Shown here piece by piece: positions 1 to 64,000 of a stretch of DNA of 64,000 bases. Numbering within the stretch: the stretch's first letter is position 1; each line of letters begins with the position of its first letter. Source of the stretch: Candidatus Eiseniibacteriota bacterium. GTDB lineage: Bacteria > Eisenbacteria > RBG-16-71-46. The position numbers and the translations under genes are program-made. Location of the stretch: positions 1 to 64,000 of the forward strand of contig JBGAOA010000016.1 of NCBI GenBank assembly GCA_044222065.1, given 5' to 3'. A model generated the notes under the pieces. The model did not search any database and was not told the origin of the DNA. It saw nothing but the letters and a program-made list of their open reading frames with translations.

Positions 1-1976
1 GCCGGCTTGCGGTGCAGGATCTGGAAGTGCAGGCGCTGCTCGACCGACATCGCCGCCTCGGCGGCCTCGTCGGCCTTCTCGCGCGATTCGGACGTCCGGC
101 CCTCGAAGCGTGCGATGAACTGGGCGAGCGCGTCCGGCGCGCGGTGGAACACGAGGTCGTCCGCGAGCCGCCGGTCCTCCTCGGCGATCTCGGCGTACGG
201 AATGATGTCGGCCGGATTCACGATCGCCATGTCGAGGCCGGCCTGCACGCAGTGGTAGAGGAACACGCTGTTCAGGACGGCGCGCGCCTCCTTCGACAGG
301 CCGAACGACACGTTCGACACACCGAGGCTCGTGAGCACGCCCGGCAGCTCGCGCCGGATCGCGGCGATGCCGTCGATCGTCTCGATCGCCGAACGCGCGA
401 ACTCGTCGTCGCCGGTCGCGAGCGTGAACGTGAGGTCGTCGAACACGAGCCGCTCGGGCGGCAGGCCGTACTCGCGCGTCACGATGTGGTGGATGCGGCG
501 CGCGACCTCGAGCTTGCGCGCCGCCGTCTTCGCCATGCCCTGCTCGTCGATCGTGAGCGCGATCACCGAGGCGCCGTACTTCACGACGAGCGGCATCACG
601 GCCTCGATGCGCTCCCGCCCGTTCTCGAGGTTGATCGAGTTGACCATCGCCGAGCCCGGGCAGGCCTTGAGCGCCTCCTCGATCGCCGCGGCCTCGGTCG
701 AGTCGATCACGAGCGGCGCCTCGACCGAGAGCGAGAGCTTCTTCACGAGCCGCCGTAGCAGCGCGGGCTCGTCGGTGCGCTCGGTGAGCGCCATGCACAC
801 GTCGAGCGTGTGCGCGCCGCCGTCCACCTGCTCGCGCGCGATCGCGATCATGTCCTCGATGCGGTCCTCGAGCGCGAGCCGCTTCACCTTGCGCGAGCCC
901 TGCGTGTTGAGCCGCTCGCCGATCAGCAGCGGGCGCGGCTCCTGGCGCAGCGCGGTCGCCGTCATGCCGCTCGACAGGAACCACTGGCTGCGCCCCGGGC
1001 GCGGCCCGGGGCGCGCCCCGGCCCCGACCGCCGCGACGAGCGCGCGGATGTGATCGGGCGTCGTGCCGCAGCAGCCGCCGACCATGTTGACGCCGAACTC
1101 GCGCACGAATTCGGCGAGCGTCTCGGCGAACGGCGCGGGCTTCATCGGGAACACCGCGCGGCCGCCGTCGTTGATCGGCAGCCCGGCGTTCGGGATCACA
1201 TGGATCGGCGTGCTCGCGTTCTGCGACAGGTAGCGCACGGCATCGCGCATGAGGTCGGGACCGGTCGAGCAGTTGAGCCCGACCGCGTCCGCGCCCATCG
1301 CCTCGAGCGTCGCGAGCGCGCCGCGGATGTCGGTGCCGAGCAGCATGCGACCCGTCGGATCGAGCGTCACCGAGCAAATGATCGGCAGCCGCCGCCCCAG
1401 CTCGTCGAATGCGGCGCGCGCGGCGAAGATCTGCGCGCGCATCTCGATCATGTCCTGGCAGGTCTCGAGGATCAGCACGTCGGCGCCGCCTTCGACGAGG
1501 CCGAGCGCCTGCGGCAGGAAGCCCTCGAAGATGCCTTCGATGCCGAGGCGTCCGAGCTCCGGATCCTCGCTCGACGGCAGCAGTCCCGACGGTCCCATCG
1601 AGCCCGCGACGAATCGCGGCCGCCCGTCCATTGCGGCGTAGCGGTCGGCGACGCCGCGCGCGATGGCGGCCGCGGCGCGGTTGCTCTCGCGCGTGCGCTC
1701 GCCGAGGCCCCACTCCTCGTAGCGGATCCGCGAGGCCTGGAACGTGTTCGTCTCGACCACGTCGGCGCCAGCGTCGAAGTATGCGGCATGCACGTCGGCG
1801 ACGACGTCGGGCCGCGTCACGGACAGCCAGTCGATGCAGCCTTCGAGGCGCGCGCCGCCGAAGTCGTCGGGACCGAGGTTGCGGGCCTGGAGCTGCGTGC
1901 CCATGCCGCCGTCGAAGAACAGGACGCGTTCGCGGAGTGCTTCGAGGAACGGGCTTTCGAGCGTCGGGGTCGGGAA
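1..1976 (-). CDS. metH: Cobalamin-dependent methionine synthase, N-terminal part (homocysteine-binding and pterin-binding domains); runs off the window start
   Basis: Manual minus-strand translation gives FLEALRERVLFFDGGMGTQLQ, GADVVETNTF, GLNCSTGP, PNAGLP, GGCCGTTP, IGERLNTQGS. Absent from the ORF track because it has no stop in the window. Start codon is anomalous (see findings). Confidence 0.95.
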
Positions 1977-2025
1977 GGCGGGCCTCCGGAAGGACGTGGG
2001 TACCTGCGGCTCGAAGTGGCCGGGG

Positions 2026-2054
2026 AGAGTATCGGACGACCGCGGGAGCCGCAA
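2026..2054 (-). promoter_or_regulatory. Sigma70-type promoter for metH
   Basis: TTGCGG-17 bp-TACTCT on the minus strand, upstream of GGAGG at 1987-1983. Confidence 0.55.
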
Positions 2055-2064
2055 CAGCCGCGGC

Positions 2065-4560
2065 TCAGCGCAGCGCGGCGAGGCGCGCCCTGAGGCGCGC
2101 GAGGCCGGGGTGCCCGGACGGCATCGAGCCTTCGCGCAGCGCGAGCGCCTCGCCGAGGAAGCGCCGCGCGGCGCTCGTGTCGCCGAGCGCCGCGTGGTGC
2201 TCGCCGATGTTCTCGAGCGCCGAGGCGATGCCCCGGTGCCCCGGCGCGAGTTCGCGCCGCATCACGACGAGCGCGGCGGTGCTCGCCGCCAGTGCCTCGC
2301 GCGCGCGGCCGAGCCGGCGCAGCGACGTCGCCCACTGGTCGCGCGCGAGCGCGGTCGCGGGATGCGCGTCGCCGAGCGCGCGGTGGAAGATCGCGATCGC
2401 GCGCTCGCACGAGCGGCGAGCGTCGTCGTCGTGCCCGAGTTCCAGCTCCGCGGCCGCGCGGTCCACGAGCGTCTCGGCCACGCTCGGATGGTCGGGCCCG
2501 AACGCCGCCTCCTCGATCGCGACCGCGCTGTCGGCCTGGACGAGCGCCGCTTCGCCCTCGCCCAAGTCGAGCAGCACGCCGCACAGCACGGCCCGGTCCT
2601 GCCCCACGCTCGGGTGCCGCGGTCCGAGGTCGCGCTCGAGCAAAGCGATCGAGCGCTCGAGCAGCGGGCGCGCGGCGGCGGGATCGCCGACCGTGCGCAG
2701 CAGCAGCGCGAGGTTGAAGAGGTACGGCGTCAGCGCCGCGTCGTCGCGGCCGACCGCGCGCTCCATGGTCGCGAGCGCGTTCTCGTAGATCGGACGCGCG
2801 CGCTCGTAGTCGCCGCGCTCGAGCAGCACGTTCGCGAGGCCGGCGTAGCTGCCGGCGACGTCGCGGTGCGCGGGGCCGAGCTTCGCGAGCCGGGTGTCGA
2901 GCGCGGCGCGGTACAGGCTCTCGGCCTCGGCGTAGCGGCCGAGGCGGCGCAGCAGGCCCGCGAGCACGTACTCGCTGCTCGCGACGTCGAGGTGGTCGGG
3001 ACCGAGCGTCTCCTTCCGCAGCGCGACCGCCTTCGTGAGCAGGTCGCGCGCGCGCGCGTAGAAGCCGAGGTTGCGGTGCACGGCGCCGAGCGTGTGGTAG
3101 AGCCGCGCGCGCACGCGCGGTTCGTCCACGAGGCTCGTCTCGATTTTCTCGGCGCCCTGTTCGAGCAGATCGCGCGCGGTCAGCTTCAGCGCGCGCGCCG
3201 AGTCGGGATCCGAGACCTGGAACAGGTCCACGAGGAACTTCGAGACGCTCTCGGCCGTGCGCGCCTCCTCGGCGGCCTCGGCCGCGCGGCGCTCGGCCTC
3301 CTGCTCGGCCGCACGCGCCCGCAGCATGCCGACCGTCGTTCCGGCGGCGCCGAGCGCGAGCGCCGCGACGAGCGCGGCCGCGGACACGGCCGCGCCGCGG
3401 TGGCGGCGCGCGAACTTCCGCAGCTGCTCGATCGTGCCCGGCGGCTTCGCCGCGATCGGCAGGTCCTCGAGCGAGCGGCGCAGGTCGTCGGCGAGCGCGT
3501 CCACGCTCGCGTAGCGCCCGGTCGGGTCCTTGTCGAGCGCCTTGAGCAGGATCGTGTCGAGGTCGCCCTTGAGCGGCGCGACGAGCGACGACGGACGCCG
3601 CGGCGGCGTCTCGCAGATCGTGCGGACGCCCTCCGGCAACCCGCCGCGCTGAACGTCGTACGGCCGCTCGCCCGTCAGCATCTCGAACAGCACGACACCG
3701 AGCGAGTAGACGTCGCTGCGCGTGTCGATCGCGTCCGGCGCGCCGCGCGTCTGCTCCGGGCTCATGTACGGCAGCGTGCCCTCGATCGCGCGCAGCTCGG
3801 TGCGGCGCGTCGAGAGCGCGACGTCCCCGTCGGTGATGCGGGCGAGGCCGAAGTCGAGCACCTTCACGCGGGCGCGCGGCGTGCCCGAGCCGCTCGCCGC
3901 CTCCTCGGGAACCACGAGCAGGTTCGAGGGCTTGAGATCGCGGTGGATGACGCCGCGCCGGTGCGCGTACGCGATCGCATCGCACACTTCGAGGAACAGC
4001 CCGACGCGTTCGCGGATCTCGCCGCGCGCCTCGCGCGGCGCCGTGCGCCGACGCAGGTGGTCGTCGAGCGCTTCGCCGCGCACGAGTTCCATCGCGAAGT
4101 AGTGCTGGCCGTCGTCCGTGCGTCCGGCGCCGAAGATGCTCGCGATGCCCGGGTGCTGCAGCCGCGCGAGCGCTTCGATCTCGCGCCGGAAGAGCCGCAG
4201 CCGCGCGTCGTCGAGGAACGAGCCGCCGCGGACGACCTTGAGCGCCACGGCGCGGCGCGGGTCGTCCTGCTCGGCCTCGAACACGACGCCCATGCCGCCC
4301 TCGCCGAGCACGCCGACGACGCGGTACGGCCCGAGCGCGCGGCCGATCCACGCGCGCGCCGCCTCCGCGCGATCGATCGGTCCGGACGCCGCCGGCACGT
4401 CCGCGAGCAGCGAGCGCGCGATCGCCGCGGCCGATTCCGACAGCGAGGCGTCCTCGCCCGCGCCCGCCGCGTCCGCGGCGCGCTCGCCGGCCGGCAGCTC
4501 GAGCGCGTCGTCGAGCAGCGGCCGGAGGCGCCGCCAGCGTTCGGGATCGAGCGTGCTCAC
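2065..4560 (-). CDS. Hanks-type Ser/Thr protein kinase with one TM segment and C-terminal TPR repeats
   Basis: LGEGGMGVV, VALK, IHRDLKPSN, DFGLAR, GTLPYMSPE; hydrophobic segment then LGPDHLDVA-type TPR repeats; GTG start overlaps the sigma-factor stop (GTGA). Confidence 0.93.
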   Translation of the reverse strand: MSTLDPERWRRLRPLLDDALELPAGERAADAAGAGEDASLSESAAAIARSLLADVPAASGPIDRAEAARAWIGRALGPYRVVGVLGEGGMGVVFEAEQDDPRRAVALKVVRGGSFLDDARLRLFRREIEALARLQHPGIASIFGAGRTDDGQHYFAMELVRGEALDDHLRRRTAPREARGEIRERVGLFLEVCDAIAYAHRRGVIHRDLKPSNLLVVPEEAASGSGTPRARVKVLDFGLARITDGDVALSTRRTELRAIEGTLPYMSPEQTRGAPDAIDTRSDVYSLGVVLFEMLTGERPYDVQRGGLPEGVRTICETPPRRPSSLVAPLKGDLDTILLKALDKDPTGRYASVDALADDLRRSLEDLPIAAKPPGTIEQLRKFARRHRGAAVSAAALVAALALGAAGTTVGMLRARAAEQEAERRAAEAAEEARTAESVSKFLVDLFQVSDPDSARALKLTARDLLEQGAEKIETSLVDEPRVRARLYHTLGAVHRNLGFYARARDLLTKAVALRKETLGPDHLDVASSEYVLAGLLRRLGRYAEAESLYRAALDTRLAKLGPAHRDVAGSYAGLANVLLERGDYERARPIYENALATMERAVGRDDAALTPYLFNLALLLRTVGDPAAARPLLERSIALLERDLGPRHPSVGQDRAVLCGVLLDLGEGEAALVQADSAVAIEEAAFGPDHPSVAETLVDRAAAELELGHDDDARRSCERAIAIFHRALGDAHPATALARDQWATSLRRLGRAREALAASTAALVVMRRELAPGHRGIASALENIGEHHAALGDTSAARRFLGEALALREGSMPSGHPGLARLRARLAALR

Positions 4561-5126
4561 GCGCCGCCCTCGGGGTGCAGTTCGCGCTGCAGGAACGCGC
4601 GCGCCGCGCGCCAGTCGCGCTTCACCGTGCGGCCGGTGACGCCGAGCAGTTCGGCCGTCTCCTCCACGGTGAGCCCGGCGAAGAAGCGCAGGTCCACGAC
4701 GCGCGCGAGCCGCTCGTCGAGTCCGGCGAGCCTCACGAGCGCGGCGTCGAGCGCGATCATCTCCTCGGCGCGGTCCTCGAGCCCGAGTTCGAGGCCTTCG
4801 AGCGTGACCGCGACGCCGCCGTCGCGCTTCTTCGCCCGCCGCGCGCGCGCGTGGTTCAGCAGGATCTGCCGCATCGCCGTCGCGGCGACGGCGTAGAAGT
4901 GCGAGCGGTCCTCCCACGCGATGGCCGGGCTGCGCACGAGCTTCAGGTAGGCCTCGTGCACGACCGCGGTCGTGCTGAGCGTCGCGCCGCGCCCGGCGCG
5001 GGCGATCTGGCCGCTCGCGATACGCCGGATCTCGCCGTAGACGCGCTCGAACACCTGGTCCAGCGCGGCGCGCTCCCCGGTCCGGGCGGCGGCGAGGATG
5101 CGTGTGATGTCGTGGGGGTCGGTCAT
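4557..5126 (-). CDS. ECF sigma factor of the kinase-associated (TIGR02999/EcfK-like) type
   Basis: DITRIL, TLSTTAVVHEAYLKL, AMRQILLNHAR, VVDLRFFAGLT, RTVKRDWRAARAFL; coupled to the kinase. Confidence 0.92.
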   Translation of the reverse strand: MTDPHDITRILAAARTGERAALDQVFERVYGEIRRIASGQIARAGRGATLSTTAVVHEAYLKLVRSPAIAWEDRSHFYAVAATAMRQILLNHARARRAKKRDGGVAVTLEGLELGLEDRAEEMIALDAALVRLAGLDERLARVVDLRFFAGLTVEETAELLGVTGRTVKRDWRAARAFLQRELHPEGGA

Positions 5127-5239
5127 GTCGGAGCGCGAAAAGCCTAGCAGAGCGCCCCGATCGCGCGATGTCCCGTTTCGCCCCGTTTCGGTGTCTCCCG
5201 GGACGTACGCCCCGACCCGAACCGGAGGAGTCCCCCGCC

Positions 5240-7690
5240 ATGCCCCGCAGATTCGCCCCGTCCCTCGTCCGCCTCGCCGTCCTCGTGTTCGTCGCGGGCG
5301 GAGCCTGCATTCTCGCCGGGAACGCGCGCGCCGTGACCGTTCAGACGTCGCTCTGGCACTCGGTCTCGTCGCCCGACGAGGTCGTGCGCCACGGTGACCG
5401 CCTGTTCCTCGCCGGCGGCACCATGAACTACCTCGGCCCCTTCACCGGCCATGTTCAGACGGTGGACGCGGCGAGCGGCGCCGTCACCGGCAACTTCCCC
5501 GTCGTCTACGGGAACACGGGCGGCCAGCTCCACTCGGCCGTGCCCGACGGCGCGGGCGGCTGGTTCCTCGGCGGCGTCTTCGATCACGTCGGCGGACTGC
5601 CGCGCGCGAACCTCGCCCACGTCGCGGCCGACGGCTCGGTGAGCGCGTGGAACCCCGGCACGAACAACGCGGTGCTGTGCCTCGCGCTCGATGGCGGCGT
5701 GCTGTACGTGGGCGGAAACTTCACGCAGCTCGGCGGGCAGACGCGCAATCGCGCGGGCGCGATCAACGCCACGAGCGGCGCGGTCACGAGCTGGAACCCG
5801 AACTGCTCGAGCCTCGTCTCGGCGCTCGCGGTGAGTCCGGCCGCCGTGTACCTCGGCGGGCTCTTCAACGCGGTCGGCGTCACGGCGCGCCCCTACCTCG
5901 CCGCCGTGGACCGCGCGGGCGGCGCACTCCTGCCGTTCAACGCGAACGCCGACCAGTCCGTGCTGTGCCTCGAACTCGCGGGCAACACGCTCTACGCGGG
6001 CGGCGACTTCCTGAACCTCGGCGGCCAGCCCCGCGTGCGCATCGCGGCGCTGGACGCGACGACGGGCGCGGCGACCGGCTGGTACCCCGGGAGCATGGGG
6101 CAGGTCATCGACCTCGAACTCGAGGGCGGCGCGCTGTGGGCCGCGGGCAAGTTCACGGGCGTCGGCACGACGCTGAGGGATCACGTCGCGGCGTTCGACA
6201 CGCTCACCGCGGCCGTGCTGCCGTTCTCGATGGACGTCGCCTCGGGCACGCAGGTGACCTCGATCTCGGTCGAGAACGGCGTCGTCTACGGCGCCGGCCA
6301 GTTCACGCTGCTCGGTCCGACGTTCCCCTACCTCGACCAGCCCGGGCTCGCCGCGTGGGACGCCGCGACCGGCACGCTGCGCTCCTGGAATCCGTTCCCG
6401 AGCTCGCACGGGACGTTCGTGCGCGCGAACGGCGCGAACGTGCTCGTCGGCGGCATGTTCACGAGCCTCGGCGGCGTGCGCCACGGCACGCTCGCGGCGC
6501 TCGACGCGCAGACCGGGACCGCGCTGCCGTTCGATCCCCCGCTGCCGTTCGGTGGCGCGACCGACCTCGCGCTCGCGGGCGACACGCTGTACGTCGGCGG
6601 GCAGTTCAACGCCCTGACGACGAACCTGCCGCGCACGCTCGCGGCCTACGACGCGAACACGCTCGCGCCGCTCGCGTGGACGCCCGCCGTGAACGGCGGC
6701 TGGATCGAGGATCTCGTCGTCGCGGGCGACACGCTGTACGTGTGCGGGTCGTTCACGCAGATCGACGGCCAGACGCGCAACGGCATCGCCGCGTTCCGGC
6801 GTTCGACGGGCGCGCTGCTGCCCTGGTACCCGGGCACGTGCTCGTTCATCCGGGCCATGGCGGTGAACGGCGGCGAACTCGTGGTCGGCGGGGACTTCTC
6901 GCTGCTCGCCGGCCAGCCTCGCGCGCGGCTCGGCGCGATCGACCGCACGACCGGCGCGATCACGGCGTGGAACCCGGGCGGCAACGGCACGGTGTACGAC
7001 GTGAAGGTCGCGAACGGCCACATCTGGGCGTGCGGCACGTTCACGATCCTCGCCGCCGGCGCGCGCGGCCGCATCGCCGCGTGGGACGCGGCGACGGGCG
7101 CGCTCGCGAGCTGGAACGCGAACGCGAACGGCACCGTGTGGGAGATCGCCGTGAAGGGCGGCCGCGTCTACGCCGCCGGCAGCTACACGCTGATCGGCGC
7201 GCCGAACGTGAGCCGACTCGGCTTCGCGGAGCTGGACGCGACGAGCGCGGCGGTGACGTCGTGGGACCCGGGCTCGGAGGGCTCGACGAAGGGCGTGTAC
7301 CTCGCCGGCGGCCGCGTGTACGTCCGACACGACATCAGCGGCTTCGGCGGCGTCGGCCGCGCGTTCCTGACGGCGCTCTGGGACCCGCAGCTCGTGGACG
7401 TCGCGCCGCCGTTCGCGCCGCGCGGCGGCCTCGCGCTCTCGGCCCCCTCGCCGAACCCGGCGCGGGGTGCTGCGACGGTGCGCTTCACGCTTCCGGGCGC
7501 GGGCGCGACGACGCTCGAACTGCTCGACGTCTCGGGCCGCAGGGTCGCGGCGCCGCTCGAACGCGCGTGGCTCGCCGCGGGCGCGCGCGAGGTGACGTTC
7601 GAACTGCGCTCGCTCGCCCCCGGGCAGTACTTCGTGCGGCTCGCGAGCGGTTTCGAGCGCGCGACGGCGAAGCTCACGATCACGCGCTGA
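5240..7690 (+). CDS. Secreted beta-propeller repeat protein with T9SS/FlgD-like C-terminal domain
   Basis: GGAGGAG RBS; signal peptide; about 14 repeats of about 48 aa (WNP..N..V..LA.....LYVGG.FT..GG..R...AA.D...G); C-terminal PSPNP...LLDVSGRRV...PGQYFVRL. Confidence 0.85.
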   Translation: MPRRFAPSLVRLAVLVFVAGGACILAGNARAVTVQTSLWHSVSSPDEVVRHGDRLFLAGGTMNYLGPFTGHVQTVDAASGAVTGNFPVVYGNTGGQLHSAVPDGAGGWFLGGVFDHVGGLPRANLAHVAADGSVSAWNPGTNNAVLCLALDGGVLYVGGNFTQLGGQTRNRAGAINATSGAVTSWNPNCSSLVSALAVSPAAVYLGGLFNAVGVTARPYLAAVDRAGGALLPFNANADQSVLCLELAGNTLYAGGDFLNLGGQPRVRIAALDATTGAATGWYPGSMGQVIDLELEGGALWAAGKFTGVGTTLRDHVAAFDTLTAAVLPFSMDVASGTQVTSISVENGVVYGAGQFTLLGPTFPYLDQPGLAAWDAATGTLRSWNPFPSSHGTFVRANGANVLVGGMFTSLGGVRHGTLAALDAQTGTALPFDPPLPFGGATDLALAGDTLYVGGQFNALTTNLPRTLAAYDANTLAPLAWTPAVNGGWIEDLVVAGDTLYVCGSFTQIDGQTRNGIAAFRRSTGALLPWYPGTCSFIRAMAVNGGELVVGGDFSLLAGQPRARLGAIDRTTGAITAWNPGGNGTVYDVKVANGHIWACGTFTILAAGARGRIAAWDAATGALASWNANANGTVWEIAVKGGRVYAAGSYTLIGAPNVSRLGFAELDATSAAVTSWDPGSEGSTKGVYLAGGRVYVRHDISGFGGVGRAFLTALWDPQLVDVAPPFAPRGGLALSAPSPNPARGAATVRFTLPGAGATTLELLDVSGRRVAAPLERAWLAAGAREVTFELRSLAPGQYFVRLASGFERATAKLTITR

Positions 7691-7759
7691 GCCGGGCGCG
7701 CGGCCGGCGCGCACGGCGCGCTGGCCGCCGAGCGCGCCGCCTGTCATGCTGCGCGCGCG

Positions 7760-8221
7760 ATGGCGATTCGTCTGGATCTCGTCCGGCACGGCGCGGCCGT
7801 GGCCACGAGCCCGCTCGGCGACGCGGGCCGCGAACTGAGCGCCGACGGCGCGGCCCAGGTCCGCATGCTGGCCGCGGGGCTCGCGCGCGACGGCTGGCGG
7901 CCGGGGGTCGTGTTCACGAGCCCGCTCACGCGCGCGCGCCAGACCACGTCGCTGCTGCTCCAGCCGCTCGGCGGCCTCGCGCTCGTGCACACGATCCGCG
8001 AACTGATGCCCGAGCAGACTCCGGCGGCGCTGTTCGCGATGCTCGAGGCGCAGCGCGAGGAGGAGACGCACGTGCTCGCGGTCGGGCACCAGCCGCTGCT
8101 CGGCAGCGTGCTCGCGACGCTCACGGGCGAGTCGCCGGCGGTCGCGACCGGCTCGTTCCACGCGATCGAGCTGCCGGACGGATTCCGACGCGGCACGGGC
8201 CGCATTCTCGAACGACGCTGA
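7760..8221 (+). CDS. sixA: Phosphohistidine phosphatase (SixA-like)
   Basis: LVRHG, RELS..G, SPLTRARQT, VGHQP. Confidence 0.8.
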   Translation: MAIRLDLVRHGAAVATSPLGDAGRELSADGAAQVRMLAAGLARDGWRPGVVFTSPLTRARQTTSLLLQPLGGLALVHTIRELMPEQTPAALFAMLEAQREEETHVLAVGHQPLLGSVLATLTGESPAVATGSFHAIELPDGFRRGTGRILERR

Positions 8222-8264
8222 ACGCGCGTCGTCCGCCGCGCGCGGACGCGCGGAAAGGACGGAC

Positions 8265-8996
8265 ATGGGCTTCCTCGACGGCAGGACGGCGGTCGTGACG
8301 GGCGGCAACCGCGGCATCGGCCGCGGCGTGGCGGAAGCGCTGCACGCGGAGGGCGCGACGGTCGTGCTCACGGCGCGCGCCGCGGCGGATGCCGAGCGCG
8401 CGGCGCGGGAGATCGGCGCGCGCGCGATCGGGATCGCGTGCGACGTGCGCTCGTACGACGCGGTGCGAGCACTGTTCGGCGCCGTCCGCGAGCGCGCCGG
8501 CGGCTGCGACGTGCTCGTCAACAACGCCGGCATCGGTGTCTTCGCGCCCGCGCCCGAGCTGACGCCCGAGGACTGGCGCGCGGTGATCGAGACGAACCTG
8601 AACGGCGTGTTCTATTGCTGCCGCGAGGCGATCCCGCAGATGAAGGCGAAGGGCGGCGGGTACATCTTCAACGTCAGCTCGCTCGCCGGGAAGAACCCGT
8701 TCGTGAACGGCGCGGCCTACAACGCGAGCAAGTTCGGACTCAACGGTTTCAGCGAGGCGCTCATGATGGACGTGCGCTACGACAACATCCGCGTCTCGTA
8801 CCTCATGCCCGGGAGCGTGGCGACCGACTTCGGCCGCGATCCCGCGCGGCGCCCCGACCCGGGCCGCGACAAGTCCGACTGGGCGCTGCGGCCCGAGGAC
8901 GTCGCGGAGGTCGTGCTGGACCTGCTGCGCTCCCCGGCGCGCGCGCTCTACAGCCGCGTCGAGATGCGTCCGAGCCGGCCGCCCCGCAAGGGCTGA
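8265..8996 (+). CDS. Short-chain dehydrogenase/reductase
   Basis: TGGNRGIG, NNAG, YNASK. Confidence 0.92.
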   Translation: MGFLDGRTAVVTGGNRGIGRGVAEALHAEGATVVLTARAAADAERAAREIGARAIGIACDVRSYDAVRALFGAVRERAGGCDVLVNNAGIGVFAPAPELTPEDWRAVIETNLNGVFYCCREAIPQMKAKGGGYIFNVSSLAGKNPFVNGAAYNASKFGLNGFSEALMMDVRYDNIRVSYLMPGSVATDFGRDPARRPDPGRDKSDWALRPEDVAEVVLDLLRSPARALYSRVEMRPSRPPRKG

Positions 8997-9183
8997 ACGC
9001 CGCCGATCGCGCGGAGGCCGCAGCGCCGCGCCGCGCCAGATCCGCCCGGGGCGTGTCCTCGGGAACCGCCGGCGAGACGCCGTGTGCCGTCTTCGGGCCG
9101 CGAGCGGTCTCACGGGAATCCGGAGCCCCCGGCTCCGGTCCATTCCACACCCCCACCGCGCGCCCTCTCGCCGGAGATCCGCC

Positions 9184-10632
9184 ATGAGGCCCGTCGCACT
9201 CGCCGTCTTCGCCCTCGCCGCACTCGCCCTCGCCGCGCCCGCACTCGCTCAGGCCCCGAGCACGATGAGCTATCAGGGCGTGCTCACCGACGCCGTCGGC
9301 AACATCGTCCCGGACGGCAACTACGACCTCACGTTCCGGATCTACGACGCTTCGGTCCTCGGCGCCCCGCTCTGGACCGAGGCGCTCGCCGCGGTGCCGG
9401 TCGAGAAGGGCGGCTTCAGCGTGATCCTCGGGCAGGTCACCACGCTCAATCTCGCCTTCGACCGCCAGTACTGGCTCGGCGTGCAGGTCCTTGCCGAGGC
9501 GGAACTCGTGCCGCGCATCAAGCTTGCCTCGGCGCCTTCCGCGCTGTCCCTGAAGCTGCCCTTCTCGCAATCACTGATCAGCGGATCGTCGCTGCTCTCG
9601 CTCGAGAACTTCGGCGCGGGCGCGGCCCTGAGCGCGCTCGGGAGGCTGGACGTGGGCTCCACGACGCATAGCGGCGAGCTGAGGTTGTTCCGCAACGGAT
9701 CGGCAGCGAACGTGCTGCGCGGATACACGGGAACGCACGGCGGCAGCCTGGACCTCTTCGAAGACACCGGTTCGACCCACCTCGCCCTCCAGGCCGACGT
9801 CAACGGGACGGGGGGATTCCTCGACGTGTTCAGCACATCGGCGGGGGGCAATGGGTTCATCGTGGATGGAAACGCGGCGGGTGCCCAGACCCCGGTCGTG
9901 AGCATCCTGGGCACGGCGAGCACCTCGTTCTTCGATACCCGCATGACCGGAGACGACGCGGTGGAGCTTCCCTCCGGTGCGATCTCGAGCCTCGAAGAGT
10001 CGAACGAACCGGGGGTCGCGTACGCGGCGGACGATGCCATCGTGACGCTCGACGGCACGCTCCAGACGCTGATGTCGCGCACGATCACCGTGCCCGCAGC
10101 GGGCTACGTCGTCGCGATCGGGTGCTTCCAGCTCAACGTGTCGCACACGAACGGTGTCCGGGACCTGCTCACGTACGGGCTCTCGACTTCGTCCGCGAGT
10201 CTGCCCCCCAACCAGGACTTCGCGTACGACGTTCCTTCCGCGTACCCGACCGCGAACCACTTCCCGACGCCGGGCTGCACCGCCATCTTCCCCGTCTCGG
10301 CCGGGGCGAACACGATCTACCTGCTCGGACAGGAGGTGAGCGGCGTGCTCTCCATCAACGACATCGCTCTGTCGCTGATGTACTTCCCGACCGCCTACGG
10401 CACGGTGTCCAGCGCCGCGCCACAGAGCGTGACGGGCGGTGGCGACGAACTGCGCGGCCCGATGCGCGGGGGGCTCGCGGCGCGGGAGATCGCGAGCGAG
10501 CAGGAAGAGGCGCGCGCGTTCCACGACGCGAGAGTCGCGCGCGAACTCGCCACGATGCGCGCGAAGCTCGAGGCCCTCGAGCGCGAAATGGCCGCGAGCC
10601 GTGGTCAGCAGGCCGCCGGGGCGAGGGACTAG
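9184..10632 (+). CDS. Secreted fibre-like hypothetical protein (N-terminal MSYQGVLTD domain, beta-rich body, C-terminal coiled coil)
   Basis: GGAG RBS; signal peptide ending ALA-QAP; SYQGVLTD...DGNYDLTFRIY...LWTE...GGFSVILG...YWLGV...PRIKLASAP; tail ELATMRAKLEALERE. Confidence 0.7.
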   Translation: MRPVALAVFALAALALAAPALAQAPSTMSYQGVLTDAVGNIVPDGNYDLTFRIYDASVLGAPLWTEALAAVPVEKGGFSVILGQVTTLNLAFDRQYWLGVQVLAEAELVPRIKLASAPSALSLKLPFSQSLISGSSLLSLENFGAGAALSALGRLDVGSTTHSGELRLFRNGSAANVLRGYTGTHGGSLDLFEDTGSTHLALQADVNGTGGFLDVFSTSAGGNGFIVDGNAAGAQTPVVSILGTASTSFFDTRMTGDDAVELPSGAISSLEESNEPGVAYAADDAIVTLDGTLQTLMSRTITVPAAGYVVAIGCFQLNVSHTNGVRDLLTYGLSTSSASLPPNQDFAYDVPSAYPTANHFPTPGCTAIFPVSAGANTIYLLGQEVSGVLSINDIALSLMYFPTAYGTVSSAAPQSVTGGGDELRGPMRGGLAAREIASEQEEARAFHDARVARELATMRAKLEALEREMAASRGQQAAGARD

Positions 10633-10635
10633 GCC

Positions 10636-11220
10636 GTGCGCCCCGTTCGATTCGCTTCACCCGCGCTCGCGAGCGTGCTCGCCGCCGCGCTCGCGTGCTT
10701 CGTCGCGCGACCCGCTCCGTCGTTCGCCGGCGCCGGCGGCTACGCGCTCCGCGGTTCGGTCGTCGGTTGCGGGGGGACCCCGACGGGGAGCCTCACGCGA
10801 CGCCTGCTCGGCACCGTCGGGCAGCCGGTCGTCGGCGTGAGCACCGGCGCGATCCACACGCTCTGCCACGGCTTCTGGTGCTTCGGCGGCTCGCGCGTCG
10901 TTTCGGTCGACGAGGGCGTGCCCGCCGCGTCGCTCCCCGCGAAGCTCGCGTTCGGTCCCGCGTTCCCCAATCCCACGGCGGCGGCCGTGCGGTTCGCGTT
11001 CGACCTGCCCGCGGCCGCAGACGTGCGGCTGAGCGTGCTCGACGTTCAGGGCCGGCTCGTCGCCGAGGTCGAGCACCGGCGGTTCGATCCGGGATTCCTG
11101 TCGCTCGGCTGGGACGGACGCGACGCCTCGGGCCGGCGCGTCGGCGCGGGCGTCTACTTCGCGCGCCTCGTCGTCCAGGGCCAGCAGGCCGGGCTGCGCC
11201 GCATCGTGCTGCGCGACTGA
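10636..11220 (+). CDS. Small secreted protein with FlgD/T9SS-like C-terminal domain
   Basis: Signal peptide; GTVGQP...GFW module; FPNP...VLDVQGRLV...WDGRDASGRRVGAGVYFARL; starts 3 bp after the previous stop. Confidence 0.8.
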   Translation: MRPVRFASPALASVLAAALACFVARPAPSFAGAGGYALRGSVVGCGGTPTGSLTRRLLGTVGQPVVGVSTGAIHTLCHGFWCFGGSRVVSVDEGVPAASLPAKLAFGPAFPNPTAAAVRFAFDLPAAADVRLSVLDVQGRLVAEVEHRRFDPGFLSLGWDGRDASGRRVGAGVYFARLVVQGQQAGLRRIVLRD

Positions 11221-11493
11221 CGCCGGCGCGGCGCCGGCGGCGCAGAGCGCGGCGAGGCCGCCGCGCCTCCGCCGCGGACTGTTTTCGGCCGCGCCCGGGA
11301 CGCGCTCATCCGCCCCCGTCCGACGTTCGTCGCCGGACGGGCGGCGGGCGCGCCGCGACGGTTGAGCGTGCGCTCCCCGCTCGCTAACCTCGCGCGTCGT
11401 CTCATCCCGCCTCGGGCGCCGGCCCTTGCCCCGGCCCGCCTTCCGGCTTCCCGCGATCCGCGCCTTCCGCGGATCCGATTCATTGGAGGAATC

Positions 11494-13524
11494 GTGACGC
11501 TCCGACGCTGGCTCACTCGTTCGCTCGGCACGCTCGCCGTGTTCGCCGTGTGCGCGGCCCCGCTCGCCGCGGCGCCCGCCGCCGTGGATCCGCCGTTCTG
11601 GACCGGCTCGCCGACCGCGGCGCAGTTCAAGAAGGTCAACGCCGACCGCATCGCGAAGGCGAAGGCCGCGATCGCGAAGATGATCGCGGCGAAGGGCCCG
11701 CGCACGCTCGACAACACGCTGATGCCGTACGACGAGGCGAGCCGCTGGCTCGACATGGCGGGCGCGCAGTCGAGCCTGATCGAGAACGTGCATCCCGACT
11801 CCGTGATGCGACTCACCGCTGAGAAGGTGACGCAGGACGTGTCGTCGTACGCGACCGAGATCTCGCTCAACCGCAAGGTCTACGAGGCGCTCGCCGCGAT
11901 CGACCTGAAGAACGCCGACGACGAGACGCGCTTCTACGTCGAGCGCGAACTGCGCGACTTCCGCCTCGCGGGCGTGGACAAGGACGACGCGACGCGCGCG
12001 AAGATTCGCGCGCTGCGCGACACGCTCGTCAAGATCGGACAGGAGTTCGACCGCAACATCCGCGAGAACGTGCGCACGATCCAGGTGAAGCCCGAGGAAC
12101 TCGCGGGCCTGCCGCAGGACTTCATCGACGGGCACAAGCCCGACGCGAACGGGATGGTCACGCTCGACATCAACTACCCCGACTACATCCCGACGATGAC
12201 GTACTGCCAGAGCGAGGACGTGCGGAAGCGCCTGTACATGGAGTTCCAGAATCGCGCGTTCCCGAAGAACATGGACGTGCTCAAGCGCATGCTCGAGGGC
12301 CGCAACGAGCTCGCGAAGCTCGCGGGCTACCCGAACTGGGCGGACTACATCACCGCGAACAAGATGTCGGGCAGCGCGGGAACCGTGCGCGCGTTCATCG
12401 ACAAGGTCGTGGCCGCCTCGAAAGACGCGCAGGAGCGCGACTACCGCACGCTGCTCGAGCAGAAGCAGAAGGCGGCCGCGGGGGCGTCGGTCGTGAACTT
12501 CTGGGAGCAGATGTACTACTCGGAGCAGGTCAACAAGTCGCAGTACGACTTCGACTCGCAGGCGATGCGCCCGTACCTCGCGTACGACCGCGTGAAGCAG
12601 GGCGTGCTCGACATCAGCGCGAAGATGTTCGGCGTCGAGTTCAAGCGCGTGCCGAACGCTCCGGTGTGGCATCCGTCGGTCGAGTGCTACGAGCTGTGGG
12701 ACGGCGGCAAGCTCGCCGGCCGCTTCTACCTCGACATGCATCCGCGCCCGAACAAGTACAACCACGCCGCACAGTTCGACATCCGCACGGGTGTGGACGA
12801 GCGCCAGCTCCCCGAGGCCGCGCTCGTCTGCAACCTGCCGGGCGGCACGCCGGGCGATCCGGGCCTGTGCGAGATGGACGACGTGAACACGTTCTTCCAC
12901 GAGTTCGGCCACCTGCTGCACTCGCTGTTCGCGGGCCATCGCCACTGGCTCGGCACGAGCGGCATCCGCACGGAGCACGACTTCGTCGAAGCGCCCTCGC
13001 AGATGCTCGAGGAGTGGATGCAGAATCCGAAGGTGCTGCAGACGTTCGCGCTCGACGACAAGAACACCCCGGTCCCCGGCGATCTCGTGCAGAAGATGAT
13101 CCGCGCGAGCGAGTTCTCGAAGGGACTGCAGGTGCGCCGCCAGATGGTCTACGCGGACCTGTCGCTCTCGATCTACGACCGCGACCCGGCGCAGGTGGAC
13201 ATCAACGGCATGATGAAGCAGCTCGTCGCGAAGTATCAGCCGTTCCCGTTCGTGGACGACACGCACTTCGCGTGCTCGTTCGGCCACCTCGACGGCTACT
13301 CGGCGGTGTACTACACGTACATGTGGTCGCTCGTGATCGCGAAGGACATGTTCAGCGCGTTCGACGCGAACGACCTGCTGAACCCGGTCGTGGCGAAGCG
13401 CTACCGCGACGCGGTGCTCGCGAAGGGCGGCAGCGCCCCGGCGGCGAAGCTCGTCGAGAGCTTCCTCGGCCGGCCGTTCGGCTTCGACGCGTACCAGAGC
13501 TGGCTGAACCGCGTGATTCCGTAG
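11494..13524 (+). CDS. M3-family Zn oligopeptidase (thimet oligopeptidase-like) with signal peptide
   Basis: GGAGGA RBS plus GTG; FYLDMHPRPNKYNHAA, FFHEFGHLLH, DFVEAPSQMLE, FGHLDGYSAVYYTYMWS. Confidence 0.93.
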   Translation: MTLRRWLTRSLGTLAVFAVCAAPLAAAPAAVDPPFWTGSPTAAQFKKVNADRIAKAKAAIAKMIAAKGPRTLDNTLMPYDEASRWLDMAGAQSSLIENVHPDSVMRLTAEKVTQDVSSYATEISLNRKVYEALAAIDLKNADDETRFYVERELRDFRLAGVDKDDATRAKIRALRDTLVKIGQEFDRNIRENVRTIQVKPEELAGLPQDFIDGHKPDANGMVTLDINYPDYIPTMTYCQSEDVRKRLYMEFQNRAFPKNMDVLKRMLEGRNELAKLAGYPNWADYITANKMSGSAGTVRAFIDKVVAASKDAQERDYRTLLEQKQKAAAGASVVNFWEQMYYSEQVNKSQYDFDSQAMRPYLAYDRVKQGVLDISAKMFGVEFKRVPNAPVWHPSVECYELWDGGKLAGRFYLDMHPRPNKYNHAAQFDIRTGVDERQLPEAALVCNLPGGTPGDPGLCEMDDVNTFFHEFGHLLHSLFAGHRHWLGTSGIRTEHDFVEAPSQMLEEWMQNPKVLQTFALDDKNTPVPGDLVQKMIRASEFSKGLQVRRQMVYADLSLSIYDRDPAQVDINGMMKQLVAKYQPFPFVDDTHFACSFGHLDGYSAVYYTYMWSLVIAKDMFSAFDANDLLNPVVAKRYRDAVLAKGGSAPAAKLVESFLGRPFGFDAYQSWLNRVIP

Positions 13525-13546
13525 CGGCGCACCAGCGCGCGAGTCG

Positions 13547-13587
13547 CGACGGCCCGGAGCGACAACGCTCCGGGCCGTCGTACTTTT
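13547..13587 (+). terminator. Rho-independent terminator after the M3 peptidase
   Basis: Perfect 15-bp stem CGACGGCCCGGAGCG/CGCTCCGGGCCGTCG, 4-nt loop, followed by TACTTTT. Confidence 0.8.
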
Positions 13588-13590
13588 CAA

Positions 13591-13896
13591 TTGCCGATCG
13601 CCGAGCGCGCCGCCTGGCCCTCGTCGCACGCGTCCGGAAGTCCCACCACCTCCGCGCCCGCCCCTGCACCGGTTCCGACGGTTCGCCTCGCGCTCGTGGA
13701 GCCCGCACGCGTGCGCTTCGCCGTCTACGATCTCGCGGGACGCGCGCGCACGCGGCTTCACGACGGCGTGCTCGCGCCCGGCATTCACGAGTTCACCTGG
13801 ACTCCGCGAACGAGCGGGGCGCCCCCGGGCGTGTACTTCCTCCGCGCGAGTTCGGACGCCTGGCGCGCGAGCCGGACGTTCGTCGTAATGCCCTGA
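13591..13896 (+). pseudogene. Orphan T9SS/FlgD-like C-terminal domain, probable gene remnant
   Basis: VRFAVYDLAGR...PGIHEFTW...PGVYFLRA...RTFVVM, with no signal peptide, cargo domain, PNP motif or RBS; lies just after a terminator. Confidence 0.55.
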
Positions 13897-13965
13897 GACC
13901 GCGCGCGAGGGGCCCCGGAGCGCGCGGCCCGGGGCCCGTCGAGCTTCACCGTCGCCCGCGAACCG

Positions 13966-15939
13966 TCAGTCGAGCACGGTGAGTTTCCGCACCCGCGACT
14001 CCGTTCCCGCGGTGGCGCGGACGAAGTAGAGACCGCTCGCGAGTCCGCGCGCATCCAGCTCGAAGGCGTGAACGCCCGCATCGAGTCGGCCGTCGTGGAG
14101 GCGAGCGACGCGATGCCCCTGCACGTCGTACACGGCGAGCGTGACGTGGCGCGCGTTCGGAAGCGAGAGCGAGAGCCGCGAGGAGCCCGAGAACGGATTC
14201 GGGTGGGGCGCGGCGAAGCCGAACGCCGGCGCGGAACTCCCGGCGACGTCGGTCGTGCCTGCGATCGTGAACGTGCCGGTCGCGGCGGGACCGCCTTCGA
14301 ATGCGTTGTCCAGCGCGCGCACGCTCCACTCGTAGTCCCCCGCGCCGAGGCCGTGCACCGTCCACGACGTGTTGCGGCTGACGTTGCCATGCTCGGGCAG
14401 CAGCTTCGGCGCGCTCACGACACCGGTGGCCGCCTCGACGCCGCCCACGGGATGCACGGCCAGCTCGTAGGTGAGCGACGGCCCGGGCGTGTCGTCGTCG
14501 CTCGCCGCGCCCCACGACAGCGTGACGTCGTTGCCCGTGGGAGCCGCGGCCAGAGCGAACGGAGCGGACGGCGCGGCGTTCGAATTCGTCGCGTCGTTGC
14601 GGAACAGCTGGCCCCGGCCCTCGATCAGTCCGTTGCCGCCCGGAACGTAGTAGCCGCCCGCGACGAAGTAGTCGAGATCGCCGTCGCCGTCGAGATCGAA
14701 CCACGTGAACGCCCCACCGGTGTTCCCGAAGTTCGGCCCGGGCAGCGGAGCGCCCGCGAGCGTGAACGCGCCCCCCGAGTTCACGTAGACCTCGGCGCCG
14801 CCGACGATCTCGCCGTTGCCGAGCAGCTGGCCGGTGATGAGCAGGTCCACGTCGCCGTCCGAGTCGTAGTCCGCCCACGTCACGCATTCGAAGTCGAGCC
14901 ACGGCTCCGCCGCGCTCTGGAACTCGTGAACCACGTCCACGGGCGTCCAGCCGCCGGGGTGCCGGTAGAGCACGCGCACGACCGTCTCGCCCGTCTCGTC
15001 CGGACGCAGCAGGTTGCCGCCCACCACGACGTCGATATCGCCGTCGCCGTCCGCGTCCGCCCAGTCCGCCGTTCCGTGCACGATCTGCGCGAGCCCGGAG
15101 TCCGCGCGCACGAACGTCCCGGCGTCGTTCCGCCACAGGTCGAGGAACGGCGTCGAGTTCTGTCCCATCTCACCGAACATCAGGTCCAGATCGCCGTCGG
15201 CGTCCATGTCGGCCCAGGCGGTCTGGGCGTTGAGCGCCTGCGGCAGTTCCTGGCCCGCATTCGTGAACGTCCAGTCGCCACCCGCGCCGGGCCCGTCGTT
15301 CCTCAGCAGCGCGGTGGGCTGCCACGAGAAGTTCTCGAACACGCACGGCAACAGGAGATCGAGGTCGCCGTCGTTGTCCACGTCCGCCCACGTGAGGCTG
15401 CGCTGGTCCATCGTCAGGAAGTCGGGACTCTCCTCGTAGCCCGGCAGCACCGTCGTCGTGCGCACCAGCGTTCCCGCGTCGTTGCGGAACAGTGTCGTCG
15501 CGAAGCGACTCGCAACCACCGCATCGGGATCGCCGTCGCCGTCGTAGTCGCCCCACGCGATGTCGCCGGCGCTCAGGAACAGACCCGACGCGTCCACGGG
15601 GATCGCCGTCAGCGTCCAGGCGTTCGGTCCGGCCGGCCCGTCGTTGCGGTAGAGCGTAAGCCGGTCCTCGACGAGCGCGCCGACGTAGTCGACGAAGTAC
15701 CCGGCGACGAGCAGGTCGAGATCGCCGTCGCCGTCCACGTCGGCGGGTGCCGCGCTCGCGATCCAGAGATCGGAATTGAGATCGGTCGCGAAGGGATCGC
15801 CGGTGAGCGCCAGCTCGGTGAAGCCGAGTTGCGCGCGCGCGGTGCTGGTGAGCGACGCGCAGGCGAGCATCGCGAGCGCGACGCGCGCCAGGCTCGCGCG
15901 GACGAGAGAGAGCGTCGAGGAGTTGCGGGTGAGGTTCAT
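13966..15939 (-). CDS. Secreted FG-GAP/VCBS repeat protein with FN3-like domain and T9SS/FlgD-like CTD
   Basis: Signal peptide; seven DxDxDGDxD repeats; NAAPSAP...VTLSW...YEWSVRA; HPNPF...VYDVQGHRV...SGLYFVRA...RKLTVL. Confidence 0.88.
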   Translation of the reverse strand: MNLTRNSSTLSLVRASLARVALAMLACASLTSTARAQLGFTELALTGDPFATDLNSDLWIASAAPADVDGDGDLDLLVAGYFVDYVGALVEDRLTLYRNDGPAGPNAWTLTAIPVDASGLFLSAGDIAWGDYDGDGDPDAVVASRFATTLFRNDAGTLVRTTTVLPGYEESPDFLTMDQRSLTWADVDNDGDLDLLLPCVFENFSWQPTALLRNDGPGAGGDWTFTNAGQELPQALNAQTAWADMDADGDLDLMFGEMGQNSTPFLDLWRNDAGTFVRADSGLAQIVHGTADWADADGDGDIDVVVGGNLLRPDETGETVVRVLYRHPGGWTPVDVVHEFQSAAEPWLDFECVTWADYDSDGDVDLLITGQLLGNGEIVGGAEVYVNSGGAFTLAGAPLPGPNFGNTGGAFTWFDLDGDGDLDYFVAGGYYVPGGNGLIEGRGQLFRNDATNSNAAPSAPFALAAAPTGNDVTLSWGAASDDDTPGPSLTYELAVHPVGGVEAATGVVSAPKLLPEHGNVSRNTSWTVHGLGAGDYEWSVRALDNAFEGGPAATGTFTIAGTTDVAGSSAPAFGFAAPHPNPFSGSSRLSLSLPNARHVTLAVYDVQGHRVARLHDGRLDAGVHAFELDARGLASGLYFVRATAGTESRVRKLTVLD

Positions 15940-16185
15940 GAGGGGGGAACTCCTTTCGATCCGGCCGCTGCGACGACTCCGCGCGCGCGGGGGAGTGCGT
16001 TCGAGCGCAGAGCTTTCGTCTGCAGAGGTGCGCCCAACATGCGCGCAAATACGGCGCGCCGGAATCGAATTGCGCTCGCGCGGCCGCGGCGGCGCGCACG
16101 GCGATCAGTGTCGAGCAACTCCACGTCGTCGACTGACGGCATGGCATTCGCACTGCAATTGCGTCAGGCGCGCCGATGGAAGAGC

Positions 16186-16219
16186 GAACGCCGCACCGGA
16201 TCGCTCCGGCGCGGCGTTC
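16186..16219 (-). terminator. GC-rich hairpin, probable terminator after the DUF5684-like gene
   Basis: GAACGCCGCACCGGA-tcgc-TCCGGCGCGGCGTTC (one imperfect pair); weak U tract. Confidence 0.5.
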
Positions 16220-16240
16220 GGTGTCGGGTCGCGGTTGCGG

Positions 16241-16594
16241 TCAGGCCGCGCGTTTCATCGCGGGCCCACCGTCGCCCTGATAGCGCGCGTCGCCGAATGC
16301 GAGCATCGGCAGGAACACGAACGGCAGGAGCGCGATGCCGAGCCCCCACCCGCCGGATTTGCCGAACACGCGCGCGAGGTCCCAGCACAAGATCGTCGCG
16401 GGAATGAGGCCCACGACCGGCACGCACATCGCCACGACCCACCACCACGGGCGCTCGCACAGCCGGGCGAGCACGAACGCGCTGTAGATCGGAACGATCG
16501 CCTTCCAGCCGGCTTCCCCGGCCTTCTCGAACAGCGACCACATCGCGGCGATCATGACGCCGGCGAACGCGAGCACGACGAGTGCGAACAGCAT
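16241..16594 (-). CDS. Small membrane protein (DUF5684-like)
   Basis: GGAGG RBS; WSLFEKAGEAGWKAIVPIY...PWWW...LARVFGKSGGWGLG...LAFGDARYQG. Confidence 0.8.
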   Translation of the reverse strand: MLFALVVLAFAGVMIAAMWSLFEKAGEAGWKAIVPIYSAFVLARLCERPWWWVVAMCVPVVGLIPATILCWDLARVFGKSGGWGLGIALLPFVFLPMLAFGDARYQGDGGPAMKRAA

Positions 16595-16756
16595 GAAGAC
16601 CTCCGGACCATTCCGGTCCGCGCGCGCCGCACGGTCCACCTCGTCGAGACCGTTTCGCTCGCGAGGGCACGGCGCGATCCCGCCTGTTGTCGGCGCGACG
16701 GCGTGCGAACCTGAGGGCGCGGCGCGGACGGGCCGTGCGGCCGCGCCCGGCGCGGG

Positions 16757-17866
16757 TCAGCGCGCTTTGCTGCTCTCGCCCTCGCGCACCGTGCCCGCGA
16801 GCACGTCGGCGTGGAAGCTCGAGCGCACGAGCGGGCCGCTTGCGACGTTCTCGATCCCGGCGGCCTTCGCCTCGTCGCCGAGCGCCGCGAACACGTCGGG
16901 GTGCACGTACTCGATCACCGGCAGGTGGTTCGGGCTCGGCCGCAGGTACTGGCCGATCGTGAGCAGGTGGCAGCGGTGCGCGGCGAGGTCGCGGAACGTC
17001 TGCGACAGCTCCTCGCGCGTCTCGCCGAGCCCCACCATGAGGCCGCTCTTCGCCTTGATGGTCGTGCGGCTCGCCGCGACTCTCTGCAGCACTTCGAGCG
17101 AGCGCTCGTAGCGCGCGCTCGGACGCACGAGCGAGTGCAACCGCTCGACGGTCTCGATGTTGTGGTTGATCACCTCGGGACCGGCGTCGATCACGCGCTG
17201 CAGGTCCGTCGCGCTGCCGCGGAAATCCGGGATGAGCACTTCGATCACGGTCGCCGAACGCTTGCGGATCTCCTCGATCGTGCGCGCGAAGATCGTGCTG
17301 CCGCCGTCCGAGAGGTCGTCGCGGCACACGCTCGTGATGACGGTGTGCTTGAGCCCCATCGCGGCGACCGTCTCGCCCACGCGGCGCGGCTCGTCCCAGT
17401 CCACGTAGCCGTTCGGGCGTCCGGGCGCGACGGCGCAGAACCCGCAGCGGCGCGTGCACAGTTCGCCGAGGATCATGATCGTCGCGGTGCCGCGCTCCCA
17501 GCAGTGGCCGAGGTTCGGACAGCGCGCCTCCTCGCAAACCGTGACGAGGCGCTTGTCCCGCAGCAGCGACTTCGTGCCCGCGTACTCGCCGTGGCCCGGC
17601 AGCTTCACCTTGAGCCACTCGGGCAGGCGGCGGAAGCCGCCGGCCTCGTTGAGCGCCGTGCCGACGCCCGCGCCGGAGGCGCAGCCGCCGTGGCGCGGCG
17701 TGACCGGCAGGCGCTGCGGCACCGCGGGGCGCGGCGCGCCGAGCACCGTGATGCCCGCCGCCTCGGCCGGCGCGTCGCCCGACGCGGCGTCGTTCCACGG
17801 TCCGCCGCCGCCGCAGCCGCCGTGGCCCGCGCCTTCGTCCAGGATCGGAAGCTCGTCGTTCGCCAC
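16757..17866 (-). CDS. lipA: Lipoyl synthase
   Basis: VCEEARCPNLGHC, CTRRCGFC, NHNIETV, GQYLRPS, GPLVRSSF. Confidence 0.97.
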   Translation of the reverse strand: MANDELPILDEGAGHGGCGGGGPWNDAASGDAPAEAAGITVLGAPRPAVPQRLPVTPRHGGCASGAGVGTALNEAGGFRRLPEWLKVKLPGHGEYAGTKSLLRDKRLVTVCEEARCPNLGHCWERGTATIMILGELCTRRCGFCAVAPGRPNGYVDWDEPRRVGETVAAMGLKHTVITSVCRDDLSDGGSTIFARTIEEIRKRSATVIEVLIPDFRGSATDLQRVIDAGPEVINHNIETVERLHSLVRPSARYERSLEVLQRVAASRTTIKAKSGLMVGLGETREELSQTFRDLAAHRCHLLTIGQYLRPSPNHLPVIEYVHPDVFAALGDEAKAAGIENVASGPLVRSSFHADVLAGTVREGESSKAR

Positions 17867-17867
17867 G

Positions 17868-19022
17868 TCAGTCCTTCGCCATCGCGTCGCGCGAGATCTC
17901 GCCCGTGCCCTTGAGCGACAGCATGCGGTCGAGCGCGACGCGCGCCCAGTGCCGCACGTCGTCGCTCACCCGCACCGGGTTCACGACGTGCCCGTCCGCG
18001 AGGTTCTCCATCGTCCAGGCGAGGTGCGCGGGGTCGATGCGGTTCATCGTCGCGCACGGGCACACGTTCTTCTGCAGCGAGTGGACGTGCTGCTCCGGAT
18101 GCTCGAGCGCGAGCCGGTGGACGAGGTTGATCTCGGTGCCGATCGCCCAGTGCGTGCCCGCGGGCGCCTTCCGCACCTGCTCGATGATGAACTCCGTCGA
18201 GCCCGCGAGGTCGGCGTTCGCGACCACTTCGTGCGGGCACTCGGGATGGACGAGCACGCGCACGGCCGGGTCGGCCGCGCGCGCCTCGTCGATCATCGCC
18301 TTCGTGAACTTCGTGTGCACGGAACAGAACCCGCGCCACAACAGGATGCGCATCGCGGGGTCGTACGCGCGCGCGTTGACGCGCTTCGGATCGAGCGCGC
18401 GCCAGTCCCACTCCGCCATCTCGCCGAACGGCACGCCCATCGCGTGCGCCGTGTTGCGGCCGAGGTGCTGGTCCGGGAAGAAGAACACGCGCGACTTCCG
18501 CTCCCACGCCCAGCGCAGCACGCTCGCCGCGTTCGAGGACGTGCACACGACGCCGCCGTGCTCGCCGCAGAACGCCTTGAGCGCCGCGGTCGAGTTCATG
18601 TACGTGACGGGCACAATCGTGTCGCCGTGCGCCGCCGTCAGCGCGTCCCACGCGGTCTCGACGTCCTCGAGCGTCGCCATGTCCGCCATCGAGCAGCCCG
18701 CCTTCACGTCCGGGAGCACGACGGTCTGGTGCGGCTGTCGCAGCACGTCCGCGGACTCGGCCATGAAGTGCACGCCGCAGAACACGATGAAGCGCGCCTC
18801 GGCCTGCGCGGCGGCGAACTGCGACAGCTTGAAAGAATCGCCGCGGAAGTCCGCGAACTCGATCACGCTCTCGCGCTGGTAGTGGTGGCCGAGCACGACC
18901 GCGTTCGATCCGAGCCGGCGCTTCGCATCGAGCGTGCGCGCGCGCAGCTCGCTCGCGGACAGCGCCGCATAGTCCGAGAACGGACGCGCGGCCGAGGGCG
19001 ATGCAGCGGAGGCGACGGTCAT
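17868..19022 (-). CDS. nadA: Quinolinate synthase
   Basis: HHYQR, GDSFKL, FCGVHFMAESA, AGCSMAD, CTSSNA, PDQHLG, CSVH, HPEC, CATMN. Confidence 0.96.
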   Translation of the reverse strand: MTVASAASPSAARPFSDYAALSASELRARTLDAKRRLGSNAVVLGHHYQRESVIEFADFRGDSFKLSQFAAAQAEARFIVFCGVHFMAESADVLRQPHQTVVLPDVKAGCSMADMATLEDVETAWDALTAAHGDTIVPVTYMNSTAALKAFCGEHGGVVCTSSNAASVLRWAWERKSRVFFFPDQHLGRNTAHAMGVPFGEMAEWDWRALDPKRVNARAYDPAMRILLWRGFCSVHTKFTKAMIDEARAADPAVRVLVHPECPHEVVANADLAGSTEFIIEQVRKAPAGTHWAIGTEINLVHRLALEHPEQHVHSLQKNVCPCATMNRIDPAHLAWTMENLADGHVVNPVRVSDDVRHWARVALDRMLSLKGTGEISRDAMAKD

Positions 19023-19041
19023 GGTCGCGCGGACTCGGGCG

Positions 19042-19482
19042 CTATTCGGAGTCGCTGCCGAGCGGGCGGCGCGCGGCGAACCCGCCCGCGAGCGGATGCC
19101 AGTGCCCGACTTCGGCCTCGTCCATCTGCCAGCACAGGAAGATCAGCCGGTCGCCCGAGAGCCCGTAGAAGTCCACGAGGCCCTTCTCGACGTCCTTCAC
19201 GAGGCAGCCGCGCCGGTGGATGCCCTCGATGCCGACCGCGATCTGCTGCCGCAGCTGGCCGAGCCGCTCCCCGAGCGCGACGAGTTCGCGCGTGTCGGGA
19301 TTGTCGTCGGACACGCCTTCGGTGACGATCTTCAGCACCTCGAGCCGCGATGCGACGCGGTCGAGGTCGAGCTTCATGCGGGCGAGCCGCTGGAGGTCGG
19401 GACGGATCTCGTTCGCGACGCGATTCGCCTCGTCCACGCTGAAGAGCGTGAGCCGTACCGGAGAGTGAGTGCGGTGCTCCAT
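19042..19482 (-). CDS. DUF2203-like protein
   Basis: FSVDEAN...GCLVKDVEKGLVDF...IFLCWQMDE..V.HWH...GFAARRPL. Confidence 0.8.
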   Translation of the reverse strand: MEHRTHSPVRLTLFSVDEANRVANEIRPDLQRLARMKLDLDRVASRLEVLKIVTEGVSDDNPDTRELVALGERLGQLRQQIAVGIEGIHRRGCLVKDVEKGLVDFYGLSGDRLIFLCWQMDEAEVGHWHPLAGGFAARRPLGSDSE

Positions 19483-19489
19483 GCCGGGT

Positions 19490-19900
19490 TCAGTGTCCCC
19501 CGCACCCGCAGCCGCCGCCGCCGCAACCGCAGCCGCCGCCGTGCGCGTGCTCGTGCGCCGATTCCTCGGAGCCTTCCTGCGAGGTGAACGACTTGCCGCA
19601 GCCGCACGACTTGACCGCGTTCGGGTTCGTGATCGTGAAGCCCGACGACTGCACGGTCTCGAGGTAGTCGATCTTCGCGCCCTCGAGCAGCACCATGCTC
19701 TGCGGATCCACGAGCACCTTCACGCCGCCGAACGAGCCTTCCCAGTCGCCGTCCTCGCGCGCCGGAGCGAGCGACATGCCGTACGAGTAGCCCGAGCAGC
19801 CTCCCGGGAAGACGTGGACGCGCAGTCCGTACACGGGATCCTGCTGCTGCCCGATGATCTCGGTCAGCTTGCGGCTCGCGACTTCGGTCACTTCGATCAT
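19490..19900 (-). CDS. A-type Fe-S carrier (IscA/ErpA/HesB family) with His/Cys/Gly-rich tail
   Basis: GGCSGYSY, NPNAVKSCGCGKSF, tail HEHAHGGGCGCGGGGCGCGGH. Confidence 0.93.
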   Translation of the reverse strand: MIEVTEVASRKLTEIIGQQQDPVYGLRVHVFPGGCSGYSYGMSLAPAREDGDWEGSFGGVKVLVDPQSMVLLEGAKIDYLETVQSSGFTITNPNAVKSCGCGKSFTSQEGSEESAHEHAHGGGCGCGGGGCGCGGH

Positions 19901-19937
19901 GCGCTGCGATCTCCTCTGTATTCGGCCTCGGCGCCGC

Positions 19938-20624
19938 TCACGCGGCGACGGTCTTCGCGAATTCCGGACTCCGCCACTCGACCCGGTCGTAGCCCAGGCG
20001 AGCCGCGAATTCCGCGGTGAAACGGTCCCGAACGGCCTCGAGGGACGGCGCCGACGACCCGAGCAGCTCGGCGAGGGAGGTCATGCGGACCCCCTCCAGA
20101 CCGCAGGGATGGATGAGACGGAAGTCCCCGAGGTCAGGATCGACGTTGAGCGCGGCGCCATGATAGCTGACCCAGCGCCGCACGGCGATTCCCAGCGAAG
20201 CGAGCTTGTCGCCGCCCACCCACACCCCGGTGCGGCCGGCAACGCGTTCCCCGGCGACGCCCCAGTGACGGACGGTTTCGATGACGGAGCCTTCGAGATG
20301 ACGCAGGAACGCGTGGAGATCCCGCCCGCAGCGTGCGAGATGCACGATCGGGTACGCCACGAGCTGCCCCGGCCCATGCCACGTGATGTCGCCGCCGCGG
20401 CTCGCCTCGTAGAGCTCGATGCCGCGGCGCGCCAGCTCGTCGCGGCTCGCGATCAGGCCGGCGCCGCCCGCCCCGCGCCCGACCGTGAGCACGGGCGGAT
20501 GGTCCGGGAACAGCAGCCAGTCGCCCGTCTCGTCCGCGGCGCGCGCGCGCACGAGCGCTTCCTGCAGCGCGACGCCGGCGGCGTAGGGCGTGGGCCCGAG
20601 AGCCGATGCGAACAGCGTGTTCAT
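19938..20624 (-). CDS. lipB: Lipoyl(octanoyl) transferase
   Basis: HPPVLTVG, RGGDITWHGPGQLVAYP, KLASLGIAV, HGAALN, IHPCG. Confidence 0.95.
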   Translation of the reverse strand: MNTLFASALGPTPYAAGVALQEALVRARAADETGDWLLFPDHPPVLTVGRGAGGAGLIASRDELARRGIELYEASRGGDITWHGPGQLVAYPIVHLARCGRDLHAFLRHLEGSVIETVRHWGVAGERVAGRTGVWVGGDKLASLGIAVRRWVSYHGAALNVDPDLGDFRLIHPCGLEGVRMTSLAELLGSSAPSLEAVRDRFTAEFAARLGYDRVEWRSPEFAKTVAA

Positions 20625-20658
20625 GCGTTGACGCGCGCGGCCCTGCGCAGCCTTTCCC

Positions 20659-21999
20659 CTAGGCGTAGAACCAGAGCAGTTCGGGACGTTCGAGCAGCTC
20701 GCAGACGCGGCGCAGGAACTTCACCGCCAGCTCGCCGTCGATGACGCGGTGATCGAAGCCGATCGAGGCGTTCATCATGGGACGCGCGACGATCTGGCCG
20801 TCCTTGATGACGGGCCGCTCGACGATCTTGTGCACGCCGAGGATCGCGACCTCGGGCACGTTGATCACGGGCGACGAGTTGATCGCGCCGTAGACGCCGG
20901 CGTTCGTGATGCTAAACGTGCCGTCCTGGATGTCGTCGGGCTTGAGCCGGTCCGCGCGCGCGCGCGCGGCGATGTCGTTCACGTCGGCGGCGATCTGCGC
21001 GAGGTTCTTGCGGTCGCAGTCCTTCACGTTCGGCACGATGAGGCCCTTCTCGTCGCGGCCGACCGCGAGTCCGATGTTGTAGTACTTCTTGAGCACGAGC
21101 GTGTCGCCCTGCACCTCGCCGTTCACCCACGGGAATTCCCGAAGCGCGAGCACGCACGCCTTGATGAAGAACGGCATGTACGTGAGCTTCACGCCCTGCG
21201 CCTCGAGCTTCGGCCCCCACTCCTTCTTGAGCGCCACGATCGCGCTCATGTCGACTTCGTCGAAGCAGTGCGTGTGGGCGGCCGTGTGCTTGGCCTTCAC
21301 CATGTTCTCGGCGATGAGCTTGCGCACCTTGGTGAACGGGACGACCTCGGTGCGCGGTCCGCTCGCGGCGGCCGCGACGTTCGCACGCATGAAGCTCGGC
21401 AGCGGCGCGGACACGGCGGCGGGCGCCATCGCGGCGGCAGCGGCAGGAGCGGCTGCGGCCGGAGCCGCCCCGCGGCGCCCGAGGTAGTCGAGCAGGTCGT
21501 CGCGCGTCACGCGGCCGGCGACGCCCGAGCCCGCGATCGAGGCGAGTTCGGCGGCCGACACGTTGCGCTCGCGCACGAGCTTCCGCACCGCGGGCGACAG
21601 GTTGCGCTCGTTCACGCCGGCGATCGCTCCGCCGCCGTTCGCGACCGGTGCGGCCGCCACGGCGACCGGCGCCGCGTCCGCGGGAGGCGGCGCGGCCGCC
21701 GCGCTCGACGCCGCGACGCTCGCGGCTGCGGGCGCGGCCTTCGGGGGCGCCGCGGCTTCGTCGCCGCCCGAGAGCTGGCCGATCTCCGTGCCGACGAGCA
21801 CGGTCGTGCCCTCTTTGACCAGGATCGCGGCGAGCGTGCCTTCGGCCGGCGACGGGATCTCCACGTTGATCTTGTCCGTCTGGATCTCGACCAGCGGCTC
21901 TTCCTTGCGGACTCGATCACCCGGCTGCTTGAGCCACTTGGAGACGGTCCCCTCCGCGACGCTCTCGCCGAGCTGCGGAACCACGATCGAAATCGGCAT
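20659..21999 (-). CDS. 2-oxoacid dehydrogenase E2 (dihydrolipoamide acyltransferase)
   Basis: Lipoyl domain TDKIN, subunit-binding domain SPAVRKL...GRVTRDD, catalytic FDHRVIDG; substrate class not resolved. Confidence 0.95.
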   Translation of the reverse strand: MPISIVVPQLGESVAEGTVSKWLKQPGDRVRKEEPLVEIQTDKINVEIPSPAEGTLAAILVKEGTTVLVGTEIGQLSGGDEAAAPPKAAPAAASVAASSAAAAPPPADAAPVAVAAAPVANGGGAIAGVNERNLSPAVRKLVRERNVSAAELASIAGSGVAGRVTRDDLLDYLGRRGAAPAAAAPAAAAAMAPAAVSAPLPSFMRANVAAAASGPRTEVVPFTKVRKLIAENMVKAKHTAAHTHCFDEVDMSAIVALKKEWGPKLEAQGVKLTYMPFFIKACVLALREFPWVNGEVQGDTLVLKKYYNIGLAVGRDEKGLIVPNVKDCDRKNLAQIAADVNDIAARARADRLKPDDIQDGTFSITNAGVYGAINSSPVINVPEVAILGVHKIVERPVIKDGQIVARPMMNASIGFDHRVIDGELAVKFLRRVCELLERPELLWFYA

Positions 22000-22214
22000 C
22001 AGCCAGTCCTCCGGAATCGCCGTCGCGCGGCGCGCTGGAAAGGTCGGGGCCGCCGGGGCCGGCCGGAGCCGGGCCGCACGGGAGGATCGGAGCCCCCCAC
22101 CGACGGAACCGCGGCACTATAGCGAAATCGCGCCCGCGGCCGCATCCGGGGCGGGCCCCGGACGTCGCCGGCGCCGCGGCCCGTGCGAGGCGCGGAACTG
22201 CACGCGGCGTCGCG

Positions 22215-22712
22215 CTAGGGGCGCGTGCGGACGCGGCGTTCGAGCCGGAGCCGCCGCCGCTCCTGTGCGGCAGCGTTCTCGGCCCGCTCGTCGTCGGAAT
22301 CCAGCGTCAGGGCCGGCACCGAGGTCGGCCGGCGCGTCACGGGGTCGAGTGCCACGAACGTCACGAACGCGGTCGCCGTGTGGCGGCGCTCGCCCGTGAG
22401 CAGGTCCTCGGACTCGACGTCCACGCGGATCTCCATCGAGCTCTTGTCCACGAGCGTGATGCGCGCGCGGATCGCCGCGAGCTGGCCGACCTGGATCGGC
22501 GCGAGGAACGACATCTCGTCGAACGCGGCGGTGACGACGGGCCTGCGGCAATGGCGGTTCGCGACGACGGCGGCGGCGAGGTCGATCCAGTGCATCACCG
22601 TGCCGCCGAGCACGCTGCCGTGCACGTTCGCGTCGTTCGGCAGCACGAGCTGTGTCATCTCGGTCGCGGAGTCGCGGACCGTGCGGGCGCTGCCCGCGGC
22701 GGGCGTCGTCAT
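22215..22712 (-). CDS. Acyl-CoA thioesterase (hotdog fold)
   Basis: VLPNDANVHGSVLGGTVMHWID, VVTA, SSMEIRV, TFVALD; GGAG RBS. Confidence 0.9.
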   Translation of the reverse strand: MTTPAAGSARTVRDSATEMTQLVLPNDANVHGSVLGGTVMHWIDLAAAVVANRHCRRPVVTAAFDEMSFLAPIQVGQLAAIRARITLVDKSSMEIRVDVESEDLLTGERRHTATAFVTFVALDPVTRRPTSVPALTLDSDDERAENAAAQERRRLRLERRVRTRP

Positions 22713-22797
22713 GGGCTCTCCGGCGTCAGGGATCGGTGCTCGCGCGACGGACGCCGCGCGGGCGCGGCGCAGTATAGGCGCGCGCAAGGGCAGACGA

Positions 22798-22829
22798 AAC
22801 GGCCGTAGCTCCGAAGAGCTCCGGCCGTT
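22798..22829 (-). terminator. Terminator hairpin with C(UUCG)G tetraloop after the OB-fold gene
   Basis: 14-bp stem with one mismatch; minus-strand loop TTCG; stem ends in a short T run. Confidence 0.7.
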
Positions 22830-22843
22830 CGCGAATTGTTCGG

Positions 22844-24931
22844 TCAGTTGAGGATGACGCTGCGCGTCTTCAGCTCCTGTCCGCCGACCTTGTACGAGTA
22901 GAAGTACACGCCCGCGGGCACCCGGTTGCCGGCCGCGTCCGTGCCGTCCCAGCGGCGCGAGTGCGTGCCCGGATCGAACGAGCCCTTCGCGATCGTGTTG
23001 ATCTTGCGGCCCGAGAGGTCGAACACCGAGATGTCCACGACGCCCTTCTTCGGCAGCGCGAACGTGACGTTCGCGATGCGCGCCGGGTTCGGGCTGACCT
23101 TGAGCGCGAGGCTCAGGGTGCCCTCTTCGACGCCGGCCAGCACGCCGTAGTCCGTGATGTCCGCCGCGCTGCGCGGGCACACGCGGAAGATGCCAGCCGC
23201 GTAGTGCACGACACCGACGATGTCCATGATGGACGCCGAGTCGGGCGAGTCGTAGGCGTTGAGGACGCCGTTCAGGTTGCTGACGAGCAGCGTGTCCGTG
23301 CCGAACTCGCGGTGACCGGTGACGAACCAGCTCTGGCCGACCGTGCGGTTCTCGGTGATGCGGACGTGGTCGAGCTTCACGAGCATGCCTTCGTAATCCT
23401 CGCCCGTGAGGTCGTCCGCCACGTTCTGCGTCGTGTCCGTGATCACCGACAGGTCGCCGAGCAGCGGCGGGTTCACCGAGCCGAGGCCCTCGTCCGTGAT
23501 GTCCACGGTGCTGACGATCTCGGACTCGCGATCGAACTCCTGCACCTGGCCCGTGACGCGGTACTTGTGACCGACGATCAGCGGAGCCGACGGCGCGAAG
23601 ATCGAGATGCCGGAGCGCAGCGGGCCCGCGGGAGCCCCCGAGCCTTCCGTCTGGATGTAGTAGAGCGCTCCGTAGATGCCCGTGCACACGCCGCGGGTCG
23701 TGAACTTCGTGCCCGGAGCGGTGCCCGTGCCGGCGTACAGCGAGCGGTCGTCGAACAGCGGCAGCATCGAGGGATCGGCGGCCTGCACCATCGCGATCGG
23801 CATGACGCCGTTCACGAAGTTGCGCTGCTGCGAGCCCATGAGGCACGTCGGGCACGTGGCCGAGGAGATGTTCGCGGCCGTGACGCTCTCGAAGTCGCCG
23901 TCCGTGCGCGCGCTCGTGATCGTCAACGTGACGTTCCGGCCGGCGCCGCCGTCCACGGTCGCGAGATCCACGGTCGAGCCATCGATCGCCGAACCGAGCG
24001 AGTAGTTGATCTCGTTCTCGGCCGTCGCGACGTTCACGTTGCGGTCGAACACGAGGCGGAGCTGGTTGTCCTCGATCGGGTACGCGTCGACCAGGTTCGG
24101 CGGCACCGCGAGGAACAGGTCGTTGCCGTCACGAATCTGGATCCGGTACGAGTTGACCGGGCCCGACGTGCGCTGGTTCGGAATGCCCTGAATCGAATCC
24201 ACGGTCGTGCCGACCGCCGGAGGCGCGATCGTCGTGAGCGTCGTGCCGTCGACGCAGATCGAGTCCGTGCCCGTCGGCGTCGTCATCAAGAACATGTTCG
24301 CCGGCAGACCCGCGAGCGTTCCGGACGTGTTGATGCGGCGCACGACGAATGGTCCGCGCATGCGGACGAGGCAGCCTTCGTACTTCTCGCCCTGGTTGCC
24401 CGACGCGCCCGGAATCCAGTTGATGTCGTTCGGGTTCGAGCTGATGAAGTACGGCGGAAGCGCATTGCCCGTGCTGATGCGGCGAATGGTCAGGTCCGGG
24501 GTGCCCTGCACGCCGTCGTAGCCCTCGATTTCGGACTCGCCGTTCACGGCCGGGAATTCCTGCGTGCGGCCGTAGACGACGACGTCGTCACCGAGCTGCA
24601 GGTTGAGCGGAGTGCTCGGGCCGTAGTTCGTGGAGCCGGTGAAGACGTCGATGCCCGTGTAGGGACCGCCGGCCGGCTGCTGGATGTAGAAGGCGAAGCC
24701 CGTGGGCTTCGCGTCGAAGCCGATCACGATGCCGCGAATGCCCAGCACGGTGTCGAGCACGGCCGGATGGCACGGCGCGATCGTCGTATCCGCCTGCTGG
24801 AGGTCGAAGATCGTCAGCGTGTCCGGGCAGGTGCGGTAGGCGGGTCCGGGCGGGTACTTGTCCGCGGCGAACCCCGCGCCAGCGATGCTCATGAGGATCG
24901 CGACGCCGAGAAGCGTGGTGAGTTTCTTCAT
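22844..24931 (-). CDS. Secreted protein with two YhcR/ExeM-like OB-fold modules and FlgD/T9SS-like CTD
   Basis: Signal peptide; GIVIG...FYIQ...GIDVF...GDDVVVYG..QEF and GVCTG...YYIQ...SGISIF...YRVTGQVQEF, followed by E.YEG.LV; CTD SPNP...WDGTDAAGNRVPAGVYFY. Confidence 0.75.
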   Translation of the reverse strand: MKKLTTLLGVAILMSIAGAGFAADKYPPGPAYRTCPDTLTIFDLQQADTTIAPCHPAVLDTVLGIRGIVIGFDAKPTGFAFYIQQPAGGPYTGIDVFTGSTNYGPSTPLNLQLGDDVVVYGRTQEFPAVNGESEIEGYDGVQGTPDLTIRRISTGNALPPYFISSNPNDINWIPGASGNQGEKYEGCLVRMRGPFVVRRINTSGTLAGLPANMFLMTTPTGTDSICVDGTTLTTIAPPAVGTTVDSIQGIPNQRTSGPVNSYRIQIRDGNDLFLAVPPNLVDAYPIEDNQLRLVFDRNVNVATAENEINYSLGSAIDGSTVDLATVDGGAGRNVTLTITSARTDGDFESVTAANISSATCPTCLMGSQQRNFVNGVMPIAMVQAADPSMLPLFDDRSLYAGTGTAPGTKFTTRGVCTGIYGALYYIQTEGSGAPAGPLRSGISIFAPSAPLIVGHKYRVTGQVQEFDRESEIVSTVDITDEGLGSVNPPLLGDLSVITDTTQNVADDLTGEDYEGMLVKLDHVRITENRTVGQSWFVTGHREFGTDTLLVSNLNGVLNAYDSPDSASIMDIVGVVHYAAGIFRVCPRSAADITDYGVLAGVEEGTLSLALKVSPNPARIANVTFALPKKGVVDISVFDLSGRKINTIAKGSFDPGTHSRRWDGTDAAGNRVPAGVYFYSYKVGGQELKTRSVILN

Positions 24932-25093
24932 CGTTGCATCCCTCTGTTGCGGGTCAGGGGTGAACAGGATCGGCGGGGGTCAGCGTCGGTGTTCGGGCGA
25001 TGGCCTCCTTCGATAGCCCGATACAGGGCCGTCTGAGGCCGGCCCTGCGACGGATGACTTCGGGGGAAGTTGGAGACTTTTCGAGCCGCGAAC

Positions 25094-25122
25094 ATTCTAT
25101 CAGGGGACGCGCGCGGGTCCAA
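25094..25122 (-). promoter_or_regulatory. Sigma70-type promoter for the OB-fold gene
   Basis: TTGGAC-17 bp-TAGAAT. Confidence 0.65.
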
Positions 25123-25272
25123 CGAATTCCAAGACTACGAAGGGTTTGCAGGCGCGTATCCGGGCGGTCAACGGCGGCGCTGGAGCGCCACCGGGCCGTT
25201 CGGGACGGCCGGCGGCCAGGATCGTCCCGGCGCGGCGCGCGCGGAGCCGAACGCTCGGCCCCGCGGACGCCC

Positions 25273-26805
25273 TCAGGGGGCCATGAGCCCCTGGGTGGGA
25301 TGGAAGAGGATCTTCGCGAGGAGTCGGGCGAGCGAGGAGTACGTCGGGCTCCCGAAGCGGAGCGGATAGCTCGTGAGGCCCATCTTCCCGCCGCCGGGAA
25401 TCGGCGCCATGACCGCCACCGGCAGCCGCTCGACGTTCGCGGGCGTCAGCGTGCCGGGGAGCGCCCACAGGATGACGTGGTTCGTGTCGCGCACGGCGAA
25501 CGCCCGGATGCGCGGCGCGAGCAGCTGCGAGGCGCGAAGGCTGTCCGCGTAGACGACGCTGCGGAAGACCCCGAGGTTCGCGTTGCCCCACGTCACGGTG
25601 ACGTCGCCGAGCGTCGCGTCCCAGTGCGTGCGCAGGCTGTCCGAGTCGAGGTAGCGCCGCATGAAGTTCTCGCTCAGGGGCCCGCGCACCTCGTTGTCGA
25701 GGCTCGTTGCCGGGCCCTGCACCGCCTTCATGCACTCGAGGAAGAACCGGCCGCCCGAGTCGAGGTAGCTGCCGATCGCGTCTTCGTAGTTGTCGAGCAC
25801 CTGCACCCCCGCCGGCGTGCCGGAGGGCGGATACGGATCCTGGTCCGCGCGGTACCAGACCACGGCGTCGAACTGCTTCATCGTCTGCTCGAGGTCGGCG
25901 GCCGATCGGAACGGCTGCGTCACCGCGAGCCGCAGGATGCTGAACGAGCCGGCCGGAAGATTGCGGGTCAGCGTGTTCGAGTAGAGCGTGTCGATCGTGA
26001 AGTTGTTGTTGTAGGTCGACGGCACGTCGTCGATCAGCAGCATCCGGCCCTTGTTGCCGGTCAGGACGGACGCCGGCGCGCGCACGAACCAGCGCGTGCT
26101 GTCGACCGGACCGGTTCGGCCGCCGTCGTCCACGGCCTGGATGTAGAGCGTGCGATAGCCGCTCGCGAACGTGCCGTTCTGCAGGAAGCGCGCGCTGGGA
26201 ATCGTGAACGTCCGGCCGGTCGTCGAGTCGTAGTTCGCGAGGTTCCCGTCGAGCCAGATGCGGAAGCGCAGTTGCTCGCCGTCGCCGTCCGGATCGTCGC
26301 CGATCCACGAGAACGTGAGCGACCCGAACGTCGAGTCGTTGAGCGCGGGGTACGCGCCGATCGTCGCGATCGGAGCCTTGTTCGTGAGCGCGAACGTGTT
26401 GATCGCGGGGCTCGCGTCCACGGTGCCGGTGTTGTCCACGGCGCGCACTTCGAAGCGCAGGTTCTCGAAGCCCGTCGGCGAGAACACGGTGAAGAGCGAA
26501 TCGAAGCCCGAATTCGCGTTCGCGGCGACGCGCGTCCAGTTCGTGTCCGTCGGCAGCTGCGAGTTGAACATGCGGAGGTCGAACGCGACGACCCGCCCGT
26601 CGGGATCGCTCCCGTACCAGTACAGGTGGACGCGGTGATTGACCGTGTCCACCGGGCCGTCCACGAACAGGAACGTCTGCGGGGCGACGTTCGGGACGAG
26701 GACGCCCTTCGCCTTGGCGCAGCCGCCGGCGACGACCAGCAGCGCGAGTGCGGCGAACGCGAGCGCCGCACGCCAGGGCTTCCGGATCGTGCGCGGGAGG
26801 TTCAT
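25273..26805 (-). CDS. Lipoprotein of unknown function (two Ig/FN3-like modules plus an alpha/beta domain)
   Basis: Lipobox-like VAGG-C; repeated W.G.DPDG...F...AVD..G..D modules. Confidence 0.78.
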   Translation of the reverse strand: MNLPRTIRKPWRAALAFAALALLVVAGGCAKAKGVLVPNVAPQTFLFVDGPVDTVNHRVHLYWYGSDPDGRVVAFDLRMFNSQLPTDTNWTRVAANANSGFDSLFTVFSPTGFENLRFEVRAVDNTGTVDASPAINTFALTNKAPIATIGAYPALNDSTFGSLTFSWIGDDPDGDGEQLRFRIWLDGNLANYDSTTGRTFTIPSARFLQNGTFASGYRTLYIQAVDDGGRTGPVDSTRWFVRAPASVLTGNKGRMLLIDDVPSTYNNNFTIDTLYSNTLTRNLPAGSFSILRLAVTQPFRSAADLEQTMKQFDAVVWYRADQDPYPPSGTPAGVQVLDNYEDAIGSYLDSGGRFFLECMKAVQGPATSLDNEVRGPLSENFMRRYLDSDSLRTHWDATLGDVTVTWGNANLGVFRSVVYADSLRASQLLAPRIRAFAVRDTNHVILWALPGTLTPANVERLPVAVMAPIPGGGKMGLTSYPLRFGSPTYSSLARLLAKILFHPTQGLMAP

Positions 26806-26806
26806 C

Positions 26807-28879
26807 TCAGAATTCCTCCCGATCCGACTTCACGATGAGGAACTTGCCCACCGTGGAGTTGCCCGAGGCGTCCTCGACCGTGAACAGGTAGAGCCCGGTC
26901 GCGACCGCCTGCCCCTGGTCGGTGATGAGGTTCCAGCCGTAGGTCGTGCCCGAGAGCACCGGCGCGTGCGGAACGACGGGCACCTTGGGGTCGTAGATGC
27001 CGCGCGAGCCCTCGCCGCGGTACGTGTCGCCGTCGAACTTCGTCTCGAAGATCTGGTCGCCGGCGAGCGTGAAGATGCGGATCGTGCACTGCTTCGGCAG
27101 GTTCGTGAACCACAGGTAGTGGTCCCGCACGCCGCGGCCGACGTCCCACGCGGCCTCGACCCGGTACGGATTCGGGAACACGCTGACCTTGCTCGACGGC
27201 CGCTCTCCGGGCGCCGGACCCGGGATCGTCATGAGCACGTTCTGCGCGGTGCTGCTCTCGAGCGACTCGACCTCGGTGTTGCCCAGGTCGTAGGACGTCA
27301 CGGCGCAGAAGTACTTGAAGCCGTTCCTCAGCGAGGCGACCGTGTGCTTGTACTGGTACGTGACGCCGTCGATCGTCACGGGTGGATTCAATCGCACGGG
27401 CTGGACGCCCGTGTTGAAGCCGGTCGTGTCCCCCGGCGCGTTCGGATTGTCGAACTGCGCGACGCGGTGCATCTCGAGCGGGGCGTCGCCGACGTAGACG
27501 CGATAGCCCTCCCAATCCCGCGTCTGCGGGCTGGTGGGGTCCTCCGCGAACTCGGGCGAGTCGTCCCAGTAGAAGTCGATCGCGCCGTCGCGCGCGACTG
27601 TCTTGAAGCGCGGCGAAGGCGGCGGGATCGGGATGATGTACCCGCGGTCGAAGGCGCGCTGCGCGAAACGCGAGTGCTCGCGGATGTCCGCGATCTCGGC
27701 GCCGCCCACGATCGCGAAATCCACGACGACCGTGCTGTCCGTGTAGAGCAGCGGGAACGGCCCGATCGCGAGCACCGAGACCGGGTCGCCCGTGCCCGGC
27801 AGCAGCGTGTCGCCCGCCGGCACCGAGGGCAGTCCGGAGCTCATGATCGCGTAGCGCTCGGCATCCTGGTCGCGCAACGTGCTCGACGGATCCCAGCTCC
27901 ACGCGGTCAGCGAGATGCGCTTCGTGGTCGTGTCCTCGGCGAGCCCGTGCACGCCGAGCACGCGCACGCCGATCCAGTACGGCGCGATCGAGATGCCGCA
28001 CCCGTCCGGAATCGGCAGCGACGCGCAATAGTGTTCGCGATAGAGCCGGTCGGCCTCGTCGTACTCGATCCACTTCTTGTTGAACCATCCGCCGACGACG
28101 CTGCCCGTGCTGCTCGGGGGCCAGATGTTGCGGTCGGTGTAGAGCGTCTTGTCGCCGCTCGCGAACTCGTTGTAGAAGCCGACCCACACGTTCTGCATCA
28201 ACGGGCCCTTGTTGCGCAGCGTGTAGTGGAGGATGACGCAGTTCGCGTACTCCGAGAACGACCACGAGTACGTCTCCTGGGTCACTTCGACGCCGATCGG
28301 GCGGTGGTTCTCGGCGTTCTGCGCGGCGCGACGCACGACGCGGTCGTCGAACTTCGAGATCAGGTCCTGCTCGCTCACCGCGGCGGTCGTGTAGTAGGGG
28401 CTGTTCGGAAGGATCGAGCGCTGCACGATCGACGTGCCGATCGGCGTCCATTCGGTCGCGCCGTTCCCCGCGCTGCCCTGGTTGCCGTCGGTCGTCGCCG
28501 TGACGACGCCGGTGAAGAGCCCGTTCACGTCCTGCGCCTGCGCGCCCACCCAGATGCCGCCGCGCACCATGTGTTCGTAGGCATGCGCGGCGCCCGATGG
28601 GTAGACGAGCGACGCGTCGCGCGAGCTGAAGTTGTTCCCGAGGAACCCGTAGTTCGACACGGTCATCGCGACGAGGTTGTTGTTCGTCACGTAGATCGCG
28701 AACGCCGAGTCGGCCTGCACGGCCGTTGCGGACGCCGGGAGCGCGACGCGGCTCGGTTCGCGGTCGATCGGGCGGTCGCCGTTCGAGTCGGCAGCGGCCG
28801 CGCACGGAAGGAGTGCGACCGGGAGCGCGAGCGCGAGCGCTGCGAGCGGGCGGAAACCGTGGACGAGCGATCGGAGCAT
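26807..28879 (-). CDS. Secreted hypothetical protein with FN3-like region and T9SS-like CTD
   Basis: ATG overlaps the upstream TGA; signal peptide; SNYGFLG, GGIWVGA, PPPSP...WD..PE...EGYRVY...NG..YF.AVTSYD.G; FPNPY...IFTLAGD...WNL...ATGLYLF...GKFLIVK. Confidence 0.8.
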   Translation of the reverse strand: MLRSLVHGFRPLAALALALPVALLPCAAAADSNGDRPIDREPSRVALPASATAVQADSAFAIYVTNNNLVAMTVSNYGFLGNNFSSRDASLVYPSGAAHAYEHMVRGGIWVGAQAQDVNGLFTGVVTATTDGNQGSAGNGATEWTPIGTSIVQRSILPNSPYYTTAAVSEQDLISKFDDRVVRRAAQNAENHRPIGVEVTQETYSWSFSEYANCVILHYTLRNKGPLMQNVWVGFYNEFASGDKTLYTDRNIWPPSSTGSVVGGWFNKKWIEYDEADRLYREHYCASLPIPDGCGISIAPYWIGVRVLGVHGLAEDTTTKRISLTAWSWDPSSTLRDQDAERYAIMSSGLPSVPAGDTLLPGTGDPVSVLAIGPFPLLYTDSTVVVDFAIVGGAEIADIREHSRFAQRAFDRGYIIPIPPPSPRFKTVARDGAIDFYWDDSPEFAEDPTSPQTRDWEGYRVYVGDAPLEMHRVAQFDNPNAPGDTTGFNTGVQPVRLNPPVTIDGVTYQYKHTVASLRNGFKYFCAVTSYDLGNTEVESLESSTAQNVLMTIPGPAPGERPSSKVSVFPNPYRVEAAWDVGRGVRDHYLWFTNLPKQCTIRIFTLAGDQIFETKFDGDTYRGEGSRGIYDPKVPVVPHAPVLSGTTYGWNLITDQGQAVATGLYLFTVEDASGNSTVGKFLIVKSDREEF

Positions 28880-30045
28880 CACTGGCGCCTCTTGTAGCGG
28901 ATGACGCGCGCGCCGCCGGGGTCGGCGACGTAGCACAGCGAGTCGTCGGCCGCGACCGCGACCGGGCGCACGAGCGCGTCGCCCTCGGTGTTCACGATCT
29001 GCTGGTAGGTGCCGAAGGCGTCGAAGCGCAGGATGCGCTTGCTGCCGCTGTCGACGCTGTAGATGTAGCCGAGCGGATCGGCCGTCACGTCGACCGGACC
29101 CTCGAGCGCCGTGCCCGAGTCGTTGGCGTCGAACGCGATCTCGCCGGGAGAGACGCCCTGGTCGAACGTCTTCTTGATCTGGTTGTTCCCGAAGTCGCTG
29201 ACGTAGATCCGGTGGGCCCCGGAGGCGTTGCCCCAGAAGATGCCGCGCGGGTCGATCGCCGAGCCGCTGCCCGTACCCTGCGTGACCTGGAACGTCGTGT
29301 CGCGGTGCCACGTCCCGGCCGGAAGCACGGTGAGGTCGGTCTTGCCGTCGGGGCGCAGGCCGGGCGAGTACTTGAACACGCCGTACTCGAGCAGCTTCAC
29401 GCGCAGGCGCGGGTCTTCCTGATCCGGGATGAAGCGAATCCGCGATCCCGCGATGTACACGTTGTTCAGCTCGTCGGACGCGATGCCCGTCACGGTCGCG
29501 AGGCTCGTGTCGGTGAAGCTCACGACCGGATCGCCCGCGATGAGCAGGTAACCGCGCACCCACCAGTACAGCTCGAGGTGGCTGATCGCGTTCCTCCAGC
29601 CGCCCGTCGTGTCGTTGCACTGGCCCGTCACCGGGTTCTGGCGCGCGAGGCAGGAGTCGCCGAGGTCGAGCACCCAGAGCCGGTTGTTGCCGGAGGCGAT
29701 GCCGATCGGATTGAAGAGCCCGTTGAAGGGCCGCTGCGAGATCCGCTCGGGGCGCACGAGCAGGTACTCCCACACTTCGCCGCGCGGCGTCGTGCCCGCG
29801 CCGCCGTAGTTGAACACGAAGTAGAGCTGGTCGAGCTGGCCGCGCGGCACGAGCGCGAGGTCCACGACGCCGGGAAGGCTCGTCCAGGTCGCGAGCCGCT
29901 GATAGCTGCCGTCCGGCGGAATCGAGCGGTTGCGGTTCTCGGTCGGGAGCGGGAATTCCGAGCCGCAGCCCGCGAGCGACGCGAGCAGCGCGAACGCGCC
30001 GAGAGCGGCGGCGAGTCGGAGCCAGTGGCGCGGGGTCGTCGTCAT
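28879..30045 (-). CDS. Lipoprotein with NHL-like beta-propeller repeats
   Basis: Lipobox LAG-C; NPIGIA, DPRGI..IYVSDFGN, GPVDV..IYSVDSG..RI, RPVAVA..YVADPG. Confidence 0.8.
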   Translation of the reverse strand: MTTTPRHWLRLAAALGAFALLASLAGCGSEFPLPTENRNRSIPPDGSYQRLATWTSLPGVVDLALVPRGQLDQLYFVFNYGGAGTTPRGEVWEYLLVRPERISQRPFNGLFNPIGIASGNNRLWVLDLGDSCLARQNPVTGQCNDTTGGWRNAISHLELYWWVRGYLLIAGDPVVSFTDTSLATVTGIASDELNNVYIAGSRIRFIPDQEDPRLRVKLLEYGVFKYSPGLRPDGKTDLTVLPAGTWHRDTTFQVTQGTGSGSAIDPRGIFWGNASGAHRIYVSDFGNNQIKKTFDQGVSPGEIAFDANDSGTALEGPVDVTADPLGYIYSVDSGSKRILRFDAFGTYQQIVNTEGDALVRPVAVAADDSLCYVADPGGARVIRYKRRQ

Positions 30046-30052
30046 GCGGGGC

Positions 30053-31066
30053 TCAGAAGCGGATCCCGAGCGACACGCGGTTCACCGAACCGAGCGTCGA
30101 AGCGGTCGTGTAGGCGTAGTCCACGGTGGCCTTCGTCGTGCCGATCTCGGTGAAGAGTCCCGCGCCGGCCGAGAACTTGAGCGCGTCGGCGTTGAAGTTG
30201 TAGCCGCTCCTGAGCGCGAGCCGCTGGTGCCACGTCCACTCGAGTCCGGCCTTCGCGACCTGCGAGTTGTCCGCGGGCAGGTTGAACTCGAACGCCGACG
30301 TGAGCCGCTGGTTCGCGTTCTCGATCGGCTCGAACGCGACGCCGTAGCGGAACACGGTCGGCGGGTCGAAACCGTCGTAGCTGCGCACCTCGCCCGTGAT
30401 CGGCGAGACGAACTCGCCGCCGGGCTTGATCTCGGAGCCGAAGTTCGACAGCGCCACGGCGACGCGCACGCTGCCGAGCCCGAGGTAGTAGATGCCGCCG
30501 ACGTCGAGCATGACGGTGTTCGAGACCGGGCCGCCGATGTCGGAGCCGAGGTCCTCGCGCACGAACTTGAGGCCGGCGCCGACGAGCAGCTTGTCCGTCC
30601 AGCGCCGCGCGTAGGCCGCCCCGGCGACGAAGTCCGAATAGACGAACGAGCGGCCGGTGCCGTACGGCAGGAACTCGGTCGTCTCGTCGAGCTCGGTCGA
30701 GAGCGCGCCCGCCTGCAGCGCGACCGAGCCGCCGAGCCGCTTCACGGGCAGCACGTACGTGACGTGCTCGTAGTTCACGTCGCCCGGCCAGGACGCGTGC
30801 GAGATCGCGACCTCCTGCCGGAGCAGCGAACCGAGGCCGGCGGGATTCCAGTAGATCGCGCTCGGATCGTTCGCGACGGCGACGAACGACTCGCCGAGCG
30901 CCGTCGCTCGCGCACCGATGCCGATGCGCAGGAACGACGCCGAGGACGTGCCGGCGCGCTGGTCGCCGAGCGTGAACTGCGCGCGCGCGGGCGTGGCGGC
31001 GGCGCACGCGAGAGCGGTCGCGAACAGCGCGGCGGCGGCGCGGACGAAGCGGCGCTCAGAAGTCAT
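30053..31066 (-). CDS. PorV/PorQ-family (FadL-like) outer-membrane beta-barrel
   Basis: FLRIGIGARATALGE...DPSAIYWNPAGL N-terminal signature; ends SLGIRF. Confidence 0.85.
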   Translation of the reverse strand: MTSERRFVRAAAALFATALACAAATPARAQFTLGDQRAGTSSASFLRIGIGARATALGESFVAVANDPSAIYWNPAGLGSLLRQEVAISHASWPGDVNYEHVTYVLPVKRLGGSVALQAGALSTELDETTEFLPYGTGRSFVYSDFVAGAAYARRWTDKLLVGAGLKFVREDLGSDIGGPVSNTVMLDVGGIYYLGLGSVRVAVALSNFGSEIKPGGEFVSPITGEVRSYDGFDPPTVFRYGVAFEPIENANQRLTSAFEFNLPADNSQVAKAGLEWTWHQRLALRSGYNFNADALKFSAGAGLFTEIGTTKATVDYAYTTASTLGSVNRVSLGIRF

Positions 31067-33803
31067 AGTCGAGCGACATCCTCCACTGGGCGCCGGGGCC
31101 GTAGTTCGACGGATCGTCCACCTGGCTCTGGAGCGCGTAACGCCAGGCGCTGTCCGACACGTACTGGTCGCGCGAGTACTCGCCGACGCCCGCGATGCGG
31201 CCTTCGCCGGTCTGCCGGTCCACGCGGTTGATCAGGAAATTGTTGAAGACGTTCGTGCCCGCGAGGCTCAGGTCGAGCCGGCGGCCGCCCATGCGGAACC
31301 AGCGGTTCACCTTGAGATCGGCCGTGACCTGGAAGGGCGCGTTCTTCGAGTAGGGCTCGGCGGACTGGCCGAACGCGTTCGTCGCCGGCGTGAACGCGCG
31401 GCCCGACGTGCCCTGCACGAACAGGTTGAAGCCGGTCTGCTTCACGAAGCGCGGGCCCTTGTCGTCGAAGCGCACGTCGACGCTCGCGGACACCTTGTGC
31501 GGGCGGTTCCAGCGCACGAACGTCTCGCTCAGGCGCGTCTCGGACGCGTCGCCGCCGCCTTCCTGGATGACCTTCGCCTCGGCCGGATCGCTGCTCTTCC
31601 CCTTCGTCTGCTGGAACGTGTACGTGATCTTGCCGGACCAGTTGTGGCTGCGGCGCTTCTCGAGCTCGATCTCGATGCCCTTCGAGCGCGCGAAGTGGCC
31701 GTTCAGGTACACGAGCACGTCCGAGAGGTCGGTGCCCGACTGGCGCTTGAACGTCGTCGCGACCGGGTAGTCGTAGACGTCCTTCACGAACACGCTCGCG
31801 TTGATCGCCGCCTTCTCGAGGAACTGGTGGCGCGCGCCGACCTCGTAGTTCACCGACACCTGCGGGTTCAGGTTCGGGTTCCCGAGCAGCGGGAACGACT
31901 CGCTCGAGATCGACGTGAGCTTCGAGTACACGTAGCGGTACGACGGATTCTGCGTGTACTGCCCGTAGTTGAAGAAGAAGTTGCTGTTCTCGGTGATCGG
32001 GAACGAGACCGACACGCGCGGCGAGAACTTCACCTTGTAGCGGCGGCCGAAGAACGAGAACGTGTCGTTGAAGAACTGGTTGCGCGTGTCGACCGTGATG
32101 TTGTCGTTCGACGTGTCCGCGACCGCGCGCTCGGCCTCGCGCCCGAGGAACCAGTAATCCGCGCGCACGCCGAAGTTCGCGACGAAGCCCTCGAACTCGA
32201 GACGATCGCGGAGGTACAGGTCGCCGACCCACGGGCGCACCTTCCAGATGTCGTGCGAGCCGCCGAGGCCGTCGGTGTCGCCGACCCACGGGTCCTCGAT
32301 CGTGACGAACTGCACGTCCTGGAACTGGTGCTCGATGCCGAGTTCGAGCTCGTGCGGCTTGAAGCGCTGCACGTAGCCCCACTGCATGCCCCACGAGTTC
32401 GTGCGCCGGTCCTGCCACGTGTTGTCGTCGCCCGAGTCGAGGAAGTAGTCGCGCCACTTCGTCGAGTCCGCGAGACCCGGGTCGTACGGCTCTTCGTACT
32501 CGCTCCAATGCTTGCCGAGCACGTCCTGGCGCTGCGCGTAGTAGTAGCGGGAGATCTGGAAGTCGGTGTAGCCCGTGATGCCGAGCGTGCGGCGCCACTC
32601 GAAATTGAACTGGACGTTGTCCTCGAAGATCGTGTTCGCGTGGTCGATCCGGTGCGCCCAGATCCACGGGTAGGCCGGATCGCCGAGGTCGCCCGAGGCG
32701 TTGATGAACGTGCGGCTGAAGCCCTGGTCGATCGCGATGCTCTTGCGCGTCGTCAAGTTCCACTTGTCGGTCGAGTTCGGCTTCCACGTCAGGCCGAAGC
32801 GCGCGTCCCAGCGGTTGTCCTGCGAGGGCGCGATCCAGTCCGGGTACGTGAACTTCTCGCCGAAGAAGCTGTCTTCGTAGCTCGAGCGGAGCGGATCGCG
32901 CACCGGCGTGTCGAACACCGAGTTGAGCGCCTTCTGGTGATCCGTGCCGAGGTAGCTGAAGCGCGTCTCCGAGAACGTCCCGTTCACGTCGAGGATCGCG
33001 TTCACCTTGTGCCGCTTCGAGACCGGTCCGCCGGCGACGAGCTGGAACGCGCGTCCGCCGTAGGACCCGCCGGTCGTCGTGAGTCCGCCCTCGAACTTGT
33101 CGCTGCCTTCCTTGAGCTTGATCTCGACCACGCCCGAGAGCGCGTTTCCGTAACGCACGTCGAACGCGCCGGTCGCGACGTTCACCTCGGACACCGAGCG
33201 GGCGTTGAGCTGGCCGGCCGTGGACTGTCCGGTGACGAGGTCGCGGTTCGTGACGCCGTTCACGACGAAGATCGTTTCGTCGGCGCGCCCGCCGCGCACG
33301 TGGATCTGGTCCGCGTCCGTGCTGATGCCCGCCTGCTGCTGGAGCACGTCGCCGATCGTCTGCACCGGCAGGTTGCGGATCTCGTTCGCGTTGACGCTGC
33401 GGATCGTGGCGCTCTGCTTCACGTCCACGAGCCGGCGTTCCGCCGTGACCTGCACTTCCTTGACCTGCGTGACGACGATCTCGTTGAGCTGGAAGTTCAG
33501 GACCGTCGGCTTGCCCGGCGCAACGACGACACCGGCGCGCTCCTCGTTGGAGTAACCGAGGAACTGCACCCTCACGGTGTACGTACCGGCCGGAAGTCCC
33601 GGAATCAGGTACTGGCCTTCGGAGTCGGTCAGGCCACCCCGCTTTGCTTCCGGCACGTTGACGCTCGCGAACGGAATCGCGTGCCCCGTGCGCTTGTCCA
33701 TGACACGGCCCGAAATGGCGCCCTTGTCCTGCGCGTGAGCGGACAGGGCGAGCACGCAGCCGAGAAGCGTGAGGAGGATGAGAAGAGCCGAATTCCTGTG
33801 CAT
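31056..33803 (-). CDS. TonB-dependent receptor with N-terminal CarboxypepD_reg-like domain
   Basis: GAISGRV.D..TG..IPFA, plug IHVRGGRADE..VNG, GAFDVRYGNALSGVV, GNPNLNP, C-terminal DYDF. Confidence 0.92.
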   Translation of the reverse strand: MHRNSALLILLTLLGCVLALSAHAQDKGAISGRVMDKRTGHAIPFASVNVPEAKRGGLTDSEGQYLIPGLPAGTYTVRVQFLGYSNEERAGVVVAPGKPTVLNFQLNEIVVTQVKEVQVTAERRLVDVKQSATIRSVNANEIRNLPVQTIGDVLQQQAGISTDADQIHVRGGRADETIFVVNGVTNRDLVTGQSTAGQLNARSVSEVNVATGAFDVRYGNALSGVVEIKLKEGSDKFEGGLTTTGGSYGGRAFQLVAGGPVSKRHKVNAILDVNGTFSETRFSYLGTDHQKALNSVFDTPVRDPLRSSYEDSFFGEKFTYPDWIAPSQDNRWDARFGLTWKPNSTDKWNLTTRKSIAIDQGFSRTFINASGDLGDPAYPWIWAHRIDHANTIFEDNVQFNFEWRRTLGITGYTDFQISRYYYAQRQDVLGKHWSEYEEPYDPGLADSTKWRDYFLDSGDDNTWQDRRTNSWGMQWGYVQRFKPHELELGIEHQFQDVQFVTIEDPWVGDTDGLGGSHDIWKVRPWVGDLYLRDRLEFEGFVANFGVRADYWFLGREAERAVADTSNDNITVDTRNQFFNDTFSFFGRRYKVKFSPRVSVSFPITENSNFFFNYGQYTQNPSYRYVYSKLTSISSESFPLLGNPNLNPQVSVNYEVGARHQFLEKAAINASVFVKDVYDYPVATTFKRQSGTDLSDVLVYLNGHFARSKGIEIELEKRRSHNWSGKITYTFQQTKGKSSDPAEAKVIQEGGGDASETRLSETFVRWNRPHKVSASVDVRFDDKGPRFVKQTGFNLFVQGTSGRAFTPATNAFGQSAEPYSKNAPFQVTADLKVNRWFRMGGRRLDLSLAGTNVFNNFLINRVDRQTGEGRIAGVGEYSRDQYVSDSAWRYALQSQVDDPSNYGPGAQWRMSLDYDF

Positions 33804-33841
33804 GTTCGGGGCGCGGCTTTCCGTGCGGAAGGTGGACCGGC

Positions 33842-33871
33842 ACCCTAAGCGGCGCGCGGCGTGATGGTCAA
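33842..33871 (-). promoter_or_regulatory. Sigma70-type promoter for the TonB-receptor operon
   Basis: TTGACC-18 bp-TAGGGT. Confidence 0.55.
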
Positions 33872-33998
33872 GCGCACGCGCGCACTAAATTCCCTCTTCA
33901 CAGGAAGTACGGCGGTTCGGCGGCGTGCGGCGTCCGCAGGGAACACCGCCACCCTTCGGCTCGATCCCGGCGTGTTCGCCGGAGCGAAACTAGTTTCG

Positions 33999-34760
33999 CT
34001 AGAAGTCGCGCTGCACTTGCAGCAGCGCACGCCAGTCGTGAGCCGATTCGACGTGTCGCGACAGGACGCCGGCTGCGAGCGACCAGTTGCCGGCGAAGCC
34101 CGCGCGCACGCCCGGACCGACCGCCAGCGAGTTCGTCTGGGTCTCCAGTTCGCGCAGCGCGATCACTTCGAGCAGCGCGTGCCAGCGTTCACCGAACGCC
34201 GCGGCGAGGGACGACTCGACGAACACGTTGCGCTCCGAGCCGTCCTCGAGCACGGAGTAGCCCGGTCCGCCCTGCAGCGTCCAGGCGCCCGAGCGGACGA
34301 GCGTCGCGGCCGCGACTTCGAACTCGGCCGACGACTCGCCGAACGCTTCCTCGCTCGCCGGCAACTGAACTTCCCCGCGCACGACGACGGGCGCCTCGAA
34401 CGGCAGTTGCGCCTTGAGTCCGAGCCCGAGTCCGCCGAAGCCGCTGCGCGTCTCGCCGGCGGTGCGGTTCGAGACGAACGGCAGGCCGATCTCGGCGCTC
34501 ACGCCCCGCCGCAATCCGATGTAGACCTTTCCGCCCTGCGACGCGACACGTTCTTCGACGCCGTCGGCCGCGCGCAGCGGCAGGTCGGATTGCACGCGAA
34601 CGGCCCAGTGGCCGCGTTCGGTCGGCACGGTCTCCTCGATGGCGAGCGGCTCGACCGCCTCGACATCCTCGCCGTTCTCCGGCAGGCCGGCGGACCGTGC
34701 ATCCACCACTCCGAGCCCCAACGACAGCACGATCCACGCGGTAACGACCGACGCACGCAT
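33999..34760 (-). CDS. Putative outer-membrane beta-barrel (MetA-pathway/transporter-like)
   Basis: AGGAG RBS; signal peptide; SGFGGLGLGLK; alternating beta strands; C-terminal Phe. Confidence 0.6.
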   Translation of the reverse strand: MRASVVTAWIVLSLGLGVVDARSAGLPENGEDVEAVEPLAIEETVPTERGHWAVRVQSDLPLRAADGVEERVASQGGKVYIGLRRGVSAEIGLPFVSNRTAGETRSGFGGLGLGLKAQLPFEAPVVVRGEVQLPASEEAFGESSAEFEVAAATLVRSGAWTLQGGPGYSVLEDGSERNVFVESSLAAAFGERWHALLEVIALRELETQTNSLAVGPGVRAGFAGNWSLAAGVLSRHVESAHDWRALLQVQRDF

Positions 34761-34937
34761 GGCGGTCTCCTCTCCCTGGACGAAACCCGACGGCCGAGTC
34801 CCGGCCCGCGGGTGTCATCGGACCGCAGGGCGAGGACTTGAGACGATTCAGGGACCGGGGCATTCGCGCTTCAGCCGGCTTGACCGGGAGTCGATAACGC
34901 CGTCGTCGCGATCGGAACCGAGGCGGAGGGAGGGAGC

Positions 34938-37280
34938 ATGGAGGCGACCACGGGGCCGACGGCCGCCGCAGCGGCTGTCGGCAGCAGCGCCGTCACGGCA
35001 GTCGCGACCGAGCCCGTTCGCGGGCGCTCGCCGCGCGCGCTGGTCATCGCTCTCGTCGGGAGCGTCGCCGCGGGAACGATCGTGTTCGGCTCGCTGCAGG
35101 GGCTTGCCCTGCGCGCTCGCAAGGCCGAGAGCGAGTTCGTCGAATTCGAAGCCACGCTGAACCGTCTCGACGCGCTGGAATGGCAGATCGCCGCCGCCCG
35201 CTCGACGAACGACGAACTCGACGAGGAGATCGCGCGGACGCGCGCCGACGCCCGGCAGCGGCTCGACCGGCTGGAACGCGGTCGCTCCGCGCGCGAGGAG
35301 ACCGCTGCGCTGTCGGACCGCTTCCGTCGCTACGTGACCGCCGTGAACCAGGAAATCGAACTCCTTCGTGCTGGCGACGCCGAGGCGGCCCGGGAGTGGG
35401 ACGAGTCGGACGTGGATCCGGCGTTCGACGACGTGACGACGGCATCACGCGCGGGCCGCGAGGCGTGCGTTCGCGCCGCCGATTCCAACTCGGCGCTCGC
35501 CATCGGCGGAGCGCTGCTCACGCTGATGGTGCAGTTGCTCGCGGTCGCCTACCTGTCGCGCCGCATCCTGCGCGAGGCGCATCGCACGGCCACGGCGGAG
35601 GAACGCGGTCGCCTGCTCCAGGAGAGCCAGGCCCGGCTCGCGGCCGCGAATCGCCGGCTCGAGGAGGCGAACGTCCGGCTCGAGGAGGCGTCGCGCCTCA
35701 AGAGCGAGTTCCTCGCGAACACGTCCCACGAACTGCGCACGCCGCTGAACGGCATGATGGGATTCCTCCAGCTCGTGCTGGACGGCGCGTGCACGTCCCC
35801 GGCCGAGGAGCGCGAGTTCATCGAGCAGGCGCTGGGCTGTTCGCGCCACCTGCTCGCGCTCATCAACGACGTCCTCGACATCGCGCGGATCGAAGCGGGC
35901 CGCGCGTCGCTGCGCACGGAACGCGTGAGCGTGCGGCAGATGTTCGAGGAGGTCGCGACGATCACGAGTCCGCCCGCGCGCGAGAAGGGACTCGAGCTCT
36001 CGTTCCACATGGACTCGGACGTACCGCTCGAAGTGCGCGCGGATGCGCTCAAGTTCAAGCAGGTGCTCGTCAACCTGGTCGGCAACAGCGTCAAGTTCAC
36101 GACGAGCGGCTTCGTTCGGGTGCGGGCGAGCGCGCCGACCGAGCGTGGACACGTGCGCATCGACGTCGAGGACAGCGGGATCGGCATCGCGCCCGACAAG
36201 CTCGAACTGATCTTCGAGAAGTTCGTGCAGCTGGACGCGAGCGCGACGCGCAAGCACGGCGGCACGGGTCTCGGCCTCGCGATCTCGCGCGGACTCGTGC
36301 ACAACATGGGCGGCCTCATCACGGCTCGCAGCGAGGGCGCGGGCCGCGGGGCGACCTTGACCGTCGCGCTGCCGCGCTGGAGCGAACCCGACCTGACCGA
36401 GGCGGCGATCGAGCCGGCCGACGGCCAGATCTCGGGGCCGGAACGCGGACCGCTCGCGCTGCTCGTCGAGGACGACCCGCGCTTCCGCGCGTTCGTGCGG
36501 CGCGTGCTGCACGACGAAGGCTTCCGCACGGTCGAGGCAAACACCGCCGAGCAGGGGCGCGTGGTCGCGCGCCGCGTGAACCCGGACATCGCGATCCTCG
36601 ACTTCGCGCTCCCGGTCGGGGACGGGGCGACGATCCAGAACGGCTGGGAACTGTGGCAGCGGCTCGAGAGCGAGTCGGACGCGCGGCCGATCCCCGCCGT
36701 GTTCCTGACCGGTTACGAGGAGGAGCTTCGCAAGGTCATCGAAGCACACACGTCGGCCCACGGCGTCGAACGACTCGCGAAGCCGGTCCGTCCGGAGGTG
36801 CTGCTCGAGTGCGCGCGCCGGCTGGTGCGGAGCAATCCGGGCGGCCGAACGCGCGTGCTGCTCGTCGACGACGATCCCGCCATCGCGACGCTGGTCGTGC
36901 GCACGCTGCCGTCGGATCAGTTCGTGGTCGAGACGATCACCGACGGCGCCGAGTGCGTGCAGCTGTTGCGGCGGAATCCGAACCGGTTCGACCTGCTGCT
37001 GCTCGACCTCATGATGCCGAACACGAGCGGCTACGACGTCCTGCGCGAAGTCCGCAAGCTCGGACTCGGGGACTCGCTGCGCACGGTCGTGCTGACGAAC
37101 GCCCCGCATCCGCACAGCGACGAGGAATCGAGCCTCCTGCACGGTGAAGGCGTGGTCGAGATCGTCTCCAAGTCGGAGGTCGCGGGCGACCTCGATCGGC
37201 TCACCCGGATCCTTTCGCGCCACGCCGCCGCACGGCGTCGCGAGACGACCGAGGTCGAGCCCGAGCGGAGGGCGGCGTGA
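34938..37280 (+). CDS. Membrane hybrid sensor histidine kinase with two receiver domains
   Basis: Two TM segments; FLANTSHELRTPL, NLVGNSVKFT, DSGIGI, GGTGLGL; REC VEDD..ILD and VDDD..LLDLMMP. Confidence 0.93.
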   Translation: MEATTGPTAAAAAVGSSAVTAVATEPVRGRSPRALVIALVGSVAAGTIVFGSLQGLALRARKAESEFVEFEATLNRLDALEWQIAAARSTNDELDEEIARTRADARQRLDRLERGRSAREETAALSDRFRRYVTAVNQEIELLRAGDAEAAREWDESDVDPAFDDVTTASRAGREACVRAADSNSALAIGGALLTLMVQLLAVAYLSRRILREAHRTATAEERGRLLQESQARLAAANRRLEEANVRLEEASRLKSEFLANTSHELRTPLNGMMGFLQLVLDGACTSPAEEREFIEQALGCSRHLLALINDVLDIARIEAGRASLRTERVSVRQMFEEVATITSPPAREKGLELSFHMDSDVPLEVRADALKFKQVLVNLVGNSVKFTTSGFVRVRASAPTERGHVRIDVEDSGIGIAPDKLELIFEKFVQLDASATRKHGGTGLGLAISRGLVHNMGGLITARSEGAGRGATLTVALPRWSEPDLTEAAIEPADGQISGPERGPLALLVEDDPRFRAFVRRVLHDEGFRTVEANTAEQGRVVARRVNPDIAILDFALPVGDGATIQNGWELWQRLESESDARPIPAVFLTGYEEELRKVIEAHTSAHGVERLAKPVRPEVLLECARRLVRSNPGGRTRVLLVDDDPAIATLVVRTLPSDQFVVETITDGAECVQLLRRNPNRFDLLLLDLMMPNTSGYDVLREVRKLGLGDSLRTVVLTNAPHPHSDEESSLLHGEGVVEIVSKSEVAGDLDRLTRILSRHAAARRRETTEVEPERRAA

Positions 37281-37678
37281 TTCGCGTGGTCATCGTCGAG
37301 GACGATCGCGTCAACGCGCTGCTGTTTCGAACGCTCGTGGAACGGCGGCTGCCCGGCGAGGCCCACGTCACGGAATCGGCCCAGGACGTGATCGATCGCG
37401 CGACCAGCGGTCTCGCGGACGTCGTGCTCATGGACGTCGCGCTCGGGAACACCTTCTGGGAGGAGCGGCCGGTGAACGGCGTCGAACTGACACGCCTCCT
37501 CAAGGCGGATCCGCGCTCGGCGCACGTGCCGGTGATCCTCGTGACCGCCCACGCGCGTCACGGCGACGCGGAGCGGCTGGTCGCCCAGAGCGGCGCCGAC
37601 GGCTACGCGTCGAAGCCCCTGACCGACATCGCGGCGTTCCTCGCGCAGATTCGCGCGCTCGCCTCGCGCGCCGCCTGA
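37277..37678 (+). CDS. Single-domain response regulator
   Basis: VEDD, VLMD, VTA, SKP; GTGA overlap with the kinase. Confidence 0.9.
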   Translation: MIRVVIVEDDRVNALLFRTLVERRLPGEAHVTESAQDVIDRATSGLADVVLMDVALGNTFWEERPVNGVELTRLLKADPRSAHVPVILVTAHARHGDAERLVAQSGADGYASKPLTDIAAFLAQIRALASRAA

Positions 37679-37691
37679 GTCGAGCCGCGTC

Positions 37692-38768
37692 TCACAGCCC
37701 CGTCGCGGCGCGGTCGTACTGGCTCGGGAACTCCTCCATGAACACGCGGTCGATCTCGAGCGTCACCCAGCGCAGCATGCGGGCCTTGTCCGGGTACGGC
37801 AGGAAGGAACTCTTGAAGCCGTTGATGAGGATCTTCTTGAGTTCGTAGGGGCTGAACCGGAACGCCTTCACCGCCAGCGCGAGTTCGTCCGTCACCGTGG
37901 TCGCGGACATGAGCCGGTTGTCGGTATTGAGCGTCACCCGCAATCCCTGCTGGAAGTAGAAGTGGAAGGGATGTTCGCGGATCGAGCGCACCGCGCGCGT
38001 CTGCACGTTCGAGGACAGGCACACCTCGAGCGGGATGCGGTGGTCGTTCACGTAGCGCATCAGGTCCGGATCCTCGCGCAGCCGCGTGCCGTGTCCGATG
38101 CGGTGGGCGCCGCAGTAGTGGATCGCGTGCCCGATGCTCTGCGGCCCGAACGCCTCGCCCGCGTGCACCGTCGAATTCATGTTGCGCTTGAGGATCAGCT
38201 GGAACGCCGCACGGTGCGCCTTGGCCGGGTAGTCGCGCTCCTGTCCGGCGAGGTCGAAGGCGAGCACGCCGCGGCCCTTGTAGGCGACGGCCAGCTCGGC
38301 GAGTTCCATCGAAGTGCGCGGGCTCATGGAGCGGATGCCGCAGATGATCACGCCCGTGCTGACGCCGAACTTCTTCCCCGCCTGCTGCAACCCCGCGATC
38401 ACGGCGTCCATGATCGCTTCGTAGGCGAGGCGCTTCTTGCGGTGGAGCACCGGGGCGAAGCGCACCTCGAGGTGGCGGACGTTCTCCTCGGCCGCGTCCT
38501 CCACGAGTTCGTAGGCAACGCGGGTCAGGGCCTCGCGCCGCTGCATCACGCTGAGCGTGATGTCGAAGATCTTCAGGTAGTCGCCGAGGTTTCGCGTGCG
38601 CTTTCCGGCCCGCAGCAGGTGCGCGAGCTTCGCGAGGTTCGTCGTCGGCAGCTCGACGCCCTGTTCGGACGCGAGTTCGAGCACCGTACGCGGGCGCAGG
38701 CAACCGTCGAGGTGGCAGTGGATGTCGGTCTTCGGGAGCCGCTTCAGGACCGCCTGGGAGAGCTTCAT
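37692..38768 (-). CDS. add: Adenosine deaminase
   Basis: LPKTDIHCHLDG, DLAGQE, TVHAGE, RIGHG, EVCLSSN, NTDN. Confidence 0.93.
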   Translation of the reverse strand: MKLSQAVLKRLPKTDIHCHLDGCLRPRTVLELASEQGVELPTTNLAKLAHLLRAGKRTRNLGDYLKIFDITLSVMQRREALTRVAYELVEDAAEENVRHLEVRFAPVLHRKKRLAYEAIMDAVIAGLQQAGKKFGVSTGVIICGIRSMSPRTSMELAELAVAYKGRGVLAFDLAGQERDYPAKAHRAAFQLILKRNMNSTVHAGEAFGPQSIGHAIHYCGAHRIGHGTRLREDPDLMRYVNDHRIPLEVCLSSNVQTRAVRSIREHPFHFYFQQGLRVTLNTDNRLMSATTVTDELALAVKAFRFSPYELKKILINGFKSSFLPYPDKARMLRWVTLEIDRVFMEEFPSQYDRAATGL

Positions 38769-38853
38769 GCGCCTCTATTCGAACGCCGGCCTCGGGCGAG
38801 ACCGGCGTGGGTGGGTTCCGCGGGCCTCTCGGGGCGCGCGCGGAGCGAATGCG

Positions 38854-39426
38854 TCACGCGCCTCGAGCTCGCTCGAGCGCCATGATCTTCTGCACGCGGC
38901 GCTCGTGGCGGCCGCCGCCGAACGGAGTGGTCAGGAACAGCCGGGCGAGGCGCGTCGCGAGGCCGCGATTCACGACGCGCGCTCCGAGCGCCATCACGTT
39001 CGCGTCGTTGTGCTCGCGCGCGTTCGTCGCGGTCGCGTCGTCGTGGCAGAGCGCACAGCGCACGCCGGCGATCTTGTTCGCGGCCATCGTCGAGCCGATG
39101 CCGGCCGCGTCCACGACGATGCCGCGGACGCAGCGCCCCGAAGCGACCTCGCGGCCGACGGCGGCGGCGAAGTCGGGGTAATCCACGGCCTCCGACGAGT
39201 GGGTGCCGCAGTCGTGGACGTCGTAGCCGAGCTCGTCCACGAGGTAGCGCTTGAGCACTTCCTTGAGCGGGTAGCCGCCGTGGTCCGAGCCGAGCGCGAC
39301 GCGGCGCGCGCCACCCGCGGACGGGGGCGCCGAAGGCGTGGGCGCCGGGGCGGGGCGGCTGCCGAGAGCGCGCTCGACCGCCTCGCGAACCAGTTGTCGA
39401 ACCGCGCGTTCGTCGACGTCGGACAT
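38854..39426 (-). CDS. rpiB: RpiB/LacAB-family sugar-phosphate isomerase with N-terminal amphipathic extension
   Basis: GSDHGG, VDYPDFA, DAAGIGSTMAANK, AREHNDANV, GGRHERRV. Confidence 0.9.
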   Translation of the reverse strand: MSDVDERAVRQLVREAVERALGSRPAPAPTPSAPPSAGGARRVALGSDHGGYPLKEVLKRYLVDELGYDVHDCGTHSSEAVDYPDFAAAVGREVASGRCVRGIVVDAAGIGSTMAANKIAGVRCALCHDDATATNAREHNDANVMALGARVVNRGLATRLARLFLTTPFGGGRHERRVQKIMALERARGA

Positions 39427-39435
39427 GGTCGCGGC

Positions 39436-39464
39436 AGAATAGGAACGCCCCCGGGAGCGGTCAA
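39436..39464 (-). promoter_or_regulatory. Sigma70-type promoter for rpiB, near-leaderless
   Basis: TTGACC-17 bp-TATTCT, 9 nt before ATG, no SD. Confidence 0.7.
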
Positions 39465-39615
39465 GAACGCGGCGCGCGGCCGGCGCGACCGGAGGGCTCG
39501 TCCGCTGCGGGTAAATTCCTCTCGGCCGCCGTCCGCCGGGATTCCCGTCGCGCGGGGCGAGGCCGTACAATCGCGCGCCGTCATCGTTCCCCGTTCACGC
39601 CGCCGAGGAGCCTCC

Positions 39616-40974
39616 GTGAGACGTCCGATCCTGCTGCTCGCCTTCGCGAGCCTGTTCGTTCCCGCCTTCGCCGCCGCCGGCATCCAGGGCCAGGTCCTCC
39701 CCGATAGCAGCCGGCTCGAGCGCTTCACGCTGCCGAACGGCCTGCGGGTCGTGCTGCGCCACGTTCCCGGCTGCTCGCGCATCGCGATCGCCACGGCGTT
39801 CGCGTTCGGCGAGGCTTCGGACCCGGCCGGCAAGGAGGGTCGCAGCGCGCTGCTCGCCGAGCTGCACTACCTCGGCGCCACGCAGAGCGCCCCCTCGCGC
39901 ACGCGCGAGGAGATGCCGAGCCTGAGGCCCGAGGGCTGGAACTTCGGGCTCGCGCCGAACACCACCTGGTTCGAAGAGATCGCCGCCTCGGGGCAGTTCC
40001 CGATCGTGCTCCAGCAGGTCGCCGACCGCGTGCGGGGCGTCGCGATCGAAGCGAGCGACCTGGCGAGCGCCCGCGCCCGCGTCGCGGACGATCTCGCCGC
40101 CGGCTACGAGGGAAACGCCTCACTCTCCCTCCACCGGCGCTCGGGGGCGCTCAATCGCCGCGTCGCCGACGCGGCCGTCGCGCGCTATGCCGCGGGTCGC
40201 GGCCTGGAGGGGCTGTCGCTCGCGAACGTCCGCGCCGACCTCGCGAAGCTGTTCGTGCCGGCGAACGCGGCGCTGAGCATCGCGGGCGACCTCGATGCCT
40301 ACCCCGTGCGCGCGTGGGTCGAGGCGCAGTTCGGCTCGATCCCGGCCGGCGTCCCCGTTCCGGCGGTCCCGCTCCCCGCGACGCCGGACACGGTCCCGCG
40401 GACGCTCACGCGAGACGACGTGGAGCACGCGGTCGGCGTGTACGCCGTGCGCGCCCCCGCGATCACCGATTCGCTCCATCCCGAGTTCCTCGTCACGACG
40501 CTGCTCATCGGCGGGCAGGCGACGATGTCCTTCGGCCCTCCCGCGGCGCCGATCGAGACCCGCTTCTCGTACAGCGTGCTCGACGATCCGACGATCGTGC
40601 GCCTGTACCCGGCGCTCGACGACGCCGCCAAGGGCCCGCGCGACGTCGTCGCCGGCGCGATCATGCTGTTCAACGATTTCTCGGCGCGCGCGCTGCCGGG
40701 GGAGCTGATCCAGGCGCTGTGGCGCGGCGTGGACTGGCTGCTCGGCGGCCCGGTCCCTCCCGAGATCATGGCCCGGGTGCGCTACGACATGGGCGCGCTG
40801 CACACGCTCTGCCAGAGCGCCGCGCTCCGCGAACTGTCGGGCGGCGAAGCGTTCTGGTCCGTCTACCGCGAGCGCTTCCGCAACGCGACCCGGCCCGACG
40901 TGCTGCGCTGGCTGCGCTGGTACCGCAACCGCACGAACGTCGCGATCGTGATCGCGATGCCGCGCGGGCGCTGA
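39616..40974 (+). CDS. Secreted M16 (insulinase)-family protein, probably catalytically inactive
   Basis: GAGGAG plus GTG; signal peptide; FTLPNGLRV, DP.GKEG, FVPANAAL.IAGD; HxxEH replaced by ALLAELH. Confidence 0.75.
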   Translation: MRRPILLLAFASLFVPAFAAAGIQGQVLPDSSRLERFTLPNGLRVVLRHVPGCSRIAIATAFAFGEASDPAGKEGRSALLAELHYLGATQSAPSRTREEMPSLRPEGWNFGLAPNTTWFEEIAASGQFPIVLQQVADRVRGVAIEASDLASARARVADDLAAGYEGNASLSLHRRSGALNRRVADAAVARYAAGRGLEGLSLANVRADLAKLFVPANAALSIAGDLDAYPVRAWVEAQFGSIPAGVPVPAVPLPATPDTVPRTLTRDDVEHAVGVYAVRAPAITDSLHPEFLVTTLLIGGQATMSFGPPAAPIETRFSYSVLDDPTIVRLYPALDDAAKGPRDVVAGAIMLFNDFSARALPGELIQALWRGVDWLLGGPVPPEIMARVRYDMGALHTLCQSAALRELSGGEAFWSVYRERFRNATRPDVLRWLRWYRNRTNVAIVIAMPRGR

Positions 40975-40978
40975 GACC

Positions 40979-41290
40979 TCAGGCCCCGCCCGCGGCGAAC
41001 GCGCTCGCGACCGACTCCAGGCGCCGCGCCAGATCGACGTCGCGGTCCGTGACGCCGCCGGCATCGTGCGTCACGAGTTCGACGGCGACGTCGGCGTAGA
41101 CGTTCGACCACTCCGGGTGGTGGTCGAGCGCGTGGACGTGAAGCGCGGCGGCGCTCATGAACGCCCAGGCGGTCGCGAAGTCCCGGAACCGGTAGCGCTT
41201 CACGAGCCGCCCGCGCTCGTGAGACCAGCCGGGCAGGCCGGCGAGTGCCGCGGAAATCTCGGGATCGCCGAGACGGGATCGGTTCGACAC
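40979..41290 (-). CDS. Pterin-4-alpha-carbinolamine dehydratase
   Basis: LPGW, F.DF..AW.FM, DHHPEWSNVY, THDAGGVT.RD; GAGGAGGA RBS. Confidence 0.92.
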   Translation of the reverse strand: MSNRSRLGDPEISAALAGLPGWSHERGRLVKRYRFRDFATAWAFMSAAALHVHALDHHPEWSNVYADVAVELVTHDAGGVTDRDVDLARRLESVASAFAAGGA

Positions 41291-41345
41291 GGGGTCCTCC
41301 TCGCGTGTGGCGCGGCGCCGCCGCGCGTGCGGCGCGGCCTTCGGC

Positions 41346-41374
41346 TTGGCCGCGATCGGTCCCGATGCTAACTT
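41346..41374 (+). promoter_or_regulatory. Sigma70-type promoter for udk, near-leaderless
   Basis: TTGGCC-17 bp-TAACTT with extended -10 TG, 9 nt before ATG. Confidence 0.6.
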
Positions 41375-41383
41375 GCGGCCGGC

Positions 41384-42040
41384 ATGTCGCGTCGCATCCT
41401 GATCGGCATCGCCGGAGGATCGGGCTCCGGCAAGACGCTGGTGGCTCGCAACATCGTCCGCGAGCTCGGCTCCGATCGAGTCGTCATCATCGATCAGGAC
41501 TCCTACTACAAGAATCTCGACGCCATTCCGCTGCGCGATCGCGAGTCCCGGAACTTCGACCACCCGGACGCCTTCGACAACGAGCTGCTGAAGGAGCACG
41601 TGCGCGCGCTCCTCGACGGCCACCCGATCGAACAGCCGATCTACGACTACACGCAGCACTGCCGCCTCGCGGACACGCGCACGATCGGCGAGCACACGGT
41701 GATCGTGCTCGAGGGCATCCTGATCTTCGCGGACCCCGGCCTGCGCGACCTCATGCACATCAAGCTGTTCGTGGACGCGGAGCACGACGTGCGCTTCATC
41801 CGCCGCCTGCGCCGCGACCTCGTCGAGCGCGGACGCTCGCTCGACAGCATCATCCGCCAGTACGAAGAGAGCGTGCGGCCGATGCACATGCAGTTCGTCG
41901 AGCCCTCGAAGCGCTACGCCGACCTGATCATCCCCGAGGGCGGCCACAACAAGGTCGCGATCGACCTCGTGAAGACGAAGATCCGCGAGCTGCTCCGCGA
42001 CGCCGACGCGCCCGCGAACCCCTCCGTCACGGTCGTCTGA
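41384..42040 (+). CDS. udk: Uridine kinase
   Basis: IGIAGGSGSGKT, QDSYY, NFDHPDAFD, RRLRRD..ERGR, FVEPSKRYADLIIP. Confidence 0.96.
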   Translation: MSRRILIGIAGGSGSGKTLVARNIVRELGSDRVVIIDQDSYYKNLDAIPLRDRESRNFDHPDAFDNELLKEHVRALLDGHPIEQPIYDYTQHCRLADTRTIGEHTVIVLEGILIFADPGLRDLMHIKLFVDAEHDVRFIRRLRRDLVERGRSLDSIIRQYEESVRPMHMQFVEPSKRYADLIIPEGGHNKVAIDLVKTKIRELLRDADAPANPSVTVV

Positions 42041-42074
42041 GCGGGCTCGGCCTGGGCTCGCGCGCGAGCCGTCG

Positions 42075-42104
42075 TTGACACTCCGCATCGGCCGCCGCTA
42101 GCGT
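42075..42104 (+). promoter_or_regulatory. Sigma70-type promoter for tdk, near-leaderless
   Basis: TTGACA-18 bp-TAGCGT, 9 nt before ATG. Confidence 0.7.
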
Positions 42105-42113
42105 CCGTGACCC

Positions 42114-42740
42114 ATGTCCGAACCCACTCCGCACGGCCCCGGCCAGGGCTGGATCGAAGTCATCGTCGGCAGCATGTACAGCGGCAAGACGGAGGAGCTG
42201 ATTCGCCGTCTGCGCCGCGCGCAGATCGCGCGCCTCGAAGTCGAGATCTTCAAGCCCGTGATCGACGACCGCTACGCGCTCGACGCGATCGTGTCGCACA
42301 GCGAGCTGCGGATTCCGTCGCGATCGGTGAAGAGCGCGAGCGACATCCTCAAGTACGCGCACGAGGCGCAGGTCATCGGCGTGGACGAGGGCCAGTTCCT
42401 CGGCGCGGACCTCGTGAAGGTGTGCATCGAGCTCGCGCGGCTCGGCAAGCGCGTGATCGTCGCGGGCCTCGACCAGGACTACCTCGGCCGCCCATTCGAG
42501 CCGATGCCCGAGCTGCTCGCGATCGCCGAGTACATCACGAAGACGCTCGCGATCTGCGTCGTGTGCGGAAACCCCGCGAACAAGACCTATCGCAAGGTGA
42601 AGCGCGGCGGCCGCGTGGTCGTGGGCGGCGCCGACCTCTACGAAGCACGCTGCCGCACGTGCTGGGAGCTGGGCCCGAAGGCCCGGCGACCGAAGCCCCG
42701 ACGACCGCTCCCCGCCGAGTCTCCCCGCAAGAAGAAGTAG
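42114..42740 (+). CDS. tdk: Thymidine kinase
   Basis: [33 protein letters not shown]...YEARCRTC. Confidence 0.96.
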
Positions 42741-42756
42741 CGTTCCGGAGGATTCC

Positions 42757-43785
42757 ATGCGCATCGCCCGTCCCCTCGCCGCCTTCGCCCTCCTCCTCGC
42801 GCTCGCCGCCGCCGGTTGCGGCGGATCGTCCACGAAGTCCTCCGGCGGACCCGCCGCGGACGCCTACAAGGTCGGCCTCGTGTTCGACGTCGGCGGCCGC
42901 GGCGACAAGTCGTTCAACGACGCCGCGGCCGCGGGGCTCGACCGCGCGCAGCGCGAACTGGGCGTCGAGGTGCAGACGCTCGAGACGAACGAAGGCTCCG
43001 ACCGCGAATCGCAGATGCGCCAGCTCGCGGCGAGCGGCTACCCGCTCGTGTTCGGCGTCGGCTTCCTGTTCTCGGACGACATCAAGAAGCTCGCCGAGGA
43101 GTTCCCCGACACGAAGTTCGCGTGCGTGGACTACACGGTGAACCCCGGCGACCCGCCGCTGCCCGCGAACCTCGCGGCGCTCAAGTTCAAGGAAGAGGAA
43201 GGCTCGTTCCTCGTCGGCGCGCTCGCGATGCTGCTCTCGAAGACCGGTACCGTCGGCTTCGTCGGCGGCATGGAGATCCCGCTCATCAAGAAGTTCGAGG
43301 CCGGCTATCGCGCGGGCGCCGCGGCGATCTCGCCGAAGGGCGCCGTGCTCGTGAAGTACGCGGGCACGACGGGCGATGCGTTCAAGAACCCGGTGAAGGG
43401 CAAGGAGCTCGCGCTCGCCGAGTACCACCAGGGCGCGGACATCGTCTACCACGCCTCGGGCTCGACCGGGCTCGGCGTGTTCGAGGCGGCGAAAGAGCAG
43501 CAGAAGCTCGCGATCGGCGTGGACTCCGACCAGTACGACGCCGGCCCCGAGGTCGTGCTGACCTCGATGGTGAAGCACGTCGAGACCGCGGTGTTCGAGT
43601 GCGTGCGCGAGGCGAAGGCCGGCGAGTTCCAGGGCGGCGTCCACGTGTTCGGCCTGAAGGAGAAGGGCGTGGGCTGGGTGTACGACGATCGCAACCGCCA
43701 CTGGATCCCGGACGCGGTGAAGGCGAAGGTGGACTCGCTCGAGGCCGAGATCGTCGCCGGCCGGATCGCCGTCCCCTCGGAGTAG
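42757..43785 (+). CDS. BMP-family (PnrA-like) nucleoside-binding lipoprotein
   Basis: Lipobox AAG-C; GGRGDKSFN, F.EEEGSFLVG, GFVGG, AIGVDSDQ, TSMVK. Confidence 0.93.
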   Translation: MRIARPLAAFALLLALAAAGCGGSSTKSSGGPAADAYKVGLVFDVGGRGDKSFNDAAAAGLDRAQRELGVEVQTLETNEGSDRESQMRQLAASGYPLVFGVGFLFSDDIKKLAEEFPDTKFACVDYTVNPGDPPLPANLAALKFKEEEGSFLVGALAMLLSKTGTVGFVGGMEIPLIKKFEAGYRAGAAAISPKGAVLVKYAGTTGDAFKNPVKGKELALAEYHQGADIVYHASGSTGLGVFEAAKEQQKLAIGVDSDQYDAGPEVVLTSMVKHVETAVFECVREAKAGEFQGGVHVFGLKEKGVGWVYDDRNRHWIPDAVKAKVDSLEAEIVAGRIAVPSE

Positions 43786-43788
43786 CGC

Positions 43789-44604
43789 GTGCGCGCGCTC
43801 GTCCGCGCCCTCGCGATCGCCGTCCTCGTCGCGGCGCCGGCCCGCGCCGCGACGCGACCGCTGCCGCCGCACGCGCACTTCGCCGAACTGCGCGGGATCC
43901 GCGTCTACTACGTGGACGTCGGGCGCGGCGCGCCGCTGCTGCTGCTTCACGGCGGCGCGGGCGACGGCGACCAGTTCGAGCACCAGCTCGAGCCGTTCGG
44001 CGCGCGCTACCGGCTGATCGTGCCGGACGCGTGCGCGCAGGGACGCACGACCGACCGGCCCGGACCGCTCACGTACCACGACATGGCCGAGGACGCGCTG
44101 GCGCTGCTCGACCGCCTGAAGCTCCGGCGCGTGCGCGTCGTCGGCTGGAGCGACGGCGGAAACGTCGGGCTCGACCTCGCGATGCACCACCCCGAGCGCG
44201 TCTCGCACCTCGTCACGTTCGGCGCGAACTTCCGCGCCGACGGGCTCGAGCCCGCCGACGTGGCCTGGAACGACACCGCGCGCGCCGAGAGCTTCGGCGA
44301 GGGCACCGCGGCGTGGTACCGCGAGAAGGCCCCCGATCCGTCGCACTACCGCGCGGCGATGACGAAGATCCTCTCGCTGTGGCGCACGCAGCCGCAGTGG
44401 GCTCCGGCGGACCTCGGCCGCGTGCGCGCGAAGACGCTGGTCGTCGCGGGCGAGCACGACGTCGTGCGGCGCGATCACACCGAAGCGCTCGCGCGCGCGA
44501 TCCCGGGCGCGAAGCTGTGGATCGTGCCCGGCGCGAACCACTCCGTGATGGTCGAGCGCTGGCGGGACGTGAATCCCGTCGTGCTGGACTTCCTCGCGCG
44601 CTGA
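43789..44604 (+). CDS. Alpha/beta hydrolase with signal peptide
   Basis: LLHGG, GWSDGG, GEHD, PGANH. Confidence 0.88.
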   Translation: MRALVRALAIAVLVAAPARAATRPLPPHAHFAELRGIRVYYVDVGRGAPLLLLHGGAGDGDQFEHQLEPFGARYRLIVPDACAQGRTTDRPGPLTYHDMAEDALALLDRLKLRRVRVVGWSDGGNVGLDLAMHHPERVSHLVTFGANFRADGLEPADVAWNDTARAESFGEGTAAWYREKAPDPSHYRAAMTKILSLWRTQPQWAPADLGRVRAKTLVVAGEHDVVRRDHTEALARAIPGAKLWIVPGANHSVMVERWRDVNPVVLDFLAR

Positions 44605-44611
44605 GCGGCCG

Positions 44612-45481
44612 GTGAGCACGCCCTCCGATCCGCGCTGGACCGACCTCGAGGACGGCGTGCTCGTGCGCCGGTCGCGGCTCTTCCACATGAACAGCGTGGT
44701 GCTCGCCGACGACGACCACACCGTGCTCGTCGACCCGGGCGTGCTGCCGACCGAACTCGACGAGATCGCCGCGCTCGTCGGCGAGCTGCGCCCGCGCGCG
44801 ATCACGCTCGTGCTCACGCACGCGCACTGGGACCACGTGCTCGGGCGGCCGTGGTGGCCGAAGGCGCGCACGCTCGCCCACGACCGCTTCGCCGAGGCAC
44901 TCCGGGACGGACTCGCGCACGCGCGCGGCGAAGCGGAGCGCTACGCCGCGGAAGCCGGCGAGCGCTGGCAGGCGCCGCTCGAGGCGTTCCGGCCGGACGA
45001 CACCGTGAGCGGGCAGCGCTTCCTCACGCTCGGCCGCTGGCGCATCGTGTTCCGCGACGCGCCCGGCCACGACGACTCGCAGCTCACGCTGCACCTGCCC
45101 GAGGGGCGCCTGCTGCTCGCCGCCGACATGCTGTCCGACGTCGAGATCCCGACGCTCAGCCGTCCGCCGGACGCCTACGTGCGCACGCTCGAGACGCTCG
45201 CGCCGCTCGCCGGCGGCGGAGCGATCGACCGGCTCGTGCCCGGCCACGGCTCGATCGCGAGCGGCGCCGACGAGGTGCGGGCGCGCATCGCGCGCGATCT
45301 CGAGTACCTGCGAAGGCTCTCGGCCGAGGTCGCCGCGCTGCGGGAACGCGGGCTCGACCGGGACGCGGTCGCGGCGGCGATCCCGCTGTGGGACGACATC
45401 GAGCGCCACGCCGACTACGCGATGGCCGAGCTGCACCGCGAAAACGCCGGCCACGCGTTCGACGGCCTCGCGCGCCACTGA
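44612..45481 (+). CDS. Metallo-beta-lactamase-fold hydrolase
   Basis: VDPG, THAHWDH, PGHD, AADM, VPGHG. Confidence 0.88.
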   Translation: MSTPSDPRWTDLEDGVLVRRSRLFHMNSVVLADDDHTVLVDPGVLPTELDEIAALVGELRPRAITLVLTHAHWDHVLGRPWWPKARTLAHDRFAEALRDGLAHARGEAERYAAEAGERWQAPLEAFRPDDTVSGQRFLTLGRWRIVFRDAPGHDDSQLTLHLPEGRLLLAADMLSDVEIPTLSRPPDAYVRTLETLAPLAGGGAIDRLVPGHGSIASGADEVRARIARDLEYLRRLSAEVAALRERGLDRDAVAAAIPLWDDIERHADYAMAELHRENAGHAFDGLARH

Positions 45482-45547
45482 GCCGCCGTCACCGCCCGTT
45501 CACGCCGGAGCGTGCGTTCGTCCCGGCACTCGGCTAGCCTCGCCGCC

Positions 45548-46720
45548 GTGATCGAGCTCAAATCGTTCTACCGCTGCATGGAGCAGTGCTTCGCCGCCGC
45601 GAGCGCCGCGAAGACGCCGGGCCGCTTCGCCGCCCAGCTCGCGCCCGCGCTGCTCGAGGAACTGTCGGGGCCGCTCGGCGTCTCCGCCGTGCACGCCTAC
45701 GAGCGCGCGAACGGCGCGTTCGCGCGCACCGGGCAGTGGGGCCCCGCGCGGCCCGACCTCGCGGACGCGATCACGCGCGCGGACCGGCCCGGCGCCGAGC
45801 ATCGCGAGCCGCCGTGGGTGCTCGACTCGGCCGCGGGCATCGCCGGCGCGCTGCGCGTCGGCGGCGACGAAGGCCCGATCGTCGTGCTGTTCGGTCCCGA
45901 GCCCGACGGACTCGCGCGACCGGTGCCGCGCTCGGACTTCGCCTCGGCGCTCCACAGCCTGCAGTACGCGGTGCGCCAGCACCACCAGCGGCAGGCGCTC
46001 CGGAACGTCATGGACCAGGCGCGCGTCATCCAGCAGAGCCTCCTGCCCGCGGGGCGCGCCCCGTTCGAGGGCTTCGACCTGTACGCCGCGAGCGTGCCGG
46101 CCGCCGACGTCGGCGGCGACCTCTACGACTGGCTGCCGCTCGACCGCGAGACGATCGCGATCGCGGTCGCCGACGCCTCGGGCCACGGACTGCCCGCGGC
46201 GCTGCAGGCGCGCGACGTCGCGATGGGCGTGCGCATGGGGGTCGCGCGCGAACTCAAGGTGACGCGGCTCGTCGAGAAGCTCAATCGCATCATCCATCGC
46301 AGCGGACTCGTCACGCGCTTCGTGTCGCTGTTCCTCGGCGAGCTCGAGTCGAACGGCAACCTCGTGTACGTGAACGCGGGGCATCCTTCGGGACTGCTGC
46401 TCGACGACCACGGCCTGCACGAACTCGGCGTCGGCGGCCCGATCCTCGGCCCGCTGCCCGACGCGGTGTACAAGCTCGGCTTCGCGCACGTGGACCGCGG
46501 CGCGGCACTCGCTCTCGTCTCGGACGGCGTGCTCGAGTGCCCGGACGGCGCGGGCGCGCACTTCGGAGTCGAGCGCCTCGGGGCGTGGCTCGAGGCGAGC
46601 CGCACGCGCGGCGCCGAGTCCAGCATCGCGGATCTGTTCGACCGCCTGCGCGCGCACCACGGCCGCGAGTCGTTCGAGGACGACGTGACCGCGATGCTCG
46701 TGCGCCGGCCGCGGGGCTGA
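45548..46720 (+). CDS. PP2C/SpoIIE-family Ser/Thr phosphatase
   Basis: IQQSLLP, VGGDLYD, ADASGHG, NAGHP, SDGVLE, DDVT; start at 45548 or 45512. Confidence 0.88.
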   Translation: MIELKSFYRCMEQCFAAASAAKTPGRFAAQLAPALLEELSGPLGVSAVHAYERANGAFARTGQWGPARPDLADAITRADRPGAEHREPPWVLDSAAGIAGALRVGGDEGPIVVLFGPEPDGLARPVPRSDFASALHSLQYAVRQHHQRQALRNVMDQARVIQQSLLPAGRAPFEGFDLYAASVPAADVGGDLYDWLPLDRETIAIAVADASGHGLPAALQARDVAMGVRMGVARELKVTRLVEKLNRIIHRSGLVTRFVSLFLGELESNGNLVYVNAGHPSGLLLDDHGLHELGVGGPILGPLPDAVYKLGFAHVDRGAALALVSDGVLECPDGAGAHFGVERLGAWLEASRTRGAESSIADLFDRLRAHHGRESFEDDVTAMLVRRPRG

Positions 46721-46804
46721 CGCGAGGAGAGAGGCCGCCGCCGCGCCCGCTCGGACGGCACGCGCTCTGGACGCTCCCCCACCCCGCCGCTACGCTGCGC
46801 CGTC

Positions 46805-48328
46805 ATGTCCGCCCCCATCGTGGCGCTGCGCGGCATCACGCGGCGCTTTGGACCGCTCGTCGCGAACGACGAGGTCACGCTCGAACTCGCGCCGGGCGAG
46901 ATCCACGCGCTCGTGGGCGAGAACGGCGCCGGCAAGACCACGCTCATGCGCGTGCTCTACGGGCTGCTGCAGCCGGACCGCGGCACGATCGAGTGGGAGG
47001 GCCGCGCGGTCCGCATCCATCGCCCCGCGGACGCGATGCGCCTCGGACTCTTCATGGTCCACCAGCACTTCATGCTCGTGGACACGCTCACCGTGGCCGA
47101 GAACGTCGTGCTCGGCCGCGAGCCGCGAGGGCCCCTCGGCGTGCTCGACCGCGCCGCCGCAGAGCGCGCGGTCGCGGAACTCGCGGAGCGCCACGGCCTG
47201 CCGGTCGAGCCGTCGGCGCGCGTGCGCGACCTCTCCGTCGGCGCGCAGCAGCGCGTCGAGATCCTGAAGGCGCTCTATCGCGGCGCGCGCGTGCTGATCC
47301 TCGACGAGCCGACCGCCGTGCTCACGCCGCAGGAGGTGGACGAGTTGTTCGACGTGCTGCGCCAGCTCCAGGCGCGCGGCACGAGCCTGCTGCTCATCAC
47401 GCACAAGCTCGCCGAGGTGAAGGCGCTCGCGCGTCGCGTCACGGTGCTGCGCGGCGGCCGCGTCGTCGGCGGCGGCGACGTCGCGGAACTGTCGGTCGAG
47501 CGCATCGCGGAGCTGATGGTCGGCGCGACGCCGACCGCGCCGACTCGCGCCGCCGCGCGCGTCGCGCCGGAGCCGCTGTTGCGCGTGCGCGATCTCGTCG
47601 TGCGCGACGCGCGCGGGCTCGAGGCCGTGCGCGGCGTCAGCTTCGAGGTGCGCGCGGGCGAGGTCGTGGGCGTCGCGGGCGTGGAAGGAAACGGCCAGCA
47701 CGAACTCGTGGAGTGCCTCGCGGGGCTCACGCGCGCCCACGCGGGGCGCGTCGAACTCGCGGGCGCCGACGTCACGCGCCGCACGCCCGCATGCCGCGCC
47801 GCGGCCGGACTCGCGCACGTGCCGAGCGACCGCCTCCGGCGCGGGCTCGTGCCGCCCATGACGCTCGCCGAGAACCTCGTGCTCGGCCGCCAGCGCGAAC
47901 GCGCGCTCGGCCGCGGGCCGCTGCTCACGCCCGATGCGCTGGACGCGCACGCGCGGCCGCTGCTCGAACGCTTCGACGTGCGGCCGCCGGAGCCGCGGCA
48001 CCTCGCCTCGCAGCTCTCGGGCGGCAACCAGCAGAAGCTGATCGCGGCGCGCGAACTCACGCGCGGCGCGCGCGTCGTGCTCGCCGCGCACCCGACGCGC
48101 GGCGTGGACCTGGGCGCGATCGCGTTCCTGCACGCCCGTCTGCTCGACGAGCGGGCGGCGGGCCACGCCGTGCTGCTCGTCTCGAGCGAGCTGTCCGAGA
48201 TCCTCGCGCTCTCGGACCGCATCCTCGTGCTGTTCGAAGGGCGCGTCGCGCTCGAAACGCGGCCGGCGGACACCGACGAGCGCGCGCTCGGGCTCGCGAT
48301 GACGGGCCGCGCGGGAGCGCACGCGTGA
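46805..48328 (+). CDS. Nucleoside ABC transporter ATPase (tandem ABC domains)
   Basis: GENGAGKTT, MVHQHFML, LSVGAQQRVEILK, ILDEPT, LSGGNQQK, PTRGVD. Confidence 0.93.
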   Translation: MSAPIVALRGITRRFGPLVANDEVTLELAPGEIHALVGENGAGKTTLMRVLYGLLQPDRGTIEWEGRAVRIHRPADAMRLGLFMVHQHFMLVDTLTVAENVVLGREPRGPLGVLDRAAAERAVAELAERHGLPVEPSARVRDLSVGAQQRVEILKALYRGARVLILDEPTAVLTPQEVDELFDVLRQLQARGTSLLLITHKLAEVKALARRVTVLRGGRVVGGGDVAELSVERIAELMVGATPTAPTRAAARVAPEPLLRVRDLVVRDARGLEAVRGVSFEVRAGEVVGVAGVEGNGQHELVECLAGLTRAHAGRVELAGADVTRRTPACRAAAGLAHVPSDRLRRGLVPPMTLAENLVLGRQRERALGRGPLLTPDALDAHARPLLERFDVRPPEPRHLASQLSGGNQQKLIAARELTRGARVVLAAHPTRGVDLGAIAFLHARLLDERAAGHAVLLVSSELSEILALSDRILVLFEGRVALETRPADTDERALGLAMTGRAGAHA

Positions 48329-49371
48329 GCGCGCGGGCGCGCTCGGGCTCGCCCTGGGTCGCGGCCTCGCCGCTGCTCGCGATCGCGATCGCGCTCGCCG
48401 CGGGCGGCGCGCTCATCGCGGCGCACGGCGAGAACCCGCTCGAGATCTACGCGCTCATGGCGCGCGAGTGCTTCGGCACGGGCTACGGCTTCGGCCAGAC
48501 GCTCTTCAAGGCGACGCCGCTGCTGTTCACGGGCCTCGCGGTCGCGCTCGGCTTCCGGGCCGGGCTCTTCAACATCGGCGTCGAGGGCCAGCTCTACCTG
48601 GGCGGGTTCGCCGCCGGACTCGCGGGCGTCGCGCTCGCCGGCGTGCCGGCGGTCGTCGCGCTGCCGCTCACGCTGCTCGCCGCGGCCGCGGCCGGCGGCG
48701 CGTGGGGCGCGATCCCGGGCGCGCTCAAGGCGCGCTTCGGCGCGCACGAAGTGATCAACACGATCATGCTGAACTTCGTCGCGTACGCGCTCGCCTCCTA
48801 CCTCGGCCGCCCGCACTTCCGGACCGCCACCGTGCGCACGGCCGAGATCGGGGCGGGCGCGCAGCTCGCGCGGCTCGATGCGTTCGTGCCCTGGCTCAAG
48901 GGCTCGCCCGCGAACCTGTCGCTGCTGCTCGCCGCGCTGCTCGCGGCCGGCGTCGGCGTGCTGCTCTTCCGCACGCGCCTCGGCTACGAACTCCGGGCCG
49001 TGGGACTGAACGCGCCGGCCGCCGAATACGGCGGCGTGAACGTGGGACGCGCGCAGGCGCTCGCGCTCGCGATCTCGGGCGCCGTCGCCGGCCTGGGCGG
49101 CACGAACTTCGTGTGCGGCTACAAGCACTACTTCGAACTCGGCTTCTCGGGCGGCGCCGGGTTCCTCGGCATCGCCGTCGCGCTGATCGGCCGCAACCAC
49201 CCGCTCGGCGTCGCGGCCGCGGCGTTGTTCTTCGGCGCGCTCTCGTACGGCGGCCTCGTGATCAACCAGCGCGTGCCGAAGGAGATCGTGGACGTGCTCC
49301 AGGGACTCGTCATCCTCGTCGCGATCTCGCTGCACGTGCTCGTCGAGCGCCGCGCGCGGAGGCGGGGCTGA
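48325..49371 (+). CDS. Nucleoside ABC transporter permease 1
   Basis: FRAGLFNIGVEGQ, EVINTIMLNF, GYELRAVG.N; GTGA overlap. Confidence 0.92.
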   Translation: MSARARSGSPWVAASPLLAIAIALAAGGALIAAHGENPLEIYALMARECFGTGYGFGQTLFKATPLLFTGLAVALGFRAGLFNIGVEGQLYLGGFAAGLAGVALAGVPAVVALPLTLLAAAAAGGAWGAIPGALKARFGAHEVINTIMLNFVAYALASYLGRPHFRTATVRTAEIGAGAQLARLDAFVPWLKGSPANLSLLLAALLAAGVGVLLFRTRLGYELRAVGLNAPAAEYGGVNVGRAQALALAISGAVAGLGGTNFVCGYKHYFELGFSGGAGFLGIAVALIGRNHPLGVAAAALFFGALSYGGLVINQRVPKEIVDVLQGLVILVAISLHVLVERRARRRG

Positions 49372-50276
49372 TGGAAGCGCTCCTGTTCCTCGCGGCGGCG
49401 CTGCGGATCAGCGTGCCGTACGTGCTCGCGGCCGTGGGCGCGTCGTTCAGCGAGCGCGGTGGCGTCATCAACATCGCGCTCGAGGGCATCATGCTGAACG
49501 GCGCGCTCGCCTACACGCTCGGCGCGCACGCGAGCGGCAGCCCGTGGCTCGCGCTCGCGCTCGCGATCGCGGCCGGGCTCGCGACTGCCGCGCTGCACGC
49601 GCTCGTCACCGTGACGTTCCGCGCGGATCAGATCACGAGCGGCCTCGGCATCAACTTGCTCGCGCTCGGACTCACGCGCTTCGTGCTGCGGCAGGTGTTC
49701 CACTCGTCTTCGAACTCGCCGCGCGTGCCGGGGCTCCCGGACTGGCGGCTCTTCGGGCTCTCGGACGTGCCCGGGCTCGGCGACGTGCTCGGCTCGCCGC
49801 TCGTGCTGCTGACGCTCGCGCTCGCCTTCGCCGCGCAAGGAACGCTGTTCCGCACGGCGTTCGGCCTGCGCCTGCGCACGATGGGCGAGCGGCCCGAGGC
49901 CGGCGCCACGCTCGGCCTGTCGGTCGGCGCCCTCCGCTGGAGCGGCGTGCTCGTGTCGGGCGCGTTCGCGGGGCTCGCGGGCGCGTGGCTCGCGAGCGAA
50001 CAGCACTGCTTCACCGACGGCATGACCGGCGGCCGCGGCTACATCGCGATCGCGGCGATGATCGTCGGCAAGTGGAACCCGCTCGGCGCGGCGGCCGCGT
50101 GCCTGCTGTTCGGCGCCGCCGAAGCGCTCCAGATCACGCTCCAGGGTTCGGGCTTCCCCGGCGAAATCTTGCAGATGCTGCCCTACCTCGTCACCATGCT
50201 CGCCCTCGCCGGCTTCATCGGACGCGCCGAACCGCCGCATTCGGTCGGCGTTCCGTACGACCCCGAACACCACTGA
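49371..50276 (+). CDS. Nucleoside ABC transporter permease 2
   Basis: SERGGVINIALEG, GRGYIAIAA...GKWNP, LPYLVT, GVPY; TGATG overlap. Confidence 0.92.
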   Translation: MEALLFLAAALRISVPYVLAAVGASFSERGGVINIALEGIMLNGALAYTLGAHASGSPWLALALAIAAGLATAALHALVTVTFRADQITSGLGINLLALGLTRFVLRQVFHSSSNSPRVPGLPDWRLFGLSDVPGLGDVLGSPLVLLTLALAFAAQGTLFRTAFGLRLRTMGERPEAGATLGLSVGALRWSGVLVSGAFAGLAGAWLASEQHCFTDGMTGGRGYIAIAAMIVGKWNPLGAAAACLLFGAAEALQITLQGSGFPGEILQMLPYLVTMLALAGFIGRAEPPHSVGVPYDPEHH

Positions 50277-50293
50277 CGCCGAAAGGAGCCTTC

Positions 50294-51151
50294 GTGGAGC
50301 GACCCGAACCGCAGCTGCCGAGCGCCGGCCTCGAGACGCGGGTGCGCGAGGCGGCCGCGTACGTGCGCGAGCGAACGCCGCTCGTGCCGCGCGTCGCGTT
50401 CACGCTCGGCTCCGGGCTCGGCGGCACCGTGGACCTGCTCGATCGCTCGACCGTGCTGCCGACGGCCGAGATCCCGCACTGGCCGCGCTCCACAGTGCAC
50501 GGCCACGCGGGCAAGCTCGCGCTCGGCCACTGGGCGGGCGTGCCGATCGTGGCGCTCTCGGGCCGCAGCCACCGCTACGAGGGCTATTCGCTCGACCGCG
50601 TCACGTTCGCGCTGCGCGTCATGCACGCGCTCGGCGCGACGACGCAGGTGTTCACGAACGCCGTCGGCGCCGTGAATCCCGGCTACGCGCCGGGCGACCT
50701 CATGGTCGCGACCGACCACGTGAACTTCATCGGCAAGCACGGGCTGCTCGCGCCGGGCGAGCTCGCCGCGCGCCGCGGCGGCCGCCGCTACGGCTCGCCG
50801 CACAGTCCGGCGCTTCGAGAAGCGCTCGTCGCCGCCGCGCTGGAAGCCGGCGTGCGGCTGCACCGCGGCGTGCTGATGGGCGGGCACGGCCCGACGTACG
50901 AGACCGCGTCCGAGGTCCGCATGGCCGCCGCGTTCGGCGCCGACGTCGCGTGCATGAGCACCGTGCACGAGGTGACCGCCGCGGCCGAGATCGGCTGCGA
51001 GGCCGCGAGCCTCTCGTGCGTGACGAACCGCGCGACCGGGCTGTCGAGCACGCCGCTGACCCACGACGAGGTCGCCGAAGTCGCGGGACGCGCGGCGGCG
51101 GGCCTGCGCGCCGTGCTCGAGGCGTACCTGAGGGCGTTGCCGCAGTCCTGA
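50294..51151 (+). CDS. punA: Purine nucleoside phosphorylase (trimeric PunA/XapA type)
   Basis: LGSGLG, GHAG, GRSHRYEG, GPTYET, MSTV.E, VTNRATG, HDEV; AAGGAG RBS. Confidence 0.9.
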   Translation: MERPEPQLPSAGLETRVREAAAYVRERTPLVPRVAFTLGSGLGGTVDLLDRSTVLPTAEIPHWPRSTVHGHAGKLALGHWAGVPIVALSGRSHRYEGYSLDRVTFALRVMHALGATTQVFTNAVGAVNPGYAPGDLMVATDHVNFIGKHGLLAPGELAARRGGRRYGSPHSPALREALVAAALEAGVRLHRGVLMGGHGPTYETASEVRMAAAFGADVACMSTVHEVTAAAEIGCEAASLSCVTNRATGLSSTPLTHDEVAEVAGRAAAGLRAVLEAYLRALPQS

Positions 51152-51267
51152 GCGGCGCGTGGAGCGGCCTCCGCCGGCGCGCGCCACCCCTTCTCGCGTC
51201 TCGCTCCGTCCGCGCGAGGATTTGCGCGCGCGAGACCGGGCGTTGACGGCGCCGTGATGATTCCGTC

Positions 51268-51861
51268 GTGCGTGAGAGCATCCTTCCGCTCACGACGCCG
51301 GTCCCAGACGCGCGGAGCGGACTCCCGCAAACGGCGAGCGAGTCCCTCCGCGCGGCCGGCCCCCGAGGTCCCGGGTTGTCCGCCTCGTTCCGAGTCCCGC
51401 GCTGGACCGTCATCGCGTTCGTCGCCGCGGGCCTCGTCCTCACCTTCTCCGCGCCCGGCGCGGCGATCGCCGCTCCGCGGGACGCCGCTCCCGTGACCGC
51501 GCGCGCGACCCGCGCCGCGCACCCGGACCACACGGCCCATCGCCGGCGCCACGCGCACGCGACGTGGCGCGAACGGGCGCGAGCGTCGGCGCGCGCGCTC
51601 GCCCGCCCCGAGGGCGGACGGCGCGCGCCTGCGGCCCGACGGATCGCTCCGCCGCGCGTCGTCGCGCGCCGCCCGCGGCCCCGCGTCCCTGGCCCGCGCC
51701 TCCGCGCGTTCCGCCCACGCGCGGCTCGTCGCGGCCGCCGTCCTCGTCGCAGTTCGCCTCCGCCGTCGGCCCTGCCGGCGGACTTCGATCGCCTGCCCGA
51801 CTCGCGCACGCGCGACCCGCTCGAGCACCCGCCGCCGTCGTCGGACTCCGCACTCGCCTGA
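51268..51861 (+). CDS. Hypothetical Arg/Pro-rich protein with hydrophobic N-terminal segment; start uncertain
   Basis: Hydrophobic stretch WTVIAFVAAGLVLTFSA with host-like codons; ends LEHPPPSSDSALA. Confidence 0.4.
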   Translation: MRESILPLTTPVPDARSGLPQTASESLRAAGPRGPGLSASFRVPRWTVIAFVAAGLVLTFSAPGAAIAAPRDAAPVTARATRAAHPDHTAHRRRHAHATWRERARASARALARPEGGRRAPAARRIAPPRVVARRPRPRVPGPRLRAFRPRAARRGRRPRRSSPPPSALPADFDRLPDSRTRDPLEHPPPSSDSALA

Positions 51862-51949
51862 GTCCACGACCGGGCCGGAACGTTCCGGCCTCCATCGCGC
51901 CGTCGCGAGGGCGCGCGCGATTCCTCCTGCCCTCGCAGCGAGAACTTCC

Positions 51950-52348
51950 ATGAAGGCTCTACTGACGTTGATCGCGTTCCTCGTGTCGCTGCACGCCGCC
52001 ACCTCCATCGCCGCGACGCCGTCCACGGCGCCCATTCACGCGTCGTCGAAGCTCGCGGCGCAGACGCCTGCGGCGGCCGCGAAGCCCGCGGCCGCGGCGA
52101 AATCGGCGACCGAGTCGAAGCCGGCGACCCAGGCGAAGTCCCGCGCGGCGGCCGCGATGCCGCTCGTGGACCTCAATTCCGCGACGAAGGACGAACTCGC
52201 GAAGCTGCCCGGTATCGGGGACGCGATCGCGGACAAGATCATCGCCGCGCGGCCGTTCAAGTCGAAGAGCGACCTGCTCGCGAAGAAGCTCGTGACGCGC
52301 GCGGCCTACGCGAAGATCCGCGCGCACGTCGTCGCGAAGCAGTCGTAG
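51950..52348 (+). CDS. Secreted helix-hairpin-helix (ComEA-like) DNA-binding protein
   Basis: Signal peptide; Ala/Lys linker; VDLNSATKDELAKLPGIGDAIADKIIAARPF. Confidence 0.88.
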   Translation: MKALLTLIAFLVSLHAATSIAATPSTAPIHASSKLAAQTPAAAAKPAAAAKSATESKPATQAKSRAAAAMPLVDLNSATKDELAKLPGIGDAIADKIIAARPFKSKSDLLAKKLVTRAAYAKIRAHVVAKQS

Positions 52349-52426
52349 CGCCGGCCGGATTCCCGGCGGACGCCCGCAGTCGTGCGCGGCTGTCGCGAGC
52401 AGCACGCTCGCGGCGGCCGCGCCGCT

Positions 52427-54337
52427 TCAGCGCTTCGGACCGAGGATCTCGACCTTCTCGATCGCGTCGCCCTGCGTGAGGCGATGGACGACGTCCATGC
52501 CGCGCACGACGCGGGCGAAGATCGTGTAGCGGCCGTCGAGGTGCAGCTGCGGCGAGTGCGTGATGAACCACTGGCTGCCGCCCGTGTCCTTCCCCGACAG
52601 CGCCATCCCGACCTGCCCCGGCACGTAGTGGAGCGCGTTGTACTCGCACCGGATCGTGTAGCCCGGCCCGCCCGAGCCGGTGCCGGTGGGGTCGCCGTCC
52701 TGGATCACGAAGTTCGGCACGACGCGGTGGAACACGGTGCCGTCGAAGTAGCCGCGGCGCGCGAGCCGCACGAAGTTCTTCACGGTCTGCGGCGCCTCGG
52801 CGGCGTAGAACGCCCACTCGACGTCGCCGCGAGCGGTGTGGAGGACCGCGCCGGTCTCGCGCGGCTCGTCCGCGAAGTCCGCGCCGTACTCGGCCGCCGC
52901 GTTCGTCGCGGGGTGGGCGTGTTCGACGCTGTCGGCGACCGCGGTGCCGGCGAGGTCGCGCAGCGCGTCGCGGATCGAGATCCGCGCATCGGCGTCGGCG
53001 TCGGCGGCGCGCGCCGCGTACGCGGCGAGGAGCGCCGGCACGCTCGCCGTGTCGCGCAGCTCGGCAAGGCCCGCCGCGCACGACGCCACGTAGAGCACCG
53101 CCGTGTCGGCGAGCCCGGCGCGCAGCAGCGCGGCCGCGCCGCGTTCGTGCCGGGCGCCGAGCACCTCGGCCGCGGTCGCGCGTTCGAGCACGTGCTTGCC
53201 GCGCTTCGCGCGGTCGGCGATGAAGTCGCTCCAGTCGCGGCCCGCCGGGGCGTCGCGGAGCGCGTTCAGCATCGCGACGCGCACGTACGGCGAGGGATCG
53301 CCCCAGAGCCCGCGCGCGCGGTCGGCGCCGGAGTCCCCGGTGCGCACGAGCAGCGCGCGCCCGGCCGCTCCGCGCGTCGCGGGATCGGGATCCCCGGTTG
53401 CGCGCGCGAGCGAGTCCGCGAGCGCGGCGCGCGGCGCCTCCGCGAGCGGCGCCCAGGCGAAGCGGTCACCGAGCGCCACGGCCGCCGTCTGGCGCACGTA
53501 GGCGTGCGGATGACGGAGCTTCGCCACGAGACGCGGGGCGAGCGCGGCGTCCGAGGAGTCCGCGATGAGCTGGATCGCGCGGATCGCGTTCACGACCACG
53601 CCGACCTCGGCGTCGTCGAGCGCGCGGAGCAGCGCGGGAATCGCCGTGCGCGACTTCTGACGGCCGAGCGTGCGGGCGGCGTACGCGCGCACGAGCCACG
53701 GGCCGTCGCCGACGCGGCGGCTCACGACCGGTACGACCCGGTCGGGCACGACGAGCTTCTCGAGCGCATAGAGCACGCGCCAGCGCACTTCGGGATCGGG
53801 ATCGTCGTGGCGCGCGAGCAGGGCGCCGAGCGCCGTTGTGTCGGCGAGCCGCCACAGCGCGACCGCGGCCTCGCCGCGCAGCCGCGCGGAGCCGCTCCCG
53901 AGCGCGCGCACGACCGCGGGCGTGGCGGCGGGGTCGGCGAGCTTGCCGAGCGCCTCGATCGCGAGCGCCTGCGCGTCCGCATCCCGCCCGGCGAAGGCGC
54001 CCTCGAGCGCGGGGCGCGCCGAGCGGTGCCCCGTCTGGCCGAGCGCGAAGATCGCCTCGTGGCGCACGCCGGCGTCGGCGTCGGCGAGCGCGGCGACGAG
54101 CTGCGGCACGCGCGTCGAGTCCTGGAGCCGGCCGATCGCGAGCGCCGCGCGGCGGCGCACGGCCGGCGACGGGTCGCGCAGCGAGCGCTCGAGCACGCCC
54201 TCGGGATCGGCGCGGCGATCCTCGGCGATCGCGATCGCGCGCAGGGTCTCGCGCGGCGGCGAGGCCGGCGCCGCGGCGGCCTGCGCACTCAGCGCGCAGG
54301 CGATCGCCCAGAGGGCGAGCGCCGCGCGCGGATCAGG
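52427..54337 (-). CDS. HEAT-repeat protein with C-terminal cyclophilin-type PPIase; start unresolved
   Basis: Repeated D....VR..A..ALG; FHRVVPNFVIQDGDP, GMALSGKDTGGSQWFITHSPQLHLDGRYTIF. Confidence 0.88.
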   Translation of the reverse strand, partial: PDPRAALALWAIACALSAQAAAAPASPPRETLRAIAIAEDRRADPEGVLERSLRDPSPAVRRRAALAIGRLQDSTRVPQLVAALADADAGVRHEAIFALGQTGHRSARPALEGAFAGRDADAQALAIEALGKLADPAATPAVVRALGSGSARLRGEAAVALWRLADTTALGALLARHDDPDPEVRWRVLYALEKLVVPDRVVPVVSRRVGDGPWLVRAYAARTLGRQKSRTAIPALLRALDDAEVGVVVNAIRAIQLIADSSDAALAPRLVAKLRHPHAYVRQTAAVALGDRFAWAPLAEAPRAALADSLARATGDPDPATRGAAGRALLVRTGDSGADRARGLWGDPSPYVRVAMLNALRDAPAGRDWSDFIADRAKRGKHVLERATAAEVLGARHERGAAALLRAGLADTAVLYVASCAAGLAELRDTASVPALLAAYAARAADADADARISIRDALRDLAGTAVADSVEHAHPATNAAAEYGADFADEPRETGAVLHTARGDVEWAFYAAEAPQTVKNFVRLARRGYFDGTVFHRVVPNFVIQDGDPTGTGSGGPGYTIRCEYNALHYVPGQVGMALSGKDTGGSQWFITHSPQLHLDGRYTIFARVVRGMDVVHRLTQGDAIEKVEILGPKR

Positions 54338-57300
54338 GCGTGACGGTCTGCGTGTCGTCCACGAAGCGGCGCGGCTTGCGCAGCTTGACGAGCCGGCCTT
54401 CGTAGACGGCGGAACTAGACGCGTTCTTCGCGACGAGCCGGTAGAGGTAGATGCCGTTCGCAAGGGTGGATCCTTCCGCGTCGCGTCCGTCCCACTCGAT
54501 CTGCTGGTAGGACGGCGTGAGTCCCAGGAGCTTGCGCTCGTAGACGCGCCGCCCGGACACGGTGAAGACGCGGATCTGGAGATCCACGGGCGTCGCGCTC
54601 TCGAGCGTGAACGAGAAACGGGTGCCGAGATCGTCTTCGAACGGATTCGGGAACGCCAGCGGGTTCACGATCCGCAGTTCCGCCCCCGTCACGTTGATCT
54701 GGAAGCGGTGCACGCGCGTCGCGCCGTTGCGCGCGCGCAGCTCGACGGGCATCTCGCCGAAGGCGTACGGCGCGTGGTCCCACGACAGCGTCCACTCGCG
54801 CCGGCTCGTGTCGCCGTTCGCGGGCGTCGGGACGAACCCCTGCAGGGCGCCGCCAACGCGCAGTTCGAGGTCGGTCGCGGGATCGAGCGGCTTCGGCGAC
54901 AGCACGAGCATCGTCATCGCGGCGGTCGGCGGGATCACGTCGAGGTCGTTGACGATCGTGCCGTTCGCGAACAGCGCGGTCTCGAAGCGGAACGGGATCT
55001 CGAACGGATTCGCGACGCCGTAGCGGTCCACGGTGCGGAGCACGTAGCGGTAGTCGTCGGCGCGCAGCGTGTCGCCGTACGTCAGGCGGTAACGGCGGCC
55101 GCCGCGGCTCGCGAAGCTCGTGTCGCCGAACGACGGCGTCACCGAGTACTTCGACGGCGGAATCGTCGTGATCGCCGAGTTCGGACCGAGCTGCTGGAGC
55201 GTGAGCGAGTCGAGGCGCACGTTCGACATCACGTCGGCGACGAGCGCGAGCGTGTCGCCGCCCTGGCGCAGCCGCACGACCTGCCCGGACGTGACGTCCT
55301 GGCCATTCACGGTGACGAGGCCCTGCGGAAGTCCGATGGAGAGCTGCGTCGCGGGATCGCCGAGCAGCGTGTACGACACGCCGACGTCGGCCTCGTAGGC
55401 GCTGTTGCGCGTGAACTGCCAGTTGCGGATCAGGGTCTGCGTGAGGATCTCGCCGATTCGCGCGGTCGCGCCGGAATCCCCGGCGGCCGCGTCGCGCGGC
55501 GGCTCGGCGAACATCGTCTTCGCGAGCGTGACGTTCAGGTGCGTCGTGCTGTTGAGCGGCAGCACCTCGTAGCCGGCCGAGGCCCACGAGGCGACCGCGC
55601 CGCGGCGATTGCCGAGGTCCACGAGCATCGCCCCCACGCAGTCGCCGTTCTTGCGGTTCGAATTCTCGGCCTCGTGGGCGAACGCGTTCGGGTGGCACGA
55701 GAACGCCGAGAAGAAGAAGGGCCTGCCGTCGTTGAGGAGCAGGTTGTAGTCCGTGCCGCGCTGGACGCCGTTGCTGCGCCAGAACTCCTCGTGAGCGAGG
55801 ACGTACTCGTTCGCGTGACCCTGGTAGTTCACCCACAGCTTGCCCGCGTTGACGCGCTGCACCAGCTCGGGCAGCGCCGTGAGCCGCGCGCGCGACTGCG
55901 TGTTCGTCAGGCTGCAGCGGCACGTGTCCGGGGTCTGGGGGCAGGGCGTGATGTCGGCCGTGTTGTTCGGAAGGTAGTAGCTGAGGTTGAACACCTCGAG
56001 GTCGGCGGTCGACAGCCCGGCGGAGTCGAGGACCGCGGACTTCACGCGCTCGTTCAGCAACCGGAAGACGTCCTCGTAGTCCTTGCGGCAGTAGTTGCTC
56101 GTGCCGGGGTTGACGCCGAACGTCGAGAGCGTCGAATAGGCGTCGTCCGAGATGAGCGTCATGCCGCGGCGCCACGTCTCGCCCGCGAAGCTCTCGTAGG
56201 CGACGAGCTTGTCCACGACCGCGTCGAGCACCGCGACCGTGTTCGCCGGCAAGCGGCCGACGTGCAGGTCCGGAAGCCGGGGCGCGAGTTCCGGCTGCGA
56301 GCAGTTGAGACACCACCCGAGCCAGTTGTCGCTCGAAATCGCTTCGAGGAACGATCCCGAAGTCGTGCTCGCGAGCACCGGCCCCATGATGCGCTGAGTC
56401 GGAACGAAGTCGCGGCTCGACGTGGGATCCACCGGCCGCGGGTCGATGCTGCCGTCGCCGAGCAGCAGGACGTAGCGCGTGTCCCAGCGGTTGTACGCGT
56501 AGCGGAAGAAGCGCTTGAGTGCGTAGGCGCTCTTGCGGCCCCCGTTGAACTCGTCGTAGATCGCGTCCACGGGTGCGCGCAGCACGCGCATGCCCTGCGA
56601 CTCGCGCAGTTGCGCCAGCTCCTCGGCGGCCGCGAGGAAGTTCGCCGGGCCGACGAGCAGGTAGTCCGCGCCGCTCGATCCGTAGAGCCCCGCGCGCGTC
56701 ACGGCCGAGTACGCGGACGCGGGCGGAGACTTCGGAGCGTCGAACACGACGTAGTCGCGTCGCTCGCCGAGCGCGGTCGAGTCCTGCAGCCGCAGCCGGA
56801 AGCCCGACACCGTGGACTCCTTCACGACGCCGGAGAGCCGCACGGGATTCCCGGGGCTCGTGACGTCGTAGACCCGCAGCGTGGTCGAGTCGGCAAAGCC
56901 GTCGCTCGCGAGTTCGAACGCGCCGGACACGTCGGCGCTGTTGCAGGCGAGGTAGCCGGCGATCGGCGCGTACGTGCGCCAGTACGTCACGTCGAAGTAG
57001 TTGAGCGCCGCGAGCGCGTTCGCGTTCGTGGTCGGATCGGGCGGCGCGGTGAACGCCTTGCCCCACACGCGCAGGCGGTTCGTGCGGCCCTCGCTCAGCG
57101 CCGATCCGAACAAGGTTGCGTTGCTCACCAACTCGGTGCGCCCCGCGAAGCCGGCCGAATCCGTCACCGAGGTGTAGGCGCCGGAGGCGTTCTTCACCTG
57201 CGCCCACATCCAGTGCGTGCCGCTGCTGCGTCCCTGGTAGGCGGTCGCGAACGAGACGGCGTGCGTCGTGTCGATGTGGTCGGTCGCGAACAGCAGCGTC

Positions 57301-58580
57301 TCGGGACGCGAGTAGTAGAGCGTCTGGTCGGTCCAGTGGAACGCGTCGTTGAGCGTGTCGGCGAAGGCCGTGCCCGCGTTGTTGTACCAGTAGTCCTTCT
57401 CGAAGTGGATCGCGGCCGGATACGAGGGCGGCGAGAAGAGCCCCACGCCGTCTCGCCAGCCGGAACGCGTCGACACGCGAAGTCCGGCGCCGCCCGCGAG
57501 GCGCGTCACGTACACGACCTCGGCGTCGCCCCAGGCTCGCTGCGGACGCGAGGCGTCGGCGCGCTGCGCCCAGTTCTGGCTCCAGACGAGGATGCGGTCG
57601 CCCGAGTCGAACACGCCGTTCGCGTTCCAGTCCTGCAGCTCGATCGGCAGCTCGATCGTCACGTACGGCACCTGCACGTCCTCGACGAACTCGTGGCGGT
57701 GCACCGAGACCTCGGCGTTCGGCACGCCGGCCGGGTAGCCGGCGGCGGCGAGCGCGTCGAAGTCGAGCGCGTAGACCGCGGTCGAGTCGAGCTTCACGCG
57801 CACTTCCGGCTGGTTCTCGTCGAACGCGGTGACGGCGTTCGGCGAAGCGCCCGCGAGCTTGCGGCCGAGCGCGGGCCGGGCGGCGAGCGGCGGAGCGGCC
57901 TCGCGCCAGCGGCGGCCCTCGCTCGCGTTCGCGAGCACGTTGTTCCAGATCGGATCCCACGAGCGGTCCTCGGGCGCCGCGGAGAGTGAGCGCGTCGAGC
58001 CGCCCGAGAACGACACGCGCACCTTGAGCGCGCGGCGCACGTAGAGCCTTCCGCTCGCGGCGTCGTAGCGGTACGGATAGACCTGCAGGCCGACGAGCCG
58101 CTGGCGGCGCACCGAGAACGGCGTGCTCAGGTCCACCGGCGCCGCGGGCCACACGCCGTCGCGGATCGCCTCGGCCGGTTCGTTGTACGGCTGGAGGTCG
58201 CCGGTCTGGTCGCTCTCACGGAACACGGGCCGCGGCACGATCGAGAGCGCGACGCCTTCGAACGCCTGCTCGCCGCCGTCCTCGACGACGCTCGCGCTGA
58301 CGCGCGCGCCGGGCGGCACGGCGATGAGAGCGCTCGCGAACGGCAGCGCGGGGCGCGAGGGAATCGCGGTCGCCTCGAAGTCGCCGATCGGGAGCTTCTG
58401 GACACCCGCGCCCGGCGCGGGCTGGAATTCGGCCGGGTCGAGCTGGAACAGCACGCCGCTGGCGTCGCTCTGAAGGACGCGCAGGCCGCCCGCGCGAGCG
58501 ACGGTCGGGACGCAGGTCGACGCCGAGACGAGAGCGGCGGCGATGAGAACGAGTCGGAGGTGTGGCGACGGAATTCGCAT
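54333..58580 (-). CDS. Large C25 (gingipain) peptidase, PorU sortase-like, with FlgD/T9SS-like CTD
   Basis: Signal peptide; propeptide-like region; ADYLLV, IYDEFNGG, YVLLLGDGS, VGRLP, NYQGH (His), FSCH (Cys), YTLLGDPA; CTD FPNPF...WDGRDAEG..LANGIYLYRL. Confidence 0.85.
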   Translation of the reverse strand: MRIPSPHLRLVLIAAALVSASTCVPTVARAGGLRVLQSDASGVLFQLDPAEFQPAPGAGVQKLPIGDFEATAIPSRPALPFASALIAVPPGARVSASVVEDGGEQAFEGVALSIVPRPVFRESDQTGDLQPYNEPAEAIRDGVWPAAPVDLSTPFSVRRQRLVGLQVYPYRYDAASGRLYVRRALKVRVSFSGGSTRSLSAAPEDRSWDPIWNNVLANASEGRRWREAAPPLAARPALGRKLAGASPNAVTAFDENQPEVRVKLDSTAVYALDFDALAAAGYPAGVPNAEVSVHRHEFVEDVQVPYVTIELPIELQDWNANGVFDSGDRILVWSQNWAQRADASRPQRAWGDAEVVYVTRLAGGAGLRVSTRSGWRDGVGLFSPPSYPAAIHFEKDYWYNNAGTAFADTLNDAFHWTDQTLYYSRPETLLFATDHIDTTHAVSFATAYQGRSSGTHWMWAQVKNASGAYTSVTDSAGFAGRTELVSNATLFGSALSEGRTNRLRVWGKAFTAPPDPTTNANALAALNYFDVTYWRTYAPIAGYLACNSADVSGAFELASDGFADSTTLRVYDVTSPGNPVRLSGVVKESTVSGFRLRLQDSTALGERRDYVVFDAPKSPPASAYSAVTRAGLYGSSGADYLLVGPANFLAAAEELAQLRESQGMRVLRAPVDAIYDEFNGGRKSAYALKRFFRYAYNRWDTRYVLLLGDGSIDPRPVDPTSSRDFVPTQRIMGPVLASTTSGSFLEAISSDNWLGWCLNCSQPELAPRLPDLHVGRLPANTVAVLDAVVDKLVAYESFAGETWRRGMTLISDDAYSTLSTFGVNPGTSNYCRKDYEDVFRLLNERVKSAVLDSAGLSTADLEVFNLSYYLPNNTADITPCPQTPDTCRCSLTNTQSRARLTALPELVQRVNAGKLWVNYQGHANEYVLAHEEFWRSNGVQRGTDYNLLLNDGRPFFFSAFSCHPNAFAHEAENSNRKNGDCVGAMLVDLGNRRGAVASWASAGYEVLPLNSTTHLNVTLAKTMFAEPPRDAAAGDSGATARIGEILTQTLIRNWQFTRNSAYEADVGVSYTLLGDPATQLSIGLPQGLVTVNGQDVTSGQVVRLRQGGDTLALVADVMSNVRLDSLTLQQLGPNSAITTIPPSKYSVTPSFGDTSFASRGGRRYRLTYGDTLRADDYRYVLRTVDRYGVANPFEIPFRFETALFANGTIVNDLDVIPPTAAMTMLVLSPKPLDPATDLELRVGGALQGFVPTPANGDTSRREWTLSWDHAPYAFGEMPVELRARNGATRVHRFQINVTGAELRIVNPLAFPNPFEDDLGTRFSFTLESATPVDLQIRVFTVSGRRVYERKLLGLTPSYQQIEWDGRDAEGSTLANGIYLYRLVAKNASSSAVYEGRLVKLRKPRRFVDDTQTVTP

Positions 58581-58675
58581 GGTGGAAAGGTCGGGGGTAG
58601 TCCGTGCAGCTGTCAACCGGAACGATGCTAGACTCCCGGGCCGTTTCGAACCGACACGATCCCGGAGACGAACTG

Positions 58676-60112
58676 GTGGGTACTCGAAGCCGATCGGTGT
58701 TGAGCCCGGCCCCGGGCTCCTCGTGCGTTCTGTGGGCCGTCCTCGTCGCGCTGCTCGCCCTGCCGCTCGTCGCGGGAGCGAAGCCGCGGACACGCCCGCC
58801 GGGGGCCGCGGCACTGCCCGAGAGCGTGCTGGCCCGGGTCGGCGCCGGCCGCGTCGTCACGGCGGCCGATTTCGAGCGCGCCTGGGGCGAACTGGCCCCT
58901 CCCGTCCGGCCCGACAGCCTTACCCCGGCCAGCGCGGCCGGGTTCTTGGAATTGCTGATCGGCAAGGAGTGCCTGGCCGAGCGGGCGATGTCCGAGCGCT
59001 GGGTCTGGACGGCGCAGGAGAGCCTGCAGCACGCCGGGATCAGGGACCGCCTGCCGCTCCAGGCGGCGCTCGATTCGGCGCTCGCGGACCTGCGGCGGCG
59101 GATCGGGCCGGCCGCGGACTCGGCGAGCGACGAGGCGCTCGGTCCCGCCCTCCGCGACACGTTCTTCGCGCGCCGGCCGCTGACTTTCGATGAGGCGCTC
59201 GTCGCGCGGGTGACGCAGAAGTTCCGCGACCTGCCGCGGCCGCGGCCGGACTCGGGCGTCATGGCCCAGATCCGCGTGCTCGGCCTCGTGCCCGCGGTCG
59301 AGCCGGGCGACCGGCCGCGCTCGCTCGCGCACGGCGCCGAGGGCGACTTCACCGTCGGCGAACTGCTCGACTCGTGGGCCCGGCTCAATCCGCTCAACCG
59401 CCCGCGCATCGAGGCCGAGTCGCAGGTGCTCGACCTCGTGCGCAACGCGATCCTCGAGCGCCGGCTGCGCGCCGACGCCCGGTCGCGCGGGCTCGTCGCG
59501 CGGCCCGACATCGCGGCGCGCATCGCGAGCGACTCGGAGTACGTCGCGGTGCAGCACCTCGTCGCCCGCGAGGTGTACGCGAAGATCGCCGACGACGAAG
59601 CGACGCTGCGCCGGCACTTCGAGCGCAACGCCGAGTTCTGGCGGCTCCCCACGTTCGTGCAGGTCGTCGAGCTCGTGCTGCCGAACCGCGCGTCGGCGTC
59701 GGCGCTGTACGCCGAGCTGAGCGATCCCGCGCGCGCGGAGACGCTCGTCGTGCGCGCGCAGCGGCAGGGCGCGCGCTATCGGCGGCTGCTCGCGGCCGAA
59801 AGCGACTCGGCGCACTTCACGCGCTGCCTCGGCACGCGCCCCGGCACCGTGCTCGGGCCCGACTCGACGCGGCTCGGGTGGCGCGTGACCCGTGTCGAGG
59901 AGGTGCTGCCGTCACGGCTGCGGCGCTACGACGAGGTCGAACGACTCGTGCGCCAGCACTACTACGGCGAGGAGGGCGAGCGGCGGATGGTGGACCTGAT
60001 GGCGAGCGTGCGGAAGACGACTCCGGTCACGATCCACCGGGCGGCCCTCGAGCGGCTGGCTGTGCGTCCCGGCGGCGGGCACTCGCCGCGCGGAGGTTTT
60101 TCAAGCCCGTGA
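58676..60112 (+). CDS. SurA/PrsA-like exported chaperone with a degenerate parvulin domain
   Basis: GGAGA plus GTG; signal peptide; VLARVG...VTA.DF, GDFTVGE, VLGP...GW.V.RVEE....R.YDEV. Confidence 0.65.
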   Translation: MGTRSRSVLSPAPGSSCVLWAVLVALLALPLVAGAKPRTRPPGAAALPESVLARVGAGRVVTAADFERAWGELAPPVRPDSLTPASAAGFLELLIGKECLAERAMSERWVWTAQESLQHAGIRDRLPLQAALDSALADLRRRIGPAADSASDEALGPALRDTFFARRPLTFDEALVARVTQKFRDLPRPRPDSGVMAQIRVLGLVPAVEPGDRPRSLAHGAEGDFTVGELLDSWARLNPLNRPRIEAESQVLDLVRNAILERRLRADARSRGLVARPDIAARIASDSEYVAVQHLVAREVYAKIADDEATLRRHFERNAEFWRLPTFVQVVELVLPNRASASALYAELSDPARAETLVVRAQRQGARYRRLLAAESDSAHFTRCLGTRPGTVLGPDSTRLGWRVTRVEEVLPSRLRRYDEVERLVRQHYYGEEGERRMVDLMASVRKTTPVTIHRAALERLAVRPGGGHSPRGGFSSP

Positions 60113-60123
60113 CCGTCCGAGTC

Positions 60124-60153
60124 TTGACCCTCGTTTCGGCGCTTCCCTAGACT
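60124..60153 (+). promoter_or_regulatory. Sigma70-type promoter
   Basis: TTGACC-18 bp-TAGACT. Confidence 0.6.
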
Positions 60154-60214
60154 CGTGCGCGCTTCCCGAGCCCCCTCGCCCGCCGCGGGGCTCCTCTTCC
60201 ACCCGGAGAACTCC

Positions 60215-61954
60215 ATGATCCCCCGTCGTGCCTTCGCGCCCCTGCGGCCGGCGCTCGTGATCGGCGCCCTGTTGCTCGCGATGTCGAACCCCGGCCACGC
60301 GGCGGCCGCGGACGCTCCGGCGCGCGTGTTCCTGCCGGACACCGCGATCATCGCGTTCGTGGGCGACAAGCCGATCGTGGCGCGCGAGTTCACGGACCTC
60401 TACGAGTCCTCCTACCCCGAAGGGAAGCCGCGCTCCGATTCGCTCGGCAGAGTGCAGTTCATGAACTCGATCGTGAGCAAGGTGTTGCTCGCGAACGCCG
60501 CGCGAGAGGCGAATCGGCCGCTCACGTTCGAAGATCGCGCGACGCTCAAGGAGTACTCGAACACCGTCTACGCGAATCGGCTCTACAGTCTTGCGGTCGC
60601 GGATTCGGTAAACGTCACAGAGGAGGAGGCACGCGCGCTCTGGGACTGTTACAAGTCGCGCTACCGCCTGCGACGGATCCTCTTCGCCCGATTGAACGAT
60701 GCTCAGCGCGTTCGAAAGGAACTGATGACGGGCCGACTGGGCTTCGCGCTCGCCTCCAAGACCTATGGCGTCGGCGAGGAGACGGTCCGAGACGGCGACA
60801 TGGGTTGGTACGACTGCGGGCGCCTGGGGTTCGGCCTCGCCCCTCTGATCATGGGGCTGCGCCCCGGGCAGTACTCCGACTTGAACCGCTCGGACCGCGG
60901 TTACGAACTCTTCCAGCTCATGGACCGCACCGCAGCCGAGCCGCCCGCGTACGAGGGAATTCGTACGTACATCCTGGGCCAGGTTCGCGAACTGCGCGCC
61001 GCGAGGCGCGCCGAGGCAATGCAGCTCGAAGTCGCCGATCGCATCCACCTGAAGCCGGACAGCGTCAACATCGCCTTCGCGGCGCCTCACTTCCCCGTGG
61101 CCTCGAGCTCGGGCGCCCGCGGCGACCTCAACATCGACACGTCCGTGCCAGCGTTCTCGCCGGACGAGATGGCACGCACGCTCGCCACGTACGACGGGGG
61201 CAAGCTCACGCTCGGCGACTTCGTTCACTCGTACTCCGAGTTGACGCCGATGATTCGCCCGACCGTGAACGACTACTGGCTGCTCCGGAACGCAGTAATC
61301 GCGTCGGCCACGAGCCGTTTCATGCCCGAGCTGGCCATCGCCCGCGGCATCGACAAGGACCCGGGAGTCCAGACGTCGATCAGCCGGCGAACGGAAGAGA
61401 TCATGGTCGAGCACCTGTATGCGGACTCGGTGGAGTCCAAGATCTGGGTCAACCCCGAAACGCGGCGTGAGTTCTATGAGAAGAGCAAGCGGAAGCTCGT
61501 AACGTTCGAAGTCGCGAACTACGGGATCATCGCTCGCGACACCCGCGCGCAGGCGGATTCCCTCGCGGCCGAGCTCAAGCGCGGGCTCAGTTTCCGTGCG
61601 GCGTTGGAGCGTGACTCGCTGCTCGGTCGCCAGCTCGGTTCGATCAAGCAGGTGCGCGAGGATCAGCCGGGAGACGCGATGTACAAGCTCGTCTTCGAGT
61701 CCATGAAAGAAGGCAACGTCGACATCGCCGGCCCGGGACGGGACGGCACTTACTTCGTCGTCCAATGCCTTGAGCGCGTACCGGGACGGCAGCTCTCGTA
61801 CGAGGAGTCCGAGAGCATCGTGGACGAGGCGCTGCAGAACGAGCAGGCGGAAGTGCTGCTGGCGGAATTCATGGGCCGGCTGCGGAGCCGGTGGCCCGTG
61901 AGCATTCTCTACGACCGACTCATGCACATCCGCCTGATTCAGGAAGCGCCCTGA
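60215..61954 (+). CDS. SurA/PpiD-like exported chaperone with two parvulin-like domains
   Basis: Signal peptide; LRRIL...GF..ASKTY...GDMGW...LRPGQYS...GYELF; second copy GLSF..AL..DS...MKEG...GP. Confidence 0.72.
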   Translation: MIPRRAFAPLRPALVIGALLLAMSNPGHAAAADAPARVFLPDTAIIAFVGDKPIVAREFTDLYESSYPEGKPRSDSLGRVQFMNSIVSKVLLANAAREANRPLTFEDRATLKEYSNTVYANRLYSLAVADSVNVTEEEARALWDCYKSRYRLRRILFARLNDAQRVRKELMTGRLGFALASKTYGVGEETVRDGDMGWYDCGRLGFGLAPLIMGLRPGQYSDLNRSDRGYELFQLMDRTAAEPPAYEGIRTYILGQVRELRAARRAEAMQLEVADRIHLKPDSVNIAFAAPHFPVASSSGARGDLNIDTSVPAFSPDEMARTLATYDGGKLTLGDFVHSYSELTPMIRPTVNDYWLLRNAVIASATSRFMPELAIARGIDKDPGVQTSISRRTEEIMVEHLYADSVESKIWVNPETRREFYEKSKRKLVTFEVANYGIIARDTRAQADSLAAELKRGLSFRAALERDSLLGRQLGSIKQVREDQPGDAMYKLVFESMKEGNVDIAGPGRDGTYFVVQCLERVPGRQLSYEESESIVDEALQNEQAEVLLAEFMGRLRSRWPVSILYDRLMHIRLIQEAP

Positions 61955-62011
61955 GCGGGAGCGGCGAACGACGAGTATTCGGGCGGCCCGCCGCGGCCGC
62001 GTGCATGCTCT

Positions 62012-62812
62012 TCAGCGCTTTGGTGGGGTCCAGCGTCGAACGGCGCCGATCTCCCGATAGGTCGCACACGCTTCGCCGTCCCCGGTGCCGCGCACGACGA
62101 AGCGGGAGCCGCGCTTCGTGAACACTTCATCCTTGCGGCCGAAGGCGACCGACCCCTGCTCGAGCTCGACGCACAGGGGCGCCGCGCACGAGGCGCCGAG
62201 TGCGGGCCTCGGGACGAGCAGCCGTGCGAAGACGTAGCGTTGCCCCGCGCGCACGGTCGCCGCGAGGACGCTCGGGACCGCGTACACGATTCGCGTCGTG
62301 CCGCCCTCACGTTGGGAACGATAGCGCAGGCCGCCCATGCCGCCCGTCTCCCACAGCCGCGGAAGACCGGTTGAATCCGGATTGAGTTGCGCGCGCAGTC
62401 CCCCGTAGCCCGTGCGCTGCTCGAATCGCCAGTGCGGAGCCAGGGTGTCCCCCATCGCAGGCCAGAAGCGGATCGTCACACTGCCTCCGACGACCTGCGC
62501 GGAATCACGCCCCGGATCGAAGCAGACGTACAACGTGTCGAGGGCGGTCGAATCGCACGACGGCGCGATCCGCTCCCGAGAGCCGGCCACGCCAAACGGA
62601 GCATTCCACGTGAGGAAGAAGCGGGGTTCGCCCCGAGCGGCCGTCTCCTCCGGGACCCACCGGTCCGGCGGACCGTCGGCTCGCGGCGAATCGGGGCGCC
62701 CCAGCAGCGCCAGCGCCACGACAAAGAATCCGAGTCGAATGCGGAGTGGGCAGCCGGAACGCGCCTGACGTGTGAGCTTCATCGGACGATTATCCCCGAC
62801 CGCCGCACTCAT
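62012..62812 (-). CDS. Secreted Cys-containing hypothetical protein, divergent paralogue of the two upstream genes
   Basis: ATGA overlap; FLTW..P, C....TLYVCF.P, SC..PLCV; start at 62812 or 62782. Confidence 0.65.
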   Translation of the reverse strand: MSAAVGDNRPMKLTRQARSGCPLRIRLGFFVVALALLGRPDSPRADGPPDRWVPEETAARGEPRFFLTWNAPFGVAGSRERIAPSCDSTALDTLYVCFDPGRDSAQVVGGSVTIRFWPAMGDTLAPHWRFEQRTGYGGLRAQLNPDSTGLPRLWETGGMGGLRYRSQREGGTTRIVYAVPSVLAATVRAGQRYVFARLLVPRPALGASCAAPLCVELEQGSVAFGRKDEVFTKRGSRFVVRGTGDGEACATYREIGAVRRWTPPKR

Positions 62813-63618
62813 CGGTAGAGGCTCTTGATTCCGCCCCAGCTCGTGCGCCGCGCGGGCACAAGCGCGCAGTCAGCGCCCGCACCGCCGCGCCAGGTCGCGC
62901 GGTTCCCCTCGACGCCGCCAGGCGAGACGATCAGAAGATCGCCTCCGGGTGATCCAGGAAGGCGGCGGATCAGGATCGAATTCAGGACGAGACAGGCGGG
63001 CGCGAGACAACCTTCGCACGTCGGAGAGATGGATGTGTGAAGCGTTCCGAGCAGCAGTCTCAGGCCGTAGTAGAGCGAGGACTGCGACAACGTCGCAGGC
63101 GTCGAACTCGGCACCGCGGCCACGGCCTTGATGCGGAGCTGGCTCGTGCTGTTGCGCGGTTCGCCGTAGACATAGCCCTGCACTTCCGCCGCGCCCGCGC
63201 CGGACCATGGATCCGCGCACGCCCCTCCGGAACTGAAGTCGGAGCTCGCCGTCAGTTGCCCCGATCGGCACTCACTGCTTACCGACAAACGCCACCAGTC
63301 CGGAATCGCCGGCAGCGCGTGCTGAACGTCCACGACGCACTCGATGCCGATTACGTCGGCGCCGGTGTCGCTCGGAGGACGGAACGAAACGAACAGCGGC
63401 AGGATCGGAATGTCCGAGTCGCACTGGAACGTCTGGTCGTGCGATGCCGCCAGGTCGAGCGGGCAATCCCACCATGTGAGCCAGAGCTCCTGCGCCGCAT
63501 TCGCGCCACGCGCACCGAACGCAAGCGCTGCAAGCAAGCTCAGGCACAAGAAAACGAAGGGACGCCTGCCGCGGTGGGCAAGGCGTCCCGGTCGTCTCGA
63601 AACGTACGACGATGTCAG
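62809..63618 (-). CDS. Secreted Cys-rich protein ending in WGGIKSLYR; start uncertain (CTG 63618 or TTG 63549)
   Basis: Signal peptide; LWLTWWDC, IPDWW, CADPW, YYGLRL, CEGCLAPACLVLNSI, VPARRTSWGGIKSLYR. Confidence 0.75.
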   Translation of the reverse strand: MTSSYVSRRPGRLAHRGRRPFVFLCLSLLAALAFGARGANAAQELWLTWWDCPLDLAASHDQTFQCDSDIPILPLFVSFRPPSDTGADVIGIECVVDVQHALPAIPDWWRLSVSSECRSGQLTASSDFSSGGACADPWSGAGAAEVQGYVYGEPRNSTSQLRIKAVAAVPSSTPATLSQSSLYYGLRLLLGTLHTSISPTCEGCLAPACLVLNSILIRRLPGSPGGDLLIVSPGGVEGNRATWRGGAGADCALVPARRTSWGGIKSLYR

Positions 63619-64000
63619 CGGTACAGCCCCTTGATCTGGCCCCACGTCGCGCGACGAGTGGGAACGAGCGCGCAGGTCGGACCGCCTGGTCCACCCTGCC
63701 AGGTGCAGATCGAGCTGCCGCCAGCCTGTGCATCCGTCACGTCCACGTTGCCTCGCACGGCGCCGAGCGGCTGGACCAGACGGATCTGATTGAGCACCAG
63801 ACACACGGGAGTGGCGCAGCCAGCGCAGGCGCCCGTTCCGACGGTCTTGGTGTTGAGGAAGTTCAGCTTGAAGCCGTAGTAGTGCGTGTTGGGATCGATC
63901 TGCGTGCGGCTGGCGGTCGGAACGGCGAGCACGACCTTGATGCGTTCCCAGCGCAGCGAATCCGCAATGGAACCGACCGTCTGCTGCGTTCCGGGGAACG
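63615..64000 (-). CDS. 3' part of a paralogous Cys-rich protein ending in WGQIKGLYR
   Basis: YYGFKL, CAGCATPVCLVLNQI, VPTRRATWGQIKGLYR; the frame continues to the window edge. Confidence 0.75.
   Translation of the reverse strand, partial: FPGTQQTVGSIADSLRWERIKVVLAVPTASRTQIDPNTHYYGFKLNFLNTKTVGTGACAGCATPVCLVLNQIRLVQPLGAVRGNVDVTDAQAGGSSICTWQGGPGGPTCALVPTRRATWGQIKGLYR

Follow-up and report, generated by a model that had tools for sequence, protein, structure and literature searches.

A short C-terminal tail on exported proteins of Candidatus Eisenbacteria and Krumholzibacteriota, linked to a second PorU paralog: a candidate protein-sorting signal

Gene Content of the Locus

The window (the whole 64-kb stretch of DNA that was analyzed) contained two neighboring minus-strand ORFs with the C-terminal ends CALVPARRTSWGGIKSLYR (stop 62809-62811) and CALVPTRRATWGQIKGLYR (stop 63615-63617). 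An earlier reading of the sequence alone (the sequence-only reading) had reported conserved tails on these adjacent proteins, and both are present as claimed. It had also described the tails as more conserved than the bodies, which the comparison bore out (14/19 tail residues identical vs 31% for the bodies), had rightly cautioned that the two examples are paralogs, and had placed a PorU-like gene about 4 kb away; this gene occupies 54333-58580, ~4.2 kb from the nearer tail. The features of the locus were as follows:

54333..58580, minus strand: PorU-b, the candidate enzyme for the tag, with a C25 propeptide and a PorU-like N-terminal part
54420-54626, minus strand: FlgD-type CTD of PorU-b itself
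55341-56663, minus strand: Peptidase_C25 domain of PorU-b
55695..55817, minus strand: stretch holding the catalytic dyad codons of PorU-b (His 55815-55817, Cys 55695-55697)
58697..60112, plus strand: exported PPIC-type PPIase-like protein, between PorU-b and the tagged cluster (Rotamase_2 E 2.8e-5, under the cut-off)
60215..61954, plus strand: second exported PPIase (Rotamase/Rotamase_2)
62012..62812, minus strand: untagged cohesin-like family member, 266 aa, closing the cluster (family HMM E 1e-11)
62809..63582, minus strand: tagged protein T21, with a signal-like N-terminus, a cohesin-like family body and the tag
62812..62859, minus strand: tag copy 1, VPARRTSWGGIKSLYR
63615..64000, minus strand: tagged protein T22, 258 aa, with a signal peptide, a cohesin-like beta-sandwich and the tag
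63618..63665, minus strand: tag copy 2, VPTRRATWGQIKGLYR, not part of the folded domain, its last eight residues predicted as helix at pLDDT ~60

The start codon of T21 was uncertain, there being no ATG near the signal-like stretch. The T22 gene continued past the window to contig position 64391 and was followed by a third paralog at the contig end. Within the bacterial family to which the window belongs, the PPIC-type PPIase-like gene was conserved in 10/10 loci and the untagged cohesin-like member was kept in 8/10. In four of four RNA runs, short contigs covered parts of the locus, T22 included; these were uninformative on level, strand and co-transcription.

Definition of the Tag

The genome (4.21 Mb, 131 contigs, 94% complete) was searched in six frames with the pattern [ST]WG.[ILVM]K. 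All 45 matches lay 4-5 residues before a stop, where ~2% of positions fall by chance, and the reversed translation of the same genome gave one match; the near-stop placement and the reversed control together ruled out chance as the origin of the tag. The regex of the sequence-only reading, run genome-wide, returned 42 stop-closed segments. A position matrix added one Phe variant for a total of 46 tagged proteins, a few degenerate hits being left out. The conserved unit comprised ~16 residues: x-[TVI]-[PAG]-[TAVN]-x-x-[ST]-[ST]-[WF]-G-x-[VIL]-K-x-L-[YF]-R. Of the motif first proposed, VPxRRx(S/T)WGxIKxLYR, the conserved tail stood, but its "VP" proved to be one variant and the unit differs.

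No NCBIfam or Pfam model covered the tail in 41 of the 46 whole proteins, and six 30-residue tails matched none at E up to 10, in a search whose HMMER filters can miss a motif so short. Specifically, TIGR04183, PF18962 and PF13860 gave no match on tagged whole proteins or tails, and PF07589 (PEP-CTERM) gave none on tagged genes. No description of the tag was found in the mostly open-access literature searched.

As had been proposed, the tail lacked a transmembrane (TM) helix: no TM stretch was seen, and a later hydrophobic stretch occurred in 1/40 proteins. The proposed amphipathic helix was weakly supported. AlphaFold2 predicted a terminal helix at pLDDT ~60-70; the hydrophobic moment was 0.47 at 100 degrees (shuffles 0.37 ± 0.025) but 0.49 at 170 degrees. 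The net charge of the tag was basic in this genome (+3.5) and acidic in Krumholzibacteriota.

Proteins Carrying the Tag

After removal of the tails, blastp grouped the 46 tagged bodies into 33 clusters and phmmer into 28; the T21/T22 pair fell within a 10-member family. The motif is therefore not confined to one family, and the body clustering rules out a one-family artifact. The tail occurred on ~30 unrelated families, i.e., it is modular, in agreement with the sequence-only reading. Recognizable bodies among the 41 of 46 proteins scanned were: NHL propellers, choice-of-anchor C, V and X, GEVED, DUF4114, cupredoxin, and PPC.

Signal peptides were scored with a lenient heuristic of our own, not SignalP, on genes from our own gene caller. 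At called starts, 34/37 tagged proteins scored positive, as did 159/199 CTD proteins and 718/2243 other soluble genes, so the motif did not occur equally in cytoplasmic proteins. Hand-picked starts raised no exception but one (39/40 full-length tagged proteins), and in other genomes 65/82 tagged ORFs had a signal-like start within the 400 codons fetched. All 40 full-length tagged proteins were ≤340 aa, compared with a median of 632 for 200 called CTD proteins.

A FlgD-type T9SS CTD ended 212 proteins of the genome, and the tag was found on none of these. For eight tagged proteins, this genome encodes homologs in which a CTD takes the place of the tag at the identical junction. The tag thus replaces the T9SS CTD on homologous bodies at one junction, which fits the earlier proposal of an alternative to the CTD. 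Of 120 homologs of the choice-of-anchor C body, 57 had the tag at the C-terminus and 34 a PEP-CTERM-type signal recognized by regex, so that the tag also stands in for PEP-CTERM on homologous bodies. The other 29 proved by eye to be tag variants, PEP-CTERM signals that the regex had missed, three dockerin-like termini and one that was CTD-like.

PorU-b, a Second PorU Paralog

The PorU-like transpeptidase noted near the tails is indeed a C25 gene of the PorU family, and its link to the tag is conserved, but it is a second paralog and not the canonical PorU. Against NF033707 (PorU), PorU-b scored 234.3 (cut-off 420), whereas the canonical copy of the genome scored 469; NF052324 (NCBIfam "PorU2") was not matched either (72, cut-off 450). 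The best PDB match of PorU-b was 6za2 (PorU, E 2e-60), and the His/Cys dyad was invariant in 52/52 aligned PorU-b homologs. A quick tree built from 46 catalytic domains split PorU-b (24 rows) from PorU (21 rows) as separate clades (SH-aLRT 98), and each clade contained both phyla. Judged from its sequence, PorU-b is an ancient second PorU paralog.

In the window's genome, SprA (530 bits), PorU (469) and three PorV-family proteins were above cut-off; one PorV-family gene lay beside the canonical PorU and two lay elsewhere. SprA was detected in 60/61 genomes of Ca. Eisenbacteria, and 100/101 genomes had a canonical PorU next to a gene of the PorV family. A PorV-family gene was present in 20/20 canonical PorU loci vs 0/80 PorU-b loci; the missing link to a shuttle counts against a role for PorU-b in processing the tag. 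GldM and GldN were not found in this 94% complete genome, in searches where no control genome passed the cut-off either. The accessible text of PMC10202324 describes different CTD classes that use different PorV-like shuttles and whose cognate genes cluster, which makes it plausible that an additional class is handled separately.

Cohesin-Fold Neighbors

The AlphaFold2 model of T22 (pLDDT 87.7) was a beta-sandwich; the tag lay beyond this domain and finished in a helix predicted at low confidence. The model of a Krumholzibacteriota neighbor (pLDDT 85.8) showed the same arrangement. In fold searches, the top 5 rows for T22 were cohesins (cohesin 2vo8, Z 9.2, rmsd 3.1, 130 aligned), as were the top 19 rows for the Krumholzibacteriota model (Z 12.6, rmsd 2.5, 119 aligned). 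Foldseek on T22 returned weak mixed matches only. On these models, the tagged operon neighbors in both phyla have a cohesin fold. Sequence homology between the operon bodies of the window's family and those of Krumholzibacteriota was undetected (hhalign probability 0.2), so the two body families are linked by fold alone; one 89-member cluster was built with tails included and is therefore no proof of one body family. In 35/40 and 9/20 loci, the gene at the head of the cluster encoded Ig-like and dockerin-like repeats. The dockerin-like repeats were seen by eye, Pfam Dockerin_1 being under cut-off (E 0.076, one paralog).

Distribution and Gene Linkage

Distribution was determined with a strict back-translated tag pattern ending in a stop, with a reversed control. 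The tag was found in 134/151 Ca. Eisenbacteria and 88/101 Krumholzibacteriota genomes (reversed control 0), and PorU-b in 124/151 and 92/101, respectively. A scan of genomes from all species gave at least 120 matches. Among the matches listed were at least 38 from Eisenbacteria, at least 8 from Krumholzibacteriota, at least 16 from "Fibrobacterota", at least 2 from "Latescibacterota" and at least 6 from others, and none was from Bacteroidota. The "Fibrobacter" and "Latescibacteria" records that could be placed fell within the Krumholzibacteriota sample. Of the genomes labeled outside both phyla, three had one match each and no PorU-b match, and two, with 17 matches, had an Eisenbacteria-like PorU-b. 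Some observations counted against a role for PorU-b: tag-rich genomes without a PorU-b match at threshold (G001, with 19 tags, G056, G088, and G102), and some PorU-b genomes without a strict-pattern tag.

In the window's bacterial family, tagged genes lay upstream of PorU-b on the same strand in 10/10 loci, with two PPIase genes between. Of 92 Krumholzibacteriota loci, 40 were chosen for their score and for the room on their contigs, a non-random sample; 36 of these 40 had 1-7 tagged genes, where 2.6-7.5 of 40 loci would be expected by chance. Altogether, 90/91 tagged genes at these loci were upstream of PorU-b and 91/91 were on its strand. The same regex at canonical PorU loci of the same genomes found a tagged gene in 0/20. 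The window's two PPIase genes had no tblastn match in the 40 Krumholzibacteriota loci. Elsewhere in Eisenbacteria, outside the window's family, the tag was present at 11/30 loci (9 upstream on the same strand; 4/30 loci truncated). The proposed link between the tag and its PorU-like neighbor is thus conserved in 36/40 Krumholzibacteriota loci and in all ten of the window's family. The PorU-b/tag loci are most likely one inherited operon, i.e., one old association present in two phyla, and for that reason do not count as independent events. The linkage may also join PorU-b to the cohesins instead of to the tag.

A Cleavage-Like Site before the Tag

An unsupervised motif from 162 CTD linkers, [TLPN]-[VLTA]-[GDA]-[VA]-[PE], was slid along the sequence preceding the tag and gave a single peak at offset -8 from the tag Trp. 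Mean peak scores were -5.6 for tags of this genome (300 shuffles: -9.1 ± 0.4) and -2.5 for tags of other genomes (300 shuffles: -9.7 ± 0.25); the peak exceeded all 300 shuffles in both sets, though absolute scores were mostly negative and only 2/46 own tags scored >0. The peak at -8 suggests a putative cut after [TVI] at -7, freeing 15 residues. By this register, tag copy 1 would be cut between Val (62857-62859) and Pro (62854-62856).

The +1 residue was Pro in 30/44 own tags vs 8/162 CTD linkers, which counts against processing by PorU-b. In 91 Krumholzibacteriota operon tags it was Ala (46), Pro (19) or Gly (15). The PorU cut site in Prevotella is PT/GI (PMC11969387, accessible text), and PorU sites have been summarized as X/(GSA)(VLI), i.e., with G/S/A preferred at +1, HBP35 being cut at EPT/ATE (PMC4560394, accessible text). 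Some Krumholzibacteriota tags read PTATE. Pro at +1 and the low scores would fit a different enzyme, or no cut whatever.

Proposed Mechanism and Alternative Explanations

The tail is likely to be a new surface-anchoring label that PorU-b would cut and attach. We consider it narrowly probable that the tag is a minimal signal linked to the T9SS, additional to the CTD, and that PorU-b is the dedicated sortase that processes it. Tagged proteins would be exported by Sec through their signal peptides and would pass the SprA translocon, where the terminal [WF]GxxKxL[YF]R would be read by a putative receptor, the least certain step. PorU-b, likely at the surface because it bears its own CTD, would then cut after [TVI] at -7 and, by analogy with the way PorU treats CTD cargo, join the new C-terminus to an amine acceptor. 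The founding cargo may have been the cohesin-fold proteins, whose genes lie with those of PorU-b and a dockerin-like protein, the tag being gained later by many other small domains.

Several other explanations were weighed. The tag could remain uncut and form a short amphipathic helix by which exported proteins dock, non-covalently, to a membrane, a scaffold, cohesin-like proteins or PorU-b. The conserved W/F, I/V, L, Y/F and K/R positions, a moment above that of shuffles and the helix in both models agree with this, and Pro, which follows the putative scissile bond, hinders many proteases in that position. Docking would leave the fixed-register cleavage-like motif and the invariant dyad of the linked enzyme without account, and the change of tag charge between the two phyla argues against simple lipid binding; we regard a docking helix as rather unlikely. 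It is unlikely, too, that the tag is a minimal CTD for the canonical PorV/PorU and that PorU-b adjoins the cohesins for other reasons, e.g., as structural partners. The tag/CTD swap at one junction, the similar linker, the near-universal PorU with adjacent PorV-family gene (100/101 genomes; 20/20 loci) and the short CTDs of Prevotella, whose length of 40-55 aa demonstrates that a CTD can shrink (PMC11969387, accessible text), all speak for canonical handling. The tag, however, is predicted to be helical without the beta-strand motifs B/D/E, its Pro at +1 is unlike canonical sites, and the difference in linkage (36/40 vs 0/20) would go unexplained.

The operon itself resembles a pilus operon in having 1-7 paralogs with a beta-sandwich fold, a single dockerin-like gene and a sortase of its own, the housekeeping sortase being encoded elsewhere. 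PorU-b could accordingly be imagined as a polymerizing transpeptidase, like class C sortases. It would couple the tagged subunits of cohesin fold covalently, giving filaments or a coat in which the remaining tagged proteins would be minor components. Gram-positive pilin domains came next after cohesins in the fold lists (Z 7-8), and one Lys was present in 31/47 family members, but the best fold was cohesin and not pilin, and the Krumholzibacteriota family consensus lacked a conserved internal Lys, leaving polymerization improbable. A periplasmic role, in which the tag would be a retention tail or a chaperone- or protease-recognition tail unrelated to outer-membrane export, would accord with the failure to find GldM/GldN motor genes or a dedicated shuttle and with the two PPIase genes in the locus of the window's family. 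It is very improbable, given tagged bodies that are typical surface domains bearing CTD or PEP-CTERM elsewhere and the lack of tblastn matches to the PPIase genes in the 40 Krumholzibacteriota loci. Finally, VPxxxSTW loosely resembles VPEPSTW, the same bodies carry PEP-CTERM elsewhere and one exosortase is encoded in the genome, so that a degenerate PEP-CTERM signal was considered. The tag has no TM helix, however, and the exosortase already comes with a PEP-CTERM protein and PrsK/PrsR of its own. As reader of the tag, the exosortase was rejected on its distribution: it was found in 98/151 genomes, including genomes without strict tags, but not in several tag-rich groups (0/6 of family f2, 0/9 of genus g4, and G001). 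This origin of the tag is barely credible.

Returning to the tag as substrate of PorU-b, a wider picture can be offered tentatively, as one we ourselves find somewhat doubtful. Both phyla might have a two-channel surface display, in which PorU serves ~200 CTD proteins while PorU-b reads the tag and covalently anchors, or polymerizes, cohesin-fold scaffold subunits plus dozens of small accessory domains, through a type IX translocon without a recognizable GldLM/KN motor. If so, no signal known for outer-membrane export and attachment would be shorter than the tag, and the diderm cell might even possess a covalent filament assembled by a C25 enzyme. Two widespread uncultured phyla would share a new class of bacterial protein-sorting signal along with its enzyme, and thousands of "hypothetical" proteins could be annotated as surface cargo. 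The minimum size of a T9SS-linked signal and the division of substrates among sortase paralogs become testable, and a 16-residue tag with an orthogonal transpeptidase is a possible ligation or display tool.

Comparison with Known Systems

The tag would act like a sortase-read T9SS C-terminal signal, yet it fits neither a CTD class nor the tripartite signals. Like the T9SS type A CTD (TIGR04183/PF18962; FlgD_ig-like PF13860 here), it occupies the extreme C-terminus of proteins with Sec signals and has no TM helix; the two swap on the same bodies, with a cleavage-like linker in matching register, and the tag co-occurs with SprA, PorV-family proteins and PorU. T9SS CTDs, however, are 40-55 (short, including Prevotella intermedia) or 70-80 residues (long) and form a beta-sheet domain, either a beta-sandwich or three-stranded, with motifs B, D and E, whereas the tag has 16 residues and is a predicted helix without these motifs. 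The tag also differs in its Pro or Ala at +1, in carrying small cargo only and in its link to a second sortase.

PEP-CTERM/exosortase and LPXTG/sortase systems also use a short motif for many surface domains that are otherwise unrelated (choice-of-anchor C, V, X). Their signals consist of a motif, a TM helix and a basic cluster; the tag has neither TM helix nor basic cluster, the candidate enzyme is a C25 protein bearing its own T9SS CTD, and, unlike PEP-CTERM, the distribution of the tag does not track exosortase. Class B and class C sortases have dedicated sortase-substrate operons, in which the transpeptidase is encoded beside some of its substrates, an arrangement that resembles PorU-b beside its putative tagged substrates.

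PorU (NF033707; PDB 6za2) and PorU-b share domain order, the C25 His/Cys dyad and a CTD of their own. Canonical PorU has porV adjacent, while PorU-b has no adjacent porV and is accompanied instead by tagged cohesin-fold genes. The tagged operon proteins have the same predicted fold as non-cellulosomal cohesin modules (PDB 2vo8, 2xdh; Z 9.2 and 12.6). As in cohesin-dockerin systems, an upstream gene has dockerin-like repeats, recognized here from sequence alone; unlike in those systems, single-cohesin proteins outnumber dockerin-like ones and no Pfam cohesin model is matched.

Cohesin-Like Clusters and Irregular Tagged Genes

The cohesin-like family near the end of the window included one member without the C-terminal tag:

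Window 62012-62812 (-): untagged cohesin-like protein, last gene of the cluster

In several homologues of this protein the tag gives way to a basic W-x-P tail, and the protein itself is possibly a terminator or a subunit anchored in another way. The family scored poorly on the codon model of the window's own genome (G000). In this genome cohesin-like clusters were interrupted at contig ends (the end of C38, at 65476; the end of C25; and the start of C15), and the tails of two tagged proteins (T10 and T16) were identical, which suggests that repeats were collapsed in the assembly.

For one tagged ORF no signal peptide was present in frame, and a further three tags were degenerate and lay away from any stop; these are possibly frameshifts or genes in decay. 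The four sites together were:

G000 C5:3265-3660, C52:1-891, C61:30485-30574 and C69:46104-46865: irregular tagged ORF and degenerate tags

Genes Neighboring PorU-b

Operons encoding PorU-b, the second PorU paralogue, were headed by Ig-like proteins that mostly ended in Cys or Cys-Pro without the tag, which was present on one G000 paralogue. At five loci, mostly of family f4, the tagged cluster was replaced beside PorU-b by a gene that we take, by eye, to be UbiA-type prenyltransferase-like.

L183:13886-14554; L213:5682-6353; G000 C122:4470-6207, C23:9779-10693 and C25:5351-5968: operon-head Ig-like proteins with dockerin-like repeats
L193:7420-8352; also L196-L198: UbiA-type prenyltransferase-like gene beside PorU-b

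Eisenbacteria-like PorU-b was also found in L063 (genome G256), L129 (G259) and L099 (G281), from records titled Verrucomicrobiia, Limnocylindria and Udaeobacter. Since all three encoded this PorU-b and two contained 17 tags each, the titles are probably mistaken.

Export Systems of the Genome

Apparently only one PEP-CTERM substrate for the exosortase locus was encoded in G000. Two operons paired a PorV-family barrel, possibly a cargo-specific shuttle, with a TonB-dependent receptor-like gene, and both also encoded exported proteins ending in PorU/PorZ-like CTDs.

L159 (G000:C95:6679-13749) and L160:838-1140: exosortase/EpsI/PrsK/PrsR locus with PEP-CTERM substrate
Window 22844-33701 (-): TonB-dependent receptor-like gene and PorV-family barrel, operon 1
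L158 (G000:C84:2605-9556): TonB-dependent receptor-like gene and PorV-family barrel, operon 2

The whole genome encoded SprA, PorU, PorV-family proteins and 212 CTD cargo proteins. GldM and GldN were detected neither in the whole genome nor in the sample of its own phylum, in a search in which no control genome reached the cut-off; the Bacteroidota motor may be missing from this T9SS or much diverged. Genes downstream of the canonical porU-porV, among them one for a 1078-aa protein matching SprA weakly, are candidate additional T9SS parts:

L156:12290-17360 and L162 (G000:C77): M6-like protease with CTD, two exported proteins without annotation, 1078-aa protein, BamA-like gene
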